Shown here in pieces: positions 1 to 64,000 of a DNA stretch of 64,000 bases. The notes below the pieces were generated by a model that saw only the letters and a list, made by a program, of their open reading frames with translations, ran no database searches and was not told the origin of the DNA. The stretch is from NCBI GenBank assembly GCA_964350735.1, contig CAYGKO010000002.1, positions 26,134 through 90,133 of the forward strand. Direction: 5' to 3'. Positions within the stretch are counted from its first letter, which is position 1; each line of letters begins with the position of its first letter. The DNA comes from an uncultured Candidatus Saccharibacteria bacterium. GTDB taxonomy: Bacteria > Patescibacteriota > Minisyncoccia > Phycocordibacterales > UBA918. The position numbers and the translations under genes are program-made.

Positions 1-39
1 GTAATCAAGCTGGCGTTAACAAGTATTTAAAAAAATATT

Positions 40-195
40 ATGTTTAAAAGTATCGGTTTTGTGATCAGTCTATACGCGATCACTCAATTTTTTGCTTCAG
101 CGACAGCTTCATTTGAGCGAGCTATGGTAGCTACATTCGACACTATCGAATCGGCTGCTCTAGTATCAGAAACTCAAATTGAATCTCTTCGCTAA
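40..195 (+). CDS. possible small ORF (51 aa, MFKSIGFVISLYAITQFFASATASFERAMVATFDTIESAALVSETQIESLR); could be noncoding
   Basis: My own translation of an ATG-initiated frame not in the ORF track. It has no clear SD and is followed by a hairpin terminator. Confidence 0.2.
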   Translation: MFKSIGFVISLYAITQFFASATASFERAMVATFDTIESAALVSETQIESLR

Positions 196-203
196 TGCAC
201 CCA

Positions 204-240
204 CCGAGTCCCCAGGACTCGGTTTGTTGTGTCTGCTTTT
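204..240 (+). terminator. rho-independent terminator (ccgagtcc-cca-ggactcgg followed by a T-rich tract)
   Basis: Perfect 8-bp GC-rich inverted repeat followed by tttgttgtgtctgctttt. Confidence 0.55.
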
Positions 241-269
241 ATTGATAAAAATGCTACTATACTAGAAAT

Positions 270-1316
270 ATGGTCATGAATCGCATAGTCGAATATGTAT
301 TTTTCTTCGGGTTGATGGGGATCGTCGGCTATTTGGTCTGGGAGATCATTTCTCCCTTTGTCTCAGCCTTAGCGTTAGCTGCGATTATTGTCACAATCTG
401 CTATCCCTTATATACAAGGCTCATTCCACGGATGCCAAAACAGAATCAAACTTTAGCGGCACTTACGACCACAGTCTTAGTTTTGGTGGTAGTTATTATC
501 CCAGTCTTTCTATTGACGTCTGCCATTGTTGGAGAAGCAGTGACGGTATATCAGCTACTCAATAAAGATCAGGTTATTTTCGCTGAATCATTGGGAGCAT
601 TTGAAACAAGTTTGCAAGCATTTTTACCTGGTTTTGAACTTAACTTCACTGAATACTTACGTCAGGCAGCTGAATGGTTTGCTGGAAATCTTGGAGCAAT
701 CTTTGCCGGTACAGCATCTACCATTTTCCTCTTTTTTATTGCTATGATCGGTTCTTTTTACTTTTTTCGAGACGGTAAGGAGTTTACCCAGAAGTTAGTT
801 GTTATTAGTCCATTACCTGATGATGAAGATGAGCTAATTCTGTCACGTCTCGCGACAGCAGTTCGATCAGTTGCTACTGGTATTGTGTTAGTAGCGCTCA
901 TTCAGGGAACACTTACAGCCATCGGACTTTCAATTGTTGGTATTGAACGCGCAGTATTGTTTGGAGCGATTGCAGCGATTGGGGCGCTGATTCCTAGTGT
1001 TGGAACGTCGATTATATTTATTCCTGCTATCGGGTATCTTTTGTTCGCCGGTGAGTATGTAAATGCCATGATTTTGACAGCTTGGGGATTGACGTTTGTA
1101 GGACTGATCGACAATCTGCTCGGTCCGTATTTAATGGGACGGGGAAGCGCCATGCATCCATTCCTAATTTTGCTTGCGGTACTAGGGGGTATTTCAGTAT
1201 TTGGGCCAATCGGCTTTATAGTGGGACCGGTAGTAGTGAGCCTATTTATGGTTTTGCTGGAACTGTACTCAATCCATATTGCTGCTGATAATCAAACTGC
1301 GGAACAGAGCATATGA
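270..1316 (+). CDS. AI-2E family transporter (PerM/UPF0118-like permease)
   Basis: Polytopic membrane protein of about 348 aa with the characteristic central FFRDGKEF motif and 7-8 predicted TM helices. Confidence 0.75.
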   Translation: MVMNRIVEYVFFFGLMGIVGYLVWEIISPFVSALALAAIIVTICYPLYTRLIPRMPKQNQTLAALTTTVLVLVVVIIPVFLLTSAIVGEAVTVYQLLNKDQVIFAESLGAFETSLQAFLPGFELNFTEYLRQAAEWFAGNLGAIFAGTASTIFLFFIAMIGSFYFFRDGKEFTQKLVVISPLPDDEDELILSRLATAVRSVATGIVLVALIQGTLTAIGLSIVGIERAVLFGAIAAIGALIPSVGTSIIFIPAIGYLLFAGEYVNAMILTAWGLTFVGLIDNLLGPYLMGRGSAMHPFLILLAVLGGISVFGPIGFIVGPVVVSLFMVLLELYSIHIAADNQTAEQSI

Positions 1317-1723
1317 TCAGCCGACCGATTGTAGAAAAAATACTAGCAGCCAATGGTATTGAGGCAACTGCAGAAGATGAAGTGATCAAGTCTGTTTTAA
1401 TTGAAGCAAACTGGCATCAAGATGATGTTGACACTGCCTTAACAGTTCTTCGAGAGAATACAACAACTCACGTTGAGAAAGTTGATTCACTTCATAAGGT
1501 CTTTAGAACTGACGAACGATTAAAGCCAGAAACAATCTCAGCGCTCCTTGGTATTGATGTTGATGTGAAAAATTATGAAGAATTACGCCTCGACCGAAGT
1601 ACGCATCAGAGTTTCTTTTCGCAGGTTGCTAGTATTGCTTTGGTCTCAATTGGACTAGCTCTTATTTTTGTTATGGGCGGTATGTGGTTTTGGCAAATAG
1701 GAATTTTTCACCATAGCTATTAA
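1313..1723 (+). CDS. hypothetical protein with C-terminal TM anchor
   Basis: ATGA overlap with the upstream stop. Soluble N-terminal part followed by a hydrophobic C-terminus (IALVSIGLALIFVMGGMWFW). Confidence 0.45.
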   Translation: MISRPIVEKILAANGIEATAEDEVIKSVLIEANWHQDDVDTALTVLRENTTTHVEKVDSLHKVFRTDERLKPETISALLGIDVDVKNYEELRLDRSTHQSFFSQVASIALVSIGLALIFVMGGMWFWQIGIFHHSY

Positions 1724-1726
1724 GTC

Positions 1727-2812
1727 ATGAGACTTGGTATTATTTTTTTAAGCATATTTGTTCTTAGTGCAGCTTTTATCAGTACAGATGTACCACGGTT
1801 TGAGTACAATCCGTGGCCAGCTTTTCAGAAAGGTTTAATTGAATCAGTTTCAAATGAAGAGCCCGTATTCACCGTGGCGACAAGTAGCATGTTTTTTGGT
1901 GGTGATGTGCTGCTGGCGCGGGATGTAGAGAGAAATATGGTTAAGTATGGAGCAGACTATCCCTACAAGAACTTGAAAGAAATCTGGCGAGATGCCACTG
2001 ATATTGTAGTCAATTTTGAATCGACTGCCCCTAATACGCACGTACCAACGCCAGATCTCACAACGAGCTTCTCGTCGCCATTATGGGTGCTTGATGAGTT
2101 GGCGGAGGCTGGTGTAACACTGGTGAGTCTCGCCAACAATCACGCTTTAGATAAAGGTCAGCGAGCCTATATAGAAACGGTAGATAATATTGAGTCACTT
2201 GGAATTGAAGTTTTTGGTCATCCAAAAGAAATTGACAATGAATCTATTTCTTACGTAGAGTTTGGTGAGCAACGAGTGGCCTTGATTGCTTTACATGATA
2301 TTGATGGCGATATTGATACTGCAGCTATTTCTCAAACCTTCACCACGGCAGCTTCTAGTTCTGACCTGCAAATTGTATATATCCACTGGGGCCAAGAATA
2401 TAAATTGCTACACAGCACCCCCCAAGAAGCCTTAGCGACTTTCATGATTGATGCTGGAGCAGATATGATCATTGGGCACCATCCACACGTCGTTCAAGAT
2501 ATACAAATATATAAAGATACATTGATAGTGTATTCCCTAGGCAATTTAGTATTTGACCAATATTTTAGTGCCGCTGTGCAAGAAGGGTTACTGCTGGAAT
2601 TATCTTCTGATGAGAATAAAGTGATTAGGCTTAATTTACTGCCAGTTACAAGTATTGGCAGTCGAGTGCAGCCGCGATTGATGGCAGAGCGTGAACAAAG
2701 TGTATGGCTTGAGGCGTTAGCAAATAGAAGCGAAGCGTCAATAAAAACCGAAATCCTTACGGGCAGCATCAGTCTCGATAAAAACCTTGCAATTTCACCA
2801 CGTTTACCATAG
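1727..2812 (+). CDS. CapA/PgsA-family metallophosphatase (poly-gamma-glutamate synthesis/capsule-like)
   Basis: N-terminal signal anchor. Motifs SLANNHALDKG, YIHWGQEY and GHHPHVVQ are typical of the CapA family. Confidence 0.7.
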   Translation: MRLGIIFLSIFVLSAAFISTDVPRFEYNPWPAFQKGLIESVSNEEPVFTVATSSMFFGGDVLLARDVERNMVKYGADYPYKNLKEIWRDATDIVVNFESTAPNTHVPTPDLTTSFSSPLWVLDELAEAGVTLVSLANNHALDKGQRAYIETVDNIESLGIEVFGHPKEIDNESISYVEFGEQRVALIALHDIDGDIDTAAISQTFTTAASSSDLQIVYIHWGQEYKLLHSTPQEALATFMIDAGADMIIGHHPHVVQDIQIYKDTLIVYSLGNLVFDQYFSAAVQEGLLLELSSDENKVIRLNLLPVTSIGSRVQPRLMAEREQSVWLEALANRSEASIKTEILTGSISLDKNLAISPRLP

Positions 2813-2842
2813 TATGTCGAGACTTATAGTAATGAAACATGT

Positions 2843-3382
2843 ATGAACCTGAATAAATTTGAAACAATCGGAATCGGAGTAAGTATCGGTGCTATGGTGT
2901 TGGCGTTATTTTTACTGCGCGTAGAATCTAGCAACAATCTCACTCTCACCTCAGATACTGCGGCAGACCAAGCAGCAGCTATCATCGTTGGGTCTGAAGG
3001 TAACCAAGACGCTGAGCTCGCAACTGCGATCCTCGAAGGATCTTCTCCATCTGGTGAAATTCAGCGATTGATTATCGATGACGTTGCGTTTGGTTCTGGA
3101 CCAGAAGTGGTAACAGGGGATACTATTTCAGTAAATTACATTGGCACCCTCCAAAATGGACAGGAGTTCGATAACTCAATTAAGCGAGGGGAACCCTTTA
3201 CTTTCACTGTTGGCGCCGGGCGGGTGATTGCAGGCTGGGAACAGGGTGTGGTTGGGATGAAGGTGGGCGGGCAGCGTGTGTTGGTAATTCCCTCCGACCT
3301 AGCCTACGGCGACCGTGGGGCTGGTCCCATCCCTGGTGATGCGACGTTGGTGTTCGCGATTGAGCTACTTTCTATCAACTAA
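2843..3382 (+). CDS. FKBP-type peptidyl-prolyl cis-trans isomerase, membrane-anchored
   Basis: C-terminal FKBP domain (GDTISVNYIGTL..GQEFDNS..FTFTVGAGRVIAGWEQGVVGMKVGGQRVLVIP..YGDRGAG..IPGDATLVF). N-terminal hydrophobic anchor. Confidence 0.8.
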   Translation: MNLNKFETIGIGVSIGAMVLALFLLRVESSNNLTLTSDTAADQAAAIIVGSEGNQDAELATAILEGSSPSGEIQRLIIDDVAFGSGPEVVTGDTISVNYIGTLQNGQEFDNSIKRGEPFTFTVGAGRVIAGWEQGVVGMKVGGQRVLVIPSDLAYGDRGAGPIPGDATLVFAIELLSIN

Positions 3383-4590
3383 TGGCTGATAAACCAGTTA
3401 CATTTGAGATAATTAAGCGTCAAAAAGGCACTCTTGGCCGAGCTGGTGTTATTCATACTCCTCATGGTGATATCGAAACACCAGCTTTTGTGTGTGTAGG
3501 AACTAAGGGGACGGTAAAGAGTCTCAAGTCAGAAGATATGCGTGACTACGTCGGTAATCAAGTGGCACTTGCCAATACCTACCATCTTTTTTTGCAGCCA
3601 GGCGATGATGTAGTGAAAGAAGCGGGCGGTTTACACAAATTCTCTAACTGGGACATGCCGACTATTACTGATAGTGGGGGATTTCAGGTATTTAGTCTGG
3701 GAGCAGCTTTTGGGAAAGGAGTGACTAAATTTGCGCAAAATGCGGCCGAAGCTGATGCAGTCGCTGAGAAGTCGGGGCTTAATGTCTACTCACAAGAACT
3801 GGCCAGTGAGCATGGTAAGCTCTGCGTGATTGATGAAGAAGGGGTTACCTTCACCTCACATATCGACGGTTCAATGCACCGCTTCACCGCCGAACGTTCA
3901 ATTGATATTCAACACAACATTGGTGCGGACATTATTATCGCTTTTGATGAGTGTACGAGTCCAACTGCCGATAAGGAGTATCAGATCGAAGCGATGAACC
4001 GTACTCATCGCTGGGCGAAGCGTTCAATTATGGCGCATAAGCAGAACTATGACGCCTTAAAGAAGCAGGGTCTCTACGGTGTGGTACAAGGTGGACGACA
4101 TCTTGATCTACGGGCGGAGAGTGCTACCGCGCTGGCTGATATGGATTTTGATGGTTATGGGATTGGCGGCAGCTTCACCAAGGCTGACTTGGGTGAAGCA
4201 GTGCGTACCGTGAACGAAATTTTACCGGAAGACAAACCACGGCACTTGCTTGGAATCGGAGAACCCGGAGACATTGTGGAAGGAGTAGCGCTTGGCTGTG
4301 ACACGTTTGACTGTGTCGCTCCCACCCGTATCGCTCGTACCGGAACTATTTACGAAACTACCAATGCCGGGCACCAGCGAACCAACCTGTTAAATCAAAA
4401 ATACATCCGTGATTTTAGTAAGCCTGACGAATCATGCGATTGTTACGTCTGTACCCACTACACCAAAGCCTACCTAGCCCACCTCTTCCGCTCCAAAGAA
4501 ATGCTTGGTCCGCACTTAGCGTCACTGCATAATCTTTATTACATCGTGAATTTCACTAAGAAACTAAGGGAACAAATATTAACAAGCTGA
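3382..4590 (+). CDS. tgt: queuine tRNA-ribosyltransferase (tRNA-guanine transglycosylase)
   Basis: TGT-family motifs: the FDCVAPTRIARTG segment and the C-terminal zinc site CDCYVCTHYTKAYLAHL. The start overlaps the FKBP stop (TAATG). Confidence 0.88.
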   Translation: MADKPVTFEIIKRQKGTLGRAGVIHTPHGDIETPAFVCVGTKGTVKSLKSEDMRDYVGNQVALANTYHLFLQPGDDVVKEAGGLHKFSNWDMPTITDSGGFQVFSLGAAFGKGVTKFAQNAAEADAVAEKSGLNVYSQELASEHGKLCVIDEEGVTFTSHIDGSMHRFTAERSIDIQHNIGADIIIAFDECTSPTADKEYQIEAMNRTHRWAKRSIMAHKQNYDALKKQGLYGVVQGGRHLDLRAESATALADMDFDGYGIGGSFTKADLGEAVRTVNEILPEDKPRHLLGIGEPGDIVEGVALGCDTFDCVAPTRIARTGTIYETTNAGHQRTNLLNQKYIRDFSKPDESCDCYVCTHYTKAYLAHLFRSKEMLGPHLASLHNLYYIVNFTKKLREQILTS

Positions 4591-4645
4591 TATTTTTGAG
4601 GTATTGTTATAAGTAAGGAGATCCTCCTTTATAATTTATCTACTC

Positions 4646-4798
4646 ATGGGAGTAGAGAAGGTAGGGATAGGTGTTATGGGCGGCTATGTTATTTCAGCAA
4701 TTATCGGAGCGGTTGTATTCTTCGCTCTGACAGGAGTTCCTCTGACTATGGTCGTAGGAGCTCTTGCCGGAGCTATTGGATATCGACTTGGCAAATAG
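4646..4798 (+). CDS. small glycine-zipper membrane peptide (50 aa; possibly GlsB/YeaQ/YmgE-like)
   Basis: My own translation: MGVEKVGIGVMGGYVISAIIGAVVFFALTGVPLTMVVGALAGAIGYRLGK, with two short hydrophobic segments and GxxxG repeats. An alternative in-frame start lies at 4676. Confidence 0.35.
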   Translation: MGVEKVGIGVMGGYVISAIIGAVVFFALTGVPLTMVVGALAGAIGYRLGK

Positions 4799-4804
4799 CA
4801 CTTC

Positions 4805-4836
4805 GCGCGGCAGCAAGTTCAGCTGCCGCGTTTTTT
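4805..4836 (+). terminator. rho-independent terminator (gcggcagc-aagttca-gctgccgc + TTTTTT)
   Basis: Perfect 8-bp GC stem followed by a T6 run immediately after the small peptide ORF. It occupies the region the ORF track assigned to the uvrB N-terminus. Confidence 0.7.
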
Positions 4837-4920
4837 GTGTTTCGTTATAACGTTTGCAGTGTGCGCTTGGGTGCCCGATCTACCTTTTTTTATATTTTAA
4901 ATCTAAGGTATAGTACGGGG

Positions 4921-6951
<2,031 letters not shown>

Positions 6952-6967
6952 CATGCTAGGATAGGGT

Positions 6968-7327
6968 ATGAAAAAAATTGCCCTTATCGAAGATGATCAG
7001 TTTATTCAGGATTTTGTGTCTGGTAAATTGATAGAAGCTGGTTATGCCGTCACTGTCTGTAGTGATGGTGAAGCTGCTGTGGGTCATATTATCGAACAAA
7101 TACCGGATGTGGTTTTACTTGATCTTGATCTGCCAAACTTGTCTGGTCATGAAATTCTTAAAGTGTTACAAGTAGAAGAAAGTACTAAGAACATACCCGT
7201 GATTATTTTTTCCAATAACGATGACCCAGATTTGAAAGAGAAAATGATCGCCGCTGGAGCGAAAGATTTCTATATGAAAGCGGTGACTAACCCTGCAGAA
7301 CTCATCTCAAAGATTGAGTCGGTGTAA
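6968..7327 (+). CDS. response regulator, receiver (REC) domain only
   Basis: CheY-like fold: acidic pocket DD near the N-terminus, phospho-acceptor Asp in VVLLDLDLP, conserved K in the AAGAKDFYMK region. No output domain. Confidence 0.8.
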   Translation: MKKIALIEDDQFIQDFVSGKLIEAGYAVTVCSDGEAAVGHIIEQIPDVVLLDLDLPNLSGHEILKVLQVEESTKNIPVIIFSNNDDPDLKEKMIAAGAKDFYMKAVTNPAELISKIESV

Positions 7328-7380
7328 GTTATCGACAGGTGTTGAAAATATATGAGTAGAAGGGGCGTATACTATAGGAA

Positions 7381-10353
7381 ATGAGTCCGGCAAAAAAGGC
7401 AACGGCCCGAAAAACCGCACCTAAAAAACGAGCGGCATCTACGCGTACAACCAAGGTGACGCCAAAGAAGCGGGTGACCAAAAAACCGGCAGTTACAACT
7501 GTGCGTAAAAAGGTGGTGAAAAAGGTGATTAAGAAAAAGATCCTGGTTAAAAAAACCGCACCAAAAGCCGAAAAAAAACTAAAACCAAGAAAAAAGGGAA
7601 CTATTTCAAATACTTTTGCAAAAGGTGACAAGAAGCCTTTTTCGTTCCCACAATCTGTTTCGTTGGCTATTATTGCCATGCCTAAACTGCCGGTTGATAT
7701 TGACACCCTCGCAGTCAGTATGGCTCGTTACGGGGGACTTTCGATGGTTGTCGTAGGGGCCTGTTTTTCTTTGTTTTATGCCCAAGCAGTTGGGCTTCAA
7801 ATGCCAAGTGTTTCAAATATAGCCGAAGTTATTAGCGGTGTTGCTGGAAGCACAACCGAAACAAGTACCGGAGCGAACACTGCTTCAGTGACTATAAATA
7901 AAACCCCGGGAGCTAACTTTGAAGTATCTGGGCAAAATCCTAGAAGTCGTGATGTTCAGGTACGCATTGATGTACCTCTGGCCAAACGAGTCACGGTGTT
8001 TGCATTTCATACTGATACGCAAGAGTACATTTTGTTAGGACAAGCTTCGATGGAAGGATCAGACCAGTGGAGTCTGATTTGGGACACTACAAAATACGTT
8101 GATGGAGCATATAAACTAAAAGCGGTTATTTTAAATGAGTTTGGTTCCTATGATGGATTTAGCCAAAAACAATTTGATGTCAGTAATCAATCAGAAAGTA
8201 ACGATGATCAAACTGAAATAGATGAAGAAGAGGTTTCAGATGCTGCTCACGAAACAACTGAAGAGGAATCTCATTCGGAAACTGAAGCTGGGTCGCTAGA
8301 AACTACTGATACAACTGAAGGTTTAGAAGATGTTTTCAACCAAACTGAGACTGACGACACTGTAAAGCTTCCTAATGATCCTGTGGATTTACTTACTTCG
8401 GTCGCGCCAGATAAACTGGAAGCACTAATTTCTTTTTCACCTAAGGAAGCGGGGGTGGTGTCAGTGCTTGTTCGTCCTAATTATAGTGCAGATACTGTGT
8501 TACTTAAGGCAATTCATCGTGAAACAGGGACGTTGTATGATTTAGGTAAAACTACAAATACTGGGGATAGGCGATGGCGCTTTGATTGGCAAACAGCTAA
8601 CAAAGATGATGGTATCTACGCCGTGTATGCAGCTGTGAGTCTTGATGGAGAAAGTTATCTATCGAAAAAATTTAACTTTGAAGTAAATAAAAATTTCACT
8701 ACCGTCGAAGCGGTATCACTTGAAAGTCCAGATGAGAAGATTGAGACGACCGCACCGAATGCTGTTCCTGCAGAAGAAGCGGTAGTACCAACTGCAAATA
8801 ATTTCGCAGTGGCACTTACTATTCCGGTTCGTGATGTCTACACGGGACTAGTTGAAATCATTATCGCTGCGCCAGAGGCATCATTTGTTGAGCTGTATTC
8901 TCGTAATAAATCTGCTAAAAACGAACGCTTTTCAGGCTTGGCGAAAAAGGTAGGAGTTGATACCTGGAGATTTGTGTGGGATACAACTAATGTACCAAAT
9001 GGTGAATACGTACTTAAAAGTAAGGTGAGAGCCAATGGTCAGCTCATGGAAAAGACTTCTTCGGTACTTCGAGTAGAAAATAAAATAATTGCCTTTACCA
9101 CTGATACTGATGCAGTTAACGAAGCTCGACAAGAAGTCTTGAGCTCTAATGACTCTGCCGTTGAGCAGGTACGAGCAGCTGCCGAAGCTCTCACCGTAAG
9201 TGGTTCTGATGAGAGCGCTGCTGCGCCGGTGCAAAAAATTACACTATTGGAAAAAAGACGAATCGAAGAGCTGTCTCCAGCCAGGCTACTTGAAAGTTCA
9301 ATCCTGACAGTAGATGAATTTCCTGAGGCAATTGAATTAGATTCAGAGACTGAAGAAATTGTGGAAACTACAGTGGAAGATCTCTTCACTGCGTACCAGG
9401 AGCGGGTAAATGCTGTTATGCGGGGGGTGGCTTTGGCGGTACGTTCTGGTGACGAAACAGCAATTTCATTAGCTAAAAAAACAGTGGCTGACTTACGAGA
9501 AGATATCCTTTCGGAAGTACTTAACTCTGATGTATCAGCTGAACTTACGTCTTTCATTGATAATAGACTTTCCCGTGAGTTAGCTCGTTTAAAGGTACGT
9601 ACCGAGGCAGATGAAAAGCTAATTAATAACCGAGTCGATACCGATCTCTCAAAGGACTCGGACCAAGATGGGGTGACAGACTTTGACGAAATTAACTTGT
9701 ATGAGACTGATCCGCTGGTAGCGGACTCTGATAATGACGGTTTCAATGACGGAATTGAAATTCTAAGTGGTTACGATCCTCGTAATGCTTCAACTGAAGC
9801 TGTGGTTGAGTATGAGTCTCCAAAGAAGGCTGGTGTAGTACGTGAGGATTTATTTGTGATCGAATCTATTACCACACTTACTCCTGATAGTGCCTTATCT
9901 AGTAACAAAAAGACGCCCGAGGCAGTGATTAGTGGGCGAGCACTCCCAAATAGTTTCGTTACGTTGTATGTCTTCAGTAACCCCGTAGTGGTGACCGTGA
10001 AAACAGATGCTGATGGTAATTGGAGCTATCGGTTCGACAAAGAGATTGCAGATGGTACTCATGAAGTATATGTAGGAGTGACAGACAATGCTGGGCGGGT
10101 AGTGGCTAAAAGTGAACCAGTACGGTTTGTAAAGACGGCCGAAGCGTTTACTCCGGTAGATGCTGCTGAGAACGTTGCGGTTGCACAAACTGAAACCCAG
10201 AAGTCCCTTATTAGTTCCAGCTCAGTGCTGCTTATCGCTTCTGTTTCAGTTGTTGCTATTGGTTTAATTTTGATCCTCTTGGGTCTGCATTTACAAGGTC
10301 GCAAAGAAGATCATTTTATTTTTAGCGGAGAAAAAGACACTGCATCAGTATGA
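7381..10353 (+). CDS. large two-TM cell-surface protein with lysine-rich cytoplasmic N-tail and TSP3-like calcium-binding repeats
   Basis: Residues 1-80 are a KK/PAKK-rich basic tail. TM near SMVVVGACFSLFYAQAVGL. Long acidic/Thr-Ser-rich ectodomain with DSDQDGVTDFDE...DSDNDGFNDGIE (DxDxDG thrombospondin-type-3-like). C-terminal TM LLIASVSVVAIGLILILLGL. The 3' end overlaps the kinase start by 4 nt. Confidence 0.6.
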   Translation: MSPAKKATARKTAPKKRAASTRTTKVTPKKRVTKKPAVTTVRKKVVKKVIKKKILVKKTAPKAEKKLKPRKKGTISNTFAKGDKKPFSFPQSVSLAIIAMPKLPVDIDTLAVSMARYGGLSMVVVGACFSLFYAQAVGLQMPSVSNIAEVISGVAGSTTETSTGANTASVTINKTPGANFEVSGQNPRSRDVQVRIDVPLAKRVTVFAFHTDTQEYILLGQASMEGSDQWSLIWDTTKYVDGAYKLKAVILNEFGSYDGFSQKQFDVSNQSESNDDQTEIDEEEVSDAAHETTEEESHSETEAGSLETTDTTEGLEDVFNQTETDDTVKLPNDPVDLLTSVAPDKLEALISFSPKEAGVVSVLVRPNYSADTVLLKAIHRETGTLYDLGKTTNTGDRRWRFDWQTANKDDGIYAVYAAVSLDGESYLSKKFNFEVNKNFTTVEAVSLESPDEKIETTAPNAVPAEEAVVPTANNFAVALTIPVRDVYTGLVEIIIAAPEASFVELYSRNKSAKNERFSGLAKKVGVDTWRFVWDTTNVPNGEYVLKSKVRANGQLMEKTSSVLRVENKIIAFTTDTDAVNEARQEVLSSNDSAVEQVRAAAEALTVSGSDESAAAPVQKITLLEKRRIEELSPARLLESSILTVDEFPEAIELDSETEEIVETTVEDLFTAYQERVNAVMRGVALAVRSGDETAISLAKKTVADLREDILSEVLNSDVSAELTSFIDNRLSRELARLKVRTEADEKLINNRVDTDLSKDSDQDGVTDFDEINLYETDPLVADSDNDGFNDGIEILSGYDPRNASTEAVVEYESPKKAGVVREDLFVIESITTLTPDSALSSNKKTPEAVISGRALPNSFVTLYVFSNPVVVTVKTDADGNWSYRFDKEIADGTHEVYVGVTDNAGRVVAKSEPVRFVKTAEAFTPVDAAENVAVAQTETQKSLISSSSVLLIASVSVVAIGLILILLGLHLQGRKEDHFIFSGEKDTASV

Positions 10354-11687
10354 TCTCAAAATTGTTGTTTGCGCTTGAGACCGCCTGGTCGTATGTGAAG
10401 CAGCATCCGCAAATTCAATTTGCATTTTTACTTATCTTTGTACTACCATTACTTTTTTTGTATTCAAGTAATCAATTCCTTGAAGCAGGTCGTGCCAACC
10501 AAGATAAGTTGCAGCGTGATCGAGTTGGTCTTCTGCATGATTCATTCGCCTCACTATTGTCTGCTACAGAATTTAATCCGGCCACTGCACAAAAGGAATT
10601 AATGGCAATTTCTGAACTGAATCAGGATATTACAAAGTTTAGAGTTGTTTGGCAAAATGGTAAGGAGTTCACACCAATTGCAGCATTGGATGAGAGTATT
10701 TTAGGAAGATCCGAGGAAGGGATATCACTCTATCAAGCCTCGGCGGCACGCTTTGATGAATCCCTTATCTTTCCTTTCTTTTTAAATGATGTTCGTTATT
10801 GGCAATCAGTCAGGGCTATACAGGCTACCGATGGCCAAAATTTTTTTATACTTACTGAAAATTCATTTGAACAAGTTGATAGCTATCTAAAAAATCAGGA
10901 AAGAACAGCATACATGTCATTACTTTTGGTGTATGTGGTGCTGTTAGGGATAGCATTTTGGCTAATTAGACTCACAAATTATAGAAGCCTCTATGATCAA
11001 GCTGAGCAGGCGATTAAGACTAAGGATTTATTTTCAAATATGATTGCTCACGAGCTGAGAGCACCACTTACCGCTATCAAAGGATATTCAGCCATGGCTG
11101 CGGAAAGCGATGATTTAGCTAAAAATAAAGAACATGCTGGCAAAATCACTGCTGCTTCCGATAGATTACTTGCAATAGTAAATGATCTGCTTGATATAGC
11201 TCGCATTCAGTCAGGCAAGCTGTCTTTTGAAATTGAGAAGCATAATGTTCAAGATACTATTTCTGCGGTGCAGGCAGAACTGCTCATATCAGCCCAACAA
11301 AAAAATATAGCGATCTCTATCGAAAACGATGCCTCCGAAGCTATAGCTTTGGTTGACCCAAAGCGACTACATCAAGCGCTCACAAACTTGGTGAGTAATG
11401 CAATTAAATATACAAAAGAAGGCGAGATATCAATTAGTGCTGAAGAAAAAACTACTGTAGTTGAACTCCGTGTCAAAGATACTGGGATGGGGATTTCGGC
11501 GGAAGATCAGCAAAAACTGTTTGCTCCATTTTACCGAGTGGAATCTACTGATGTGAGCAAAATAACGGGTACTGGACTAGGTATGTGGATTACCCGTCAG
11601 CTGATCGAACTAATGGGCGGATCTATTGGGGTAGAGTCTATCAAGGGGGTTGGTACCCATGTGGTGATTTCACTGCAGAAGCGTTAG
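10350..11687 (+). CDS. sensor histidine kinase (two TM, periplasmic sensor, HisKA + HATPase_c)
   Basis: H-box [14 protein letters not shown]-box (LVSNAIKYT), G1 (DTGMGI) and G2 (GTGLGM) boxes. Two hydrophobic helices flank a sensor loop of about 150 aa. Confidence 0.85.
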
Positions 11688-11753
11688 TCTCTCGAGGCAG
11701 CTTTTGGTATACTCATCAGATAAATCCTCGGCTCCATCCGGAGAGATAATGCT

Positions 11754-14384
11754 ATGGCTAAGAAAAAAACTACAAAAACTGAATGGGGAGAAAATGATGA
11801 AAAAATCATTGTTCGAGGTGCGCGCACCCATAACTTAAAAAATATCGATGTTGAGATGCCGCGCGGTAAAATGATCGCGATTACCGGACCGTCTGGTTCT
11901 GGTAAGTCATCGCTTGCCTTTGATACTATCTTCGCTGAAGGGCAGCGACGCTATGTTGAGTCACTGTCCCCGTACGCACGACAGTTTTTAAACAAAATGC
12001 AGAAACCTGATGTGGATGAGATTTCCGGTCTGTCCCCAGCTATTTCAATTGATCAAAAGTCAGCCAGCCGTAATCCACGCTCAACCGTTGCAACAATTAC
12101 TGAGATTTATGATTATCTCCGTATTCTGTACGCTCGGGTTGGACAACCGTACTGCCTTGACGTAGATGTTGAGATTCAGAAGTTGTCTCAAGATGAGATT
12201 CTGGGCATCGTTTTAAAGTCAATTGAAGATAAAGAAGTTACAACGGCCAAGAAAGCTGCCGAAAAGGTGATGGGTATAGAGGTTAGTAAAGGACGAGTAA
12301 GTATCTTTGCGCCAGTTATAGTAGGACGAAAGGGTGAATACTACCAGTTACTCTATGACCTCCTCGGAAAAGGATTTGAAACCGTAAAGATTGACGGTCA
12401 GATCAAACAGCTACGAGACAAGATTGAGTTAACTAAAACAAAACGACATGACATTGATGTGTTAGTTGATGAGATCTACGTTAGTGAGTTTACTGACGAC
12501 CCAAAGGGCTCCCGCGAACGATTATCTGAAGCAGTGGAGCTCGCACTACAGCAAGCCAATGGATTGGTGAAGATTGAATCACCAGACGGCAGTGAGCGCA
12601 CCTTATCAGCCAAGTTTATTTGCCCAATTGATGGTTCATCATTCCCAGAAGTGGAACCGCGACTCTTTTCTTTCAATTCACCGTATGGTGCCTGTCCCGA
12701 ATGTAACGGTCTTGGTGTAGTGGGGATTTTTAATTCAGATGTGTGTGAAAGTTGTAAAGGGGCCCGGTTACGCCCTGAAGCCTTGAGGGTATACCTCGGT
12801 GGGGACGGTAAGAAGAATCTTGGGATGAACATCGTTGACTTCACTCGATTGACCGTGAAAGAAGCTACTGACTTCATTGACTCCCTTAAACTTAGTAAAA
12901 AACAGCACGATATTGCTTGGCCAGCCCTACGGGAAGTAATCGAGCGCTTACAATTTATGAATAATGTCGGGATCGAATACCTAACGCTTGACCGTCGTGC
13001 TAATACGCTTTCGGGTGGAGAAGCACAACGTATTCGATTAGCGTCTCAGCTTGGATCTGGTTTAGTGGGTGCGCTGTATGTGCTCGATGAACCGACCATT
13101 GGTTTACACCAGCGCGATAATGATAAGCTGATCGAAACCCTAACTGAGCTACGTGATCTGGGGAATACTATTATCGTCGTTGAACACGATGAAGATACAA
13201 TTTACGCTGCTGACTACATCGTTGATATTGGTCCTGGGGCGGGTATTCGGGGTGGGGAAGTGGTGGTGGCAGACTTCTTGCCAAAGTTACTTAACGCGCC
13301 TGCAAACACTTTTAACTCAATCACAATCGATTATCTACGTGGCGATAAAAAAATCGAGATCCCAGAGCGACGCACCGGAGAAAAGGGTTCAATCAAGATC
13401 CGCGGTGGTAAGGCATTTAATATCACTAACCTGAACGTCGACATTCCACTTGGTCGACTGATTAGCGTGACTGGAGTGTCAGGTTCGGGAAAGTCTACCT
13501 TCATGTACGAGTTGTTACACAAAAACTTACAAGCCAAAATGGAAAAGAAGTACCGTACTGCGAAGGTCTACAATATCAAATCAATCACCGGTACTGAGTA
13601 TTTAGGACGCTCTATTTTGATCGACCAATCTCCAATTGGTCGCACGCCACGCTCTAATCCAGCCACCTACACCGGGGCCTTCACTCATATTCGTGACATG
13701 TTCGCTGCCAGTAGTGAAGCCAGAGCGCGCGGTTGGAAACCAGGACGTTTCTCCTTCAATGTAAAAGGTGGACGCTGCGAAGCCTGTCAGGGTAATGGTG
13801 TAATTGCAGTTGAGATGCACTTTTTACCAACAGTGTACGTGGGGTGTGATGTGTGTGATGGTAAGCGTTTTACGAAAGAAACCTTGGAGGTGTATTACAA
13901 AGGCAAGAATATCCACGAGGTACTCCATATGACTGTTGAAGAAGCCACCGAATTCTTCAAAGAAGTCCCAGCTATTTATGAGCGACTGGCTAGTTTGGTA
14001 AATGTAGGATTAGGATACTTAGAGCTTGGTCAAAGCGCGACCACGCTCTCTGGTGGAGAAGCGCAGCGTGTGAAGATCGCCTCAGAGCTCTATCGTCCAC
14101 ATACGCAAAAAACTATTTATCTACTCGATGAACCAACGATTGGACTCCATTATGAAGATGTGAAGAAGTTGATTGAAATTCTCCAAGAGCTGGTAAATCG
14201 TGGTAATACCGTCATGGTCATCGAACACAACCTCGACCTGATCAAATGTTCTGACTACGTACTCGATATTGGTCCTGAAGGCGGCGCTGGTGGCGGTCAG
14301 CTAGTGGCCAAAGGCACCCCCGAAGAAGTGGCAGAAAATATCAAGTCGCATACTGGGAAATATCTTAAGAAACATCTTAGGTAG
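11754..14384 (+). CDS. uvrA: excinuclease ABC subunit A (UvrA)
   Basis: Two ABC ATPase modules (GPSGSGKSS and GVSGSGKST Walker A; LSGGEAQR signatures twice) and zinc-finger Cys clusters (CPECNG, CEAC/CDVCDG). Confidence 0.92.
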
Positions 14385-14386
14385 TT

Positions 14387-15163
14387 ATGTCTGAAAATTT
14401 TATTTTTAAGCCCAAAACTGAATCAGTACAGCCAGAAGACATTGTTGCTCTGGAAACACCAGAAGAGTATCTGAAGGTACTTTTCTGGAGTTTTTTACTA
14501 TCACAAGGTGATGGAGGAGCACAGGGTCAGGTGCTTCGGTTCTGCCACCAGATGACCGGCCCTGTCCCAAACGATGTATTTCAAGGTGCTGCAAATATGT
14601 TTATTGATAAGTATATGGTGCAGGGAGATTTTGCTGACAATCTTAAACGAATACATGGACATTATGGATTTCCAAATGTGACACCTGAGTACTATGATGC
14701 GCATGCACCTAGGCACACTACAGACACACCACGTAAATCTCTACAGTATACGCTCAGGCTGATGAATTTTAATCCAACGCGGGAAGGAGTTTCAGGGTAT
14801 ATTCCAGGGTTATTCGCAGGAAAGACTTGGAATACCGATTATAAATATTTGTGCAGTAAAAATAGCCAATTTGGTGACGGCCGACCTGAAGCGATCTTGC
14901 CTGCGAATGGTAAAGATCTTTGGGAAAGCTTTGGAGTTCGTTTCTTTATAAAACAAGAAGCTATGCCTCCAATACCTGTTTTAAAATTATTTTTACAAAA
15001 CGAAATGCAAAGAATGCCCTGTATCGAAAAAAAATATGATCAAGGTGAAGAGCTGTATGCTAAGGAAAAAGTTGCAGCAGTGATGGATGTGTACGATGCA
15101 AAGCATCCAGAGCAAACACTAACCAAGCAAGAACGAGATGCGTATCTCGGGGTTTACAATTAG
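14387..15163 (+). CDS. hypothetical protein (258 aa), translationally coupled to uvrA
   Basis: The start ATG lies 3 nt after the uvrA stop. I recognise no domain. Soluble, His/Tyr-rich. Confidence 0.45.
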   Translation: MSENFIFKPKTESVQPEDIVALETPEEYLKVLFWSFLLSQGDGGAQGQVLRFCHQMTGPVPNDVFQGAANMFIDKYMVQGDFADNLKRIHGHYGFPNVTPEYYDAHAPRHTTDTPRKSLQYTLRLMNFNPTREGVSGYIPGLFAGKTWNTDYKYLCSKNSQFGDGRPEAILPANGKDLWESFGVRFFIKQEAMPPIPVLKLFLQNEMQRMPCIEKKYDQGEELYAKEKVAAVMDVYDAKHPEQTLTKQERDAYLGVYN

Positions 15164-15206
15164 GAATGTTTTTGATTCTTCTGTTTCGCAAAACTGTTGA
15201 GAACTC

Positions 15207-15246
15207 TACCAGCTAATATATGTGTAGCTGGTATAGTTAATTTTTA
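15207..15246 (+). terminator. hairpin (taccagcta-N9-tagctggta) followed by a T-rich tract; probable terminator of the uvrA operon
   Basis: Perfect 9-bp inverted repeat followed by tagttaattttt. Could alternatively be an operator. Confidence 0.4.
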
Positions 15247-15255
15247 GGAGGCCGT

Positions 15256-15576
15256 GTGCCTCAAAATGCCGCAACTAAGAGGGAGAGCACCTTGCAGCAG
15301 CAAAACATAGACCCGTATAAAATCCTTCACGATTTAGCTGTTTATTTTGGATTGCGGACTTCAGGAAATCGCATAAGAGATTTCAATCTCTCATTTGCAG
15401 TAACTGTTGTTTTGAAAGTATACCAACTGCATCCTGAACGAAGGGAACCCCATAAACTTGCCGCCCAAGAAATTGCGCTACTTTTCGTATCGGGTGCTGT
15501 AAGAAACAGACCCATTTTAAAAACATGGGAAGAACACTGTGCCAGCGAACAGTCTGAAAAGATTGCTGCTGAATGA
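15256..15576 (+). CDS. hypothetical protein (106 aa)
   Basis: GTG start 4 nt after an AGGAGG. No recognisable domain. Followed by a hairpin terminator. Confidence 0.4.
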   Translation: MPQNAATKRESTLQQQNIDPYKILHDLAVYFGLRTSGNRIRDFNLSFAVTVVLKVYQLHPERREPHKLAAQEIALLFVSGAVRNRPILKTWEEHCASEQSEKIAAE

Positions 15577-15580
15577 ATCT

Positions 15581-15610
15581 GGCCGCTGGTGCAATACTGG
15601 CGGCCTTTTC
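15581..15610 (+). terminator. rho-independent terminator (ggccgc...gcggcc + TTTTCC)
   Basis: GC-rich 6-bp stem with a T-run, between the 106-aa ORF and uvrC. Confidence 0.45.
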
Positions 15611-15627
15611 CATGCTAGAGTAGCTCA

Positions 15628-16863
15628 GTGAAAAAAGAGGATTTAGTCAAAAAGAAATTACCTGACAACCCGGGGGTGTATTTCTTCTTAGGGTCTAGGA
15701 AGGAGATTTTATATATTGGGAAAGCTACCTCGCTGCGGAATAGAGTACGAAGTTATTTTACGCATGATATTAAAGAGAAGCGTTCAGAGTTGATAGAAAA
15801 AATGGTGACGGTCTCTAAAACAGTGGACTGGACAGAAACTGACAGCACTTTGGAGGCGCTTATCTTAGAGACAAACCTGATCCGTACTCATAAACCTTTT
15901 TATAATACTCGAAGTAAAGATGATAAGTCATACAACCACCTTATTATTACTAATGAAGAATGGCCGCGAGTATTAGTCATACGTGGTAAGGATCTGACTG
16001 AGCAATATACGGAAAAAGATATTAAGTATCATTTTGGGCCATTTCCGAGCGGCTTGCTATTCCGTGAGGCACTCAAAATAATCCGTAAGCTATTTAAATT
16101 TTATGACACGAAAGAACCATTAGGGGCAGAGAAGTCCAAGTTCGCTCGGGGTAAGATTGACTTCAATCGCCAAATTGGATTATATCCAGAGAATCATTCA
16201 AAAGCTGAATACTTACGAACGATTCGTCATATTAGACTCTTTTTTGAAGGTAAGAAACACCTGCTTATAAAAGAACTTAACAAAGATATGATGCGAGCAG
16301 CTAAGCAAGAAGAGTTTGAGATTGCTGGCAGTATAAAGAAGAAGATTTTTGCCTTAGAGCACATTCAGGATATCGCTCTGATTCGCGATGATACCAAGGT
16401 ATATAGAGATGAAAAAAGTGTCCGAATTGAAGCATATGACATTGCTCACATGGGTGGTCAGGACATGGTTGGTGTGATGACGGTAGTAGAAAATGGCGAA
16501 CCGAAAAAATCCGACTACCGCAAGTTTAAGATCCAGTCAGTGAGCGGCAGCAACGATCCTGCAGCACTGAAAGAAGTACTAGAGCGCCGTCTAGGGCACC
16601 CAGAATGGCCATTCCCGCAAATTATTGTGATGGATGGTAGTACAGCTCAGAAAAACGCTGCCGAATTTGTCTTACGGAAGCTTGGGCTGGTGATACCAGT
16701 GGTCGCTGTAGTGAAAGATGAAAAACATAAACCTATCAGGTTGATAGCTTCAAAGAAACTAACTGATCAATATAAGGATCTCATTTTGCTAGCAAACGCA
16801 GAGTCCCATCGTTTTGCAATCAATTATCACCGGCGTTCTAGTCGCAAAAGGAAACTTTTATAA
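15628..16863 (+). CDS. uvrC: excinuclease ABC subunit C, short form lacking the C-terminal HhH domain
   Basis: N-terminal GIY-YIG (GVYFFLGSRKEILYIGKATSLRNRVRSY), UVR motif (EFEIAGSIKKKIFALEHI) and RNase-H-like endonuclease domain (YDIAHMGGQDMVGV...IIVMDGSTAQ). It ends at 411 aa where UvrC is usually about 600. Confidence 0.8.
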   Translation: MKKEDLVKKKLPDNPGVYFFLGSRKEILYIGKATSLRNRVRSYFTHDIKEKRSELIEKMVTVSKTVDWTETDSTLEALILETNLIRTHKPFYNTRSKDDKSYNHLIITNEEWPRVLVIRGKDLTEQYTEKDIKYHFGPFPSGLLFREALKIIRKLFKFYDTKEPLGAEKSKFARGKIDFNRQIGLYPENHSKAEYLRTIRHIRLFFEGKKHLLIKELNKDMMRAAKQEEFEIAGSIKKKIFALEHIQDIALIRDDTKVYRDEKSVRIEAYDIAHMGGQDMVGVMTVVENGEPKKSDYRKFKIQSVSGSNDPAALKEVLERRLGHPEWPFPQIIVMDGSTAQKNAAEFVLRKLGLVIPVVAVVKDEKHKPIRLIASKKLTDQYKDLILLANAESHRFAINYHRRSSRKRKLL

Positions 16864-16887
16864 ACGCGTTTTTGTTCTACTGAGTAT

Positions 16888-17691
16888 ATGAACAATAAAG
16901 TAGCAATCATAGGACACGGGTACGTAGGGCAGGCACTAGAGAATTATTTTAAAGATAAGTTTGAGGTAGTTATATATGACCCAATAAAGGGTTTCGACGA
17001 CAAAGAACTGGTCAATGCCTGCGGATTAGCAGTGGTCAGTGTGCCGACTACTATGCTTGAGGATGGCAGTGTTGACCTTTCAATTGTTGATGAAATATTT
17101 CAGTGGCTGCAAACTGAATCAATTGTGATCAAGAGTACAATTCCACCAGGAACTACAAAAAAATTAGCTGAACAGTATAATTTTGCTGATCGGTTAGTAT
17201 TTTCACCTGAGTATATTGGTGAAGGTGGGTATCCGGTACCTCACTGGGAAGGAGTCCCGCATCCAACTGATGTGAAGTTACATCAACATATAATATTTGG
17301 TGGAAGTCGGGAAGCCAGAGATGCTGTGAGACCATATTTTGAACGTGTTTCAGGTCCGTTTGCGCACTACCACATGACTGATAGTACAACTGCAGAACTA
17401 ACTAAGTATATGGAAAATACTTGGATAGCTACTAAAGTCACTTTTTGTAATGAGTTTTATGATATAGCGGGGAGTTATGGTGTTGATTACGCAGAGCTCA
17501 GAGAGCTCTGGTTGACAGATGGACGGATAAATCCATCGCACACACTGGTATATGCTGATCAGCGAGGTTTTGATGGTAAGTGTATCCCAAAAGATACAAA
17601 TGGCATGGTGAAAAATGCGGCGAAACAAGGGTATGAGGCAAAGTTTTTGGCGGCAGTGCTGGATCGTAATGAGGACTTTAGACAACTCTAG
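16888..17691 (+). CDS. UDP-glucose/GDP-mannose dehydrogenase-family protein, C-terminally truncated (no UDP-sugar-binding domain)
   Basis: N-terminal Rossmann VAIIGHGYVGQALE and the catalytic-Cys motif FDGKCIPKDTNG (compare GGSCFPKD). Only 267 aa. Confidence 0.5.
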   Translation: MNNKVAIIGHGYVGQALENYFKDKFEVVIYDPIKGFDDKELVNACGLAVVSVPTTMLEDGSVDLSIVDEIFQWLQTESIVIKSTIPPGTTKKLAEQYNFADRLVFSPEYIGEGGYPVPHWEGVPHPTDVKLHQHIIFGGSREARDAVRPYFERVSGPFAHYHMTDSTTAELTKYMENTWIATKVTFCNEFYDIAGSYGVDYAELRELWLTDGRINPSHTLVYADQRGFDGKCIPKDTNGMVKNAAKQGYEAKFLAAVLDRNEDFRQL

Positions 17692-17721
17692 TTCAGATTA
17701 TGGCTGTGGTATTATTGTGAA

Positions 17722-18684
17722 ATGAAAGAAAACCACAAACCGAGAATTGCTGTCTTACGTGGTGGCCCCAGTGAGGAGCATGTGTTATCCATGCAAAATG
17801 GTGGAGAAGTCTCCTCAGTATTAAAAGCAACTGGTCTCTATGATGTTGTTGATATAAATGTCACAAAGAATGGCGAATGGCTCGAAGATGGTTTTGTCCG
17901 CTCATCTCAAGACATTCTAAATAAAGTTGATTCTGTCTATATTGGACTGCATGGTCTCTATGGCGAAGACGGCTCCGTGCAGCGAGTCATTGAACGAGCT
18001 GGAGTAAACTACAATGGCAGTAAACCATTTCAATCTGCTGTTGGGCTCAACAAGATGTTAACAAAGGAGCATGTAAAAAATACGCAAGTACAAAAAGCCG
18101 CCCATTTACGTCTCAGTAAATCAGGAGTAGCAGATGTACACGCCAGCGCCAATACAACCGAAAAACTCTTAGGCGGAGCATTTATTGTAAAGCCCACCTT
18201 TGGAGGTTCTGGTATTGGTATGCGAATTGCAAATGGTAGTTATGAACTAGCAAAAGTGCTAGCAGAAATGTTTGAAAAGTACGATGACGTATTAGTGGAA
18301 CAGCGAATTAATGGAGCGTCAGTGACTTGTGGAGTAGTTAATGATTTGCGAGGTACCGCACTCTATGCAACTCCCACGATCGAAGTGGTACATGATCTGG
18401 AGACAGATCAAGATGTGTTTGCAGCCGAAAAAATTGTTCCAGGACGATTTACAAAAAATACTAAAGATAGAATTGCAGATTTTTCAAAACAAATTCATAC
18501 TGAACTTGGGCTTTCAGATATGTCGAGGTCAGATTTTATTGTCACCCCAGAAGGTGAGATTTTCTTTTTGGAAGTAAACACACTACCAGCTGTTACTAAA
18601 AATTCGCCACTTATGGCTGGTATGGATAGTCTAGGTGTTTCACAAGAAGAGTTGGTATGTCATTTGTGTGGCGGTGCCGTCTAG
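17722..18684 (+). CDS. ddl: ATP-grasp ligase, D-alanine--D-alanine ligase-like
   Basis: IAVLRGGPSEEHVLS and LHGLYGEDGSVQ are Ddl-type N-domain motifs. C-terminal ATP-grasp motifs (EQRINGASVTCGVV, FLEVNTLP). Confidence 0.6.
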   Translation: MKENHKPRIAVLRGGPSEEHVLSMQNGGEVSSVLKATGLYDVVDINVTKNGEWLEDGFVRSSQDILNKVDSVYIGLHGLYGEDGSVQRVIERAGVNYNGSKPFQSAVGLNKMLTKEHVKNTQVQKAAHLRLSKSGVADVHASANTTEKLLGGAFIVKPTFGGSGIGMRIANGSYELAKVLAEMFEKYDDVLVEQRINGASVTCGVVNDLRGTALYATPTIEVVHDLETDQDVFAAEKIVPGRFTKNTKDRIADFSKQIHTELGLSDMSRSDFIVTPEGEIFFLEVNTLPAVTKNSPLMAGMDSLGVSQEELVCHLCGGAV

Positions 18685-19032
18685 GTGCATATCTTTAAAA
18701 ACCACTCTCGTGCGTCTGGTAAACTAGCAGTAATGAAAAAAGCTCCTAAGCTCTTAACGAAGAGAGAAATTTCAAGCTTTGCTAAAAAACATTCAGAGTG
18801 GACTTTGAACAAAAAAGAAACTGAGATAAAACGTGAATTTGAGATGACAGATTATATTTCTGGATTGATCTTTATGGCTCGGATTGCAGTGCATGCTGAG
18901 ATCGCAAATCATCATCCTGACATGCAACTGTCGTATGGTGCTGTAAAAGTCACTTTGTCGACGCATGACAGTAAGGGTCTGACAAAGCTCGATGTTGTGT
19001 TAGCGGGGAAAATTGACAAATTGTATAAATAA
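18685..19032 (+). CDS. pterin-4a-carbinolamine dehydratase (PCD/DCoH)
   Basis: EWTL...FMARIAVHAEIANHHPD with the H-H-P-D catalytic motif. The true start may be the internal Met at 18733. Confidence 0.7.
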   Translation: MHIFKNHSRASGKLAVMKKAPKLLTKREISSFAKKHSEWTLNKKETEIKREFEMTDYISGLIFMARIAVHAEIANHHPDMQLSYGAVKVTLSTHDSKGLTKLDVVLAGKIDKLYK

Positions 19033-19050
19033 CTTTGCTATAATTTCTGT

Positions 19051-19587
19051 ATGATAAATGAACGCGCCATTATTGTTGCACTTTCGTACGTAATTGGATT
19101 TGTAACCGCTTTTATAGCCTTTGGCATTTCACAGCAAACACCACACTACAGTCAGCATTATTCTGATGCTAACGCCTCTAAGTTTTCAAATGTGGTAGAT
19201 GTAGAAATGGCTGCGTCTTCTTTCCAGGCCTTTAAAAACGAAACCGGGCTATTTGTAGCCGTAGATGGAGATGAGCGGATTATAACAGCAAAACTTGAAG
19301 GCAAAGAAGGCGAGCCTGGCTTCCACTTTGATGTTCCATATTACGAAGTGTCTCCTGATATGCAGTACATTCATTACTGTGAACAAATGTCCGAAATCCC
19401 TACTGAGTGCACAAGCTTTGTATATGTAGTTGATCAACACGTTGTGTATCCAGCTGATTTTGATGGCAGCGGGATTGTGTCTAGTATCCTTGATATGCAC
19501 ACACATTGGCTAGATGATGGGCGCTTAGAAATTGGACCATTTGTATCGGCTTCAGCTGAAAAGCCATGGATGCTTGTACAATACTAA
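19051..19587 (+). CDS. hypothetical membrane-anchored protein
   Basis: N-terminal TM (IIVALSYVIGFVTAFIAFGI), then a soluble domain. No recognised family. Confidence 0.4.
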   Translation: MINERAIIVALSYVIGFVTAFIAFGISQQTPHYSQHYSDANASKFSNVVDVEMAASSFQAFKNETGLFVAVDGDERIITAKLEGKEGEPGFHFDVPYYEVSPDMQYIHYCEQMSEIPTECTSFVYVVDQHVVYPADFDGSGIVSSILDMHTHWLDDGRLEIGPFVSASAEKPWMLVQY

Positions 19588-19603
19588 CTTCTCTTCAAAA
19601 AGT

Positions 19604-19636
19604 AAAAGCCGCTTCTGAAAGAAGCGGCTTTTACTT
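19604..19636. terminator. bidirectional rho-independent terminator (aaaagccgcttc-tgaaa-gaagcggctttt)
   Basis: Perfect 12-bp stem flanked by A-runs and T-runs, between the plus-strand ORF and the minus-strand tRNA. Confidence 0.7.
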
Positions 19637-19640
19637 TACT

Positions 19641-19665
19641 ATGTGGAATCGACAGGACTTGGTCA
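19641..19665. repeat. near-identical copy of the tRNA-Ala 3' end (tggaatcgacaggacttgg versus tggactcgacaggacttga)
   Basis: About 17 of 19 nt match the 19857-19875 segment 210 bp away, in the same orientation. Further T-arm-like fragments (ttcaagtcctg) lie at 19771-19784. Confidence 0.45.
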
Positions 19666-19854
19666 CGAATCACTAAGCATATTATTTCGCTTCGCTCATA
19701 ATCTACCCAGTGTTCTCGACCCCGACTCGCCGACAAGCACTCGCTTCGCTCGTCTTGTGTACCGGCTCCGTCTTTCAAGTCCTGACGCAAAGCCTACCAG
19801 GCTTTGCTTCGAGTCCACCTAAAAACACAAAACCGCCTATTGGCGGTGTGTATT

Positions 19855-19930
19855 TGGTGGACTCGACAGGACTTGAACCCGCTACCTCCTCAGTGCAAAT
19901 GAGGCGCTCTACCAGATGAGCTACGAGCCC
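19855..19930 (-). tRNA. tRNA-Ala (anticodon UGC), CCA encoded
   Basis: The reverse complement gives GGGCTCGTAGCTCATCTGGTAGAGCGCCTCATTTGCACTGAGGAGGTAGCGGGTTCAAGTCCTGTCGAGTCCACCA. It has the G3:U70 Ala identity pair, anticodon-loop TTTGCAC and a cloverleaf alignment to E. coli tRNA-Ala(UGC). Confidence 0.85.
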
Positions 19931-19960
19931 TTGTGACAGGGACTTGAATATCAAGTGGGC

Positions 19961-19992
19961 ATTATACTACTCAGCAAATGTGATTTAGTCAA
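19961..19992 (-). promoter_or_regulatory. candidate sigma70-type promoter for tRNA-Ala (TTGACT-N17-TAGTAT on minus strand)
   Basis: Read on the minus strand: ttgact aaatcacatttgctgag tagtataat, about 25 nt upstream of the tRNA 5' end. Confidence 0.45.
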
Positions 19993-20207
19993 TGGTTAAA
20001 CTAAGCCAGTATGTGAGTACTCTTTTGATATCCCCACTTTATTTTTTAGTCAACATTTGCTACTATGCATCCGCAGGTTAGTTATAGATCTTACTTGGCT
20101 ACATTTTAGACAATAGAGTTTTTCATCAGAACAGGATTGATGAATACTTCCGGTTGTCTCGAATGAGTTTAGTTGGGTAGAAATGAACCGTCTGCAAGGT
20201 ATTTTCT

Positions 20208-20984
20208 ATGTTCAGTCTGATTAATACAGCACACGCTGCTGAAGGTATCTCAGTAAAGCTAGACCCCTATATCGTGGGGGAGTTTTTCGGTATTTCAATC
20301 ACCGCTACCATGCTTACAACCTGGCTGGCTATGGTCATCTTGATTGTTTTGGCAGTCACTGTGGGACGAAATCTTAAAAAAGTACCAGGGAAATTACAAC
20401 TGATCTTTGAAACTGTCGTAGGCGGTATTTACCAATACGTTGAAGACACGCTAGAAAGTAAGGATTTGGCCCGAAAGTACTTTCCAATCTTAATCACTAT
20501 GTTCTTGTTCCTTTTAGTGATGAACTGGGTGGGATTACTGCCAGGTGTTACTACTATCGGGTTGTTTGATGGTCATGGAGACGGTTCACACTTTACACCG
20601 TTCTTTTATCCTCCAGCTACTGACTTAAATGTTGCAATTGCCTTTGCGCTCATTGCAATGTTTACGATTGAGTTTGCTGGGATAGCAGCGCTTGGAGTGT
20701 GGAAGTATGGCGGTAAATTCATCAACTTCTCCTCGCCACTTAATTTCCTAGTAGGAATTATCGAACTTATCAGTGAAATCGGTCGATTAGTTTCGTTCTC
20801 ATTCCGACTTTTTGGAAATATCTTCGCCGGGAAAACACTCCTAGTAGTGGCCACATTCTTTGTGCCGTTTGTGCTGCCAGTACCGATTCTAGCCTATGAG
20901 GTGTTCGTGGGCTTTATCCAAGCCGGAGTGTTCTTCTTCTTGACGTTGGTCTTTATTAAGTTGGCCGTAGCGGAGCCGCACTAG
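20208..20984 (+). CDS. atpB: F0F1 ATP synthase subunit a
   Basis: Polytopic subunit a with the conserved Arg region (RLVSFSFRLFGNIFAG) and a C-terminal helix. First gene of the atp operon. Confidence 0.9.
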   Translation: MFSLINTAHAAEGISVKLDPYIVGEFFGISITATMLTTWLAMVILIVLAVTVGRNLKKVPGKLQLIFETVVGGIYQYVEDTLESKDLARKYFPILITMFLFLLVMNWVGLLPGVTTIGLFDGHGDGSHFTPFFYPPATDLNVAIAFALIAMFTIEFAGIAALGVWKYGGKFINFSSPLNFLVGIIELISEIGRLVSFSFRLFGNIFAGKTLLVVATFFVPFVLPVPILAYEVFVGFIQAGVFFFLTLVFIKLAVAEPH

Positions 20985-21073
20985 TGAATAATCACGAATC
21001 TCGCACATTGGGCGCGCGATTCGTACTTGTTCGTTAGAGCAGTACAAAATTAATTAATTAACTTACATATTTT

Positions 21074-21340
21074 ATGTCACCAGAAATGGAATTGGCGATG
21101 GCTGCATCACAAATGAGTGCAGACTCAATCAAAGCGATTGCGATGGCGCTTGCAGCAGGTCTTGGTGTGATGGGGCCAGGTATCGGTATTGGTATCCTTG
21201 TGTCAAAAGCACTTGAAGCAATTGGACGAAATCCAGAAGCAGCCAGCAAGATCCAAAGTACAATGATCCTCGGTATTGTATTCGTAGAAGCGTTGGCTAT
21301 TTTCGCCCTTGTAGTTGCTTTCGTTATTAAGTTTGCATAG
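21074..21340 (+). CDS. atpE: F0F1 ATP synthase subunit c
   Basis: Two-helix proteolipid with a GxGxGxG N-helix and the ion-binding carboxylate in VFVEALAIFALV. Confidence 0.9.
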   Translation: MSPEMELAMAASQMSADSIKAIAMALAAGLGVMGPGIGIGILVSKALEAIGRNPEAASKIQSTMILGIVFVEALAIFALVVAFVIKFA

Positions 21341-21394
21341 CAAATTAATTGCTTTAAAGCAGTAACTTAAGGTTTGCTTTAGCATATATACGTT

Positions 21395-21841
21395 ATGGAA
21401 CAACTTATTGAAGCATTCGGTATTGATGTTAAAGGCATCACCGTTCAGATTATCAACTTTATAATCCTGATGGGATTGTTGAGTTATTTCCTGTACAAAC
21501 CAGTTTTAAAACTGTTGCAAGATCGTGAAGATGCGATCAAGCAAGGTATTGCAGATGCCGAAGCAGCTGCTGCTGCAAAAGCAGAAGCGGATACAGAACG
21601 TAAAGCGGTGGTAGCACAAGCGCACAAAGAAGCAGAAGAGGTCAACACTCGAGCGAAGCAAGCAGCTGGCGAAAAATCTAACGAGATTATTGCCGCGGCT
21701 GAAGACAAGGCAGCCGGTGTTATCCGCAGCGCTGAGCAAAAAGGCACTGACATTCAGGCTCAAGCCCGAAAGGAGAGCGAAGCAGAAATTGCCAAGCTCG
21801 CAGTCCTTGCTACAGAAAAATTGCTTAAAAAAGACGCCTAA
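21395..21841 (+). CDS. atpF: F0F1 ATP synthase subunit b
   Basis: N-terminal TM followed by a long Ala/Glu/Lys-rich coiled coil. Its position follows atpE. Confidence 0.8.
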   Translation: MEQLIEAFGIDVKGITVQIINFIILMGLLSYFLYKPVLKLLQDREDAIKQGIADAEAAAAAKAEADTERKAVVAQAHKEAEEVNTRAKQAAGEKSNEIIAAAEDKAAGVIRSAEQKGTDIQAQARKESEAEIAKLAVLATEKLLKKDA

Positions 21842-21846
21842 ACACT

Positions 21847-22227
21847 ATGAAAGACACCTACATCACTGCAGTATTAGAAATGATCGCTGAAGGCGCAATG
21901 CCTGATGTTGTTCTTGCTGGACTGCAGCAGTCGCTGAAGAAGCACGGTCATGAACGACTGTATGCGTCTGTGCTACGTGGTGTTAGTCGGGTACTTAGTG
22001 CTGGTTCTGCTGATGCAGTTTCTGTTACTGTTGCCCAGTCATCTGATGTTGAAAAACATCAAACAGCCATTAAGGCAACTCTGACTGAACTCGGTGTCAC
22101 AACAGAACCAGTTGTTACTATCGACGAGTCACTTATCGGAGGGTATGTCGCTGAAGCCAATAACCAGCGGGTGGACGCTAGTTACAAATCAAAATTAGTT
22201 TCGGTCTACCGAAACGTCACCAAGTAA
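21847..22227 (+). CDS. atpH: F0F1 ATP synthase subunit delta (short, 126 aa)
   Basis: Sits between atpF and atpA. The C-terminal LIGGYVAEANNQRVDASYKSKL matches the delta C-domain. It is shorter than the usual 175-180 aa. Confidence 0.7.
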   Translation: MKDTYITAVLEMIAEGAMPDVVLAGLQQSLKKHGHERLYASVLRGVSRVLSAGSADAVSVTVAQSSDVEKHQTAIKATLTELGVTTEPVVTIDESLIGGYVAEANNQRVDASYKSKLVSVYRNVTK

Positions 22228-22261
22228 CTTATTCACTACATTTAATAACCAATCATTCACT

Positions 22262-23833
22262 ATGAGCACTGTATTAATCGACAAGATCAAACAAGAGATT
22301 GCAGACATTGACGCTGCCGGAATCACCCAAGAAGTAGGTATTGTCACCACTGTTGGTGATGGTATTGCTGAAATCGACGGACTTAAGACCGCCCAGATGA
22401 TGGAGATGGTTGTCTTCGATGATGGAGCTGGAAAGAGCCTCGAAGAAGTGATCGCGAGCGATGACGCCCTCTATGGCTTGATCTTGAACTTAGAAGAAGA
22501 TGCAGTGAAGGTGGTAGTGCTTGGTGAATCAAATCGGGTAAAAGAAGGTATGCGAGTGATGCGTACTAAAAAACTTCTTTCAGTACCCGTTGGTGACGGA
22601 ATTGTCGGGCGTGTAGTGAACGCTCTGGGCGAACCAATTGATGGCGAAGGTGCTATTGATGCTGACAAAGACATGCCGATCGAGCGAGTTGCTTACGGAG
22701 TAATGGATCGATCCGGAGTGAACGAACCAATTCACACTGGTATCAAGGCGATCGACTCAATGATTCCAATTGGACGAGGTCAACGAGAACTCATCATTGG
22801 TGATCGCCAAACAGGGAAGACAACAGTAGCGGTAGACACCATCATTAACCAAAAATACGAACCGGCAGATAAGCGCCCAATTTGTATCTACGTAGCCGTA
22901 GGTCAAAAACGTTCAAAGACCGTAAGTATTATGGCGAAGCTCCAAGAAGCAGGAGCGATGGAGTACACCACTATCGTGGCTACGTCTGCTTCTGAAGCAT
23001 CACCGATGCTCTTCCTGGCGCCATTTACAGGCGCAGCGATTGGTGAGTACTTTATGGAGCAAGGCAAAGACGTACTCGTGGTGTTTGACGACCTGTCGAA
23101 GCATGCGAACGCCTACCGACAAATGTCACTCCTACTGCGACGCCCACCAGGACGAGAAGCCTATCCAGGAGACATTTTTTACCTACACTCTCGTCTTCTC
23201 GAACGATCAGCCAAGCTTTCACAAGAACTGGGTGGTGGTTCAATCACCGCCTTGCCGATTATTGAAACGCAAGAAGGTGACGTGTCGGCGTACATCCCAA
23301 CCAACGTGATCTCAATTACGGATGGCCAGATCTTCCTCGATACCGATCTCTTCAACAAGGGGATCCGTCCAGCGCTCGACGTTGGTATCTCAGTATCACG
23401 AGTAGGATCGAGCGCTCAGACTAAAGCAATGAAGAAGGTGGCTGGGAAGATTCGTCTCGAGCTCGCGCAGTTCCGAGAACTGGAAGCTTTCATGCAGTTC
23501 GCCTCTGATCTCGATGAGGATACGAAAGCCCGTATCGAATCAGGCCGCAAGTACGTAGAAATGCTTAAGCAACCGCAAAACGCCCCGGTACCGTTCTACA
23601 AACAAGTGGTAGCCATCTACGCTGCTAATAATGGCATCTTCGATGGCGCACGAGTTGAGAACACTAGCAAGATTGAATCGGGCCTTCTGTCATTTGTAGA
23701 GCGAGACCGAAAAGAAATCCTCGACGCGCTTGAGACTGGGCGTGAACTAACTGATGAAGTAGTTGAGAATCTAAACAAGGCGATGGCAGACTTCAAAGAC
23801 GCTAATCAAAACCTCTACGTAGTAGCTGAATAA
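22262..23833 (+). CDS. atpA: F0F1 ATP synthase subunit alpha
   Basis: Walker A GDRQTGKTT and the highly conserved alpha-subunit blocks (ELIIGDRQTGKT, DDLSKHA..YRQMSLLLRRPPGREAYPGD). Confidence 0.95.
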   Translation: MSTVLIDKIKQEIADIDAAGITQEVGIVTTVGDGIAEIDGLKTAQMMEMVVFDDGAGKSLEEVIASDDALYGLILNLEEDAVKVVVLGESNRVKEGMRVMRTKKLLSVPVGDGIVGRVVNALGEPIDGEGAIDADKDMPIERVAYGVMDRSGVNEPIHTGIKAIDSMIPIGRGQRELIIGDRQTGKTTVAVDTIINQKYEPADKRPICIYVAVGQKRSKTVSIMAKLQEAGAMEYTTIVATSASEASPMLFLAPFTGAAIGEYFMEQGKDVLVVFDDLSKHANAYRQMSLLLRRPPGREAYPGDIFYLHSRLLERSAKLSQELGGGSITALPIIETQEGDVSAYIPTNVISITDGQIFLDTDLFNKGIRPALDVGISVSRVGSSAQTKAMKKVAGKIRLELAQFRELEAFMQFASDLDEDTKARIESGRKYVEMLKQPQNAPVPFYKQVVAIYAANNGIFDGARVENTSKIESGLLSFVERDRKEILDALETGRELTDEVVENLNKAMADFKDANQNLYVVAE

Positions 23834-23835
23834 AA

Positions 23836-24174
23836 ATGTTTTTGAAAATATTACAAATTGGATATTTAGTTTTCACTGGACAGCTTTTATTGCTGTTTGC
23901 AATTCGTAGTTTCCCGGCAACTGGTCTTCTTGAAGATTTAGCAGGAATACAAATGATAGTTTGGCTTATTTTCACACCATTTATTCTGATCACATCAGGT
24001 TATCGGCATTATAAAAGAATAAACTCAAGAATTGATAGCTTAGCATTCGTTATCTCAGTATGCTCATTCGTCTACTTATTTTTTATATTTTATTATGCTT
24101 ATAATTCTGGAGGTATAGTGGAAGAGTTTGACTACAGTCAAGAGAATATACCCTCAATACCAACGTCTATCTAA
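23836..24174 (+). CDS. small membrane protein (112 aa, three TM) inserted between atpA and atpG
   Basis: Hydrophobic ORF with visibly lower GC than the flanking atp genes. It starts 3 nt after the atpA stop and ends 3 nt before atpG. Confidence 0.5.
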   Translation: MFLKILQIGYLVFTGQLLLLFAIRSFPATGLLEDLAGIQMIVWLIFTPFILITSGYRHYKRINSRIDSLAFVISVCSFVYLFFIFYYAYNSGGIVEEFDYSQENIPSIPTSI

Positions 24175-24176
24175 AT

Positions 24177-25079
24177 ATGGCCCTCAAACAAATTAAAAAC
24201 AAAATAGTTTCGACCAAAAAGACCGGTAAAGTTACCAAGGCGATGGAGTCGGTGTCTGCGGTTAAGATGCGGAAAAGTCAGCAGCGCGCGTTTGCTGGCC
24301 GCCCGTACATCCATGCAGCACTACGAATTCTGTCGCAGCTAGCAACTTCACCAGATGGTCTCCAGCACCCACTGACGCAAAAGCGGACTGCAGGGAAGCG
24401 TTTGGCAGTGGTGGTTACTAGTGATAAAGGTTTGGCCGGGAGTGTGAACTCTGCGGTGCTTAAAAAAGCCTCTGAAACAATTGCTAAAGAAGGTGACTTG
24501 GAATTGATCTGCGTTGGACGCAAGGCAGTCGAGTTTGCTAGGCGGGAGAAGCAAGTACTGCTTGGTGAGTACACCAATATCTCAGATGAGGTCACGATCG
24601 AAGATGTGTATGAAATTGCTCAAACACTTGTCAATGCTTTTGAAGGCGGTGAGTATAAAGAGGTAGAAATCATCTATCAAAATTTCCTGTCTACGTTTGA
24701 GCAGGAGCCGACTCGTCGAACAGTGTTACCGCTCGACCCAGCGGAAATCCACTACATCATGCGAGGTATCCGTCCTAAGAAGGGAGTTGGTAGCGAGGAT
24801 GTAGAGCCAGCGGTAGAATCAACGGTGTATACCATCGAGCCATCACCAGAGGAGGTGCTGGAGTCACTCGTGCCGCGCTTAGTGCAGATTATGGTCTACC
24901 ACGCACTCTTGGAGAGCAAGGCCTGCGAACACTCTGCTCGAATGGTAGCCATGAAGAACGCCACCGATAAGTCTAAAGAGATGGCCAAGTCATTGACACT
25001 ACTCTTCAACAAACAGCGACAAGCAGCCATTACCGCTGAAGTGAGTGAAATCACCGGTGGTATTGAAGCCATGAAGTAG
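24177..25079 (+). CDS. atpG: F0F1 ATP synthase subunit gamma
   Basis: N-terminal IKNKIVSTKKTGKVTKAMESVSAVKMRK and C-terminal ITAEVSEITGGIEAMK are gamma-subunit hallmarks. Confidence 0.9.
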   Translation: MALKQIKNKIVSTKKTGKVTKAMESVSAVKMRKSQQRAFAGRPYIHAALRILSQLATSPDGLQHPLTQKRTAGKRLAVVVTSDKGLAGSVNSAVLKKASETIAKEGDLELICVGRKAVEFARREKQVLLGEYTNISDEVTIEDVYEIAQTLVNAFEGGEYKEVEIIYQNFLSTFEQEPTRRTVLPLDPAEIHYIMRGIRPKKGVGSEDVEPAVESTVYTIEPSPEEVLESLVPRLVQIMVYHALLESKACEHSARMVAMKNATDKSKEMAKSLTLLFNKQRQAAITAEVSEITGGIEAMK

Positions 25080-25085
25080 TTCTAA

Positions 25086-26563
<1,478 letters not shown>

Positions 26564-26564
<1 letters not shown>

Positions 26565-26776
26565 TGAAAATTGTTGCAATCTTCGTAGTGACTATTGTAG
26601 TTCTTGTAGGATATACAATTTACACAAATCCACAGGAATGCAACCACGGTGAAGGAATGCCTGGTGATCCATACAAAAGTTGTAACTGCTTAGGAGTGTG
26701 GGTTTCTGATGGAAAACCAACACCAGCCATTCCAGGAGCAATATCGGGTGGTCTGTGCTACGGATTAACTAATTAA
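26564..26776 (+). CDS. small Cys-containing membrane-anchored protein (70 aa) inserted between atpD and atpC
   Basis: N-terminal TM (IVAIFVVTIVVLVGYTIY) plus four Cys residues. Overlaps the atpD stop. Confidence 0.4.
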
Positions 26777-26782
26777 CAAATT

Positions 26783-27034
26783 ATGGCAGAACAAAACACA
26801 CTAAAACTCACTGTTTCAAAAGTAGACGCACCAATCTTCGATGGAGAAGCACTTTCAGTGATCGTGCCGGGTGTTGATGGTGAGATGGAAATCTTAGCCA
26901 ATCACACCGCTCTTATTTCTCCCCTTAAAGAGGGTGTTATCACTATCAAGAAAATTGATGGTGAAAAAGAAACCCATGAAATTCATTCGGGAACACTGGA
27001 AATCTCTCACAATCACGCAACTATTTTAATCTAA
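26783..27034 (+). CDS. atpC: F0F1 ATP synthase subunit epsilon (N-terminal beta-sandwich only, 83 aa)
   Basis: LKLTVSKVDAPIFDGEALSVIVPGVDGEMEILANHTALISPLKEG matches the epsilon N-domain. The C-terminal helical hairpin is absent. Confidence 0.8.
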   Translation: MAEQNTLKLTVSKVDAPIFDGEALSVIVPGVDGEMEILANHTALISPLKEGVITIKKIDGEKETHEIHSGTLEISHNHATILI

Positions 27035-27080
27035 AAATTGCACGCCTGTACACAAGCTGTATCCCTAAGGGACGCGGCTT

Positions 27081-27665
27081 TTGGTATTGTGTTCACATAT
27101 GTCATTACGTTCACAATTCTGGAGTTTGCTTAAAGCAGTAAGTTTGTTTTTTATTCTAGTGAGTTTTTGCTCGTTACTTGTGTGGCTAATTGTCAATCCT
27201 CCTTCAGATTACTACCATGATTCAGGTTGGGGAATACGCGGTGAAGTAAACTACCAAACCTATTGCACCAACAGTATGGGAGATATAGGTGTTGCTTTTT
27301 CAAACGCTCGATGTAATGGAAAACTAGAACATATTGAGGGTGGTATTCAGATATTACTGCTTCCGCTGGACTTTGTGCTCTATGGAGCTTACGGAGTTTA
27401 TTTTTATTGGTGGATTATACTACCGATGTACCTACTAGGTATAGTTCAGTTGGCCCATATTATTCATAGAAAAATATATAAATTTAATCTTAGTTGGAAG
27501 CTACATACAACTAGGTACCTAGCTGTCATTGTATTAACTGCAATATCACTTTGTTTACTAGCTCTGTTAGTTAATCAGGTTAGTAATCAGCTCATGCTAC
27601 TCGATGTAAACTCTCATCGGCCATATACAGATATTCCACTACCGCCAACACCGATTGCACAATAA
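27081..27665 (+). CDS. hypothetical polytopic membrane protein (AT-rich)
   Basis: Four hydrophobic helices, no recognised family, low GC. Confidence 0.4.
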   Translation: MVLCSHMSLRSQFWSLLKAVSLFFILVSFCSLLVWLIVNPPSDYYHDSGWGIRGEVNYQTYCTNSMGDIGVAFSNARCNGKLEHIEGGIQILLLPLDFVLYGAYGVYFYWWIILPMYLLGIVQLAHIIHRKIYKFNLSWKLHTTRYLAVIVLTAISLCLLALLVNQVSNQLMLLDVNSHRPYTDIPLPPTPIAQ

Positions 27666-27721
27666 ACATATACACACAGGAGCGGCGCCGCAGGCGCCGC
27701 TCTTTGCTATAGTTCTGGTAT

Positions 27722-28246
27722 ATGGAAATTATATTTACCCTCAGTTCGATCTTGCAGTCAGTTGCGATATCACTTGGTGTTGGTTGCTCAACCCTCGCTA
27801 TCCTTAACTTCTTTAGTGCAATTGCTGATGGTACGATCGACGAGACGGAACGACGAATGATGGGAGTGGTGTATGTTGTACTCCGGGTTGCTATGGTACT
27901 TATTTTAGTCACTACCTTTATTCTAGGGGCTGTTACATATCTGCAAACTGGCTCACTGCAGTTTGCACCGTATGTAGGAGCGCTTTGGACTTTGATAGCA
28001 GTGCTGTATACCAATGCTATTCTAATGACGCTACACGTAGTGCCGAGTACAGTAGGGCCCTCGATACAAGCTTCAAGTTGGTACACACTTGGAGTAGTTA
28101 CGGCATTAGTACCACTCGGTTTGGCTGGCTTTAATTATGGACAGTTCTTCCTCGGTTACCTGGCAGCCTTCTTGCTTGCAACAGCACTAGTAAATGGATT
28201 TATGGCCTATACAAAAAAGAAAAAACGACAAACTGACCAAGGCTAA
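27722..28246 (+). CDS. hypothetical polytopic membrane protein
   Basis: Four or five TM helices, C-terminal KKKKRQTDQG tail. Confidence 0.45.
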   Translation: MEIIFTLSSILQSVAISLGVGCSTLAILNFFSAIADGTIDETERRMMGVVYVVLRVAMVLILVTTFILGAVTYLQTGSLQFAPYVGALWTLIAVLYTNAILMTLHVVPSTVGPSIQASSWYTLGVVTALVPLGLAGFNYGQFFLGYLAAFLLATALVNGFMAYTKKKKRQTDQG

Positions 28247-28264
28247 GCTACGACAAAATAAAAA

Positions 28265-28296
28265 CCTCGAGAGAATTTCTCGGGGTTTTTGTTTTT
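28265..28296. terminator. bidirectional terminator (cctcgaga-N5-tctcgggg + T-runs) between convergent genes
   Basis: Hairpin flanked by A-runs on one side and T-runs on the other. Confidence 0.6.
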
Positions 28297-28297
28297 A

Positions 28298-31200
28298 TTA
28301 CTTAGGTAGTTCGCTTGGTTTTCGGTAGTAGATAATCGGAATCAAAAGCAAGGTAATAATGACTGAGAACACCAGTCCAAACATCACGGCGTAGGCGAGT
28401 GGCGCCCATAAGTCACCAGCGTAGGTAAGAGGGATCATTCCGAATACTGTCGTGACGGTAGTTAGAAGAATTGGCCGCAGTCGGTTACCAGCAGTTTCAA
28501 TCACTACGTCTCGGACTGATTTTTCTGGTTGTGCTTTACGCATGCCGATCATCATATCGATGAGCAGGATTGAGTTATTAACTACAATCCCGGAGAGAGC
28601 AATGAACCCCATAATGGAAGGGAAGGAGAGAGGGTTTTGTGTAATAGCCAGACCAATCATGATACCAATCAGTGAGAAAGGAAGAATTGAGAGTACATAG
28701 GCCATCGCTCGATACGAATTGAATTGCAAAGTTAGAATTGCAATCATAAGACCAACTCCCACAATAAGCGCAAAGAACATTTCAATAAAGGCCTGGTTTG
28801 ATTCGTCAGTCTCTCCACCACCAGTGCTAATCTCGACACCGTCAGGAATATTTAATTCATTTTGTACCCGCGCTAAAATATCAGCTTGGATTTCTCGAGC
28901 ATTTCCAGCTGCAGTGATATCAGCCGTTACCGACACAACTCGCTTTTTATCTTCGTGATTAATGACTGAGCTGGATTCGCGTAATCGCACTGTTACGAGT
29001 TCAGAGAGAGGAATCGAGCCAGATACAGTTGGAAGTGAAATACGAGTTAGATCATCAATAGTGGTGATATTAGTAGTTGACGGGTCGACAGTGTTTGAGT
29101 TATCAATATCCAGTTTTACCACTACATCAATGTCGTCATCAAGTGTCGTCAGTGATGTAGCATCAGCTCCAAATACCGCAGTTCGTGCTATTTGAGATAC
29201 CGTAAACGGATTAAGACCGAACGCAGCTGTCTTCTCGCGGTCGAGTTCTAGAACAAATTCAGTATTGTTATTGTTGGTACTACTTTGTACGTTCGTTGTG
29301 TTCTCAACCGATCGGATTAGTCCCGTAGTTTGATTAGCAAAGTTTGTGATCTCAGTTAAGTCATCACCGAGGAATTTAATCACGATAGCAGCTCCGGTTG
29401 GTGGACCGTCACTCGGTTGGTTGACCGTAACTTTTACATCTCGTATGAAGGCAAGATCTGCTCGTAACTCTTCCACAATTTCAGTACTAGTTTGAGCCCG
29501 GTCTTCTTTGAGAGAAATAAAGAGGTTAGCCAATTTTTCGCCGCTGCCACCAGCACCAAATTGACTACCGCTTCCGATCGTGGCTGTGAAGGATTCAATG
29601 TCGCTTCGAGTGTAGAGAACTTCTTCCACCCGACGAACTGCAATGTCGGTTAATTCTTTAACGGTGCCCTCAGGATTTTCAACTTCAAGAATGATGAAGT
29701 CTACGTTCCCTTGCTCAAAGAAGACTACTTTTACCAAACTATTGGATAAACCAGCTGCTTGCATTACAAAGATTGAGATTGCACCAACTGTAATCACTGA
29801 AATAAGTAGTGTAAAGATTTTAAGCCCTTCGCGATAACGTCGGACATTAATCCGTAGAACGCGCTTCACCACTATGTACACAAATGGTATAGCCAGAAGC
29901 CCAGCCCATACATTTGCTGGTAAAAGCAGTGAAAATACCAATGCAGCAGAAATACCAGCAATGAATTTGTTTTGAGTATCGAGATTATCAAGAATACTTG
30001 TAAGTTTTGTCTGGTACCAATTTTCGAGTTTTCGTGCGTTGGCTACCTGAATTTTTTCAAATCGAGTTTCACTTCGGCGTCGCAAGAAACCAGAAGCGAG
30101 TAGTGGGATGATAGCCAGAGCTACAAACATTGAAGCAAATAGCAGGAAAATCAGCGTGAACGGAATACTGGCAATGAATTGACCAATGACACCACCGACA
30201 ATGAACAGTCCAACAAACATCGAAACAGTCGTAAGCGTTCCAGAAATGAGAGGGGCACTGAATTCACGAATAGTTTCAATCGCGGCAGTTCGTTTATCGA
30301 TGTCAGGATTGTCTTTCATTCGGCGATTAATGCCTTCAACCATCACAATGGCTGAGTCAACTAAAATACCAATCCCCAGAATTAATGAAAAGAGACTTAG
30401 GAAGTTGATCGTGTTGCCTGATAGATACAGTCCAATAAAGCCGAACAAGAACGAGAGGGGAATAGCAGTACCGGCCAGCAAACCTTCGCGCCAGCCCAGG
30501 GCTACAATCAAAAGCAGAACCACCAGCACTACAGTTTGCAAGCCAGAGCTTGAAAGTCGGACCAGGTCTTCATTGATGTCAGCTCCAGCATCAAGCACTG
30601 TCTCGGTCACAATCCCATCGAGCGTATTTCCAGGGTTTTGTAACTCTGCCAATTTATCGTTAATTCCAGCTGTAATGGCAGTGATATCACCCCCAGTTTG
30701 TTTATAGACATCAAACGAGATAGATGAAGCCGAAGGTTGGTTATCGACGCTTAAGCGCGAAATTCGGTTCGCAGGAGCTAGTCCGTTAACCACTGTCGCA
30801 ATATCCCGCACATATACTGGCTGCCCACCGCGGGTAGTGATCGCAATGTTAGCAATTTGACTGGGATCAGTAATATCACCCTCAAAGGCAACATTATAGG
30901 AAACTCCGTTATTCTTGATCTGACCGATTGGAAACGTAATATTTGCATTCCGAACAGCGCTGGTTACTTCAGTTAGCGTTAATCCAAATAGCAGGAGTTG
31001 CGTTTGGTCTACAATAATTGTTACTTCTCGATCTCGAACACCATTGGTTTCAACCCGAGATACACCATTGAGCGATTCAATTTCTGCTTCAACGCTGTCA
31101 GCTAGTGAGGTAAATTCATCAGCCCGTAAGTCAGCTGCTAAGGCAAAAGTGAGGATTGGTTGATCAACAAAGTTTACTTCAGATACGACAGGGTCTTCAG

Positions 31201-31561
31201 CATCATCAGGCAGGTCAGGTTTCAGGGTATCGACTGTATCTTTTAGGTCTTGAATTGATTGGTCTAAATCAGCACTAGCATCAAATTCAACAGTAATAGA
31301 AGATACTCCTTCACGCGAAGTTGAAGTGATGTTTTTTACGTTTTCAATACTCGTCAAACCACGCTCGATTTCGTTGGTAATGAGGGATTCAATGTCTGCA
31401 GCTGGTGCTCCAGGGAGCACAGTTGAGACAATGCCGACTGGCACCACTACCTCCGGCGAAGATTCTTTTGGAATCGCCACCAGACTGTAAGTACCAAGAC
31501 CTATTAAGGCAATCAGAAAAAGATACGCGAACTTACTGTTTTTAATGAAAAATTCCCACAT
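28298..31561 (-). CDS. RND-family efflux transporter permease (AcrB/HAE-like, 12 TM, two large extracytoplasmic loops)
   Basis: 1087 aa. Duplicated 6-TM halves each preceded by a large soluble loop. Conserved AcrB-family TM4 and TM10 regions. Confidence 0.85.
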   Translation of the reverse strand: MWEFFIKNSKFAYLFLIALIGLGTYSLVAIPKESSPEVVVPVGIVSTVLPGAPAADIESLITNEIERGLTSIENVKNITSTSREGVSSITVEFDASADLDQSIQDLKDTVDTLKPDLPDDAEDPVVSEVNFVDQPILTFALAADLRADEFTSLADSVEAEIESLNGVSRVETNGVRDREVTIIVDQTQLLLFGLTLTEVTSAVRNANITFPIGQIKNNGVSYNVAFEGDITDPSQIANIAITTRGGQPVYVRDIATVVNGLAPANRISRLSVDNQPSASSISFDVYKQTGGDITAITAGINDKLAELQNPGNTLDGIVTETVLDAGADINEDLVRLSSSGLQTVVLVVLLLIVALGWREGLLAGTAIPLSFLFGFIGLYLSGNTINFLSLFSLILGIGILVDSAIVMVEGINRRMKDNPDIDKRTAAIETIREFSAPLISGTLTTVSMFVGLFIVGGVIGQFIASIPFTLIFLLFASMFVALAIIPLLASGFLRRRSETRFEKIQVANARKLENWYQTKLTSILDNLDTQNKFIAGISAALVFSLLLPANVWAGLLAIPFVYIVVKRVLRINVRRYREGLKIFTLLISVITVGAISIFVMQAAGLSNSLVKVVFFEQGNVDFIILEVENPEGTVKELTDIAVRRVEEVLYTRSDIESFTATIGSGSQFGAGGSGEKLANLFISLKEDRAQTSTEIVEELRADLAFIRDVKVTVNQPSDGPPTGAAIVIKFLGDDLTEITNFANQTTGLIRSVENTTNVQSSTNNNNTEFVLELDREKTAAFGLNPFTVSQIARTAVFGADATSLTTLDDDIDVVVKLDIDNSNTVDPSTTNITTIDDLTRISLPTVSGSIPLSELVTVRLRESSSVINHEDKKRVVSVTADITAAGNAREIQADILARVQNELNIPDGVEISTGGGETDESNQAFIEMFFALIVGVGLMIAILTLQFNSYRAMAYVLSILPFSLIGIMIGLAITQNPLSFPSIMGFIALSGIVVNNSILLIDMMIGMRKAQPEKSVRDVVIETAGNRLRPILLTTVTTVFGMIPLTYAGDLWAPLAYAVMFGLVFSVIITLLLIPIIYYRKPSELPK

Positions 31562-31562
31562 A

Positions 31563-33101
31563 CTATTGTTGTTTTATAGCTTCAACTTTCTGACCAATCA
31601 CTAATCCACGAGCATCAATAACAATAGTGTCTCCCAGATCTAATCCAGAAGTGATTTCAACGGAGGTGCCGGTGATGCGTCCTAGCTCTACTGGTTTTGA
31701 CTCCAGTACTCCCTCGGTCACAAAGAATACGCTACCAGCGATGTCGGTAAATTTAACAGCAGAAATAGGGATGAGGATAGTGGTGTTGGCTGCTTTTTCA
31801 ATCCCTGAAATTTCAATCCGGACAGTATCTCCATTGTTGAGGGTGTCAGATTCAGTGGCTATAACAACTTCAGTCTTTAAGGTCGTTGGGTTAATCGCGT
31901 TTGCGATCTTGGTTATAAGACCTGGATACTGACCGTCCAGCACTACTGTTTGTCCAATCTTTAGAGCATTTCGATCATTTTCTCCCACAAAAGTGGTGAC
32001 TTCCAAAGCATTATTATTCGCAATTTCAGCCACAATTGTTTGTTGTCCCACAAAATCACCAACTTTGATATCCATACTGTTAACTTCTCCTGCAATGGGT
32101 GCTCGTATGATTGTTTTAGACAGCGCCGCTTCTGCACTTCGAAGTGAGCCAAGCGCCTGTTTTATTTGAGCATCAGCGTTAGAGACTGAGCTGTTGCTCC
32201 CAGCGATTTTAGCCTGAGCGAGCGCTTCTTCCGCACTCCGGACATTTGTTTCTGCAGTTTGCAGAGCTGAAAGAGTTCCGTTCAGGGTTGCACGAGCTGT
32301 AGATAGACGGGATCGGTATGCATCGATACTGCCGCCAGCTACTGTTTTAGTTTTGTTATCTTCATCTAGAGTTGCTGAAATGAGATCGTCAATGATACTC
32401 AGAATAGTGTTTATATTCTGTTCTGATGTAGTTTGAATTGCAGCAAAGTCGTTTGCGGTAGAGAGCGTATTAACAGTCTGCCTCCAGGATGTTAATTCTG
32501 TCTGAAGTGCGACACGTCTGTTATTTAGAGAGATGGTGAATCCAGCACCGTCAATTCGCAAACCAGGGAAGCGACTCGTGGGGTCTGTAAAAACATCATC
32601 AATAATAGTCACTACTACATCATTCCCGGTGGTGTAGGTGTTTCTGTATGTTGTTAGAGCGGTGTTACGAGCTGCCCGAAGGTTCGTTTCTGAACCACTT
32701 ACTCCAACATCACTTTGAGCAGAGGCGGCAAGAGCCGATTCATAAGAACCTTCAGCCTGCAATACAGTTGCACGTTGAGCGGCGTTTTCAAGCTGTACCA
32801 ATATAGAACCAGCTGACACACTATCACCCAGTTTGGCATTGACTGCTACAACACGACCTGAAGCTTCACTTTGCACAGTAGCTTGACTCACTGCCTCAAC
32901 CGTTCCGATTAGACTGAGTGAAGATTCGCTCACAAGAGCACCAACAGAACTAACTTGTACGGTCGGTAACACTTCTTCTGCTTCAGTCAGAACTTCATCA
33001 GTTTGAGTCTTAAAGAAAACTCCTGCGACAATTAAAATAGCCACCGCAATTAACGTGCCTATGACCACCTTCCTCCCATACCATTTAAATAACGTTTGCA
33101 T
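31563..33101 (-). CDS. RND efflux periplasmic adaptor / membrane fusion protein (HlyD-like, extended coiled coil)
   Basis: N-terminal TM, a long alpha-helical hairpin (AQRATVLQAEGSYESALAASAQSDVG...), lipoyl and beta-barrel segments. Translationally coupled to the RND permease. Confidence 0.75.
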   Translation of the reverse strand: MQTLFKWYGRKVVIGTLIAVAILIVAGVFFKTQTDEVLTEAEEVLPTVQVSSVGALVSESSLSLIGTVEAVSQATVQSEASGRVVAVNAKLGDSVSAGSILVQLENAAQRATVLQAEGSYESALAASAQSDVGVSGSETNLRAARNTALTTYRNTYTTGNDVVVTIIDDVFTDPTSRFPGLRIDGAGFTISLNNRRVALQTELTSWRQTVNTLSTANDFAAIQTTSEQNINTILSIIDDLISATLDEDNKTKTVAGGSIDAYRSRLSTARATLNGTLSALQTAETNVRSAEEALAQAKIAGSNSSVSNADAQIKQALGSLRSAEAALSKTIIRAPIAGEVNSMDIKVGDFVGQQTIVAEIANNNALEVTTFVGENDRNALKIGQTVVLDGQYPGLITKIANAINPTTLKTEVVIATESDTLNNGDTVRIEISGIEKAANTTILIPISAVKFTDIAGSVFFVTEGVLESKPVELGRITGTSVEITSGLDLGDTIVIDARGLVIGQKVEAIKQQ

Positions 33102-33229
33102 ACTAAATTTGTTGATTATACTTGATTAAAATACGTATTTTTTACTGTTTTGTCAAGTCTTATCGACTTAAATACACCATATAGGCAGTAAACTTTACGA
33201 CAGCACTAGAACTGTTACAATAACGCTCT

Positions 33230-33547
33230 ATGTTAGGAAAATTGAAAAATATGGCCATGAAGAAGTTGTTGAAATCACAACTCAAAAATGTCCCTGAAGA
33301 TCAACAGCAAATGATTATGGAGCTGGTCGAGAAAGACCCGAAACTCTTTGAACAGATTGCAAAAGAGATGCAAGCCGAAATGAAAGCTAATGGCAACAAC
33401 CAGATGGCAGCGGCCATGAAAGTACTACCCAAGTACCAGCAACAACTCGCAGCAGCCATGAGTCCTGAGATGCGCCAGAAGATGATGCAGATGACCGGAG
33501 CACCGACAGCTGGGAAGTTTAACCCTAATGGTTCGATTAGAAAATAA
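33230..33547 (+). CDS. Met/Gln/Lys-rich small protein (105 aa), divergent from the RND operon
   Basis: Low-complexity helical protein with about 15% Met (MQAEMKANG..QMAAAMK..MRQKMMQM). Confidence 0.4.
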   Translation: MLGKLKNMAMKKLLKSQLKNVPEDQQQMIMELVEKDPKLFEQIAKEMQAEMKANGNNQMAAAMKVLPKYQQQLAAAMSPEMRQKMMQMTGAPTAGKFNPNGSIRK

Positions 33548-33571
33548 TTGCTAGAATACGGTTACCCACAG

Positions 33572-33600
33572 AAAGGGCGCGCCTTCGGCGCGCCCTTTCT
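33572..33600 (+). terminator. GC-rich hairpin (aaagggcgcgcc-ttcg-gcgcgcccttt)
   Basis: Perfect 12-bp stem with a TTCG tetraloop. The downstream U-tract is weak. Confidence 0.55.
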
Positions 33601-33616
33601 ATATACTAATACCACT

Positions 33617-34198
33617 ATGAAAACTAAAAAAATCCTCGTTCTCCTTGGGAACTCTGACAATGAAACCTTCTCTGGTTCAGTCGCTGATGCGTACCAAGTC
33701 GGAGCGGAAGAAGCCGGTCACGAAGTGCAGCGCGTAAATATTGGAGACATGAACTTCGATCCGATCTTGCACAAAGGCTACAAAGAAATCCAGGCTCTAG
33801 AACCCGACCTACTTGATCTACAAGACAAGTTCCGCTGGGCTGATCACGTAGTGATTGTATACCCAAACTGGTGGTGCACCATGCCAGCCATCCTTAAAGG
33901 TCTCTTTGATCGTTTTTGGATCCCGGGCTTTGCCTTCAATTTTAATAAAGAAACCAAGCAACTTGATAAGCACTTAGTTGGTAAGACTGGCCGCGTGATT
34001 ATCGTGATGGGAACTCACTCACCATTTAAAACGTGGTGGCAGTTTGGTGATTATACCAACGAAATTCAATACGGAATCCTCGAGTTTGCGGGGATCAAGA
34101 CAAAAGTAAGTGCCTACGGCCCGTGTGAGAAGGTGGGGCAGCCTTGTCGCGAAGGCTGGCTGAAGGATGTGGCCAAGTTGGGTAGAAAAGCTTGCTAG
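33617..34198 (+). CDS. flavodoxin-like NAD(P)H:quinone oxidoreductase family protein (Flavodoxin_2/KefF/MdaB-like)
   Basis: KILVLLGNS... N-terminus, VIVYPNWWCTMPAILKGLFDR and WIPGFAF motifs. I chose the start at MKTKKIL (33617) over the track start at 33548. Confidence 0.7.
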   Translation: MKTKKILVLLGNSDNETFSGSVADAYQVGAEEAGHEVQRVNIGDMNFDPILHKGYKEIQALEPDLLDLQDKFRWADHVVIVYPNWWCTMPAILKGLFDRFWIPGFAFNFNKETKQLDKHLVGKTGRVIIVMGTHSPFKTWWQFGDYTNEIQYGILEFAGIKTKVSAYGPCEKVGQPCREGWLKDVAKLGRKAC

Positions 34199-34225
34199 TT
34201 ATACCAAATTACCTATAATAGCTCT

Positions 34226-34365
34226 CACGAAGTCGACACTGCGTTATTCGTCCAGGGACGCTGCAGCAAGCCGACTTCGAGTAATGGGATTTGGGCGACC
34301 TCTACTTGTTAGTACTTTACCCTGGTTAGTGCAAAACAAGCAGGTCGTCCAAGTTCATTTTTATA
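34226..34365 (+). promoter_or_regulatory. structured leader or candidate sRNA upstream of ychF, ending in an intrinsic terminator
   Basis: TTGCTA-N16-TATAAT at 34191-34219. Nested stems CGAAGTCG...CGACTTCG around a CGUC-CAGG-GACG tetraloop hairpin. Terminator-like GACCTCTACTTGTT...AACAAGCAGGTCG followed by TTCATTTTTAT (34305-34365). Confidence 0.3.
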
Positions 34366-34424
34366 TTTGTGTCTACCCCAAGGGTATTCCTATTTTACTA
34401 ATTCACTTCGTTCATAACTAAAAT

Positions 34425-35525
34425 ATGTCACTTTCTGTAGGAATCGTAGGGTTACCGAACGTCGGGAAATCGACGCTTTTTACGGCACTTACCCGAAATG
34501 AAGTACTGATTGCTAATTATCCTTTTGCCACGATCGACCCGACAGTTGGCGTTGTTCCAGTCCCGGATAACCGCCTGCAGACCCTTTCAAGTATCTCTGG
34601 CAGCGATGAAATAATTCCAGCCGTGATTGAATTCGTTGATATTGCTGGACTTGTGAAGGGAGCTTCAGCTGGTGAAGGTTTGGGTAATAAATTCCTCGCT
34701 AATATCCGTGAGTGCGATATGATCGCCGAAGTGGTACGAATCTTTGAGGATGAAGACGTGCATCATGTTTCTGGAGTGATCGATCCAATGAGTGATATTG
34801 AGGTGATCAACCTCGAACTTATTATGGCTGACGCTGAGACAGTTGCTAAGCGCTTCGGTAACCTTGAGCGCGACGCTAAGCGCGGTGATAAAGCTGCTGT
34901 TGCAGAACATGACTTGCTGGGACGGCTATTGCCGCACCTTGAAGCGGGAAAGCTGGCTAATCAGTTTGAATATACGGAGGCGGAAGAGCTGCTTATTAAG
35001 GGCATGCACTTACTCACCAACAAAGCCTTTTTGTACATTTGCAACCGAAAAAATGGATCTTTCAATCTGGATGAGAATAACGACGAGCGTTGGACAGAGC
35101 TGTTAGAGTTTTTTGAAAAGACCAATAGCGAGTACGTAGTAGTTGATGCTGGTGTTGAACATGAGCTACGTGATCTAGCTGAAGACGAAAAAATGGATTT
35201 CAGGCGTGAATATGGCACGCAAGACAGTGGTGTCGACGCTTTGATCCGTGCTGCCTACCGCAAGCTTGGCCTCATGAGTTACTTTACTACTGGTGAGAAG
35301 GAAACCCGAGCCTGGACCGTAAAGGTGGGCGCTACTGGACCTGAGGCAGCTGGAGTGATCCATACTGACTTTCAGCAGAAGTACATACGGGCCCAAGTGA
35401 TGAAATTTGAGGATCTGGTAGCGGCTGGTTCAAAAGCAGCAGCTAAAGAGTCAGGCAAACTTAGAACTGAAGGAAAAGAATATATTGTACAAGAAGGGGA
35501 TGTGATTGAGTTTATGCATTCGTAA
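34425..35525 (+). CDS. ychF: redox-regulated ribosome-binding ATPase YchF (Obg-family GTPase)
   Basis: [14 protein letters not shown] Walker [12 protein letters not shown]3, NxxE-type G4 and a C-terminal TGS domain. Confidence 0.9.
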
Positions 35526-35533
35526 GCTGGAAT

Positions 35534-35575
35534 AAAGAAATAACCGATGAGCACTGCTCATCGGTTATTTCTTTA
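35534..35575. terminator. bidirectional terminator (gaaataaccgatgagc-act-gctcatcggttatttc)
   Basis: Perfect 16-bp stem flanked by A-runs and T-runs, between convergent ychF and the minus-strand ORF. Confidence 0.75.
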
Positions 35576-35851
35576 ACTGCCTTCTGTCGGAGGATTGGCG
35601 CGCTGGACCGGACTTACCACATTTGGATTCCATTCAGCGGTAATTTCACCGTTTTGGTCTTCAAAGTTTTTGATTTCATGTCCAAGATATTGTTGCAGTC
35701 GCTTCGCGTGCCCAGGAGTAAGTGAGTATACCTGAGCGTTGTTGCCTGAGCTGATGCCCATCACAAAGAATTCAGGTGAGAAACCAATTTTAATGTTTTC
35801 TGCTAGTAATTTAGGGGCTTTTTGTAAATCTTCTGGTTTCATATACAGCAT
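35573..35851 (-). CDS. hypothetical small protein (92 aa; possibly DUF3467-like)
   Basis: Soluble. The NIKIGFSPEFFVMGI...LTPGHAKRL pattern resembles DUF3467. Uncertain. Confidence 0.35.
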   Translation of the reverse strand: MLYMKPEDLQKAPKLLAENIKIGFSPEFFVMGISSGNNAQVYSLTPGHAKRLQQYLGHEIKNFEDQNGEITAEWNPNVVSPVQRANPPTEGS

Positions 35852-35868
35852 AGTATACTAGAAACATC

Positions 35869-36255
35869 ATGGCAGATCCACGTGCAGGTAAACCTTCATA
35901 TCGCTCACAGAAAATGAGAGCGGCGTACACCAAGTATATTGAAGCTGGGAAGTTGGCTGTTGGCTGCGCCCTTTGTGATAAAGAGGCAGACGGTGAGCTG
36001 CTAGAAAATTTCAATCTTTGGCAATTGGTAGACAATCGCTTTCCTTACGACACTATTACAGACACTCATCATATGCTGATGCCCAAGGCGCACATCACAG
36101 AAGAAGAACTTACGCCTGAACATCTGTCAGAACTCCGAGAACTGAAACAAACAATACTGAATGACCGTTATACTTTTATTTTTGAGACGCTACCTAATGC
36201 TAAATCAATACCCCCGCACCACCACCTACATTTGATTGTTGTCAAAAATCTCTAG
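35869..36255 (+). CDS. HIT-superfamily protein (histidine triad)
   Basis: C-terminal HHHLHLIV fits H-x-H-x-H-x-x. N-terminal CxxC (GCALCD), as in Hint-type zinc sites. Confidence 0.5.
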   Translation: MADPRAGKPSYRSQKMRAAYTKYIEAGKLAVGCALCDKEADGELLENFNLWQLVDNRFPYDTITDTHHMLMPKAHITEEELTPEHLSELRELKQTILNDRYTFIFETLPNAKSIPPHHHLHLIVVKNL

Positions 36256-36295
36256 TTGTTACTTTATTGGTGTGAACGGCGTATAATTAAAATAT

Positions 36296-37180
36296 ATGAA
36301 CACACCTAGAAACTTCGCCTTACAACTTGGCGCGCTTATTACGCTTTACGTATCACTAACATCGTTAATGGTATTACTGTTTTCAGTTATAAATCTGATG
36401 TTCCTCGATAGTGCTGATAGTTACTGGCAGATCGAAAGTGCGACTGGATCAATCCGATTTTCGATCGCGATGCTGATTGTGTTCTTCCCTGTGTACTTGT
36501 GGCTGACACGGCTTGTAAATCAGGTACGACGCAAAGAAGAGGGGATGTATCTCACGCTTACCAAGTGGCTGATTTACTTATCGCTGCTGGCTGGCGGGGC
36601 TGTGTTGTTGGGGGATTTAGTGGCTGTGATTAACGGCTTTCTAAGCGGGGAGCTCACGATTCGATTTGCTCTTAAGGCGGCTGTACTCGCGCTCGGTATT
36701 GGTGCGGCGTTTTATTACTATCTCAAAGATGCTCAGGGGTACTGGCAAGCTCATGAACGGCAGTCTATTTACTTTGGTGTTGCCGCCTCAATCGTAGTCC
36801 TGACAGCCTTGGTCTTAGGCTTTATGAATTCCGAAACTCCAGCTGAAGTACGCGAAATGAAGATCGACAGCAATCAGGTTGGGGATTTACAAGATATCCA
36901 GTGGCGGATCGAAGATCATTTCCGGGTAAATGAATCTTTACCTGAATCAACCGCTGAGCTGTTTGCCAATGCCTCAGCTCCAACTGCTCCCGAAGGCCGA
37001 GCTGCGTATGTCTATGAAATAGAAAGCGGGACGGAGTATCAGCTGTGTGCAGAATTTTCTCAGAATGCTACCAGAGATGAATTCACTCGCATGTATCCCT
37101 CAGAAAAGAACTACAACTGGAACTACCGTGAGGGGTACCACTGCTTTGAACGAGAGGTCGATAATCAGTATCGACAATAG
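36296..37180 (+). CDS. hypothetical 4-TM membrane protein (DUF5671-like, common in CPR genomes)
   Basis: Four hydrophobic helices followed by a C-terminal soluble tail. The family assignment is from memory only. Confidence 0.4.
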   Translation: MNTPRNFALQLGALITLYVSLTSLMVLLFSVINLMFLDSADSYWQIESATGSIRFSIAMLIVFFPVYLWLTRLVNQVRRKEEGMYLTLTKWLIYLSLLAGGAVLLGDLVAVINGFLSGELTIRFALKAAVLALGIGAAFYYYLKDAQGYWQAHERQSIYFGVAASIVVLTALVLGFMNSETPAEVREMKIDSNQVGDLQDIQWRIEDHFRVNESLPESTAELFANASAPTAPEGRAAYVYEIESGTEYQLCAEFSQNATRDEFTRMYPSEKNYNWNYREGYHCFEREVDNQYRQ

Positions 37181-37287
37181 TTAAATCCAGCGTCTCAATC
37201 CATACTTGTATTTACTAATTCTTTACATATCTTCAAATCAAGGCATAATGAAACCTCTGTTATTTACTAAGTACGTGAGGGATTGAT

Positions 37288-40056
37288 ATGCATAAAAAGT
37301 TTGATAATCAGGCGATTGAAAAGAAGTGGCAAGAGAAATGGGCGGCTAATGGTCTGTACGACGTAACTGAACGTGATACTTCTAAGGAGAAAGAGTACGT
37401 ACTGGTAGAACTGCCATACCCTTCGGGAAACCTGCATATTGGCCACTGGTACGCCTTTGGTGTGCCTGACATCTACGTGCGTTTCCAGCGTATGATGGGG
37501 AAGCAAGTGATCTACCCAATGGGCTTTGATGCCTTTGGTCTGCCAGCCGAAAACGCTGCCATAAAACGCGACATCAATCCTAAAGAGTGGACTGAAGGAA
37601 ACATTGAGTACATGAAAGAGCAGCTGGGCAATATGGGTAATTCCTATACCTGGAATATGACCGCTTCCACTACAGATCCCGACTATTACAAATGGACGCA
37701 GTGGATGTTCACGCAGTTTTTTGAGAAAGGGATTGCGTATCGTGGTAAAGGGAAAGTGAATTGGTGTCCTGGCTGCAATACTGTGATCGCAAATGAGCAA
37801 GTGCTGCCAGACGACACCTGTGAGCGCTCGGGTGACAAGATCGAGAAGAAAGAAATGCCGCAATGGATGCTGAAGATCACTGATTACGCTGACCGACTGG
37901 TAGATGATCTCGATGGACTTGATTGGCCAGAGCATATCAAAGAAGCGCAACGACAATGGATTGGCCGCTCAGAAGGGGCTGAGATTGATTTTAAGCTGTC
38001 TACTGATGATGCGATGACTGTCTTCACCACTCGCCCTGATACACTTTTTGGTGCCACCTACATGGTGCTAGCGCCTGAACACTCGCTAGTAACTAAGAAT
38101 AAAGACCAGATCTCCAACTGGGACGAAGTAGTACGATATATCGAACTAACCAAGCAGAAAGATGAGCAGGATCGTCTTAACGACACCAAGGAAAAGACCG
38201 GAGTGAAATTAGAAGGAATTACTGCTACCAATCCAGCTTCTGGAGAAGAAATTCCAGTCTATATCGCTGATTACGTCTTAGCTGGTTATGGAACCGGCGC
38301 GATTATGGCAGTACCCGCTCATGATGAGCGTGATTCGGCATTTGCAAAGAAGTTTGGTATTGATATTAAACAAGTTATTGAACCAGTTTCGGATCATCCA
38401 GTAAAAGCAATTGGTGCTTTTCTCATTGATGGCAATGGTGAAATATTATTGCAGAAGCGTACGGCAGATGCGCCGACTGGAGCGGGATTACATGGGATTT
38501 TTGGTGGCAGCATTGAATCAGGTGAGACAATGAAACAAGCTCTGGTTCGTGAAATTCAAGAAGAGTTAGAGATTGAAGTTGAAGAAAATAACATTCGTAT
38601 TTTATACTTTAAAGAGTCGCGTGAGCAAGGGAAAAACCTAGCCGCAGCTATCGTATCTGGTGTTGACTTTAGCAAAGCAATATTGCATGAAGGTGAAGCA
38701 ATTGTACGAGTAAAATCATTAGCTGAAATTGATAACAAGGATCGTAATCACATCTGGGAGACAGCTAATGACGATGATATTCATTCGCTATATTCTGGAG
38801 TAGGTGCTCTTTACAATTCAGCTGAATTTAACGGCATGAGTTCAGAAGAGGCTAAGAAAGCCATCACAGAGAAAGTGGGTGGGCGAATGACAAATACGTA
38901 TCGTCTCCGTGACTGGTCTGTCGGACGACAACGATATTGGGGGGTACCGATTCCGATTGTATATGATCCCGAAGGAAAGGCGCACCCAGTACCTAAAGAG
39001 CATTTGCCCTGGATTCTGCCGGAAGATGTGGACTTCAAACCGACTGGAGAACCACCATTAGCTAAAAGTGCTGAGCTGAAAAAACGAACTGAAGATATTT
39101 TTGGAGTCGGCTGGACGCCTGAAGTAGAAACTCTCGACACCTTCGTGGATTCTTCGTGGTATTTCATGCGGTATATCGACAATCAAAACTCAGAATCGCT
39201 CGCTAGCCTTGAGGCGCAGAAAGATTGGATGCAGGTGGATACGTACTTTGGTGGGGCTGAACACACCACCATGCACTTGCTGTATTCTCGCTTTTGGCAA
39301 AAAGCACTCTATGATCTTGGGGTCGCAGTACATGATGAACCTTATAAGCGACGAATCAACCGTGGACTCATTCTCGGTCCGGACGGGAACAAAATGAGTA
39401 AAAGTAAAGGCAATGTGATTGACCCAGACGAACAAGTGAAGTTAGTGGGTGCAGATGCGGTGAAGTTGTATCTCGGCTTCATGGGACCGTATGAAGGAAC
39501 CAACTATCCGTGGGACATGGGAGGTATTGCTGGCATCAGACGCTTCTTAGAGCGCCTAAATGGGCTTACAGGACACATTGTGGAAGCTGAACCAGTGCCA
39601 GTTACTAAACAAGTTCATAAAACTATCATTAAGTTGCGTGAGGACATTCCGCAGCATAAATTTAATACTGCAATCAGTGCGGTGATGGTGTTGGTGAATC
39701 TTATTGAAAAGGAAGGAGTTTCAAAAGAGTCATACCGGACTATTCTGCAAATGATGGCCCCATTGGCCCCGCATTTAACAGAAGAATTATGGGCTGATTT
39801 GGGAGAGAGTAATTCAATTCACCTTGAAAGTTTCCCCGAAGCAGATACAGCGTTAGCAAAAGATGAGCTAGTCACTATTGGAGTGCAGATTAATGGAAAA
39901 GTACGAGGTGATATTACTATTGCTCCTGATGCCTCTGAAGAAGAGGCTTTGGCTGCTGTAGCGGATGATGAGCAGCTGCAAAAACGCCTGACTGAAGGGG
40001 AGATGCAGAAAGTGATTTATAAAGCTGGAAAAATACTTAATATCATTGTTAGTTAG
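37288..40056 (+). CDS. leuS: leucine--tRNA ligase with an embedded Nudix-like domain
   Basis: HIGH (NLHIGHWYAF), CP1 editing domain (TTRPDTLFGATYMVLAPEH ... GTGAIMAVPAHDERD), YRLRDWSVGRQRYWG, KMSKSKGN and a C-terminal anticodon-binding region. About 140 extra residues sit between the editing domain and the LYNSAEFNG segment. Confidence 0.9.
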   Translation: MHKKFDNQAIEKKWQEKWAANGLYDVTERDTSKEKEYVLVELPYPSGNLHIGHWYAFGVPDIYVRFQRMMGKQVIYPMGFDAFGLPAENAAIKRDINPKEWTEGNIEYMKEQLGNMGNSYTWNMTASTTDPDYYKWTQWMFTQFFEKGIAYRGKGKVNWCPGCNTVIANEQVLPDDTCERSGDKIEKKEMPQWMLKITDYADRLVDDLDGLDWPEHIKEAQRQWIGRSEGAEIDFKLSTDDAMTVFTTRPDTLFGATYMVLAPEHSLVTKNKDQISNWDEVVRYIELTKQKDEQDRLNDTKEKTGVKLEGITATNPASGEEIPVYIADYVLAGYGTGAIMAVPAHDERDSAFAKKFGIDIKQVIEPVSDHPVKAIGAFLIDGNGEILLQKRTADAPTGAGLHGIFGGSIESGETMKQALVREIQEELEIEVEENNIRILYFKESREQGKNLAAAIVSGVDFSKAILHEGEAIVRVKSLAEIDNKDRNHIWETANDDDIHSLYSGVGALYNSAEFNGMSSEEAKKAITEKVGGRMTNTYRLRDWSVGRQRYWGVPIPIVYDPEGKAHPVPKEHLPWILPEDVDFKPTGEPPLAKSAELKKRTEDIFGVGWTPEVETLDTFVDSSWYFMRYIDNQNSESLASLEAQKDWMQVDTYFGGAEHTTMHLLYSRFWQKALYDLGVAVHDEPYKRRINRGLILGPDGNKMSKSKGNVIDPDEQVKLVGADAVKLYLGFMGPYEGTNYPWDMGGIAGIRRFLERLNGLTGHIVEAEPVPVTKQVHKTIIKLREDIPQHKFNTAISAVMVLVNLIEKEGVSKESYRTILQMMAPLAPHLTEELWADLGESNSIHLESFPEADTALAKDELVTIGVQINGKVRGDITIAPDASEEEALAAVADDEQLQKRLTEGEMQKVIYKAGKILNIIVS
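38386..38808 (+). other. Nudix-hydrolase-like insertion within LeuRS (aa 367-507)
   Basis: IGAFLIDGNGEILLQKRTADAPTGAGLHGIFGGSIESGETMKQALVREIQEELEIEV fits the Nudix box Gx5Ex7REUxEExGU except the terminal G is replaced by E. The equivalent E. coli LeuRS linker is about 20 aa. Confidence 0.6.
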
Positions 40057-40069
40057 TTCTACAATATAC

Positions 40070-40098
40070 TTGACCCTTGTCAAATACCATGATATAAA
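40070..40098 (+). promoter_or_regulatory. candidate sigma70 promoter TTGACC-N17-TATAAA
   Basis: Seen about 60 nt upstream of the 40161 ORF. The -35 is embedded in a TTGACcctTGTCAA palindrome. Confidence 0.4.
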
Positions 40099-40160
40099 AC
40101 CCATACGCATAGGGATTTGGACCTTACACCCAAACTGAAACCATCAAAACTACAAAAAAT

Positions 40161-41186
40161 ATGATCACATTTAAACCAAAACAAGCCACCAAACGACTTT
40201 TGTCGGTATTACCCGACCGAGCCCGTGACGTGCTAGAGAAGCGCTATGGTCTCGGCAAAGACGCTGATACTGCAACCCTGGAAGCGATTGGACAGACATA
40301 CGGTATTACTCGAGAACGTGTGCGACAGATTGAAAATTATGGTATTCAGTCCATCCAAAAATCAGATGTTTATGGTGAATTCCAGGCTATCTTTGAAGAA
40401 CTGCACGCTATCATTGACGAGCTTGGTGGAGGTCTCATTGCTGAACATATTCTCCTGGAAGAGATTGCAGCTGATCCAATCCTACGTAATCATATTTATT
40501 TCCTCCTCGTACTAGGCGATCCTTTCTACCGATCAAAAGAAAACCCTTCGTACTCCCACCGATGGTTTACTGAGAAGAAGATTGCTGACATAGTCGAAAA
40601 AGGCTTGAAGAGTGTTCATGCTTCTTTAGATCGTGATGAGCTTGTTTCAGAAGAAGAAATCCTAACTCGTTTTAAAAATGAACTGATTGAGTTAGCAGAC
40701 AAACATGATGAAAAAGTTCTCAAACGATGGCTCTTGATTTCAAAAGATATTGCTCCAAACCCGCTTGGAGAGTGGGGACACGCATCAAGTCCGAATGTTC
40801 GAGTCAAAGGAATTCGTGACTACGCGTATCTTGTAGTAAAGCGCCATGGTTCACCCATGCACTTCCGTGAAGTGGCGGAAGCAATTGAGGAACTGTTCAC
40901 TAAGAAAGCCCACACTGCTACTACTCATAACGAATTGATCAAAGATGGCCGTTTTGTATTAGTTGGACGAGGTCTATACGCACTGACAGAGTGGGGTTAT
41001 TCAGCTGGGGTGGTAAAAGATGTGTTACGAGACATCTTAGATACACATGGTCCGCTATCACGGGAAGAAATCATTGATAAAGTTCGCAAAGAACGTTACG
41101 TGAAAGACAATACTATCGTTGTTAATCTCCAAGATATGAACTTGTTTAAGCGACTTAGTAACGGAACCTACGTGGTGGCTGAGTAG
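40161..41186 (+). CDS. DNA-binding protein with N-terminal sigma-70 region 4 and C-terminal HARE-HTH
   Basis: The N-terminus LPDRARDVLEKRYGL...TLEAIGQTYGITRERVRQIE aligns to RpoD region 4.2. The C-terminus PMHFREVAEAIEEL...KDGRFVLVGRGLYALTEWGY matches the HARE-HTH of the RNAP delta subunit. Confidence 0.6.
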   Translation: MITFKPKQATKRLLSVLPDRARDVLEKRYGLGKDADTATLEAIGQTYGITRERVRQIENYGIQSIQKSDVYGEFQAIFEELHAIIDELGGGLIAEHILLEEIAADPILRNHIYFLLVLGDPFYRSKENPSYSHRWFTEKKIADIVEKGLKSVHASLDRDELVSEEEILTRFKNELIELADKHDEKVLKRWLLISKDIAPNPLGEWGHASSPNVRVKGIRDYAYLVVKRHGSPMHFREVAEAIEELFTKKAHTATTHNELIKDGRFVLVGRGLYALTEWGYSAGVVKDVLRDILDTHGPLSREEIIDKVRKERYVKDNTIVVNLQDMNLFKRLSNGTYVVAE

Positions 41187-41201
41187 AGAGCTGTTGGAGA
41201 T

Positions 41202-41240
41202 AAAGAGGGCGGGAATTACTTCGTAATTCCCGCCCTCTTT
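41202..41240 (+). terminator. rho-independent terminator (aaagagggcgggaattac-ttcg-taattcccgccctcttt)
   Basis: Stem of about 17 bp, essentially perfect. Confidence 0.7.
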
Positions 41241-41257
41241 CGTGTACAATAGTAGAT

Positions 41258-42655
41258 ATGTTAGAGCATCTTTTTGGTAATCCAAAAGATATTGCAGCCA
41301 AGATACCCATTTTGGCTTTTTTCATTCGCTTTGTTTCTTCTAATGACTCAGACTATGGTGGATTTGTAGCCATTCTTTCTGTGGTGCTTTTATTTTACGG
41401 TCTCGGATTTACTGACATTTCCCAAGCGCAAGTTTTCTCTATTGTTATCGCACTCACTCCACTCTGGCTTACTTGGTATATCTTTGTAAATTTCTTTGAT
41501 AAATGGTCAGAGTACACTGGTAAGAAATTTGGTTTATATAACGGCAGGACTACTTTGCGCATCAATCTTCCCCAAGAGGTATTAAAGTCTCCTGAAGCTA
41601 TGGAGTTCGTAATTTCTCAAATTCATAACACGGCTAATCCCGACAACTTAATGCAGACCTATTTACAGGGTAAACGTCCATTAAATTTTAGTTTCGAATT
41701 AGTTTCCATTGGTGGAGATGTGCGTTTTTATGCAAACCTACCAACTAGTAAAACAAAAGCTGCTTTTGAAGCAAACATGTATGCCCAATATCCTGGGGTT
41801 GAAATAGTCGAAGAACCGGTTGATTATGCAGCTGAAATTGGACTCGATAGTGACTGGGAGTGGTTTAGTTGTCATATGAGAAAGAAAAAGGACGAAGTAT
41901 TTCCGATTAAAACATATATTGATTTTGGACTGGATAAGCTCCCAAAAGAAGAAGAGAAAGTAGACCCAATGACACCAATGCTAGAAGTACTTGGTGGTGT
42001 TGGTCCATCAGAGCGTTTATATATTCAGTACATCTGTACACCTTTTCGACCATCAAGTTTTTCAAATGGACAATTAATGTTTGGGGAAGGATCTGGCTGG
42101 GATAAAGGAGTGACAGCAGCTCTAAATAAAATTATGAACCGCGATCCAGACACGAGGCAAGCTATAGACAGTGGGAACTCTGAAGAAGTGGCTCGACTTA
42201 CTCAAGGTGAACGAGATGCCGTCGCAGCAATGGAAAGAAATGCGGGTAAGTACGCCTATAACGTTGGTATCCGCTGGGTATATGCATCTCGCCCAGGGCA
42301 TTTCGCTGGTGATCGGATCAATCCGATTATTCGGTCGTTTAGTCAGTATGACATTATCAGCGATATTAGAAATCAAATTGGTGTAGCCTGGAGAACAGAC
42401 ATTGATTACAAAGACTTGATCCCCGGTTCATACAAGAAAATTGAAGCACTTAAAGTGCAGGAATTAAAAGAGTACAAATTGAGAAAATACTTTAATAAAG
42501 GGGGCGCAGACGGTATGAAGATATTTACAGCCGAGGAGCTAGCTACCATGTTTCATATTCCTGGTCAGGTTGCATTTACTCCTACCCTAAGTCGTGTTCC
42601 ATCTACTCGAAGTGAAGCGCCAAATAACTTACCGGTTGGAAATTTACCTGAATAA
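41258..42655 (+). CDS. hypothetical protein: N-terminal 3-TM region plus a soluble domain of about 380 aa (low GC)
   Basis: No recognised domain. Ends in the motif EELATMFHIPGQVAFTPTL. Confidence 0.4.
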   Translation: MLEHLFGNPKDIAAKIPILAFFIRFVSSNDSDYGGFVAILSVVLLFYGLGFTDISQAQVFSIVIALTPLWLTWYIFVNFFDKWSEYTGKKFGLYNGRTTLRINLPQEVLKSPEAMEFVISQIHNTANPDNLMQTYLQGKRPLNFSFELVSIGGDVRFYANLPTSKTKAAFEANMYAQYPGVEIVEEPVDYAAEIGLDSDWEWFSCHMRKKKDEVFPIKTYIDFGLDKLPKEEEKVDPMTPMLEVLGGVGPSERLYIQYICTPFRPSSFSNGQLMFGEGSGWDKGVTAALNKIMNRDPDTRQAIDSGNSEEVARLTQGERDAVAAMERNAGKYAYNVGIRWVYASRPGHFAGDRINPIIRSFSQYDIISDIRNQIGVAWRTDIDYKDLIPGSYKKIEALKVQELKEYKLRKYFNKGGADGMKIFTAEELATMFHIPGQVAFTPTLSRVPSTRSEAPNNLPVGNLPE

Positions 42656-42666
42656 ACATAACGACA

Positions 42667-43649
42667 TGGAAGATTATCCTGAATCGAACAACAACATACA
42701 AAAGAAGATTGGGCCACTGGGTTGGTTGGCCATTATTGTGATAGACGTACTGTTACTGCTCATTTTCATAGGCTATTTTTTAACTCTAGCACCAGGAAAT
42801 TTTACCGCACAAAGTGTATTAATCGAGAAAGGAAATTCAGCTCGAGAGATTTCGGAACAACTAGCTGAGAAAGATATTGTGAAGTCGGGCGATATGTTGT
42901 ACGCAGTGCTTGTGGCGAAATTTGACCCTAGTAACATTAAGGCAGGGAACTTTTATTTCGAGCAACCACTTTCTGTATTCGAAGTGGCAGAAAAAATTAC
43001 TACTGAAATTCCACAAGAAGAACAAATCACCATCACCTTTCCTGAAGGTTTCTCAGCGTATCAGTTGACTGACTTCATTCCATCTGAAATCTCAGCCAAC
43101 AATGACTTCGATCTTGATATACCAAACGTGGAAGGATACCTGTTCCCAGATACGTATTTAGTGCCGGTTACATTTGGGGAAACAGAGGTAATTGACTTAC
43201 TCCAGAACACCTTCAAACAAAAAGTAGCACCCCTTCGATCGGCAATAGAAAAATCACCCTACACTCTAGAAGAAGTGATTATTCTTGCCTCCATCATCGA
43301 ACGAGAGGCTAATGACAAAGAAAGCATGGGCATGGTAGCCGGGGTCTTAGAGAATCGCCTGGAGATCGGTATGGCTCTTCAGGTAGATGCTTCGATTGCG
43401 TACGGGCTACAGAAATCAGGCGTGGACTTAACCAGAGATGATATCGAAACTGATGGTCCGTATAACACCTACACCCGACCAGGATTGCCGCCAACCCCGA
43501 TCGCTAATCCTGGCTTACAAGCTATCAATGCTGTTCTGAACCCGATTCCGAACGATTATTTTTACTATATTACAGGCAATGACGGCAATTTCTACTACGC
43601 TGAAACTCTTGATCAGCACAACATAAATATCCAAAAATACTTGCGTTAG
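42667..43649 (+). CDS. mltG: endolytic murein transglycosylase MltG (YceG family)
   Basis: N-terminal TM, LASIIEREA and YNTYTRPGLPPTPIANPG motifs. I chose the start at MEDYPES over the track start at 42594. Confidence 0.85.
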
Positions 43650-43678
43650 TTAAAAAAATTAGTAGGCTACAATCAAAT

Positions 43679-44722
43679 ATGGAAACAGTATTTGTCGGAT
43701 TATCTGGTGGTGTTGACTCGTCAGTCGCCGCTTTAAGACTTAAAAACCAAGGCTACAATGTCGTGGGGGTTTTTATCAAAGTCTGGCAGCCAGATTTTCT
43801 TGAATGCAACTGGGAGGCTGAGCGACTTGACGCTATGCGAGTAGCTGCTCATTTAGAAATACCATTTCTCACGTGCGATGCAGAAGAGACCTATCGTACT
43901 GAAGTGGGTGAATTTTTTATCAACGAATATAAAAAAGGACGAACCCCAAACCCTGATGTTCTCTGTAACCAACAGGTAAAGTTCGGAGCTTTCTTGCGAT
44001 TTGCACTGGGGAAAGGAGCTGACTTTGTCGCTACCGGACACTACGCCCAACGAGTTGTAACCGAGGCAGGTATTGAGCTACACCGAGGCGTGGATACCAA
44101 TAAAGATCAATCGTACTTCCTCTGGACGCTTACTCAAGCTCAGCTGCAACATATTTTACTCCCCGTAGGAAATAGTCCTAAAGAACAAATTAGAAAGGAA
44201 GCAGCCGCCGCTGGTATCCCGGTCGCAGCCAAAAAGGATAGTCAGGGAGTTTGTTTCTTAGGACATATTGATATTCCAGAATTTTTAGCACACTTTATAA
44301 CACTCGAAACCGGAGCTGTTTTAAATACCGCTGGGGAACACATTGGTGAACATAAAGGGGCGTTGGTCTATACCATTGGCCAGAGGCAAGGATTTGATGT
44401 GACTAAAAAAGATGGAGCCCAAAAAGCTTTATACGTTGTAGATCGTGATATTCTTGAAAACACCATTACCGTACGTGCAGAACCACCTATTTTAAAAAAA
44501 GAGAATTTTGTTACCCTTCAAGATATACATTGGATAACAGAAGAATCTCAAAAAAATTTTGAAATTGAAGCTCAATTTCGATATCGCCAAACACCATTCG
44601 CTGTTCGACTTTTACCAAATGGCACCCTAGAGCTTAAAGTAACTACTGAAGCAGTTGCGGCTGGTCAATCCTGTGTATTGTATAGGGGCAGTCTGTGCCT
44701 TGGAGGTGGTATCATAGCCTAA
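43679..44722 (+). CDS. mnmA: tRNA-specific 2-thiouridylase MnmA
   Basis: PP-loop VGLSGGVDSSVAA, catalytic Cys (LCNQQVKFG) and the GHYAQ region. Confidence 0.9.
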   Translation: METVFVGLSGGVDSSVAALRLKNQGYNVVGVFIKVWQPDFLECNWEAERLDAMRVAAHLEIPFLTCDAEETYRTEVGEFFINEYKKGRTPNPDVLCNQQVKFGAFLRFALGKGADFVATGHYAQRVVTEAGIELHRGVDTNKDQSYFLWTLTQAQLQHILLPVGNSPKEQIRKEAAAAGIPVAAKKDSQGVCFLGHIDIPEFLAHFITLETGAVLNTAGEHIGEHKGALVYTIGQRQGFDVTKKDGAQKALYVVDRDILENTITVRAEPPILKKENFVTLQDIHWITEESQKNFEIEAQFRYRQTPFAVRLLPNGTLELKVTTEAVAAGQSCVLYRGSLCLGGGIIA

Positions 44723-45553
44723 ATGGTTACGGTAATAAAAGCTGATGGAACAGCGGAGGAGTTTCAAATCCAAAAATTAAAACGTTCGCTTCGTCGATCA
44801 GGTGCAGTTCGAGAAGAAGTACGCGAAATTGCTGCCGAAATAGAAAAGGAACTAGTTGATGGAATGAAGACTCAAGAGATCTACTCACGAGCCTTTTCAC
44901 TATTGCGTGACAGTGAGCAGCCAGTGGCCGCACGTTATTCACTTCGAAGAGCCTTGTTTGGACTTGGTCCTACCGGATTTCCATTCGAAGATTTCCTAGC
45001 TCGCTTGTTTGAAACCGAAGGGTATACAACAAGAACTAGGCTAGAGCTTAAAGGGAACTGTACCACTCATGAAATTGATGTAGCTGCATACAAAGATGAT
45101 CACTCATTCGTGGCGGAAGCAAAATTTCATGCCCGGCCAGGAATCAAATCTGATCTCCAGGTTGTAATGTATTCCAACGCTAGAAAAATGGATTTGGTGG
45201 ATGCAAAGATCTGCAACGCTGATATATGTGGTGTAACAAACCTCATGGTTATTACAAATACCAAATTTACTCACACTGCAGAATCATATTCTGAGTGTGC
45301 AGGACTTGAATTATTGAGCTGGGACTATCCAAAACAAAACAATTTACACGATCGCATTCAACGAGCCGGCATCTATCCCATCACTGTTTTGCAGTCACTG
45401 TCCGGCGCTCAAAAAAAGGCTTTAATTGAACGTGGGGTAATAATTTGTGGCGATATTCTTAAAAAACCCCACCTTCTTCGGCACATACACATCAGCACTA
45501 AAAAAACTGAGGCAGTACTTTCTGAAGCTCGTCAACTCTGTAAGGAAATATAA
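44723..45553 (+). CDS. ATP-cone domain fused to Mrr-like restriction-endonuclease (PD-(D/E)xK) domain
   Basis: The N-terminus MVTVIKADGTAEEFQIQKLKRSL resembles the ATP-cone of NrdR/RNR. Residues 75-150 (FEDFLARLFETEGYTTRT...HEIDVAAY...VAEAKF) follow the Mrr_cat D...(E/Q)xK layout. Confidence 0.5.
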   Translation: MVTVIKADGTAEEFQIQKLKRSLRRSGAVREEVREIAAEIEKELVDGMKTQEIYSRAFSLLRDSEQPVAARYSLRRALFGLGPTGFPFEDFLARLFETEGYTTRTRLELKGNCTTHEIDVAAYKDDHSFVAEAKFHARPGIKSDLQVVMYSNARKMDLVDAKICNADICGVTNLMVITNTKFTHTAESYSECAGLELLSWDYPKQNNLHDRIQRAGIYPITVLQSLSGAQKKALIERGVIICGDILKKPHLLRHIHISTKKTEAVLSEARQLCKEI

Positions 45554-45602
45554 AAGCTGATATACTTGCAGACATACAAGTGATTATTTCAGTATTATAG
45601 TT

Positions 45603-46154
45603 ATGTCAGAAGCAGAAAAGCAAGAAGGGCAAAAGACAGTAGTCGCCTTTATCGCTGGATTACTTATCGGTGGTCTACTCGTTTGGGTCTTCAGTGGTCC
45701 AACACATGATGGTGAGCATAAGGAAGGAATGCATGATGATGAAGCAGGCGAAATGGCTGAAGAAATGATGTCGGATGACTCGTCAGACGAAGCAGTGTCT
45801 ACTGGTCAAGAAATGACCATTGCGGCAGTTGAAATGCAAACTGGTGATGGTGCTATCGAGGTATCAGATCAGGCAGCTAGTTCTGCAGTTGTGATTGATA
45901 GCGCAACCTTCCCAAATGATGACGGCTGGATCGCTGTGCGATCATACCAAAATGACCAACTTGGAAACATTCTTGGAGCAGCTCGATTTAGTAAGGAACA
46001 AGGTTTGGTACCAGAAGAAGTACCACTACTAGTCCCTACTACAGTTGGAAACTCATACGCGGTAGTCTTCTTTACGGAAGATGGTAACCGTGAGTTTAAT
46101 CTTTCAGGCGATGCTCAAGTAGAAGGTGTGTGGTCAACGTTTGTGGCTAAATAG
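45603..46154 (+). CDS. hypothetical acidic membrane-anchored/secreted protein
   Basis: N-terminal TM (VVAFIAGLLIGGLLVWVF), then an Asp/Glu-rich low-complexity stretch and a beta-rich C-domain. Confidence 0.4.
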   Translation: MSEAEKQEGQKTVVAFIAGLLIGGLLVWVFSGPTHDGEHKEGMHDDEAGEMAEEMMSDDSSDEAVSTGQEMTIAAVEMQTGDGAIEVSDQAASSAVVIDSATFPNDDGWIAVRSYQNDQLGNILGAARFSKEQGLVPEEVPLLVPTTVGNSYAVVFFTEDGNREFNLSGDAQVEGVWSTFVAK

Positions 46155-46171
46155 CTTCTATCGATTGACAG

Positions 46172-46198
46172 AAAAAAGCCCTCATAAGGGCTTTTTTC
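46172..46198 (+). terminator. rho-independent terminator (aaaagccct-cata-agggctttttt)
   Basis: Hairpin followed by a T6 run. Confidence 0.65.
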
Positions 46199-46221
46199 TT
46201 GCGTGGTATACTAGATACATT

Positions 46222-47076
46222 ATGGCTGATTACGTATACAAATATAATCCAAATCGAAACGCTGATTGGAATTATGGTGGCAAAAAATGGCGGTTATCTC
46301 GCTCAAAACTCGACTATTTTATTGAGTGTCCTCGCTGTTTTTATGTTGATAACAAACTAGGGACAAAGCGACCTGGTTTTCCATCGTTCAATTTAAACAT
46401 TGCGGTAGATGAACTGTTTAAAAAAGAATTTGACGTACATCGAGCAGCTGGAACACGTCATCCAATTATGGAGCAGTACGAGATTGACGCTGTGCCGTTT
46501 CAGCACAAAGACATTGATACCTGGCGCGAAAACTTTGAAGGCATTGAATACAAAGACACTGAGACCGGTATGACTATCAGTGGAGCGGTGGATGATATTT
46601 GGGTCAAGCCAAACGGGGATCTCATTATTATTGACTACAAATCTACTTCTAAAGACGGGACTATAGACAAGTTAGGAGATAGTCCTTGGGAGCAGCAATA
46701 TACTAGACAACTCGGTGTGTACAAATGGCTCTTGGAACAAAATGGCTTTAAAGTAGCCGATATCGGATACTTGGTGTACGCAAATGCTAGTAAAGATGAG
46801 GCTGGATTTGATAACAAACTAATTTTTGAAAGTACTTTGGTCTCGGTGCCAACAGATACTGACTGGATCGATGGAACTTTGGATAAAATTAAGGCGTGTC
46901 TTGAAAGTGAATCAATCCCGCTCTCTGGCCCAAATTGTGAATTTTGCCCGTACCGTGAAGCTGCCGGGAAAAAGCTCTTAGCAATCCATCAAGCTCAAAA
47001 GACAGCCGCTAAAGAGACTGGTAGCACCAACCCTTCTGACACCATCGCAGCTATCAAGAGTAAATATGCCAAGTAG
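46222..47076 (+). CDS. Cas4/RecB-like PD-(D/E)xK nuclease with Fe-S cysteine cluster (DUF83-like), stand-alone
   Basis: GAVDDIWVKPNGDLIIIDYKST is the RecB-family D...D/EYK motif. N-terminal CPRC plus C-terminal C-x13-C-x2-C match the Cas4 4-Cys pattern. I chose the start at MADYVYK over the track start at 46126. Confidence 0.65.
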   Translation: MADYVYKYNPNRNADWNYGGKKWRLSRSKLDYFIECPRCFYVDNKLGTKRPGFPSFNLNIAVDELFKKEFDVHRAAGTRHPIMEQYEIDAVPFQHKDIDTWRENFEGIEYKDTETGMTISGAVDDIWVKPNGDLIIIDYKSTSKDGTIDKLGDSPWEQQYTRQLGVYKWLLEQNGFKVADIGYLVYANASKDEAGFDNKLIFESTLVSVPTDTDWIDGTLDKIKACLESESIPLSGPNCEFCPYREAAGKKLLAIHQAQKTAAKETGSTNPSDTIAAIKSKYAK

Positions 47077-47326
47077 TTTTACAGACCAAGTAAAAAAACT
47101 TGTTGCTGCAATCCCAAAAGGTGCGACCATGACGTATAAAGAAGTGGCTAGCGCGGCTGGTAACCCAAACGCTTCTCGAGCCGTAGCAAACATTATGGCA
47201 GCTAATTACGACCCAAAAGTACCGTGTCACCGTGTGATACGCACAGATGGTAGTTTGGGTGGTTATAACCGTGGTGGTATAGTAAAAAAACGAGAACTGT
47301 TACTAAGTGAAGGTGTAATACTCTAA
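47066..47326 (+). CDS. MGMT-family protein (O6-alkylguanine-DNA alkyltransferase DNA-binding/active-site domain only)
   Basis: YKEVASAAGNPNASRAVANIMAANYDPKVPCHRVIRTDGSLGGY carries the PCHRV active-site motif. Overlaps the nuclease gene by 11 nt. Confidence 0.75.
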   Translation: MPSSFTDQVKKLVAAIPKGATMTYKEVASAAGNPNASRAVANIMAANYDPKVPCHRVIRTDGSLGGYNRGGIVKKRELLLSEGVIL

Positions 47327-47333
47327 TTTTATT

Positions 47334-47768
47334 ATGGATCCAAATCAGAGACGACTTGAGGGAGAGCTTAAAAATATGGAGCGCGATCTAGACAGATTGC
47401 GAAAGGATCAAGATAAAAACCAAAGGGAACTTCGAACAAAAGCGGATAACTTAAAGACCCTACAAAGAAAGAGAGACCTTGCAATGGTAAAGTTTGAAAA
47501 AGCAGAAGCCAACTTGCGGAAATTTCAGTCTGAGCATGACACTGCAAAAACAAACGCTGATGAACTGAATCAGAAGTTTGAAACCGAGGAGAACGCAATC
47601 GTTCGCCCGCTCTCACAAAAAGCCATGGAGTTCGAACAATCTATCAATCATCTTGAACAAGAGTACGGCCGTAAAAAACAAGAACTTGGTATTTTGATTG
47701 AACGAATTGCTCGTGATAATGAGCGGAGTCGTGTCGCTGCAAATGATAATCGTGGTAAAGCTGCTTAA
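47334..47768 (+). CDS. hypothetical coiled-coil protein
   Basis: Charged heptad-rich sequence with no recognisable domain. Confidence 0.35.
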   Translation: MDPNQRRLEGELKNMERDLDRLRKDQDKNQRELRTKADNLKTLQRKRDLAMVKFEKAEANLRKFQSEHDTAKTNADELNQKFETEENAIVRPLSQKAMEFEQSINHLEQEYGRKKQELGILIERIARDNERSRVAANDNRGKAA

Positions 47769-47778
47769 TCAAATTTCT

Positions 47779-48033
47779 ATGTCAAAATCAAGTGAAATCT
47801 TAAAAAGTGAACTGGGAGACGAAGATGTTAAAGTACAAAGACGAGCTATAGAAGATGTTTTGAACGAGTTATTTTTATATACCGAAACCCAACAAGATGG
47901 AGAGGAAGATCTGAACAGTCTGGAAACCAACACTTCAGAATACAAAAGACTCAATCAAAAAATCAGGGAGCGCAAAGATATTTTTAAAATACTTAGAAAT
48001 AAGGCTGATCAACTAAGAAGAGCAATCAAGTAG
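47779..48033 (+). CDS. hypothetical coiled-coil protein (84 aa)
   Basis: I chose the start at MSKSSEIL. The 47698 start in the track overlaps the upstream gene. Confidence 0.3.
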   Translation: MSKSSEILKSELGDEDVKVQRRAIEDVLNELFLYTETQQDGEEDLNSLETNTSEYKRLNQKIRERKDIFKILRNKADQLRRAIK

Positions 48034-48035
48034 AT

Positions 48036-48635
48036 ATGTATTCATACCGCATTGAACAAGCTATCAAAGCAGCCAGTATCCTGCACAAAGGGCAAGTGCG
48101 TAAGGGGGAAGTGCCTTTACCCTATATTTCACATTTAGTAGCGGTGGCGTTTATTACAGCCGATTATACTGAGCACGGAGATACCGTTATTGCTGCTCTT
48201 TTACACGATACTGTTGAAGATACTGACTACACGTCTGAAGAGCTGCTCGAAGACTTTGGCGGTGATGTGCAACAAATAGTACTTGCTCTCTCTGAACCAG
48301 CAGATGAAGAAGGAGAATATACCTGGCGAGAGAAAAAACAAAAATACGCCAAACAACTAAAGAAAGCCCCTGAAGAAGCTCTGATAGTTGCGGCTGCGGA
48401 TAAGATTCACAACATGCGTACGATTGTCGAAGAGTATTATGATGATCACATTCGCTTTATGAACGAATTCCGTGGCTCACTCGATGATCGAGCCTTGATG
48501 TATGAAGATATCAGCAACGTACTCAACGCCCGGCTGAAAAATGATATAGTGGCAGAGTTCAACCACGTATTTACTGAATATAAAAATTTCCTTTCCGATG
48601 TCAAAAAAACCCAAGCCCGCAAAGAAGAGCTTTAA
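48036..48635 (+). CDS. HD-domain (p)ppGpp hydrolase-like protein (RelA/SpoT hydrolase domain only; small alarmone hydrolase)
   Basis: LHKGQVRKGEVPLPYISHLVAVA...AALLHDTVEDT matches the SpoT HD hydrolase core. There is no synthetase domain. Confidence 0.7.
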   Translation: MYSYRIEQAIKAASILHKGQVRKGEVPLPYISHLVAVAFITADYTEHGDTVIAALLHDTVEDTDYTSEELLEDFGGDVQQIVLALSEPADEEGEYTWREKKQKYAKQLKKAPEEALIVAAADKIHNMRTIVEEYYDDHIRFMNEFRGSLDDRALMYEDISNVLNARLKNDIVAEFNHVFTEYKNFLSDVKKTQARKEEL

Positions 48636-50445
48636 GTACAAAACCACAGCTACACTTCCCAAACTAGCGAAAGTCAAAACTGAGTGGGACTTAGCAAGTT
48701 TGTACTATTCATCTGAAAATGACCCGCAGATTGAAAAAAATATATCTAAGACTGAGAAAGCTTATTTAGCTTTCGCAAAAAAGTGGAAAAATAAAAAGTT
48801 TACAACTTCAGCAAAAACTCTACTAGTTGCCTTATCTGAAAAGGAAAAATTGGCAAAAATGCCAGAAGCTGCTCGTGCTGGTCGTTATTTCTCGTTCAGG
48901 ACTTGCTTGAACGCAAAAGATGAGGTGGCCAACAAAAAACAAGCCCTACTGGGACAAAGATTTAGGAAACTATCAAGCGAACTATTATTTTTCGGTCTTG
49001 AGATTGGAAAACTTTCAAAAACAGAACAAAAAAAACTACTGGCAGATACTTCATTGCAGCATTTTCATTATTACTTACACCAAATATTCTTATCTTCTAA
49101 ATATGACCTTTCTGAGGCCGAAGAGAAAATAATTAAACTCAAGAGAAACCAATCTTACGGAATGTGGACTGATGCAGTTGAGAGAATCATCAGTAACAGA
49201 ACCATAAGTTGGAAAGGTGCCGAAATGGCTATCCCTGAAGCACTCGAAACAATCAACACGCTTGGGACTAAAGACAAACGAAAACTTTGGGATATTCTCA
49301 TTTCTCAGATGGAACAAATTGGCGAATTCGCTGAGCATGAATTTAATGCAATTATTACCGATGTTCGTACGGAAGAAGATTTACGTGGCTACAAAAAACC
49401 GTACAGCTCAACCGCACTGAGTTACGAAGATTCGGAGAAAAGTATTGAGAACCTAGTGAGCACTGTTTCAACTGAAGGCTTTGAACTTAGTAAAAAATTC
49501 TACAAACTTAAAGCCGCTGCACACGGCGTTGATAAGCTGCACTACACTCAAAAATACGACTCAATTGGACAGGCTCCGTCAATTCCGTGGAAGCAAGCAG
49601 TCGAGATATGCCGGGATGTTTTTTATAACGTAAAAAATGAATACGGATCAGTTTTCGATCGGATGTTAGCAAATGGACAAATTGATGTTAGTCCCAAGAA
49701 AGGGAAGCGTGGTGGTGCCTTTATGAGCGCTGAAGTGAGTCAGCCCACACAGGTATTTCTCAATCATTTGGACGACTTTAAATCTCTAGAAACCCTAGCA
49801 CACGAAATGGGGCATGCTATTCATGCTGAACGTAGTAAAAAACAAACCCCTTTTTATGAAGGTCACTCCATCACAACTGCTGAAACGGCCAGCACTTTGT
49901 TTGAAAACTTACTATTTGACGCTGTCTACGACCAGGCTGAAGCAAAAACTAAACCAATTCTTTTGCATGACAGAATCACAAGAGATATTGCCACTATTCA
50001 GCGACAAATCGCCTTCTTTAATTGTGAACTTGAAATCCACAATACTATCAGCTCTCAAGGGGCAATGACCAATGACGAGTTGCGAGACTGTATGTATTCA
50101 CATCTAAAAACGTATCTGGGCCCTGCCATATCACTGGACAAGAGAGACGGATACTCCTACGTATATATTCCACACCTACGCTATGGATTTTATGTATACA
50201 CGTACACATTTGGAATCCTAATGAGTACCATCATGGCAAATCACTACAAAGCAGATCCTGGTTACATTGATGAGATTGATAAATTCCTATGCTCAGGGGC
50301 TGCTGCAAGCGTGGCCGATATATTCGCTTCGATTGGCATTGATACCAGCAAAGCAAACACGTTTTCAAACGCGTTGCAAAATCATGCCGCAGACATCAAA
50401 TCATTTGAGCAATACACAAAGCAAACAACGAAACGCAAAAAATAG
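48598..50445 (+). CDS. pepF: oligoendopeptidase F (M3B peptidase)
   Basis: LAHEMGHAIH zinc motif (HEXXH) and the PepF-type N-terminus (WDLASLY...). Overlaps the HD gene by 38 nt. Confidence 0.85.
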   Translation: MSKKPKPAKKSFKYKTTATLPKLAKVKTEWDLASLYYSSENDPQIEKNISKTEKAYLAFAKKWKNKKFTTSAKTLLVALSEKEKLAKMPEAARAGRYFSFRTCLNAKDEVANKKQALLGQRFRKLSSELLFFGLEIGKLSKTEQKKLLADTSLQHFHYYLHQIFLSSKYDLSEAEEKIIKLKRNQSYGMWTDAVERIISNRTISWKGAEMAIPEALETINTLGTKDKRKLWDILISQMEQIGEFAEHEFNAIITDVRTEEDLRGYKKPYSSTALSYEDSEKSIENLVSTVSTEGFELSKKFYKLKAAAHGVDKLHYTQKYDSIGQAPSIPWKQAVEICRDVFYNVKNEYGSVFDRMLANGQIDVSPKKGKRGGAFMSAEVSQPTQVFLNHLDDFKSLETLAHEMGHAIHAERSKKQTPFYEGHSITTAETASTLFENLLFDAVYDQAEAKTKPILLHDRITRDIATIQRQIAFFNCELEIHNTISSQGAMTNDELRDCMYSHLKTYLGPAISLDKRDGYSYVYIPHLRYGFYVYTYTFGILMSTIMANHYKADPGYIDEIDKFLCSGAAASVADIFASIGIDTSKANTFSNALQNHAADIKSFEQYTKQTTKRKK

Positions 50446-50460
50446 TCTATACTGCTAGTT

Positions 50461-50736
50461 ATGAGTTTACTTTTTTTAGGAATGACGTTGAGCGTGATCG
50501 GAAAAGGGATGATTGCACTCGGTGTCGTATGGGTGCATATCACTATGGCTACTGAGCGTAGTATTGATGATTTAGTGGTGCGTTCATTCAGAACTGAGCT
50601 GTATATCACTATCATAGGTTTTGCTTTGATAGTACTAGGGTATGTCTTTGAAGTGCACGCCCTTGGGGGATTTCCTGCTTTAATGCTATGTGAAAGCGCA
50701 GAATGCGCCGCTGCTATCGGTAACGCTGCTAATTAA
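50461..50736 (+). CDS. small hypothetical membrane protein (91 aa)
   Basis: Three hydrophobic segments. Confidence 0.35.
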   Translation: MSLLFLGMTLSVIGKGMIALGVVWVHITMATERSIDDLVVRSFRTELYITIIGFALIVLGYVFEVHALGGFPALMLCESAECAAAIGNAAN

Positions 50737-50777
50737 CCTTTAGTTTTTACGTCAATTTGCTAGTATAACGGCATTAT

Positions 50778-52733
50778 TTGGGTAATTGTATGTATATGGT
50801 ATCTGGAAACGACATCCGCACAAAGTACTTAGCTTTTATGGAGAAAAACGGCCACGCTGTCGTACCTTCATCCGCCTTAGTGCCAGAAAATGACCCAACC
50901 ACACTTTTTACCGGCAGTGGAATGCAGCCCATGGTTCCTTTTTTGCTGGGCGAAACGCACCCGAAGGGTACGCGTATAGCTGATTCGCAGAAATGTTTTC
51001 GAGCGGAAGACATTGAAGAGGTTGGTGACAACAGTCACACCACTTTCTTTGAAATGCTGGGCAACTGGTCACTCGGTGACTACTTCAAGGCGGAGCAAAT
51101 ACCTTGGATTGCCAGCTTCTATCTTGATGAAGTTGGACTTGATCTGAACAATTTCTACATAACTGCCTTTATTGGTGACGAGGTAGCTGGAGTACCCAAA
51201 GATACTGAGGCAGTTGAAATTTGGCAACAACTATTAGCAGACCGTGGGGTCAGTAATGGTGTGGGAGAAATGGGTTCAGCTGACGAGGCCGCTAAGCGTG
51301 GCATGAAAGACGGGGAGCGTATCTTCTACTATGACGCTAAAGAAAACTGGTGGAGTCGGGCTGGGGTACCCGACAATATGCCTATCGGTGAACCTGGTGG
51401 GGGTGACAGCGAGATGTTTTATGATTTTGGTACTGAGCATGATCCAAAGTTTGGTGAGCACTGTCATCCTGCTTGTGACTGCGGACGCTTTATGGAGATC
51501 GGCAACTCAGTCTTTATGGAATACATCAAAACTGACAATGGTTTTGAGTCTTTACCAGCCAAGAATATTGATTTTGGTGGAGGATTAGAACGAATTGCAG
51601 CAGCAGTAAACAACGATCCTGATGTTTATAAAGTTGATTTACTTTGGGGAGTTATCCAGAAAATCGAAGAGCTATCTGGCAAAAAATACAATGATAACAA
51701 AACAGCGTTTAGAATAATCACGGACCATATTAGAGGAGCAGTGTTTATGATTAATGACGGTGTTCTGCCCAGCAATACTGATCAGGGATATTTCGTTCGT
51801 CGCCTACTGCGGCGAGCGGTGCGCTATGCTGATCAACTTGAAATTGAAAGTGGTCAATTCCCAAAAATTGCTGACGGTGTAATTAATCTTTTTAAAGAGC
51901 ATTACCCTTCACTTGAGGAGCACAAACTAGAAATTAAGGGAGCAATCTCTGCAGAAGAAATCCAGTTCCGAAAAACTTTAGAAAAAGGCATGAAGCAATT
52001 CAACAAACTTTCGCTACAAGTACACGTGAATACAAAAATAGTCGATGGTAAAAAAGTAATCGACAAAGACACTGCTCGAGGCGTAAAAGCTATCAGCGCC
52101 CAAAATGCTTTTGATTTATTTACCACATACGGTTTTCCAATTGAACTAACTGAGGAAATCGCGGCTGAAAAAGAACTGGTTGTTGACCGTAAGGGCTTCG
52201 AAAAGCTAATGGAAGAGCATCGAACTTTATCTCGGGCTGGTGCCGAACAAAAATTCAAAGGCGGCTTAGCTGATCAGTCAAACATTGTTGTCCAGTACCA
52301 CACAACCACTCACCTTATGCTTGCAGCTTTACGCCATTTCCTTGGAAATCATGTACACCAAGCTGGTTCAAATATCACTGGTGAACGCATGCGTTTTGAT
52401 TTCACTCATCCTGAAAAAATTGAGAGAGAGACGCTCGATAAAATTGAAAATTGGGTAAATAGTGCTATCAAGACTGGAGGATTGGTAACTACAGATATGA
52501 TGACCAAAGATGCTGCTCAGGCTGACGAAACTATTGAAGCCAGCTTCTGGGACAGGTATCCTGATGAAGTGAAAGTGTACTCAATGACCGGAACTGATGG
52601 TACTGTGTTTTCTCGTGAACTATGCGGCGGTCCACACGTAGAAAAACTTGAAGATATTAAGGGTGAGTTCAAGATAAAGAAAGAGGAGTCTTCATCGGCT
52701 GGGGTCCGTCGAATCAAAGCAACACTCGTGTAG
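50778..52733 (+). CDS. alaS: alanine--tRNA ligase, short form lacking the C-terminal C-Ala/DHHA1 domain
   Basis: FFEMLGNWSLGDYFK, the FTGSGMQPMV region, and editing-domain HTTTHLMLAALRHFLGNHVHQAGS and CGGPHV motifs. The ORF ends at 651 aa where AlaRS is usually about 870. The true start may be 50796 (MVSGND). Confidence 0.85.
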   Translation: MGNCMYMVSGNDIRTKYLAFMEKNGHAVVPSSALVPENDPTTLFTGSGMQPMVPFLLGETHPKGTRIADSQKCFRAEDIEEVGDNSHTTFFEMLGNWSLGDYFKAEQIPWIASFYLDEVGLDLNNFYITAFIGDEVAGVPKDTEAVEIWQQLLADRGVSNGVGEMGSADEAAKRGMKDGERIFYYDAKENWWSRAGVPDNMPIGEPGGGDSEMFYDFGTEHDPKFGEHCHPACDCGRFMEIGNSVFMEYIKTDNGFESLPAKNIDFGGGLERIAAAVNNDPDVYKVDLLWGVIQKIEELSGKKYNDNKTAFRIITDHIRGAVFMINDGVLPSNTDQGYFVRRLLRRAVRYADQLEIESGQFPKIADGVINLFKEHYPSLEEHKLEIKGAISAEEIQFRKTLEKGMKQFNKLSLQVHVNTKIVDGKKVIDKDTARGVKAISAQNAFDLFTTYGFPIELTEEIAAEKELVVDRKGFEKLMEEHRTLSRAGAEQKFKGGLADQSNIVVQYHTTTHLMLAALRHFLGNHVHQAGSNITGERMRFDFTHPEKIERETLDKIENWVNSAIKTGGLVTTDMMTKDAAQADETIEASFWDRYPDEVKVYSMTGTDGTVFSRELCGGPHVEKLEDIKGEFKIKKEESSSAGVRRIKATLV

Positions 52734-52749
52734 TTTTCCTCATTGTTCG

Positions 52750-52786
52750 TATAACAGCGCGTACGCTTTGCGTACGCGCTGTTATA
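52750..52786 (+). terminator. long perfect hairpin (tataacagcgcgtacgc-ttt-gcgtacgcgctgttata)
   Basis: 17-bp perfect inverted repeat directly after alaS. It has no strong U-tract and could be a terminator or an RNA-processing site. Confidence 0.5.
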
Positions 52787-52794
52787 CTAGTCAT

Positions 52795-53988
52795 ATGTTT
52801 TCACTCGGCAAACACGGTCCTGACGGCAAATACGGAGCCATTATTGATATTGGATCAGGGAGTGTTGGTGTGGCAGTAGTTGTGTCCGAACCTGGACAAA
52901 AATTACCTAAGGTCATCTGGACTCATCGTGAGCACACGAGTATTAAAGATATTGAGAGTATTCAAGCTGCTTCAAAAGACATCACCACTGCGATTATAAA
53001 TGCGTTTCTTGAAGTCTCTAATACTGGCGGCAAAAAACTGCGTGAATACGACAAGGGGGCAAAAATAGCCGAAGTTCAAATCACAATCTCTGCTCCATGG
53101 TCGTATACCATCAGCAAGACTGTTAACTTCGAAGATCCAGTGATGTTTAAAGTTACACAGGCACTTTTAGACGATCTTGAAGCAACAGCTAAAAAAGAAA
53201 TTGCTGCAGTCTTAGAATCTAATGATGTGATGAGTAAATTGGGATTATCCGTCATCTCTGAGAGCACACTTAACATCACAGCTAACGGATACCTCATCAA
53301 CCATCCTGATGATCAAATGGTCAACACCCTTTCTTTAAGTCAGATTGATGGCGTAGCAGAGGAGAAAATGCTTGCTGTTGTATACGACGCTAAAGATAAG
53401 GTATACCCAAAAGCTAAACAAAATACGCATACTTTTATGAACGTATTTTTTAGCACTCTTACAAATCTGCACCCGCAATCGACCGAGATATGCCTCATTG
53501 ATGTAACTGCTGAAGCAGTTGAGCTGGGTATAGTACGTGATGGAATTCTACAGTACGTTACTCATATTCCGTATGGTACTTATACTATAGCTAGAGAAAT
53601 CAGCGGTCTCTGTAGCATCCCTAAAACTGAAGCGCTAGCGTATATAAAAAATACTGACGCCTTACTGCTGCCAAACTTGTCAACAGCAAAGGAAGCGGAA
53701 TTTAAAGCCATTATAGATTCTTTTGAGGAAAAAATAGCCGATCTTCTTAAGCGAACTGGTGATGCGCTCTCAATCCCAAAAACTATTTATATTCATACGG
53801 ACTCACTGTCTGAAGTTTTCTATAAAAAGCGCATCGTAAATGCGACCAAGCGGGCAACCCAAGCAGATCACTCTGTTCATTTGATAACCTCCAAGTTGTT
53901 TGGTAAAAGCGACTCCAGTGACAGCGCGATTCTGCTCTCAGCATTTGTTTTCCACAAAAAAAATATCGACTCTACGTTCAGGATGTAA
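52795..53988 (+). CDS. actin-fold (ASKHA) ATPase, FtsA/PilM-like
   Basis: Phosphate-1 AIIDIGSGSVGVAVV. The phosphate-2/adenosine region CLIDVTAEAVELGIVRDGILQYVTHIPYGTYTIAREIS aligns to FtsA VALIDIGGGSTTIAVFQNGHL..RVIPLGGENITKDIS. I moved the start to 52795 so the ORF does not begin inside the hairpin. Confidence 0.5.
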   Translation: MFSLGKHGPDGKYGAIIDIGSGSVGVAVVVSEPGQKLPKVIWTHREHTSIKDIESIQAASKDITTAIINAFLEVSNTGGKKLREYDKGAKIAEVQITISAPWSYTISKTVNFEDPVMFKVTQALLDDLEATAKKEIAAVLESNDVMSKLGLSVISESTLNITANGYLINHPDDQMVNTLSLSQIDGVAEEKMLAVVYDAKDKVYPKAKQNTHTFMNVFFSTLTNLHPQSTEICLIDVTAEAVELGIVRDGILQYVTHIPYGTYTIAREISGLCSIPKTEALAYIKNTDALLLPNLSTAKEAEFKAIIDSFEEKIADLLKRTGDALSIPKTIYIHTDSLSEVFYKKRIVNATKRATQADHSVHLITSKLFGKSDSSDSAILLSAFVFHKKNIDSTFRM

Positions 53989-54002
53989 TTAAAGGTATAC
54001 TA

Positions 54003-55313
54003 GTGAGTATTATGGATAAAAAGTGGAACCTTCAAGACATCAAGCCAGTAGAACGCAGAAAGCGATCTACGCCCCCAGAAATGCGCCCACAACGGGAAGC
54101 TGCCCCCAAACGTACTGTCTCAAGTACTGACGATGGGACGATGCACATAGAAATCAAAGACGGCAAGAAGAAACGTCGTTTTAGTTTTGTATCAATCATA
54201 CTAGTTTTTGCCTTAATTATTACGGCAGTATTTACTGCCAGTTATTTAACTAGTGGCGCTGAAGTTACGGTATTTCCTCGACATCGTGAACCAAATGTAA
54301 ATGCCGAATTTACTGCCTATAGAATTCCACAAACTGATGAGCTGGCTTACGAAATCCTCACCCTTGAAGCAGATGGCGAGCGACAAGTGAGCGCTACTGG
54401 TCAAGAAGATGTGACTGAATTAGCTACTGGGGTACTAAACGTCTTTAAAACTACTGAAGGAGCTCAGCGACTTATCAAAAACACCCGTTTTGAAGCACCT
54501 GATGGTAGGATTTATCGAGCAAAAGAAACGGTTATTGTACCTGGAGCAGTAGATGGTACCCCAGGATCTATTAGAGCTGAGGTATTTGCTGATGTTGCAG
54601 GAGAAGAATACAATCTAAATTCTGCAAAGTTCACCATCCCTGGACTGGAAGATGATGAAGCGTTATTCAACGCTATTTATGCAGAGGTGGCAGACCCGAT
54701 TGCAGGTGGATTCTCTGGCCAAAAATTTATCATTGATGATACTGAACTAGCAACCGCAAAACAGGCCTTACAGATGGAATTGCGCGATGCTTTATTAGAG
54801 CGAGTGCCTAATGAAAAACCAGCTGGTTTCGTTGCGTTTGATGATGCAGTAACATTTACGTACGAATCCCTGCCGGCAGTAGAGTACGGGGAAAACCTTG
54901 CTACTATCAAAGAGAAAGCTTTGCTTCAGATCCCACTCTTTAAGCGCGAGGAGTTTGCAGCCTACTTAGCCGCTGCAACAGTGCCTGGATACGAAGATAG
55001 TCCTGTTAGAGTCAATGACTATGATGTGCTTTCCTTCAACTACACCTCAGCTACAACATCATCATCAAATATCTCTAATTTGGACTCAGTGACATTCAAA
55101 CTTATTGGCCGACCGCTGATTGTGTGGACATACGATGCAGGCAAGCTGTCTACTGACCTAATCGGAGCAGCAAAGACTGCATTACCGAGTATCTTAGGAG
55201 GTTATCCTGCGATTGAAAAAGCCGAAGCGGTTATCCGACCATTCTGGAAACGATCGTTTCCGACCTCAATTGCCGACATAGAAGTCATAGAAGTAGTAGG
55301 AGAAGCAGAGTAA
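54003..55313 (+). CDS. bitopic membrane protein: basic cytoplasmic N-tail, one TM, extracytoplasmic domain of about 350 aa
   Basis: Lys/Arg-rich residues 1-58, TM FSFVSIILVFALIITAVFTASYL, then a beta-rich domain. Immediately follows the actin-like ATPase. Confidence 0.45.
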   Translation: MSIMDKKWNLQDIKPVERRKRSTPPEMRPQREAAPKRTVSSTDDGTMHIEIKDGKKKRRFSFVSIILVFALIITAVFTASYLTSGAEVTVFPRHREPNVNAEFTAYRIPQTDELAYEILTLEADGERQVSATGQEDVTELATGVLNVFKTTEGAQRLIKNTRFEAPDGRIYRAKETVIVPGAVDGTPGSIRAEVFADVAGEEYNLNSAKFTIPGLEDDEALFNAIYAEVADPIAGGFSGQKFIIDDTELATAKQALQMELRDALLERVPNEKPAGFVAFDDAVTFTYESLPAVEYGENLATIKEKALLQIPLFKREEFAAYLAAATVPGYEDSPVRVNDYDVLSFNYTSATTSSSNISNLDSVTFKLIGRPLIVWTYDAGKLSTDLIGAAKTALPSILGGYPAIEKAEAVIRPFWKRSFPTSIADIEVIEVVGEAE

Positions 55314-55327
55314 TGTGTACAGCTCTA

Positions 55328-55356
55328 TTGACCTTTCTTACTCAGTCTGTTAAACT
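55328..55356 (+). promoter_or_regulatory. candidate promoter TTGACC-N17-TAAACT upstream of infA
   Basis: Seen directly in the sequence; the spacing is 17. Confidence 0.4.
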
Positions 55357-55368
55357 CACTCCCGTTTA

Positions 55369-55587
55369 ATGTCAGAGCAACAAAAAGAGGAACTTGTCTA
55401 TGGAACCGTCGAAGAGGCGCTACCAAACGCTCTTTTTCGTATTGTTCTTGACGATACAAACGAGACCGTACTAGCATATCTAGCAGGAAAGATGCGACGC
55501 TTCCGTATCCGAGTGTTAGTGGGCGACAAGGTGGCTATTGTTTCCGATCCTTATGGAGGAAAAGGAAGAATAACTAAACGACTGTAA
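55369..55587 (+). CDS. infA: translation initiation factor IF-1
   Basis: S1-like fold: GTVEEALPNALFRIVLDDTNETVLAYLAGKMRRFRIRVLVGDKVAIVSDPYGGKGRITKR aligns to E. coli IF-1. Confidence 0.88.
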   Translation: MSEQQKEELVYGTVEEALPNALFRIVLDDTNETVLAYLAGKMRRFRIRVLVGDKVAIVSDPYGGKGRITKRL

Positions 55588-55599
55588 AATATAATTAAT

Positions 55600-55716
55600 A
55601 TGAAAGTTCGATCATCATTAAAACTACGAGGAAAAGGAAGCTTTTTCGTTAAGCGAAAAGGTGTGCTGTTTATGCGCAACAAGAAGAACCCTCGACTTAA
55701 TGCTCGACAAGGCTAA
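55600..55716 (+). CDS. rpmJ: 50S ribosomal protein L36, Cys-less variant (38 aa)
   Basis: My own translation: MKVRSSLKLRGKGSFFVKRKGVLFMRNKKNPRLNARQG. It has an L36-like N- and C-terminus (MKVR...RQG) and the canonical infA-rpmJ-rpsM position. It is absent from the ORF track. Confidence 0.7.
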   Translation: MKVRSSLKLRGKGSFFVKRKGVLFMRNKKNPRLNARQG

Positions 55717-55725
55717 CGCAACACT

Positions 55726-56103
55726 ATGAGAATTTCAGGTATTACAATTCCAGACGACAAACATCTCTCACACGGCCTTACCGCTGTATACGGGATCGGC
55801 TACTCTCGTGCTGCTGACATCCTTACGGAGCTCAGTATTGACCCGGATATCAAGCCAACTGATCTTTCAACTGATCAAGAGACTGCCATCCGAGAGAAAG
55901 TTGAGAGTTTTTCTATTGAAGGAGAACTTAAGCGAAAGATCTCATCAGACATCAAGCGATTGAAGGATATTTCTTCATACCGCGGATCACGACACGCAAA
56001 GCGTCTACCAGCTCGAGGACAGCGAACTAAAACAAATGCTCGTACCCTCAAAGGAGCTAAGAAGACTATGGGTAGTGGTAAGCGTAAGCTTGAAAAGACG
56101 TAA
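55726..56103 (+). CDS. rpsM: 30S ribosomal protein S13
   Basis: MRISGITIPDDKHLSHGLTAVYGIGYSRAADIL aligns to S13. Confidence 0.9.
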   Translation: MRISGITIPDDKHLSHGLTAVYGIGYSRAADILTELSIDPDIKPTDLSTDQETAIREKVESFSIEGELKRKISSDIKRLKDISSYRGSRHAKRLPARGQRTKTNARTLKGAKKTMGSGKRKLEKT

Positions 56104-56143
56104 AATTATTAGTAACTTTTCATCTTGTATTTGAAATTGACCT

Positions 56144-56575
56144 ATGGGTAAGAAACGAATCATAAAAAAAGGTGGTGGATCAGATGTAGCGGGAACTTCG
56201 CGCGCTCTTAATCGTATCCCTAAAAAGAAAGTTGCTGTTGGGCGTCTTAACATCCTAGCTACTTTTAACAACACACTAGTGACTTTATGTGACCAAAAGG
56301 GAAACAGCATCATTGCTGCTTCTTCAGGAGCACTTGGCTTCAAAGGATCACGAAAAAGTACTCCATTTGCAGCGGCAAAAGTAGGAGAAATCATTGGTGA
56401 CAAAGCACAACAGATGGGTATGAAGGAAGCAGAAGTTGTTATTAGAGGAGTTGGAGCTGGACGAGAATCTGCACTCCGTGCATTTGCGGGTAAAGGTATT
56501 TCAGTCACTAAGATTGTTGACCGAACTCCAGTACCACACAACGGGCCACGTCCTAAAAAGGCTCGTCGCGTTTAA
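56144..56575 (+). CDS. rpsK: 30S ribosomal protein S11
   Basis: The conserved S11 core NNTLVTLCDQKGN...GALGFKGSRKSTPFAAA...RGVGAGRESALRA. Confidence 0.9.
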   Translation: MGKKRIIKKGGGSDVAGTSRALNRIPKKKVAVGRLNILATFNNTLVTLCDQKGNSIIAASSGALGFKGSRKSTPFAAAKVGEIIGDKAQQMGMKEAEVVIRGVGAGRESALRAFAGKGISVTKIVDRTPVPHNGPRPKKARRV

Positions 56576-56588
56576 TCTATATTTGCTT

Positions 56589-57197
56589 ATGAAAATTGGA
56601 CCAAAATTCAAAATTGCAAAGCGTCTCGGAGCACCGATCTTTGAGAAAACTCAAACTCAAAAGTTTGCTCTTTCTGAAGCTCGTGGTGGACGCATGAAAA
56701 AGCGACGACCAGGTAATATGTCTGACTACAAGCGTCAGCTCATTGAAAAGCAAAAAATGCGTTTCAGCTACGGAATCACCGAAAAACAACTTCGTCGATA
56801 TGTTAACGAAGCAGTAGCAAAAAGTCATCAACCTGCCAACCTTCTCGTTGAACGTCTAGAGTCTCGACTCGACAATGTCGTGTACCGAATGAAACTTGCT
56901 AAAACCCGTCAAATGGCTCGGCAAATGGTTGCTCATGGGCACATCTGTTCAAACGGACGTAAACTGACTATTCCTTCTCACAAAGTTAAGATCGGTGAGG
57001 TAATTACCGTACGAGAGGGTAGTAAATCAGCCAAACTGTTTGAAAACTTTACTGATGAACATGAAGCTGCTGGGGTTCCAGCGTGGGTCAAGTTTGATCC
57101 AAAAAAGCTTGAGGGGAGTATGGTAGCACTACCGGTCTACCAACCAACAGAAACACTATTCGATCCTGCACAGGTGCTTGAGTACTACAGCCGATAA
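56589..57197 (+). CDS. rpsD: 30S ribosomal protein S4
   Basis: MKIGPKFKIAKRLGAPIF... and the S4 domain LESRLDNVVYRMKLAKTRQMARQMVAHGHI. I chose the start at 56589 over the track start at 56436. Confidence 0.9.
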   Translation: MKIGPKFKIAKRLGAPIFEKTQTQKFALSEARGGRMKKRRPGNMSDYKRQLIEKQKMRFSYGITEKQLRRYVNEAVAKSHQPANLLVERLESRLDNVVYRMKLAKTRQMARQMVAHGHICSNGRKLTIPSHKVKIGEVITVREGSKSAKLFENFTDEHEAAGVPAWVKFDPKKLEGSMVALPVYQPTETLFDPAQVLEYYSR

Positions 57198-57229
57198 AGT
57201 ACATTTAGTAACACATAAGAAAAATCATC

Positions 57230-58189
57230 ATGTTAGAAACAAATGTATCACTACCAAGCAAGCCACGTGTAGTTAAAGAAGAAGAATTCCACGGCGTCTA
57301 CGAAATCGATGGCCTTTTTCCTGGTTACGGACACACGCTCGGTAACTCTCTTCGACGAATCATCCTTTCTTCACTTCCAGGTGCTGCAATTACACATGTG
57401 AAGATTGATGGAGTTAAGCACGAGTTTGACACCATTGATGGCGTAAAAGATGATGTCATCACAATCCTTTTAAACCTTAAGCGGATTCGACTGGCGCTTC
57501 ATGGTGATGAACCAGTTACGGTTACACTAAAGAAGTCTGGGGTTGGTATGGTTACAGCTGCTGATATCGAATCACCTTCACAAATCGAAATTCTCAGTCC
57601 AGAACAACCAATTGCTGAAATCACGAGCAAAAGCGCTACCCTGGATATGGAAATTACAATCGAGCGTGGCCTTGGTTATGTTGCACGGGAAGTGCACGCT
57701 AAAGAGAAGGTGGAGATTGGCACAGTTGCTCTTGACGCCGTATTTACTCCAATCCGCCGAGCTAACTACGAAGTTGAAAACATGCGTGTCGGTGATCGAA
57801 CAGACTACAACCGACTTCGTATAGCGATCGAAACTGATGGTACTCTCACTCCTCGAGAAGCACTTGAGCAGTCAATTGAAATCATGATCCACCAACTTAA
57901 AGCGGTGATTGGATTCCAAGATACTACTCCTGTTGCAGCTGAAGTTGAGGCTCCAGCTGAAGCTGAGGAAAAGAAAGATGTAGATCCCGACGTACTGAAG
58001 ACCCGAATTGAAACTCTAGATCTATCAGCACGAACATTAGCTGCCTTGGAAGAAGCTAACATTCGAACTGTTGGAGGGCTTGTGCGAAAGAAAAAAGATG
58101 ATATTCTAGCGCTCGACGGAATCGGTCCAAAAGGAGTTGATGAAATCACTGAGCTCCTAAGCACAATGGGTGCTGAATTGACTGAATAA
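57230..58189 (+). CDS. rpoA: DNA-directed RNA polymerase subunit alpha
   Basis: NTD GYGHTLGNSLRRIILSSLPGAA and the alpha-CTD HhH (LDLSARTLAALEEANIRTVGGL). Confidence 0.92.
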   Translation: MLETNVSLPSKPRVVKEEEFHGVYEIDGLFPGYGHTLGNSLRRIILSSLPGAAITHVKIDGVKHEFDTIDGVKDDVITILLNLKRIRLALHGDEPVTVTLKKSGVGMVTAADIESPSQIEILSPEQPIAEITSKSATLDMEITIERGLGYVAREVHAKEKVEIGTVALDAVFTPIRRANYEVENMRVGDRTDYNRLRIAIETDGTLTPREALEQSIEIMIHQLKAVIGFQDTTPVAAEVEAPAEAEEKKDVDPDVLKTRIETLDLSARTLAALEEANIRTVGGLVRKKKDDILALDGIGPKGVDEITELLSTMGAELTE

Positions 58190-58201
58190 TTCTGAACTAC
58201 T

Positions 58202-58552
58202 ATGCAACACGGTAAACAAAAAAGAACATTAAGTCGGCCAGCGGGACAACGCACTGCTCTTATTCGTGGTCTGGCAATCTCATTAATTGAGAACGGACAA
58301 ATCACTACAACGTCTGCAAAGGCAAAAGAACTACGTCCGTTTGCTGAACGACTAATTACAATCGGCAAAGAAGGAACTATAGCAGCCCGCCGAAAAGCAG
58401 CCGCTAAACTTGGTGAACCAGCAGCTTCTGTTGTAAAAAAGCTTTTCGATGAGCTAGCGCCAAACTACACAGAACGAAACGGAGGATACACTCGTATTAT
58501 CAAAATGGGTCAGACAAGTGGGCGTGACGAGTCTGTAATTGAATTTGTATAA
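58202..58552 (+). CDS. rplQ: 50S ribosomal protein L17
   Basis: The KRTLSRPAGQRTALIRGLAISLIENGQITTT pattern of L17. Confidence 0.9.
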   Translation: MQHGKQKRTLSRPAGQRTALIRGLAISLIENGQITTTSAKAKELRPFAERLITIGKEGTIAARRKAAAKLGEPAASVVKKLFDELAPNYTERNGGYTRIIKMGQTSGRDESVIEFV

Positions 58553-58556
58553 GCTT

Positions 58557-58919
58557 ATGACAACCACAGACACAACAAAAACTCACGTAATTGACGCTGC
58601 TGGCAAGCGACTCGGAAAAGTTGCTACTGAAGCAGCCACCATTTTGATGGGGAAGGATACACCAGACTTCGCAAAGCATATTCTTACTGAAGTATCAGTA
58701 AAAATTGAAAATGCAAGCAAGCTTGATGTTCCTGAAAAGAAAAAGGGAGAAATCTACCAGAGCTACTCTGGGTACCCAGGGGGACGAAATGAAGAAACTT
58801 TAGAGCATCTTGGTAAACGACTAGGGTACGCTGAAGTGGTACGTCGTACAGTAAACGGCATGCTTCCAAAAAATAAATTACAAGCTCGCATGATGAAGAA
58901 TCTCGAGGTAACTGAATAA
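58557..58919 (+). CDS. rplM: 50S ribosomal protein L13
   Basis: HVIDAAGKRLGKVATEAATILMGK aligns to the L13 N-terminus. I chose the start at 58557, directly after the rplQ stop. Confidence 0.85.
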   Translation: MTTTDTTKTHVIDAAGKRLGKVATEAATILMGKDTPDFAKHILTEVSVKIENASKLDVPEKKKGEIYQSYSGYPGGRNEETLEHLGKRLGYAEVVRRTVNGMLPKNKLQARMMKNLEVTE

Positions 58920-58923
58920 GTAT

Positions 58924-59325
58924 ATGGCAACTGCAAAATACATTGAAGGTATCGGACGTCGAAAGACCGCATCAGCGCGAGTTCGTTTGACTCCAGCCAA
59001 AGAAACCACTATCGATATTAACGGAAAGAAGTTAGAAGAATACTTCCCACACCTTTCACTACAAAGTGACGTGCAGTCTATTCTTAGTACTGCAGAGGCT
59101 GGTATTGAGCACTACACCATCACTGCGAAAGTATCAGGTGGAGGTATCTCATCTCAAGCCGAAGCAATCCGACTTGGAATTGCTCGTGCTCTGGTAAAAG
59201 AAAAGGCAGACCGACGTGGTGTACTGAAGCCACTTGGTTTCCTTAAGCGAGACCCGCGTTCAGTGGAACGTAAGAAGTTCGGTCTCCGAAAAGCTCGTCG
59301 AGCACCACAATGGTCGAAGCGTTAA
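58924..59325 (+). CDS. rpsI: 30S ribosomal protein S9
   Basis: GRRKTASARVRL... with the C-terminal KFGLRKARRAPQWSKR. Confidence 0.9.
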   Translation: MATAKYIEGIGRRKTASARVRLTPAKETTIDINGKKLEEYFPHLSLQSDVQSILSTAEAGIEHYTITAKVSGGGISSQAEAIRLGIARALVKEKADRRGVLKPLGFLKRDPRSVERKKFGLRKARRAPQWSKR

Positions 59326-59343
59326 TCTATACATACGTAAAAC

Positions 59344-59371
59344 AAAAAAAGCCCAATTGGGCTTTTTTTGT
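59344..59371 (+). terminator. rho-independent terminator (aaaagcccaattgggcttttttt)
   Basis: Palindromic GC stem with a T7 run after rpsI. Confidence 0.75.
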
Positions 59372-59374
59372 TTA

Positions 59375-59600
59375 CTGTGAGTTCGTACCACTGTATGCCT
59401 ACCAAATATATATTTGTCCTCCAAGGCACAGAACCAGCGTGGGTTCTGTACAGCTCCTCATCCTCAGCAGCATTCTTTGACGAGAAAGTTGAGCGACTTG
59501 CGTTCACACAACCTAGCTTCAAAAGAATGATCAGTCGTCTGTAGAGCAAGACGGTGATGATCCATTCCCACTTACAAAAGCAAGTGGTGTATACATAATA
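59375..59600 (+). ncRNA. candidate small structured RNA (about 220 nt) with its own intrinsic terminator; alternatively a 49-aa ORF (59395..59544)
   Basis: Three local hairpins (ACAGAACC-agcgtg-GGTTCTGT; the tgatca...tgatca stem; CCACTT-acaaaagc-AAGTGG). Then GTGTATAC...GTACTACAC followed by a T7 run at 59590-59600. It lies between the rpsI terminator and the grpE promoter. Confidence 0.3.
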
Positions 59601-59697
59601 CTCCGTACTACACTTTTTTTATATTAGACAACACATGTCAAGGATGTACAATAGTTTCAGGCTCAAAATATGAGAAAATAGCGAATCAAAATTATTT

Positions 59698-59726
59698 TTG
59701 ACGGGAATAAAAATCGACGGTATAAT
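59698..59726 (+). promoter_or_regulatory. consensus-like sigma70 promoter for grpE-dnaK-dnaJ (TTGACG-N17-TATAAT)
   Basis: The hexamers and the 17-nt spacing are read directly, 10 nt upstream of grpE. No CIRCE inverted repeat is present. Confidence 0.55.
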
Positions 59727-59735
59727 GCGTACGCT

Positions 59736-60305
59736 ATGTTAGAAAATAGAAATGAAAACGAGTTGGATGACATCGAGATGACTGGTGAAGATAACGTAGA
59801 TGAACCAGCTTTAGAACACATAGAAGAATTAGGACAAGACAAGTTAAAGGCATTACGAGAAAAATTAAAAGTTTGCGAGTCTGAAAAAATGCAGTATCTG
59901 GAAGATCTGCAACGAGCCAAGGCTGAATTTCTCAATAGTAAAAAGCGGGTTGAAGATCAACGAATACAAGATAAAGAGCGCGCTGTTGAAACGCAGATTG
60001 AGAAATTACTACCGTTGTGTGACAGCTTTGATATGGCAATGCAGAACACTGAAGCCTGGGAAGCAATTGATGCTAACTGGAGGAGTGGCATAGAAGGTAT
60101 CTACACGCAACTGATCAGCATTCTTGATAGTTACGGAGTCACAAAGCACAGTGAAATCAACGAAGCCTTTGACCCCGAGAAACACGAAGCTGTCGGCACA
60201 AAGGATTCAGACCAAGAGACTGACACCGTAACTGAAGTCTTACAGGCAGGATATAGTAGAAATGGAAACAATATCAGAGTAGCAAAAGTAATCTTAAGTA
60301 CATAA
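59736..60305 (+). CDS. grpE: nucleotide exchange factor GrpE
   Basis: Coiled-coil N-terminus and a GrpE C-domain. The canonical position precedes dnaK. Confidence 0.88.
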
Positions 60306-60307
60306 AT

Positions 60308-62203
60308 ATGGCAAAAATTTTAGGAATTGACCTTGGAACTACAAACTCAGCGATGGCTATTATCGAAGCTGGAGAACCGGTTATTATTGAAAATAACGAA
60401 GGTAACCGAACCACTCCTTCAATTGTCGCTATCTCTAAGAAAGAAGAGCGCTTAGTGGGGCAAATTGCTAAACGACAGGCGGTGACTAATCCGACTAATA
60501 CCATTTATGGTATTAAGCGTTTCATGGGTCACACCTACGCAGACGAAGTAGTTCAGAAAGACAAAGATGTTGTACCGTACGAAATTAGCGCTGGGAAAGA
60601 TGGTGGGGTTGAAGTAAAAATGGGCGAAAAGAAATATCGTCCAGAAGAAGTATCGGCGATGATTCTCTCTAAAATGAAAGCCGATGCGGAAGCCAAAACT
60701 GGAGAGACTATCACCGAGGCAGTAATTACTGTTCCTGCGTACTTTAACGACAGCCAACGTAAGGCCACCCAAGACGCCGGTAAAATTGCTGGTCTGGATG
60801 TAAAACGTATTATCAACGAACCAACCGCTGCTGCGCTCTCATACGGATTTAACAAAAAGAAGGACGAAAAAATTGTCGTATATGACTTCGGTGGAGGAAC
60901 CTTTGACGTTACTGTACTTGAAGTGGGAGATGAAGTGGTAGAAGTGCAATCAACTGACGGTGACGCGCACATGGGTGGTCGTGACATTGACCAAGACATT
61001 GTGAAGTACTTGATCAGTGAATTTAAAAAGGAAGAGGGAATAGACCTCAGTAAAGACCCGCTCGCTCTACAGCGCCTCGACGATGAAGCCGAGAAAGCTA
61101 AGAAAGAACTATCAAGTTCTGGCGAAACTGAAATCAACATTCCGTTTATTGCCAATGTTGATGGTACTCCAAAAAATCTACTCATTACGCTCACACGCTC
61201 AAAACTAGAAGAGCTAGCGGCTGAATATATCGATCGTTCAGTTGAAATTACAAAGCGGGCGTTAGAAGCATCTCCGTTTAAAGCTAGTGAGATTGATGAA
61301 ATCATTCTCGTTGGTGGTCAGACGCGTATGCCAGCAGTTCAGGCAGCAGTAAAGGAACTCTTCGGTAAGGAGCCCAATAAAACAATCAATCCAGATGAAG
61401 TTGTAGCTCTTGGGGCTGCTATCCAGGCTGGGATTCTCCAGGGAGACGTTCAGGACATTACTCTAGTTGATGTAATCCCGTTGTCTCTTGGGATTGAAAC
61501 TATGGGTGGAGTAGCTACAAAGCTCATCGAAAAAAACTCACATATTCCAACCAAGAAAGAGCAAGTATTCTCAACCGCAGCTGACAATCAAACCTCAACT
61601 GAGATTCATATCACCCAAGGAGAACGTCCGATGGCAGCTGACAATAAATCTCTCGGTAAGTTTGTGCTCGATGGTATTCCACCAGCACCACGAGGTGTGC
61701 CCCAGATTGAAGTGCAGTTTGACGTCGACAGTAACGGTGTGCTCAATGTGACGGCGAAAGATAAATCTACTGGCAAGGAACAATCTATCCGAATTGAAGC
61801 TAATTCTGGTTTGACTGAAGAAGATATCGAAAAAATGAAATCAGATGCCGAAGCGCACGCAGACGAAGATAAGAAAAAACAAGAAATCATCGAAGTTCGC
61901 AATGTAGCTGATCAAATGATTTACACTGCTGAAAAGTCAGTTAAAGATCACGGGGAAGCCGCCGGCGAAGAAATCACAAAGAGTATCAATGAAAAAATCG
62001 CTGCTCTAAAAGAGGTTAAAGACCAAGACGATAAAGATGCTATCCAATCAGCCTCAGAAACACTTTCAACTGAGATGCAGAAAATTGGCGAAGTGATGCA
62101 AAAGGCTGCCGAAACCGAGGCGGCTCCAGCTAGTGACACACCGGTCGATGACAACGAAAATGTCCGAGATGCAGACGTAACTGAAGAAGAGAAAAAAGAC
62201 TAA
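60308..62203 (+). CDS. dnaK: molecular chaperone DnaK (Hsp70)
   Basis: [18 protein letters not shown] and the EKAKKELS motif. Full Hsp70 with an acidic C-terminus. Confidence 0.95.
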
Positions 62204-62218
62204 GTTAGAGATTCTGAC

Positions 62219-62246
62219 GGTGGAAAATCATATCTGATTTTCCACC
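62219..62246 (+). promoter_or_regulatory. hairpin between dnaK and dnaJ (ggtggaaaatca-tatc-tgattttccacc); partial terminator or attenuator
   Basis: Perfect 12-bp inverted repeat with no U-tract. Confidence 0.4.
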
Positions 62247-62273
62247 TTACAGAGCACTTAACGCTCAATCTAT

Positions 62274-63341
62274 ATGGCACAACGAGATTACTACGAAACC
62301 CTTGGCCTCCAAAAAGGAGCTGGGAAAGATGACGTGAAAAAGGCTTTTCGCAAGCTTGCTGCGCAGTATCACCCTGACAAAAAAACTGGTGATGAAGCTA
62401 AATTTAAAGAAATCAGTGAAGCCTATGCGGTATTGTCTGATGAAAAGAAAAAGGCTGAATATGATGCGTACGGACAGGCCTTTAATGGAGCTGGTGGTAG
62501 TGCTGGACAAGGTTTTGGTGGATTCGACTTTAACGGCTTCCAACAAGGTGCTGGCCAAGGATTTGAATTTGACATCAATGATATATTTGGCGAAATGTTT
62601 GGCGGTGGCGGACAACGACAAGCTCGAGGACGCGACATTTCTATCGATGTAGAACTGCCATTCAAGGACTCTATCCAGGGCACAGTTCGTAAGGTTCTCC
62701 TGACAAAGAATAACACTTGTGACGAATGTACTGGATCGGGTGCCAAGACTGGCACTGAAATGAAAACCTGCGATACTTGTAACGGAAATGGAAAAGTGCG
62801 GGAAACACGACAAAGTATCATGGGTAGTTTCCAGACAGTTCGTGAATGTAATACCTGTAACGGAACGGGGAAGATTCCAAAAGAACGTTGTGGTCATTGT
62901 GCTGGCATGGGAGTGCGTCGTAGTGAAGAAGAAATTGAGATCAACATTCCTGCCGGTATTCAACCTGGCGAAATGATTCGCATGACTGGTCGCGGAGAAG
63001 CGATTCCGGGTGGTACACCAGGCGATTTATACGTTAAAGTGCACGTGAAGGCCCACGACACCATTAACCGTGAAGGAGCTAACTTAGTCTCTCAATTGCC
63101 TGTTAAATTAACTGATGCCCTCCTCGGTAATACTTATTCAATAGAGACACTTGATGGCGCTGTCGAGCTCAAGATCCCCGCTGGCGTAAAGCACGGCGAA
63201 ATGCTCCGTATGAAAGGGAAGGGAGTGCCTCAAAACGGCCGACAGGGTGATTTCTTAGTAAAGATCCAAATTGAAACACCAGGGAAGCTCTCTAGAAAAG
63301 CCCGCAAGCTAGTGGAAGAGCTTAGAGAAGAAGGCATATAG
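62274..63341 (+). CDS. dnaJ: molecular chaperone DnaJ
   Basis: J-domain with HPD (YHPDKK), a G/F-rich region and four CxxCxGxG zinc-finger repeats. Confidence 0.92.
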   Translation: MAQRDYYETLGLQKGAGKDDVKKAFRKLAAQYHPDKKTGDEAKFKEISEAYAVLSDEKKKAEYDAYGQAFNGAGGSAGQGFGGFDFNGFQQGAGQGFEFDINDIFGEMFGGGGQRQARGRDISIDVELPFKDSIQGTVRKVLLTKNNTCDECTGSGAKTGTEMKTCDTCNGNGKVRETRQSIMGSFQTVRECNTCNGTGKIPKERCGHCAGMGVRRSEEEIEINIPAGIQPGEMIRMTGRGEAIPGGTPGDLYVKVHVKAHDTINREGANLVSQLPVKLTDALLGNTYSIETLDGAVELKIPAGVKHGEMLRMKGKGVPQNGRQGDFLVKIQIETPGKLSRKARKLVEELREEGI

Positions 63342-63348
63342 CGTTAAG

Positions 63349-63376
63349 AAATGATGTCCTTGCTGACATCATTTTA
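63349..63376 (+). terminator. rho-independent terminator (aaatgatgtc-cttgct-gacatcattt + TTTT)
   Basis: 10-bp stem with a short T-run, after dnaJ. Confidence 0.55.
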
Positions 63377-63510
63377 GCTATATGAGCCGGAGATATATTT
63401 TATTTCCTTTCCTAGAAATAAAATCATCGAGGCGGGACAGCAGATTCTTATGAGTACAATGAATTAGAAATCTGCGTTCAGCGCAAGAAATCGCACTTAA
63501 GTCCAAACTA

Positions 63511-63927
63511 ATGCCGTATCAAAACACACAATTTGACTTTGGGGATGCCAGGCAGCCTCAGAGTCTTTTTGTATTACATGAAAAAATTATCGAAGATCGG
63601 GGAAGTAAATACTCAGTGAGTATTGGTAGGGTTGAGAACAAGGATGACATCAAACAATTCCTCAAAACTCTCAAGCAAAATAAAAAATACGCCAAAGCCA
63701 CCCATAACTCCTGGGCAGTACGCATTGCACGTGAAGGCACCATCTATGAAAGTAAATCCGACGATGGAGAGACCGGAGCTGGCATCGTGATACTGCGGGT
63801 ACTACAAAAAACCGATGTGTCTAACTGCATTATCTGTGTGACAAGATGGTTTGGAGGAGTGAAGCTAATGGGAGATCGATTCAAACATATCCAAGACGCT
63901 TCTCAATATGCAATCGATAAGATCTGA
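63511..63927 (+). CDS. IMPACT/YigZ-family protein (UPF0029 N-terminal domain only)
   Basis: The KATHNSWAVRIAREG...SDDGETGAGIVILRVL...CVTRWFGGVKLMGDRF pattern of the YigZ N-domain. Confidence 0.7.
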   Translation: MPYQNTQFDFGDARQPQSLFVLHEKIIEDRGSKYSVSIGRVENKDDIKQFLKTLKQNKKYAKATHNSWAVRIAREGTIYESKSDDGETGAGIVILRVLQKTDVSNCIICVTRWFGGVKLMGDRFKHIQDASQYAIDKI

Positions 63928-64000
63928 TCTTGGCTTGATAAACCTAAAATAATCAGTATAGTAATAAATGGCATTAACCCTTTCAAGGAGGTCGCTGTCA

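Follow-up and report, generated by a model that had tools for sequence, protein, structure and literature searches.

The window, i.e. the whole stretch of 64,000 nucleotides that was analysed, carries two adjacent genes, here termed A and B, located directly downstream of alaS, as the preliminary description had placed them, and upstream of infA. The features of this locus are the following:

50790..52733, + strand: alaS, short (647 aa), Pfam tRNA-synt_2c and tRNA_SAD domains on an identical Logan contig
52749..52787, no strand: perfect hairpin of 18 bp, arms 52749-52766 and 52770-52787, 3-nt loop
52795..53988, + strand: gene A, predicted cytoplasmic protein with an actin fold (FtsA/PilM branch) that includes a 1C-type subdomain
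52846..52866, + strand: phosphate-1 loop DIGSGSV of A, residues 18-24, canonical
53050..53364, + strand: 1C-like inserted subdomain of A, residues ~86-190, from the secondary structure of the model and the hhalign register against FtsA 1C
53491..53529, + strand: phosphate-2 loop of A, CLIDVTAEAVELG, residues 233-245, aligned by hhalign to FtsA VVDIGGGTMDIAV
54012..55313, + strand: gene B, bitopic membrane protein of 433 aa, predicted N-in/C-out
54012..54062, + strand: near-invariant N-terminal peptide of B, MDKKWNLQDIKPVERRK, residues 1-17, cytoplasmic, proposed docking motif for A
54063..54164, + strand: linker of B, residues 18-51, disordered (pLDDT <50), basic, variable in length and sequence
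54165..54248, + strand: single transmembrane (TM) helix of B, residues 52-79, an AF2 helix with the hydrophobic stretch FSFVSIILVFALIITAVFTASYL after KKKRR
54249..55310, + strand: ectodomain of B, residues 80-433, extracytoplasmic, multidomain and beta-rich, pLDDT mostly >90
54414..54737, + strand: beta-barrel of B, residues ~135-242, putatively common to baseplate J and the GlxA barrel, conserved motif QRLIKNTRFExPDGxIYR
55369..55587, + strand: infA, the conserved neighbour 3' of B, followed by rpmJ-rpsM-rpsK-rpsD-rpoA-rplQ

The usual gene order is alaS-A-B-infA: alaS is conserved as the neighbour on the upstream side, lying 5' of A in almost all loci, and infA lies 3' of B in 69 of 78 wider loci. 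In the close clade, all genome loci (75/75) have B directly 3' of A, as do 65/69 wider metagenome loci; this adjacency amounts to 140 of the 144 informative loci and holds across deep divergence, with a median gap of 24 nt (23 nt here). The two genes stay together where other genes replace infA, as well as where alaS is not located upstream. The pair had been called orphan, a term that these loci contradict; A-B is a near-universal two-gene module in the Paceibacteria (Patescibacteria/CPR) loci examined, and few gene pairs in this group show so stable a linkage. A profile of B matched 7472 clusters at 50% identity with E<=0.001, and 2611 with E<=1e-30, while no A-B fusion of ~830 aa occurred among the top 150 representatives. 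Protein B is more conserved than A, with identities of ~45-60% and 33-46%, respectively, within a clade, and ~42% and ~20% between clades. Four divergent loci (L164-L167) have no adjacent A: B comes right after alaS there and retains its N-terminal peptide; either A is encoded elsewhere in these genomes or the peptide binds another partner. No paper on the pair was found in the literature, and in the databases its members almost always carry the name 'hypothetical' or, mistakenly, 'FtsA'.

The setting of the pair is a housekeeping one, and phage genes are absent nearby. No ftsZ, ftsA, mreB or pil genes were identified by Pfam among 30 of the larger open reading frames (ORFs) of the window, and tblastn with approximate E. 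coli FtsZ, FtsA and MreB queries revealed no such genes in either the window or the first 80 loci, the loci reaching only 8-10 kb to either side. In 87 later metagenome loci, the FtsZ query, likewise approximate, gave no tblastn match, and the FtsA- and MreB-type matches were DnaK or, in L164-L166, an MreB-type gene located ~4-5 kb 5' of alaS, which was verified as a true MreB in L165. The only other matches given by these probes were weak ones to A itself. No pilB, pilC or pilT was seen among the annotated neighbours of the pair, the interval from B to infA contains no second bitopic gene resembling pilO, and genes for sheath, tube, gp25/W or gpI were not found near B among annotated neighbours, window ORFs and loci. 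These results bear out the earlier statement that ftsZ and pilB/C/T are absent nearby, as well as the presence of ddl elsewhere in the window (Ddl at 17722-18684). The functional hint given by gene context is limited to housekeeping co-location.

The perfect hairpin that had been noticed ahead of the pair is real, but measures 18 bp rather than the 17 bp given. Its folding energy is -32.3 kcal/mol (z = -7.8 against shuffled sequences); it has no T-run and lies 15 nt past the stop codon of alaS and 8 nt ahead of the start codon of A. Four similar perfect hairpins are located at other gene ends in the window, the folding energy of the alaS-A spacer in relatives ranges from -3 to -37 kcal/mol, which shows a lack of conservation of the hairpin from locus to locus, and Rfam gave no match. 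A role in the regulation of the pair was rejected on these three grounds; this is a gene-end hairpin of the ordinary type, not specific to A-B.

Gene A starts with an ATG at position 52795 and stops at 53988, encoding 397 aa, as verified by an ORF check. Its AF2 model (pLDDT 88, pTM 0.88) retrieved FtsA from the PDB by Foldseek with E 2.7e-21, then PilM with 1.9e-16 and MreB, ParM and ROK proteins with 1e-8; the top 19 matches were all FtsA structures (TMq 0.54-0.61). Alignment of A with E. coli FtsA by hhalign spanned residues 47-282 of A, including the FtsA 1C region, and both methods indicate an actin fold in which a 1C (SHS2) subdomain replaces 1B. The model thus places the protein with confidence among the actin folds, in the FtsA/PilM branch, nearest to FtsA and then to PilM, in agreement with the preliminary description. 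At the sequence level, the best, though weak, HMM match was to TIGR01174 (ftsA), at 21.8 bits where the cut-off is 175.85, while PF14450 scored 18.6 bits against 31.8 and TIGR01175 (PilM) 17.5 bits against 133. Since these curated cut-offs are missed by a wide margin, A fits neither FtsA nor PilM cleanly, as had been stated for the pair; a profile search of solved structures also gave only marginal FtsA/PilM matches for A, although several of its homologues carry the JGI label 'cell division ATPase FtsA'. A combination of clear orthology to FtsA and a downstream partner from a secreted-enzyme family was looked for and not found. A C-terminal amphipathic or membrane-targeting helix is absent from A; the last core helix occupies residues 377-391, the chain ends at 397, and the tail is not conserved among homologues.

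The phosphate-1 loop of A has the sequence that had been noted, with D18 found in 120 and G20 in 122 of 142 homologues. The region of phosphate 2 (residues 235-250, IDVTAEAVELGIVRDG) reads D-V-T-x-E-A in the clade of the window and contains no glycine, whereas the wider family has D-[IV]-x-G-E. The adenosine GG motif is missing in 142/142 homologues, and one lineage (L087) has lost both catalytic Asp residues. Given these motifs, the missed HMM cut-offs and the lack of a C-terminal membrane helix, A is at most a putative ATPase, in spite of its earlier designation, and may act as an adaptor instead. Two signatures of the family, APW (100-102) and NGY (164-166), were assigned in or near the 1C-like subdomain by alignment and by the order of secondary structure elements; P101 and W102 occur in 133 and 134, and N164 and Y166 in 137 and 138, of the 142 homologues, respectively. 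The most conserved residues of A in this set (G261, Y166, N164, P328, D376, W102 and P101) are better conserved than those of the nucleotide loops, a ranking that would fit a conserved binding surface.

The start of gene B had been placed at a GTG at 54003, giving a protein of 436 aa and a gap of 14 nt after A, with the ORF ending at 55313. The sequence M-x-x-K-W-N-L-Q-D-I forms the N-terminus in 76/76 related loci, residues further upstream are not conserved, and the database copy of B is 433 aa long; the true start is therefore almost certainly the ATG at 54012, which yields 433 aa and a 23-nt gap. The AF2 model, in the 436-aa numbering, consists of a disordered N-terminal tail, one long helix (55-82) and a folded domain (85-430), and the tail is rich in K and R, consistent with the N-in/C-out topology. 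The predicted architecture of a basic N-terminal peptide, one TM helix and an ectodomain of ~350 aa is hence retained. The peptide has the consensus MxxKWNLQDI[RK]P, with the variant MxKNILQDIVPPEKRSIRNIP in the wider clade, and is the most conserved part of B: column conservation is 0.88 for the peptide, 0.67 for the ectodomain, 0.47 for the TM helix and 0.34 for the linker, and the TM helix starts anywhere from position 18 to 153 across homologues. The earlier suggestion that this peptide is the functional handle of B thereby gains support.

The ectodomain of B matched in the PDB, by Foldseek, the baseplate J-type chains of Mu gp47, A-1(L), Pa193, diffocin and E217 with E from 3e-6 to 8e-4 over about 360 aligned columns, with a TM score of only ~0.2. 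In BFVD, 27 matches at E<=1e-3 were obtained for B, most of the named ones being 'Baseplate J-like' or baseplate wedge. Sequence-level support for baseplate J is confined to the ~100-residue barrel: phrog_6 'baseplate wedge subunit' matched 32 of 44 B homologues in this region only (best E 6.8e-8), with no match to the B protein of the window itself, and Pfam Baseplate_J scored 15-16.5 bits against a cut-off of 21.1. Pfam GlxA matched the same region at or below threshold, and the GlxA structure 4unm shares 25% identity with B over 132 columns. A profile search of solved structures with B gave no match. The POTRA, PilN and PilO domains proposed for checking, as well as SPOR, were not found in B by Pfam and NCBIfam, or in the 44 homologues by Pfam; the likeness to baseplate J had not been foreseen. 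Judging from the model, phage baseplate J/wedge proteins are putative distant relatives of the ectodomain, at a TM score of only ~0.2.

The J-type beta-barrel is putatively common to B and the baseplate J proteins (P2 gpJ, Mu gp47, T4 gp6; PF04865, phrog_6) at the sequence level, and Foldseek suggests that the overall succession of domains is common as well. In contrast to these proteins, B is membrane-anchored and cellular, a single-copy housekeeping gene product without partner wedge proteins. It could be supposed that B is a remnant or a part of a prophage or contractile-injection-system baseplate, since baseplate J/wedge proteins are its sole consistent structural and PHROG matches. However, B possesses a TM anchor and a cytoplasmic tail, occupies, in more than 150 loci, a fixed housekeeping site flanked by alaS and infA without the other baseplate genes nearby, and is conserved to a degree comparable to core genes; a search of IMG/VR with clade-specific patterns found no relatives. 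Such an origin is extremely improbable and was rejected on gene context. Another membrane-anchored protein, the radical copper oxidase GlxA of Streptomyces lividans (4UNM; barrel PF21110), also combines an N-terminal TM anchor with a small beta-barrel, but B has neither the kelch/propeller catalytic domain nor the copper-site context of GlxA.

In the architecture of the pair, the closest parallels are found among known actin-fold proteins with bitopic partners. PilM, from the inner-membrane alignment subcomplex PilM-PilN in type IVa pili (PDB 2YCH, 5EOU), resembles A in its FtsA-like actin fold, its 1C subdomain and the lack of a membrane helix, and its gene likewise directly precedes that of a bitopic partner with a short conserved N-terminal peptide; docking of A on such a peptide is what we infer for A-B. 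The motif [W/I]-N-L-Q..P of B presumably recalls the INLLP of PilN, a comparison that we take as a lead only. In the divisome pair FtsA-FtsN (PDB 7Q6I), which includes the best structural match to A, the basic N-terminal cytoplasmic peptide of the bitopic partner binds the IA-IC cleft. In type II secretion, the cytoplasmic domain of GspL/EpsL is actin-like, its nucleotide motifs are degenerate, and a single TM helix connects it to the extracytoplasmic domain, so that GspL/EpsL is the fused equivalent of PilM plus PilN; A and B differ from GspL/EpsL in being separate polypeptides, in the fold of the ectodomain and in having no secretion-system context.

Given these parallels, A-B might be a divergent PilM-PilN alignment subcomplex belonging to a type IV pilus or to a competence machine, PilM being the second-best structural match and the arrangement of A and its downstream bitopic partner being PilM-like. 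However, A falls far under the PilM cut-off and lacks the adenosine GG motif, B carries a long disordered linker between peptide and TM helix, and its J-like ectodomain of ~350 aa, without a PilN or PilO match in Pfam, contrasts with the ~130-aa ferredoxin-like domain of PilN; neither a pilO-like gene nor annotated pilB/C/T neighbours accompany the pair. Type IV pili are widespread in CPR, where recognisable PilM, PilN and PilO families are already present and are co-localised with pilB, pilT and pilC (PMC6744442), and the assignment of A-B to this machinery is improbable. It is unlikely, too, that A is the true, highly divergent FtsA of the lineage, tethering FtsZ via B, with the B ectodomain acting like FtsN or FtsQ in septal wall synthesis as part of the divisome core. 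The lead of FtsA structures in the Foldseek list, the best though weak match to TIGR01174, the JGI 'FtsA' labels, the location of mraZ, the first dcw gene, ~4.5 kb downstream of B in one clade, and the FtsA-FtsN precedent (PMC7613929) speak for this explanation. Against it, the scores for TIGR01174 and PF14450 are far below their cut-offs, A lacks both a C-terminal amphipathic helix and linkage to ftsZ/dcw (the approximate FtsZ query matched nothing in the window, the first 80 loci or the 87 later loci), and B has no POTRA, SPOR or FtsN-like features, its gene following A in tight coupling. In CPR generally the ftsZ neighbourhood retains a Pfam-recognisable FtsA (PMC9871819), which implies that a canonical FtsA is probably encoded elsewhere.

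A further alternative is that A and B are mere neighbours in a conserved housekeeping operon, the B peptide binding another cytoplasmic partner and A acting independently. The four loci that retain B and its peptide without an adjacent A, and the higher conservation of B within and between clades, are consistent with this, but the adjacency in 140/144 informative loci with a gap of ~24 nt persists when both flanks change, and A has no anchor of its own, yet the members of its branch all work at the membrane; we consider mere co-location quite unlikely. The preferred reading, to which we give about an even chance, is that A-B represents a module in the style of PilM-PilN and FtsA-FtsN, in which A is docked on the cytoplasmic peptide of B, but which belongs to neither family and bears a new kind of ectodomain. 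In FtsA and PilM, the IA-IC cleft is the binding site for the cytoplasmic tail of FtsN and PilN, respectively (PMC7613929). By analogy, A would be recruited to the membrane by clamping the N-terminal peptide of B, and the docking site would probably be the IA-IC cleft, where the APW and NGY signatures would lie. The ectodomain of B, as a putative cellular, membrane-anchored relative of baseplate-J wedge proteins, might form the extracytoplasmic part of an envelope scaffold and would likely be oligomeric. The pair is probably a new membrane-spanning scaffold, and the module might have an envelope or division role. More tentatively, a core envelope machine of Paceibacteria might be built on a domesticated membrane-anchored baseplate-J homologue, controlled from inside by a third, hitherto undescribed branch of FtsA/PilM actins; one possibility is that it anchors the divisome in the membrane and organises it on the periplasmic side, in place of the FtsA amphipathic helix and partners of FtsN/FtsQ type.

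Paceibacteria are among the largest uncultured bacterial groups; their cells are ultra-small, and their cell biology has been little explored. The A-B pair is very widespread among them and is placed as stably as ribosomal genes, and a peptide of ~17 residues together with an actin-fold putative receptor offers a testable handle on the connection between cytoplasm and envelope. The principle of an actin-fold protein plus a bitopic tail, known for FtsA and PilM, would be extended to a third family, and a domain of baseplate-J type is seen in a housekeeping cellular setting. Caution is advisable with 'ftsA' calls in CPR metagenome surveys, which may pick up the A paralogue. If the proposed envelope machine exists, bacteria would have a transmembrane cytoskeletal system of a new type, and the phage-wedge fold would for the first time be found in a cellular housekeeping role outside contractile injection systems.

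Downstream of alaS, two adjacent genes encode an actin-fold protein (A) and a bitopic membrane protein (B):

52795-53988, + strand: gene A, ATG start, 397 aa, actin-fold protein
54012-55313, + strand: gene B, ATG start, bitopic membrane protein

For gene B, ATG 54012 replaces the GTG at 54003 proposed in the preliminary description, since the proteins of 76/76 related loci begin there, with M-x-x-K-W-N-L-Q-D-I, residues 5' of this start are unconserved and the database copy has 433 aa. The two genes are separated by 23 nt (across the loci, the median is 24 nt). The pair is located among housekeeping genes (uvrABC, ddl, the F-ATPase operon, leuS, mltG, mnmA and alaS) and is followed by infA-rpmJ-rpsM-rpsK-rpsD-rpoA-rplQ-rplM-rpsI, as well as grpE-dnaK-dnaJ. 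The named nearest homologues of both proteins are almost all from MAGs labelled Kaiserbacteria, Nomurabacteria, Zambryskibacteria, Paceibacterota or 'Patescibacteria group', and the genome is that of a member of Patescibacteria (CPR) of the Paceibacteria/Parcubacteria type. Contigs of this type are also labelled 'Candidatus Azotimanducaceae', 'Patiriisocius sp.' or 'Saccharibacteria' (source records P0015 and P0029, loci L002 and L005, and many 'uncultured Candidatus Saccharibacteria' TPA MAGs), and some A homologues are named 'cell division ATPase FtsA' by JGI; such taxonomic and functional names are probably mislabels and could distort surveys. AlaS (50790-52733) is short at 647 aa: tRNA-synt_2c and tRNA_SAD are its only domains, and a DHHA1-type domain at the C-terminus was not detected. 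In related loci with returned gene calls, AlaS is likewise short (587-647 aa).

Five perfect hairpins of 18-21 bp, with loops of 1-3 nt and often flanked by A-runs and T-runs, follow gene ends in the window:

52749-52787: after alaS; 18 perfect base pairs, dG -32.3 kcal/mol, z -7.8
35533-35575: after ychF (gene end 35525)
59340-59373: after rpsI (gene end 59325)
19599-19637: after an ORF of no known name (gene end 19587)
41202-41240: after a sigma-like gene (gene end 41186)

They look like the standard terminators of this genome, possibly bidirectional. The perfect hairpin reported upstream of the pair is present, with 18 bp instead of 17, as an ordinary gene-end element; the four similar hairpins, the variable folding energy of the alaS-A spacer in relatives (-3 to -37 kcal/mol) and the lack of an Rfam match rule it out as a feature of the pair.

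Several other genes of the window were noted. Leucyl-tRNA synthetase (37288-40056, 922 aa) carries a NUDIX domain match above the Pfam cut-off (residues 372-440, E 1e-12), an unusual insertion directly after the editing domain. An AcrB-family RND transporter (1087 aa) lies beside a HlyD-type membrane-fusion protein (28298-33101, - strand), forming a tripartite-efflux-style pair in an organism that, to our knowledge, is thought to be without an outer membrane. At 7381-11687, the gene of a 990-aa protein with one Big_13 Ig-like domain as its sole recognisable domain extends 4 nt into the 5' end of a histidine kinase gene, and the two may form a pair of surface protein and sensor. An unannotated 465-aa ORF without a Pfam match (41258-42655) overlaps the start of the envelope gene YceG/MltG.

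Matches of A to Pfam and NCBIfam were all sub-threshold: 18.6 bits to FtsA (PF14450, cut-off 31.8), 21.8 bits to ftsA (TIGR01174, cut-off 175.85) and 17.5 bits to pilM (TIGR01175, cut-off 133). The AF2 model, built from 44 homologues, was confident (pLDDT 88, pTM 0.88), and Foldseek against PDB ranked FtsA structures first (E 2.7e-21, query-normalised TM about 0.6) and PilM second (E 1.9e-16; 0.59 for 3jc8 PilM), with EutJ, ROK kinases, ParM and MreB lower (~1e-8). In hhalign, residues 47-282 were aligned to E. coli FtsA, a stretch reaching from the 1C subdomain as far as the phosphate-2 strand. These scores, ranking and alignment place A in the FtsA/PilM branch of the actin superfamily, as predicted from sequence and model, and outside both curated families, much as the preliminary description had proposed. 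The last core helix spans residues 377-391 of the 397; neither the model nor the homologue comparison contained a C-terminal linker or amphipathic helix.

Its nucleotide motifs are mixed. Phosphate-1 is canonical (DIGSGS), whereas phosphate-2 reads DVTAEA in the window protein, without the glycine of its FtsA counterpart in hhalign, DIGGGT; in the wider family it is D[IV]xGE. The adenosine 'GG' is missing in 142/142 homologues examined, and D336, in its place, is present in 72/142. The homologue at locus L087 (4014-6858) has both nucleotide-loop (catalytic) Asp replaced (VRIRSGDV, LVTIGRTT); there the neighbours of the pair are RHS/Imm26, Fic and NYN genes in place of alaS, and B is a 530-aa form starting MNRRWHLGDID. 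Thus, the name 'ATPase' given earlier is not established, and A may serve, with at least equal likelihood, as an adaptor. The best-conserved positions among the 142 homologues are G261, Y166, N164, P328, D376, W102 and P101, and the APW and NGY signatures are in or adjoin the 1C subdomain.

The AF2 model of B (pLDDT 85) has the tail, single membrane helix and outer domain of ~350 aa described previously, and no further membrane segment. Its parts, with column conservation over 73 full-length sequences from related loci, are:

Residues 1-50: N-tail, disordered
Residues 1-17: N-peptide, the cytoplasmic N-terminus; conservation 0.88
Linker: conservation 0.34
Residues 55-82 (436-aa numbering): one long membrane helix, KKKRR just before it; conservation 0.47
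Residues 85-430: ectodomain, beta-rich, multidomain, mostly pLDDT >90; conservation 0.67

The window protein matched no curated Pfam or NCBIfam family. Among 44 homologues, 32 matched PHROG phrog_6 'baseplate wedge subunit' (best E 6.8e-8), 20 touched the Pfam GlxA beta-barrel and eight Baseplate_J, all within one barrel of ~100 residues. Foldseek against PDB returned GlxA (25% identity over 132 columns) and baseplate-J-type chains of Mu gp47, cyanophage A-1(L), Pa193, diffocin, XM1, E217 and 7-7-1 (E 3e-6 to 8e-4), which aligned over ~360 columns but with a TM of only ~0.2. With the same low-TM caveat, BFVD gave 27 matches at E<=1e-3, the named ones mostly 'Baseplate J-like' or baseplate wedge. 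On these matches, the ectodomain, which is cellular and membrane-anchored, is read as remotely related to baseplate J, more firmly for the barrel and, from the models, probably as a whole. Family and fold searches detected no POTRA, PilN, PilO or SPOR domain, so the POTRA and PilN/PilO candidates suggested earlier were not borne out.

Far from being an orphan, as first described, the pair is widespread. At least 322 relatives of A and at least 1019 of B were found in a 90%-clustered database, and an exhaustive B profile search of 50%-identity clusters gave 7472 at E<=1e-3, of which 5133 reached E<=1e-10 and 2611 reached E<=1e-30; a search of IMG/VR with clade-specific patterns found no B relative. 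Among 79 GTDB-representative loci, nearly all of those with room keep the order alaS-A-B-(infA, rpmJ)-rpsM, and B is directly 3' of A in 75/75 with room. A further 80 loci came from scanning metagenomes with a wide B alignment; A adjoins B in 65/69 of those with room, and infA is downstream in 69/78. Four apparent exceptions to the A-B adjacency were ORF-overlap artefacts. Single look-ups of six divergent B proteins each showed a Pfam-less gene of ~390-410 aa upstream, an A homologue at ~20% identity. The pair is also intact where alaS is not upstream, or where PCMT/UDG/LysRS...mraZ replace infA. Six loci (L135, L136, L141, L143, L145 and L146) keep alaS-A-B, with infA not found downstream by tblastn; in the two inspected, L135 and L143, its place is taken by genes for a methyltransferase of PCMT type, a UDG-like protein and class I LysRS, and then comes mraZ, with which the dcw cluster begins, ~4.5 kb 3' of B. 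The exception is a divergent clade (L164-L167, e.g. L165 5890-9131), in which B, still with its N-peptide, comes straight after alaS, and no A was found within the 8 kb examined. L165 also has MurA and a true MreB, 4-6 kb upstream.

The N-peptide consensus in related loci is MxQKWNLQDI[RK]PAEPRKRR; its wider-family equivalent is M-[AP]-K-N-I-L-Q-D-I-V-P-P-E-K-R-S-I-R-N-I-P, in which the anchor Asp is fixed by construction of the alignment and each flanking residue occurs in about 50-77% of 220 sequences. The linker is variable, the membrane helix starting anywhere from position 18 to 153. Short length, invariance and a flexible tether are the hallmarks of a docking motif. Both solved precedents involve bitopic proteins: the IA-IC cleft of PilM is bound by the cytoplasmic tail of PilN, and that of FtsA by the cytoplasmic tail of FtsN (PMC7613929).

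In our analysis, the best-supported reading of the pair is a transmembrane module in the style of PilM-PilN or FtsA-FtsN. Canonical PilM or FtsA identities are unlikely, because CPR have recognisable PilM/PilN/PilO families co-localised with pilB/T/C (PMC6744442) and retain a Pfam-recognisable FtsA beside ftsZ (PMC9871819), a basis that concerns CPR at large. That A is the FtsA of this lineage is a rival reading of low probability. The N-peptide might possibly have a partner other than A, as the A-less loci that keep B with this peptide would allow. In the preferred transmembrane module, A, itself without a membrane anchor, would be recruited by the N-peptide of B, which would present a baseplate-J-like ectodomain, possibly oligomeric, on the external face of the membrane. 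The module would be encoded in a constitutively expressed housekeeping locus and may serve as an envelope or division scaffold.

No publication on the pair was found in the literature searched. The organising principle, an actin-fold protein with a bitopic tail, is known; no description was found there of the A family, the N-peptide motif or, most notably, an ectodomain that is baseplate-J-like, membrane-anchored and in a housekeeping setting. It is a tentative possibility, still on the unlikely side, that a phage-wedge fold was domesticated here as the basis of a new core machine of the envelope or of division.
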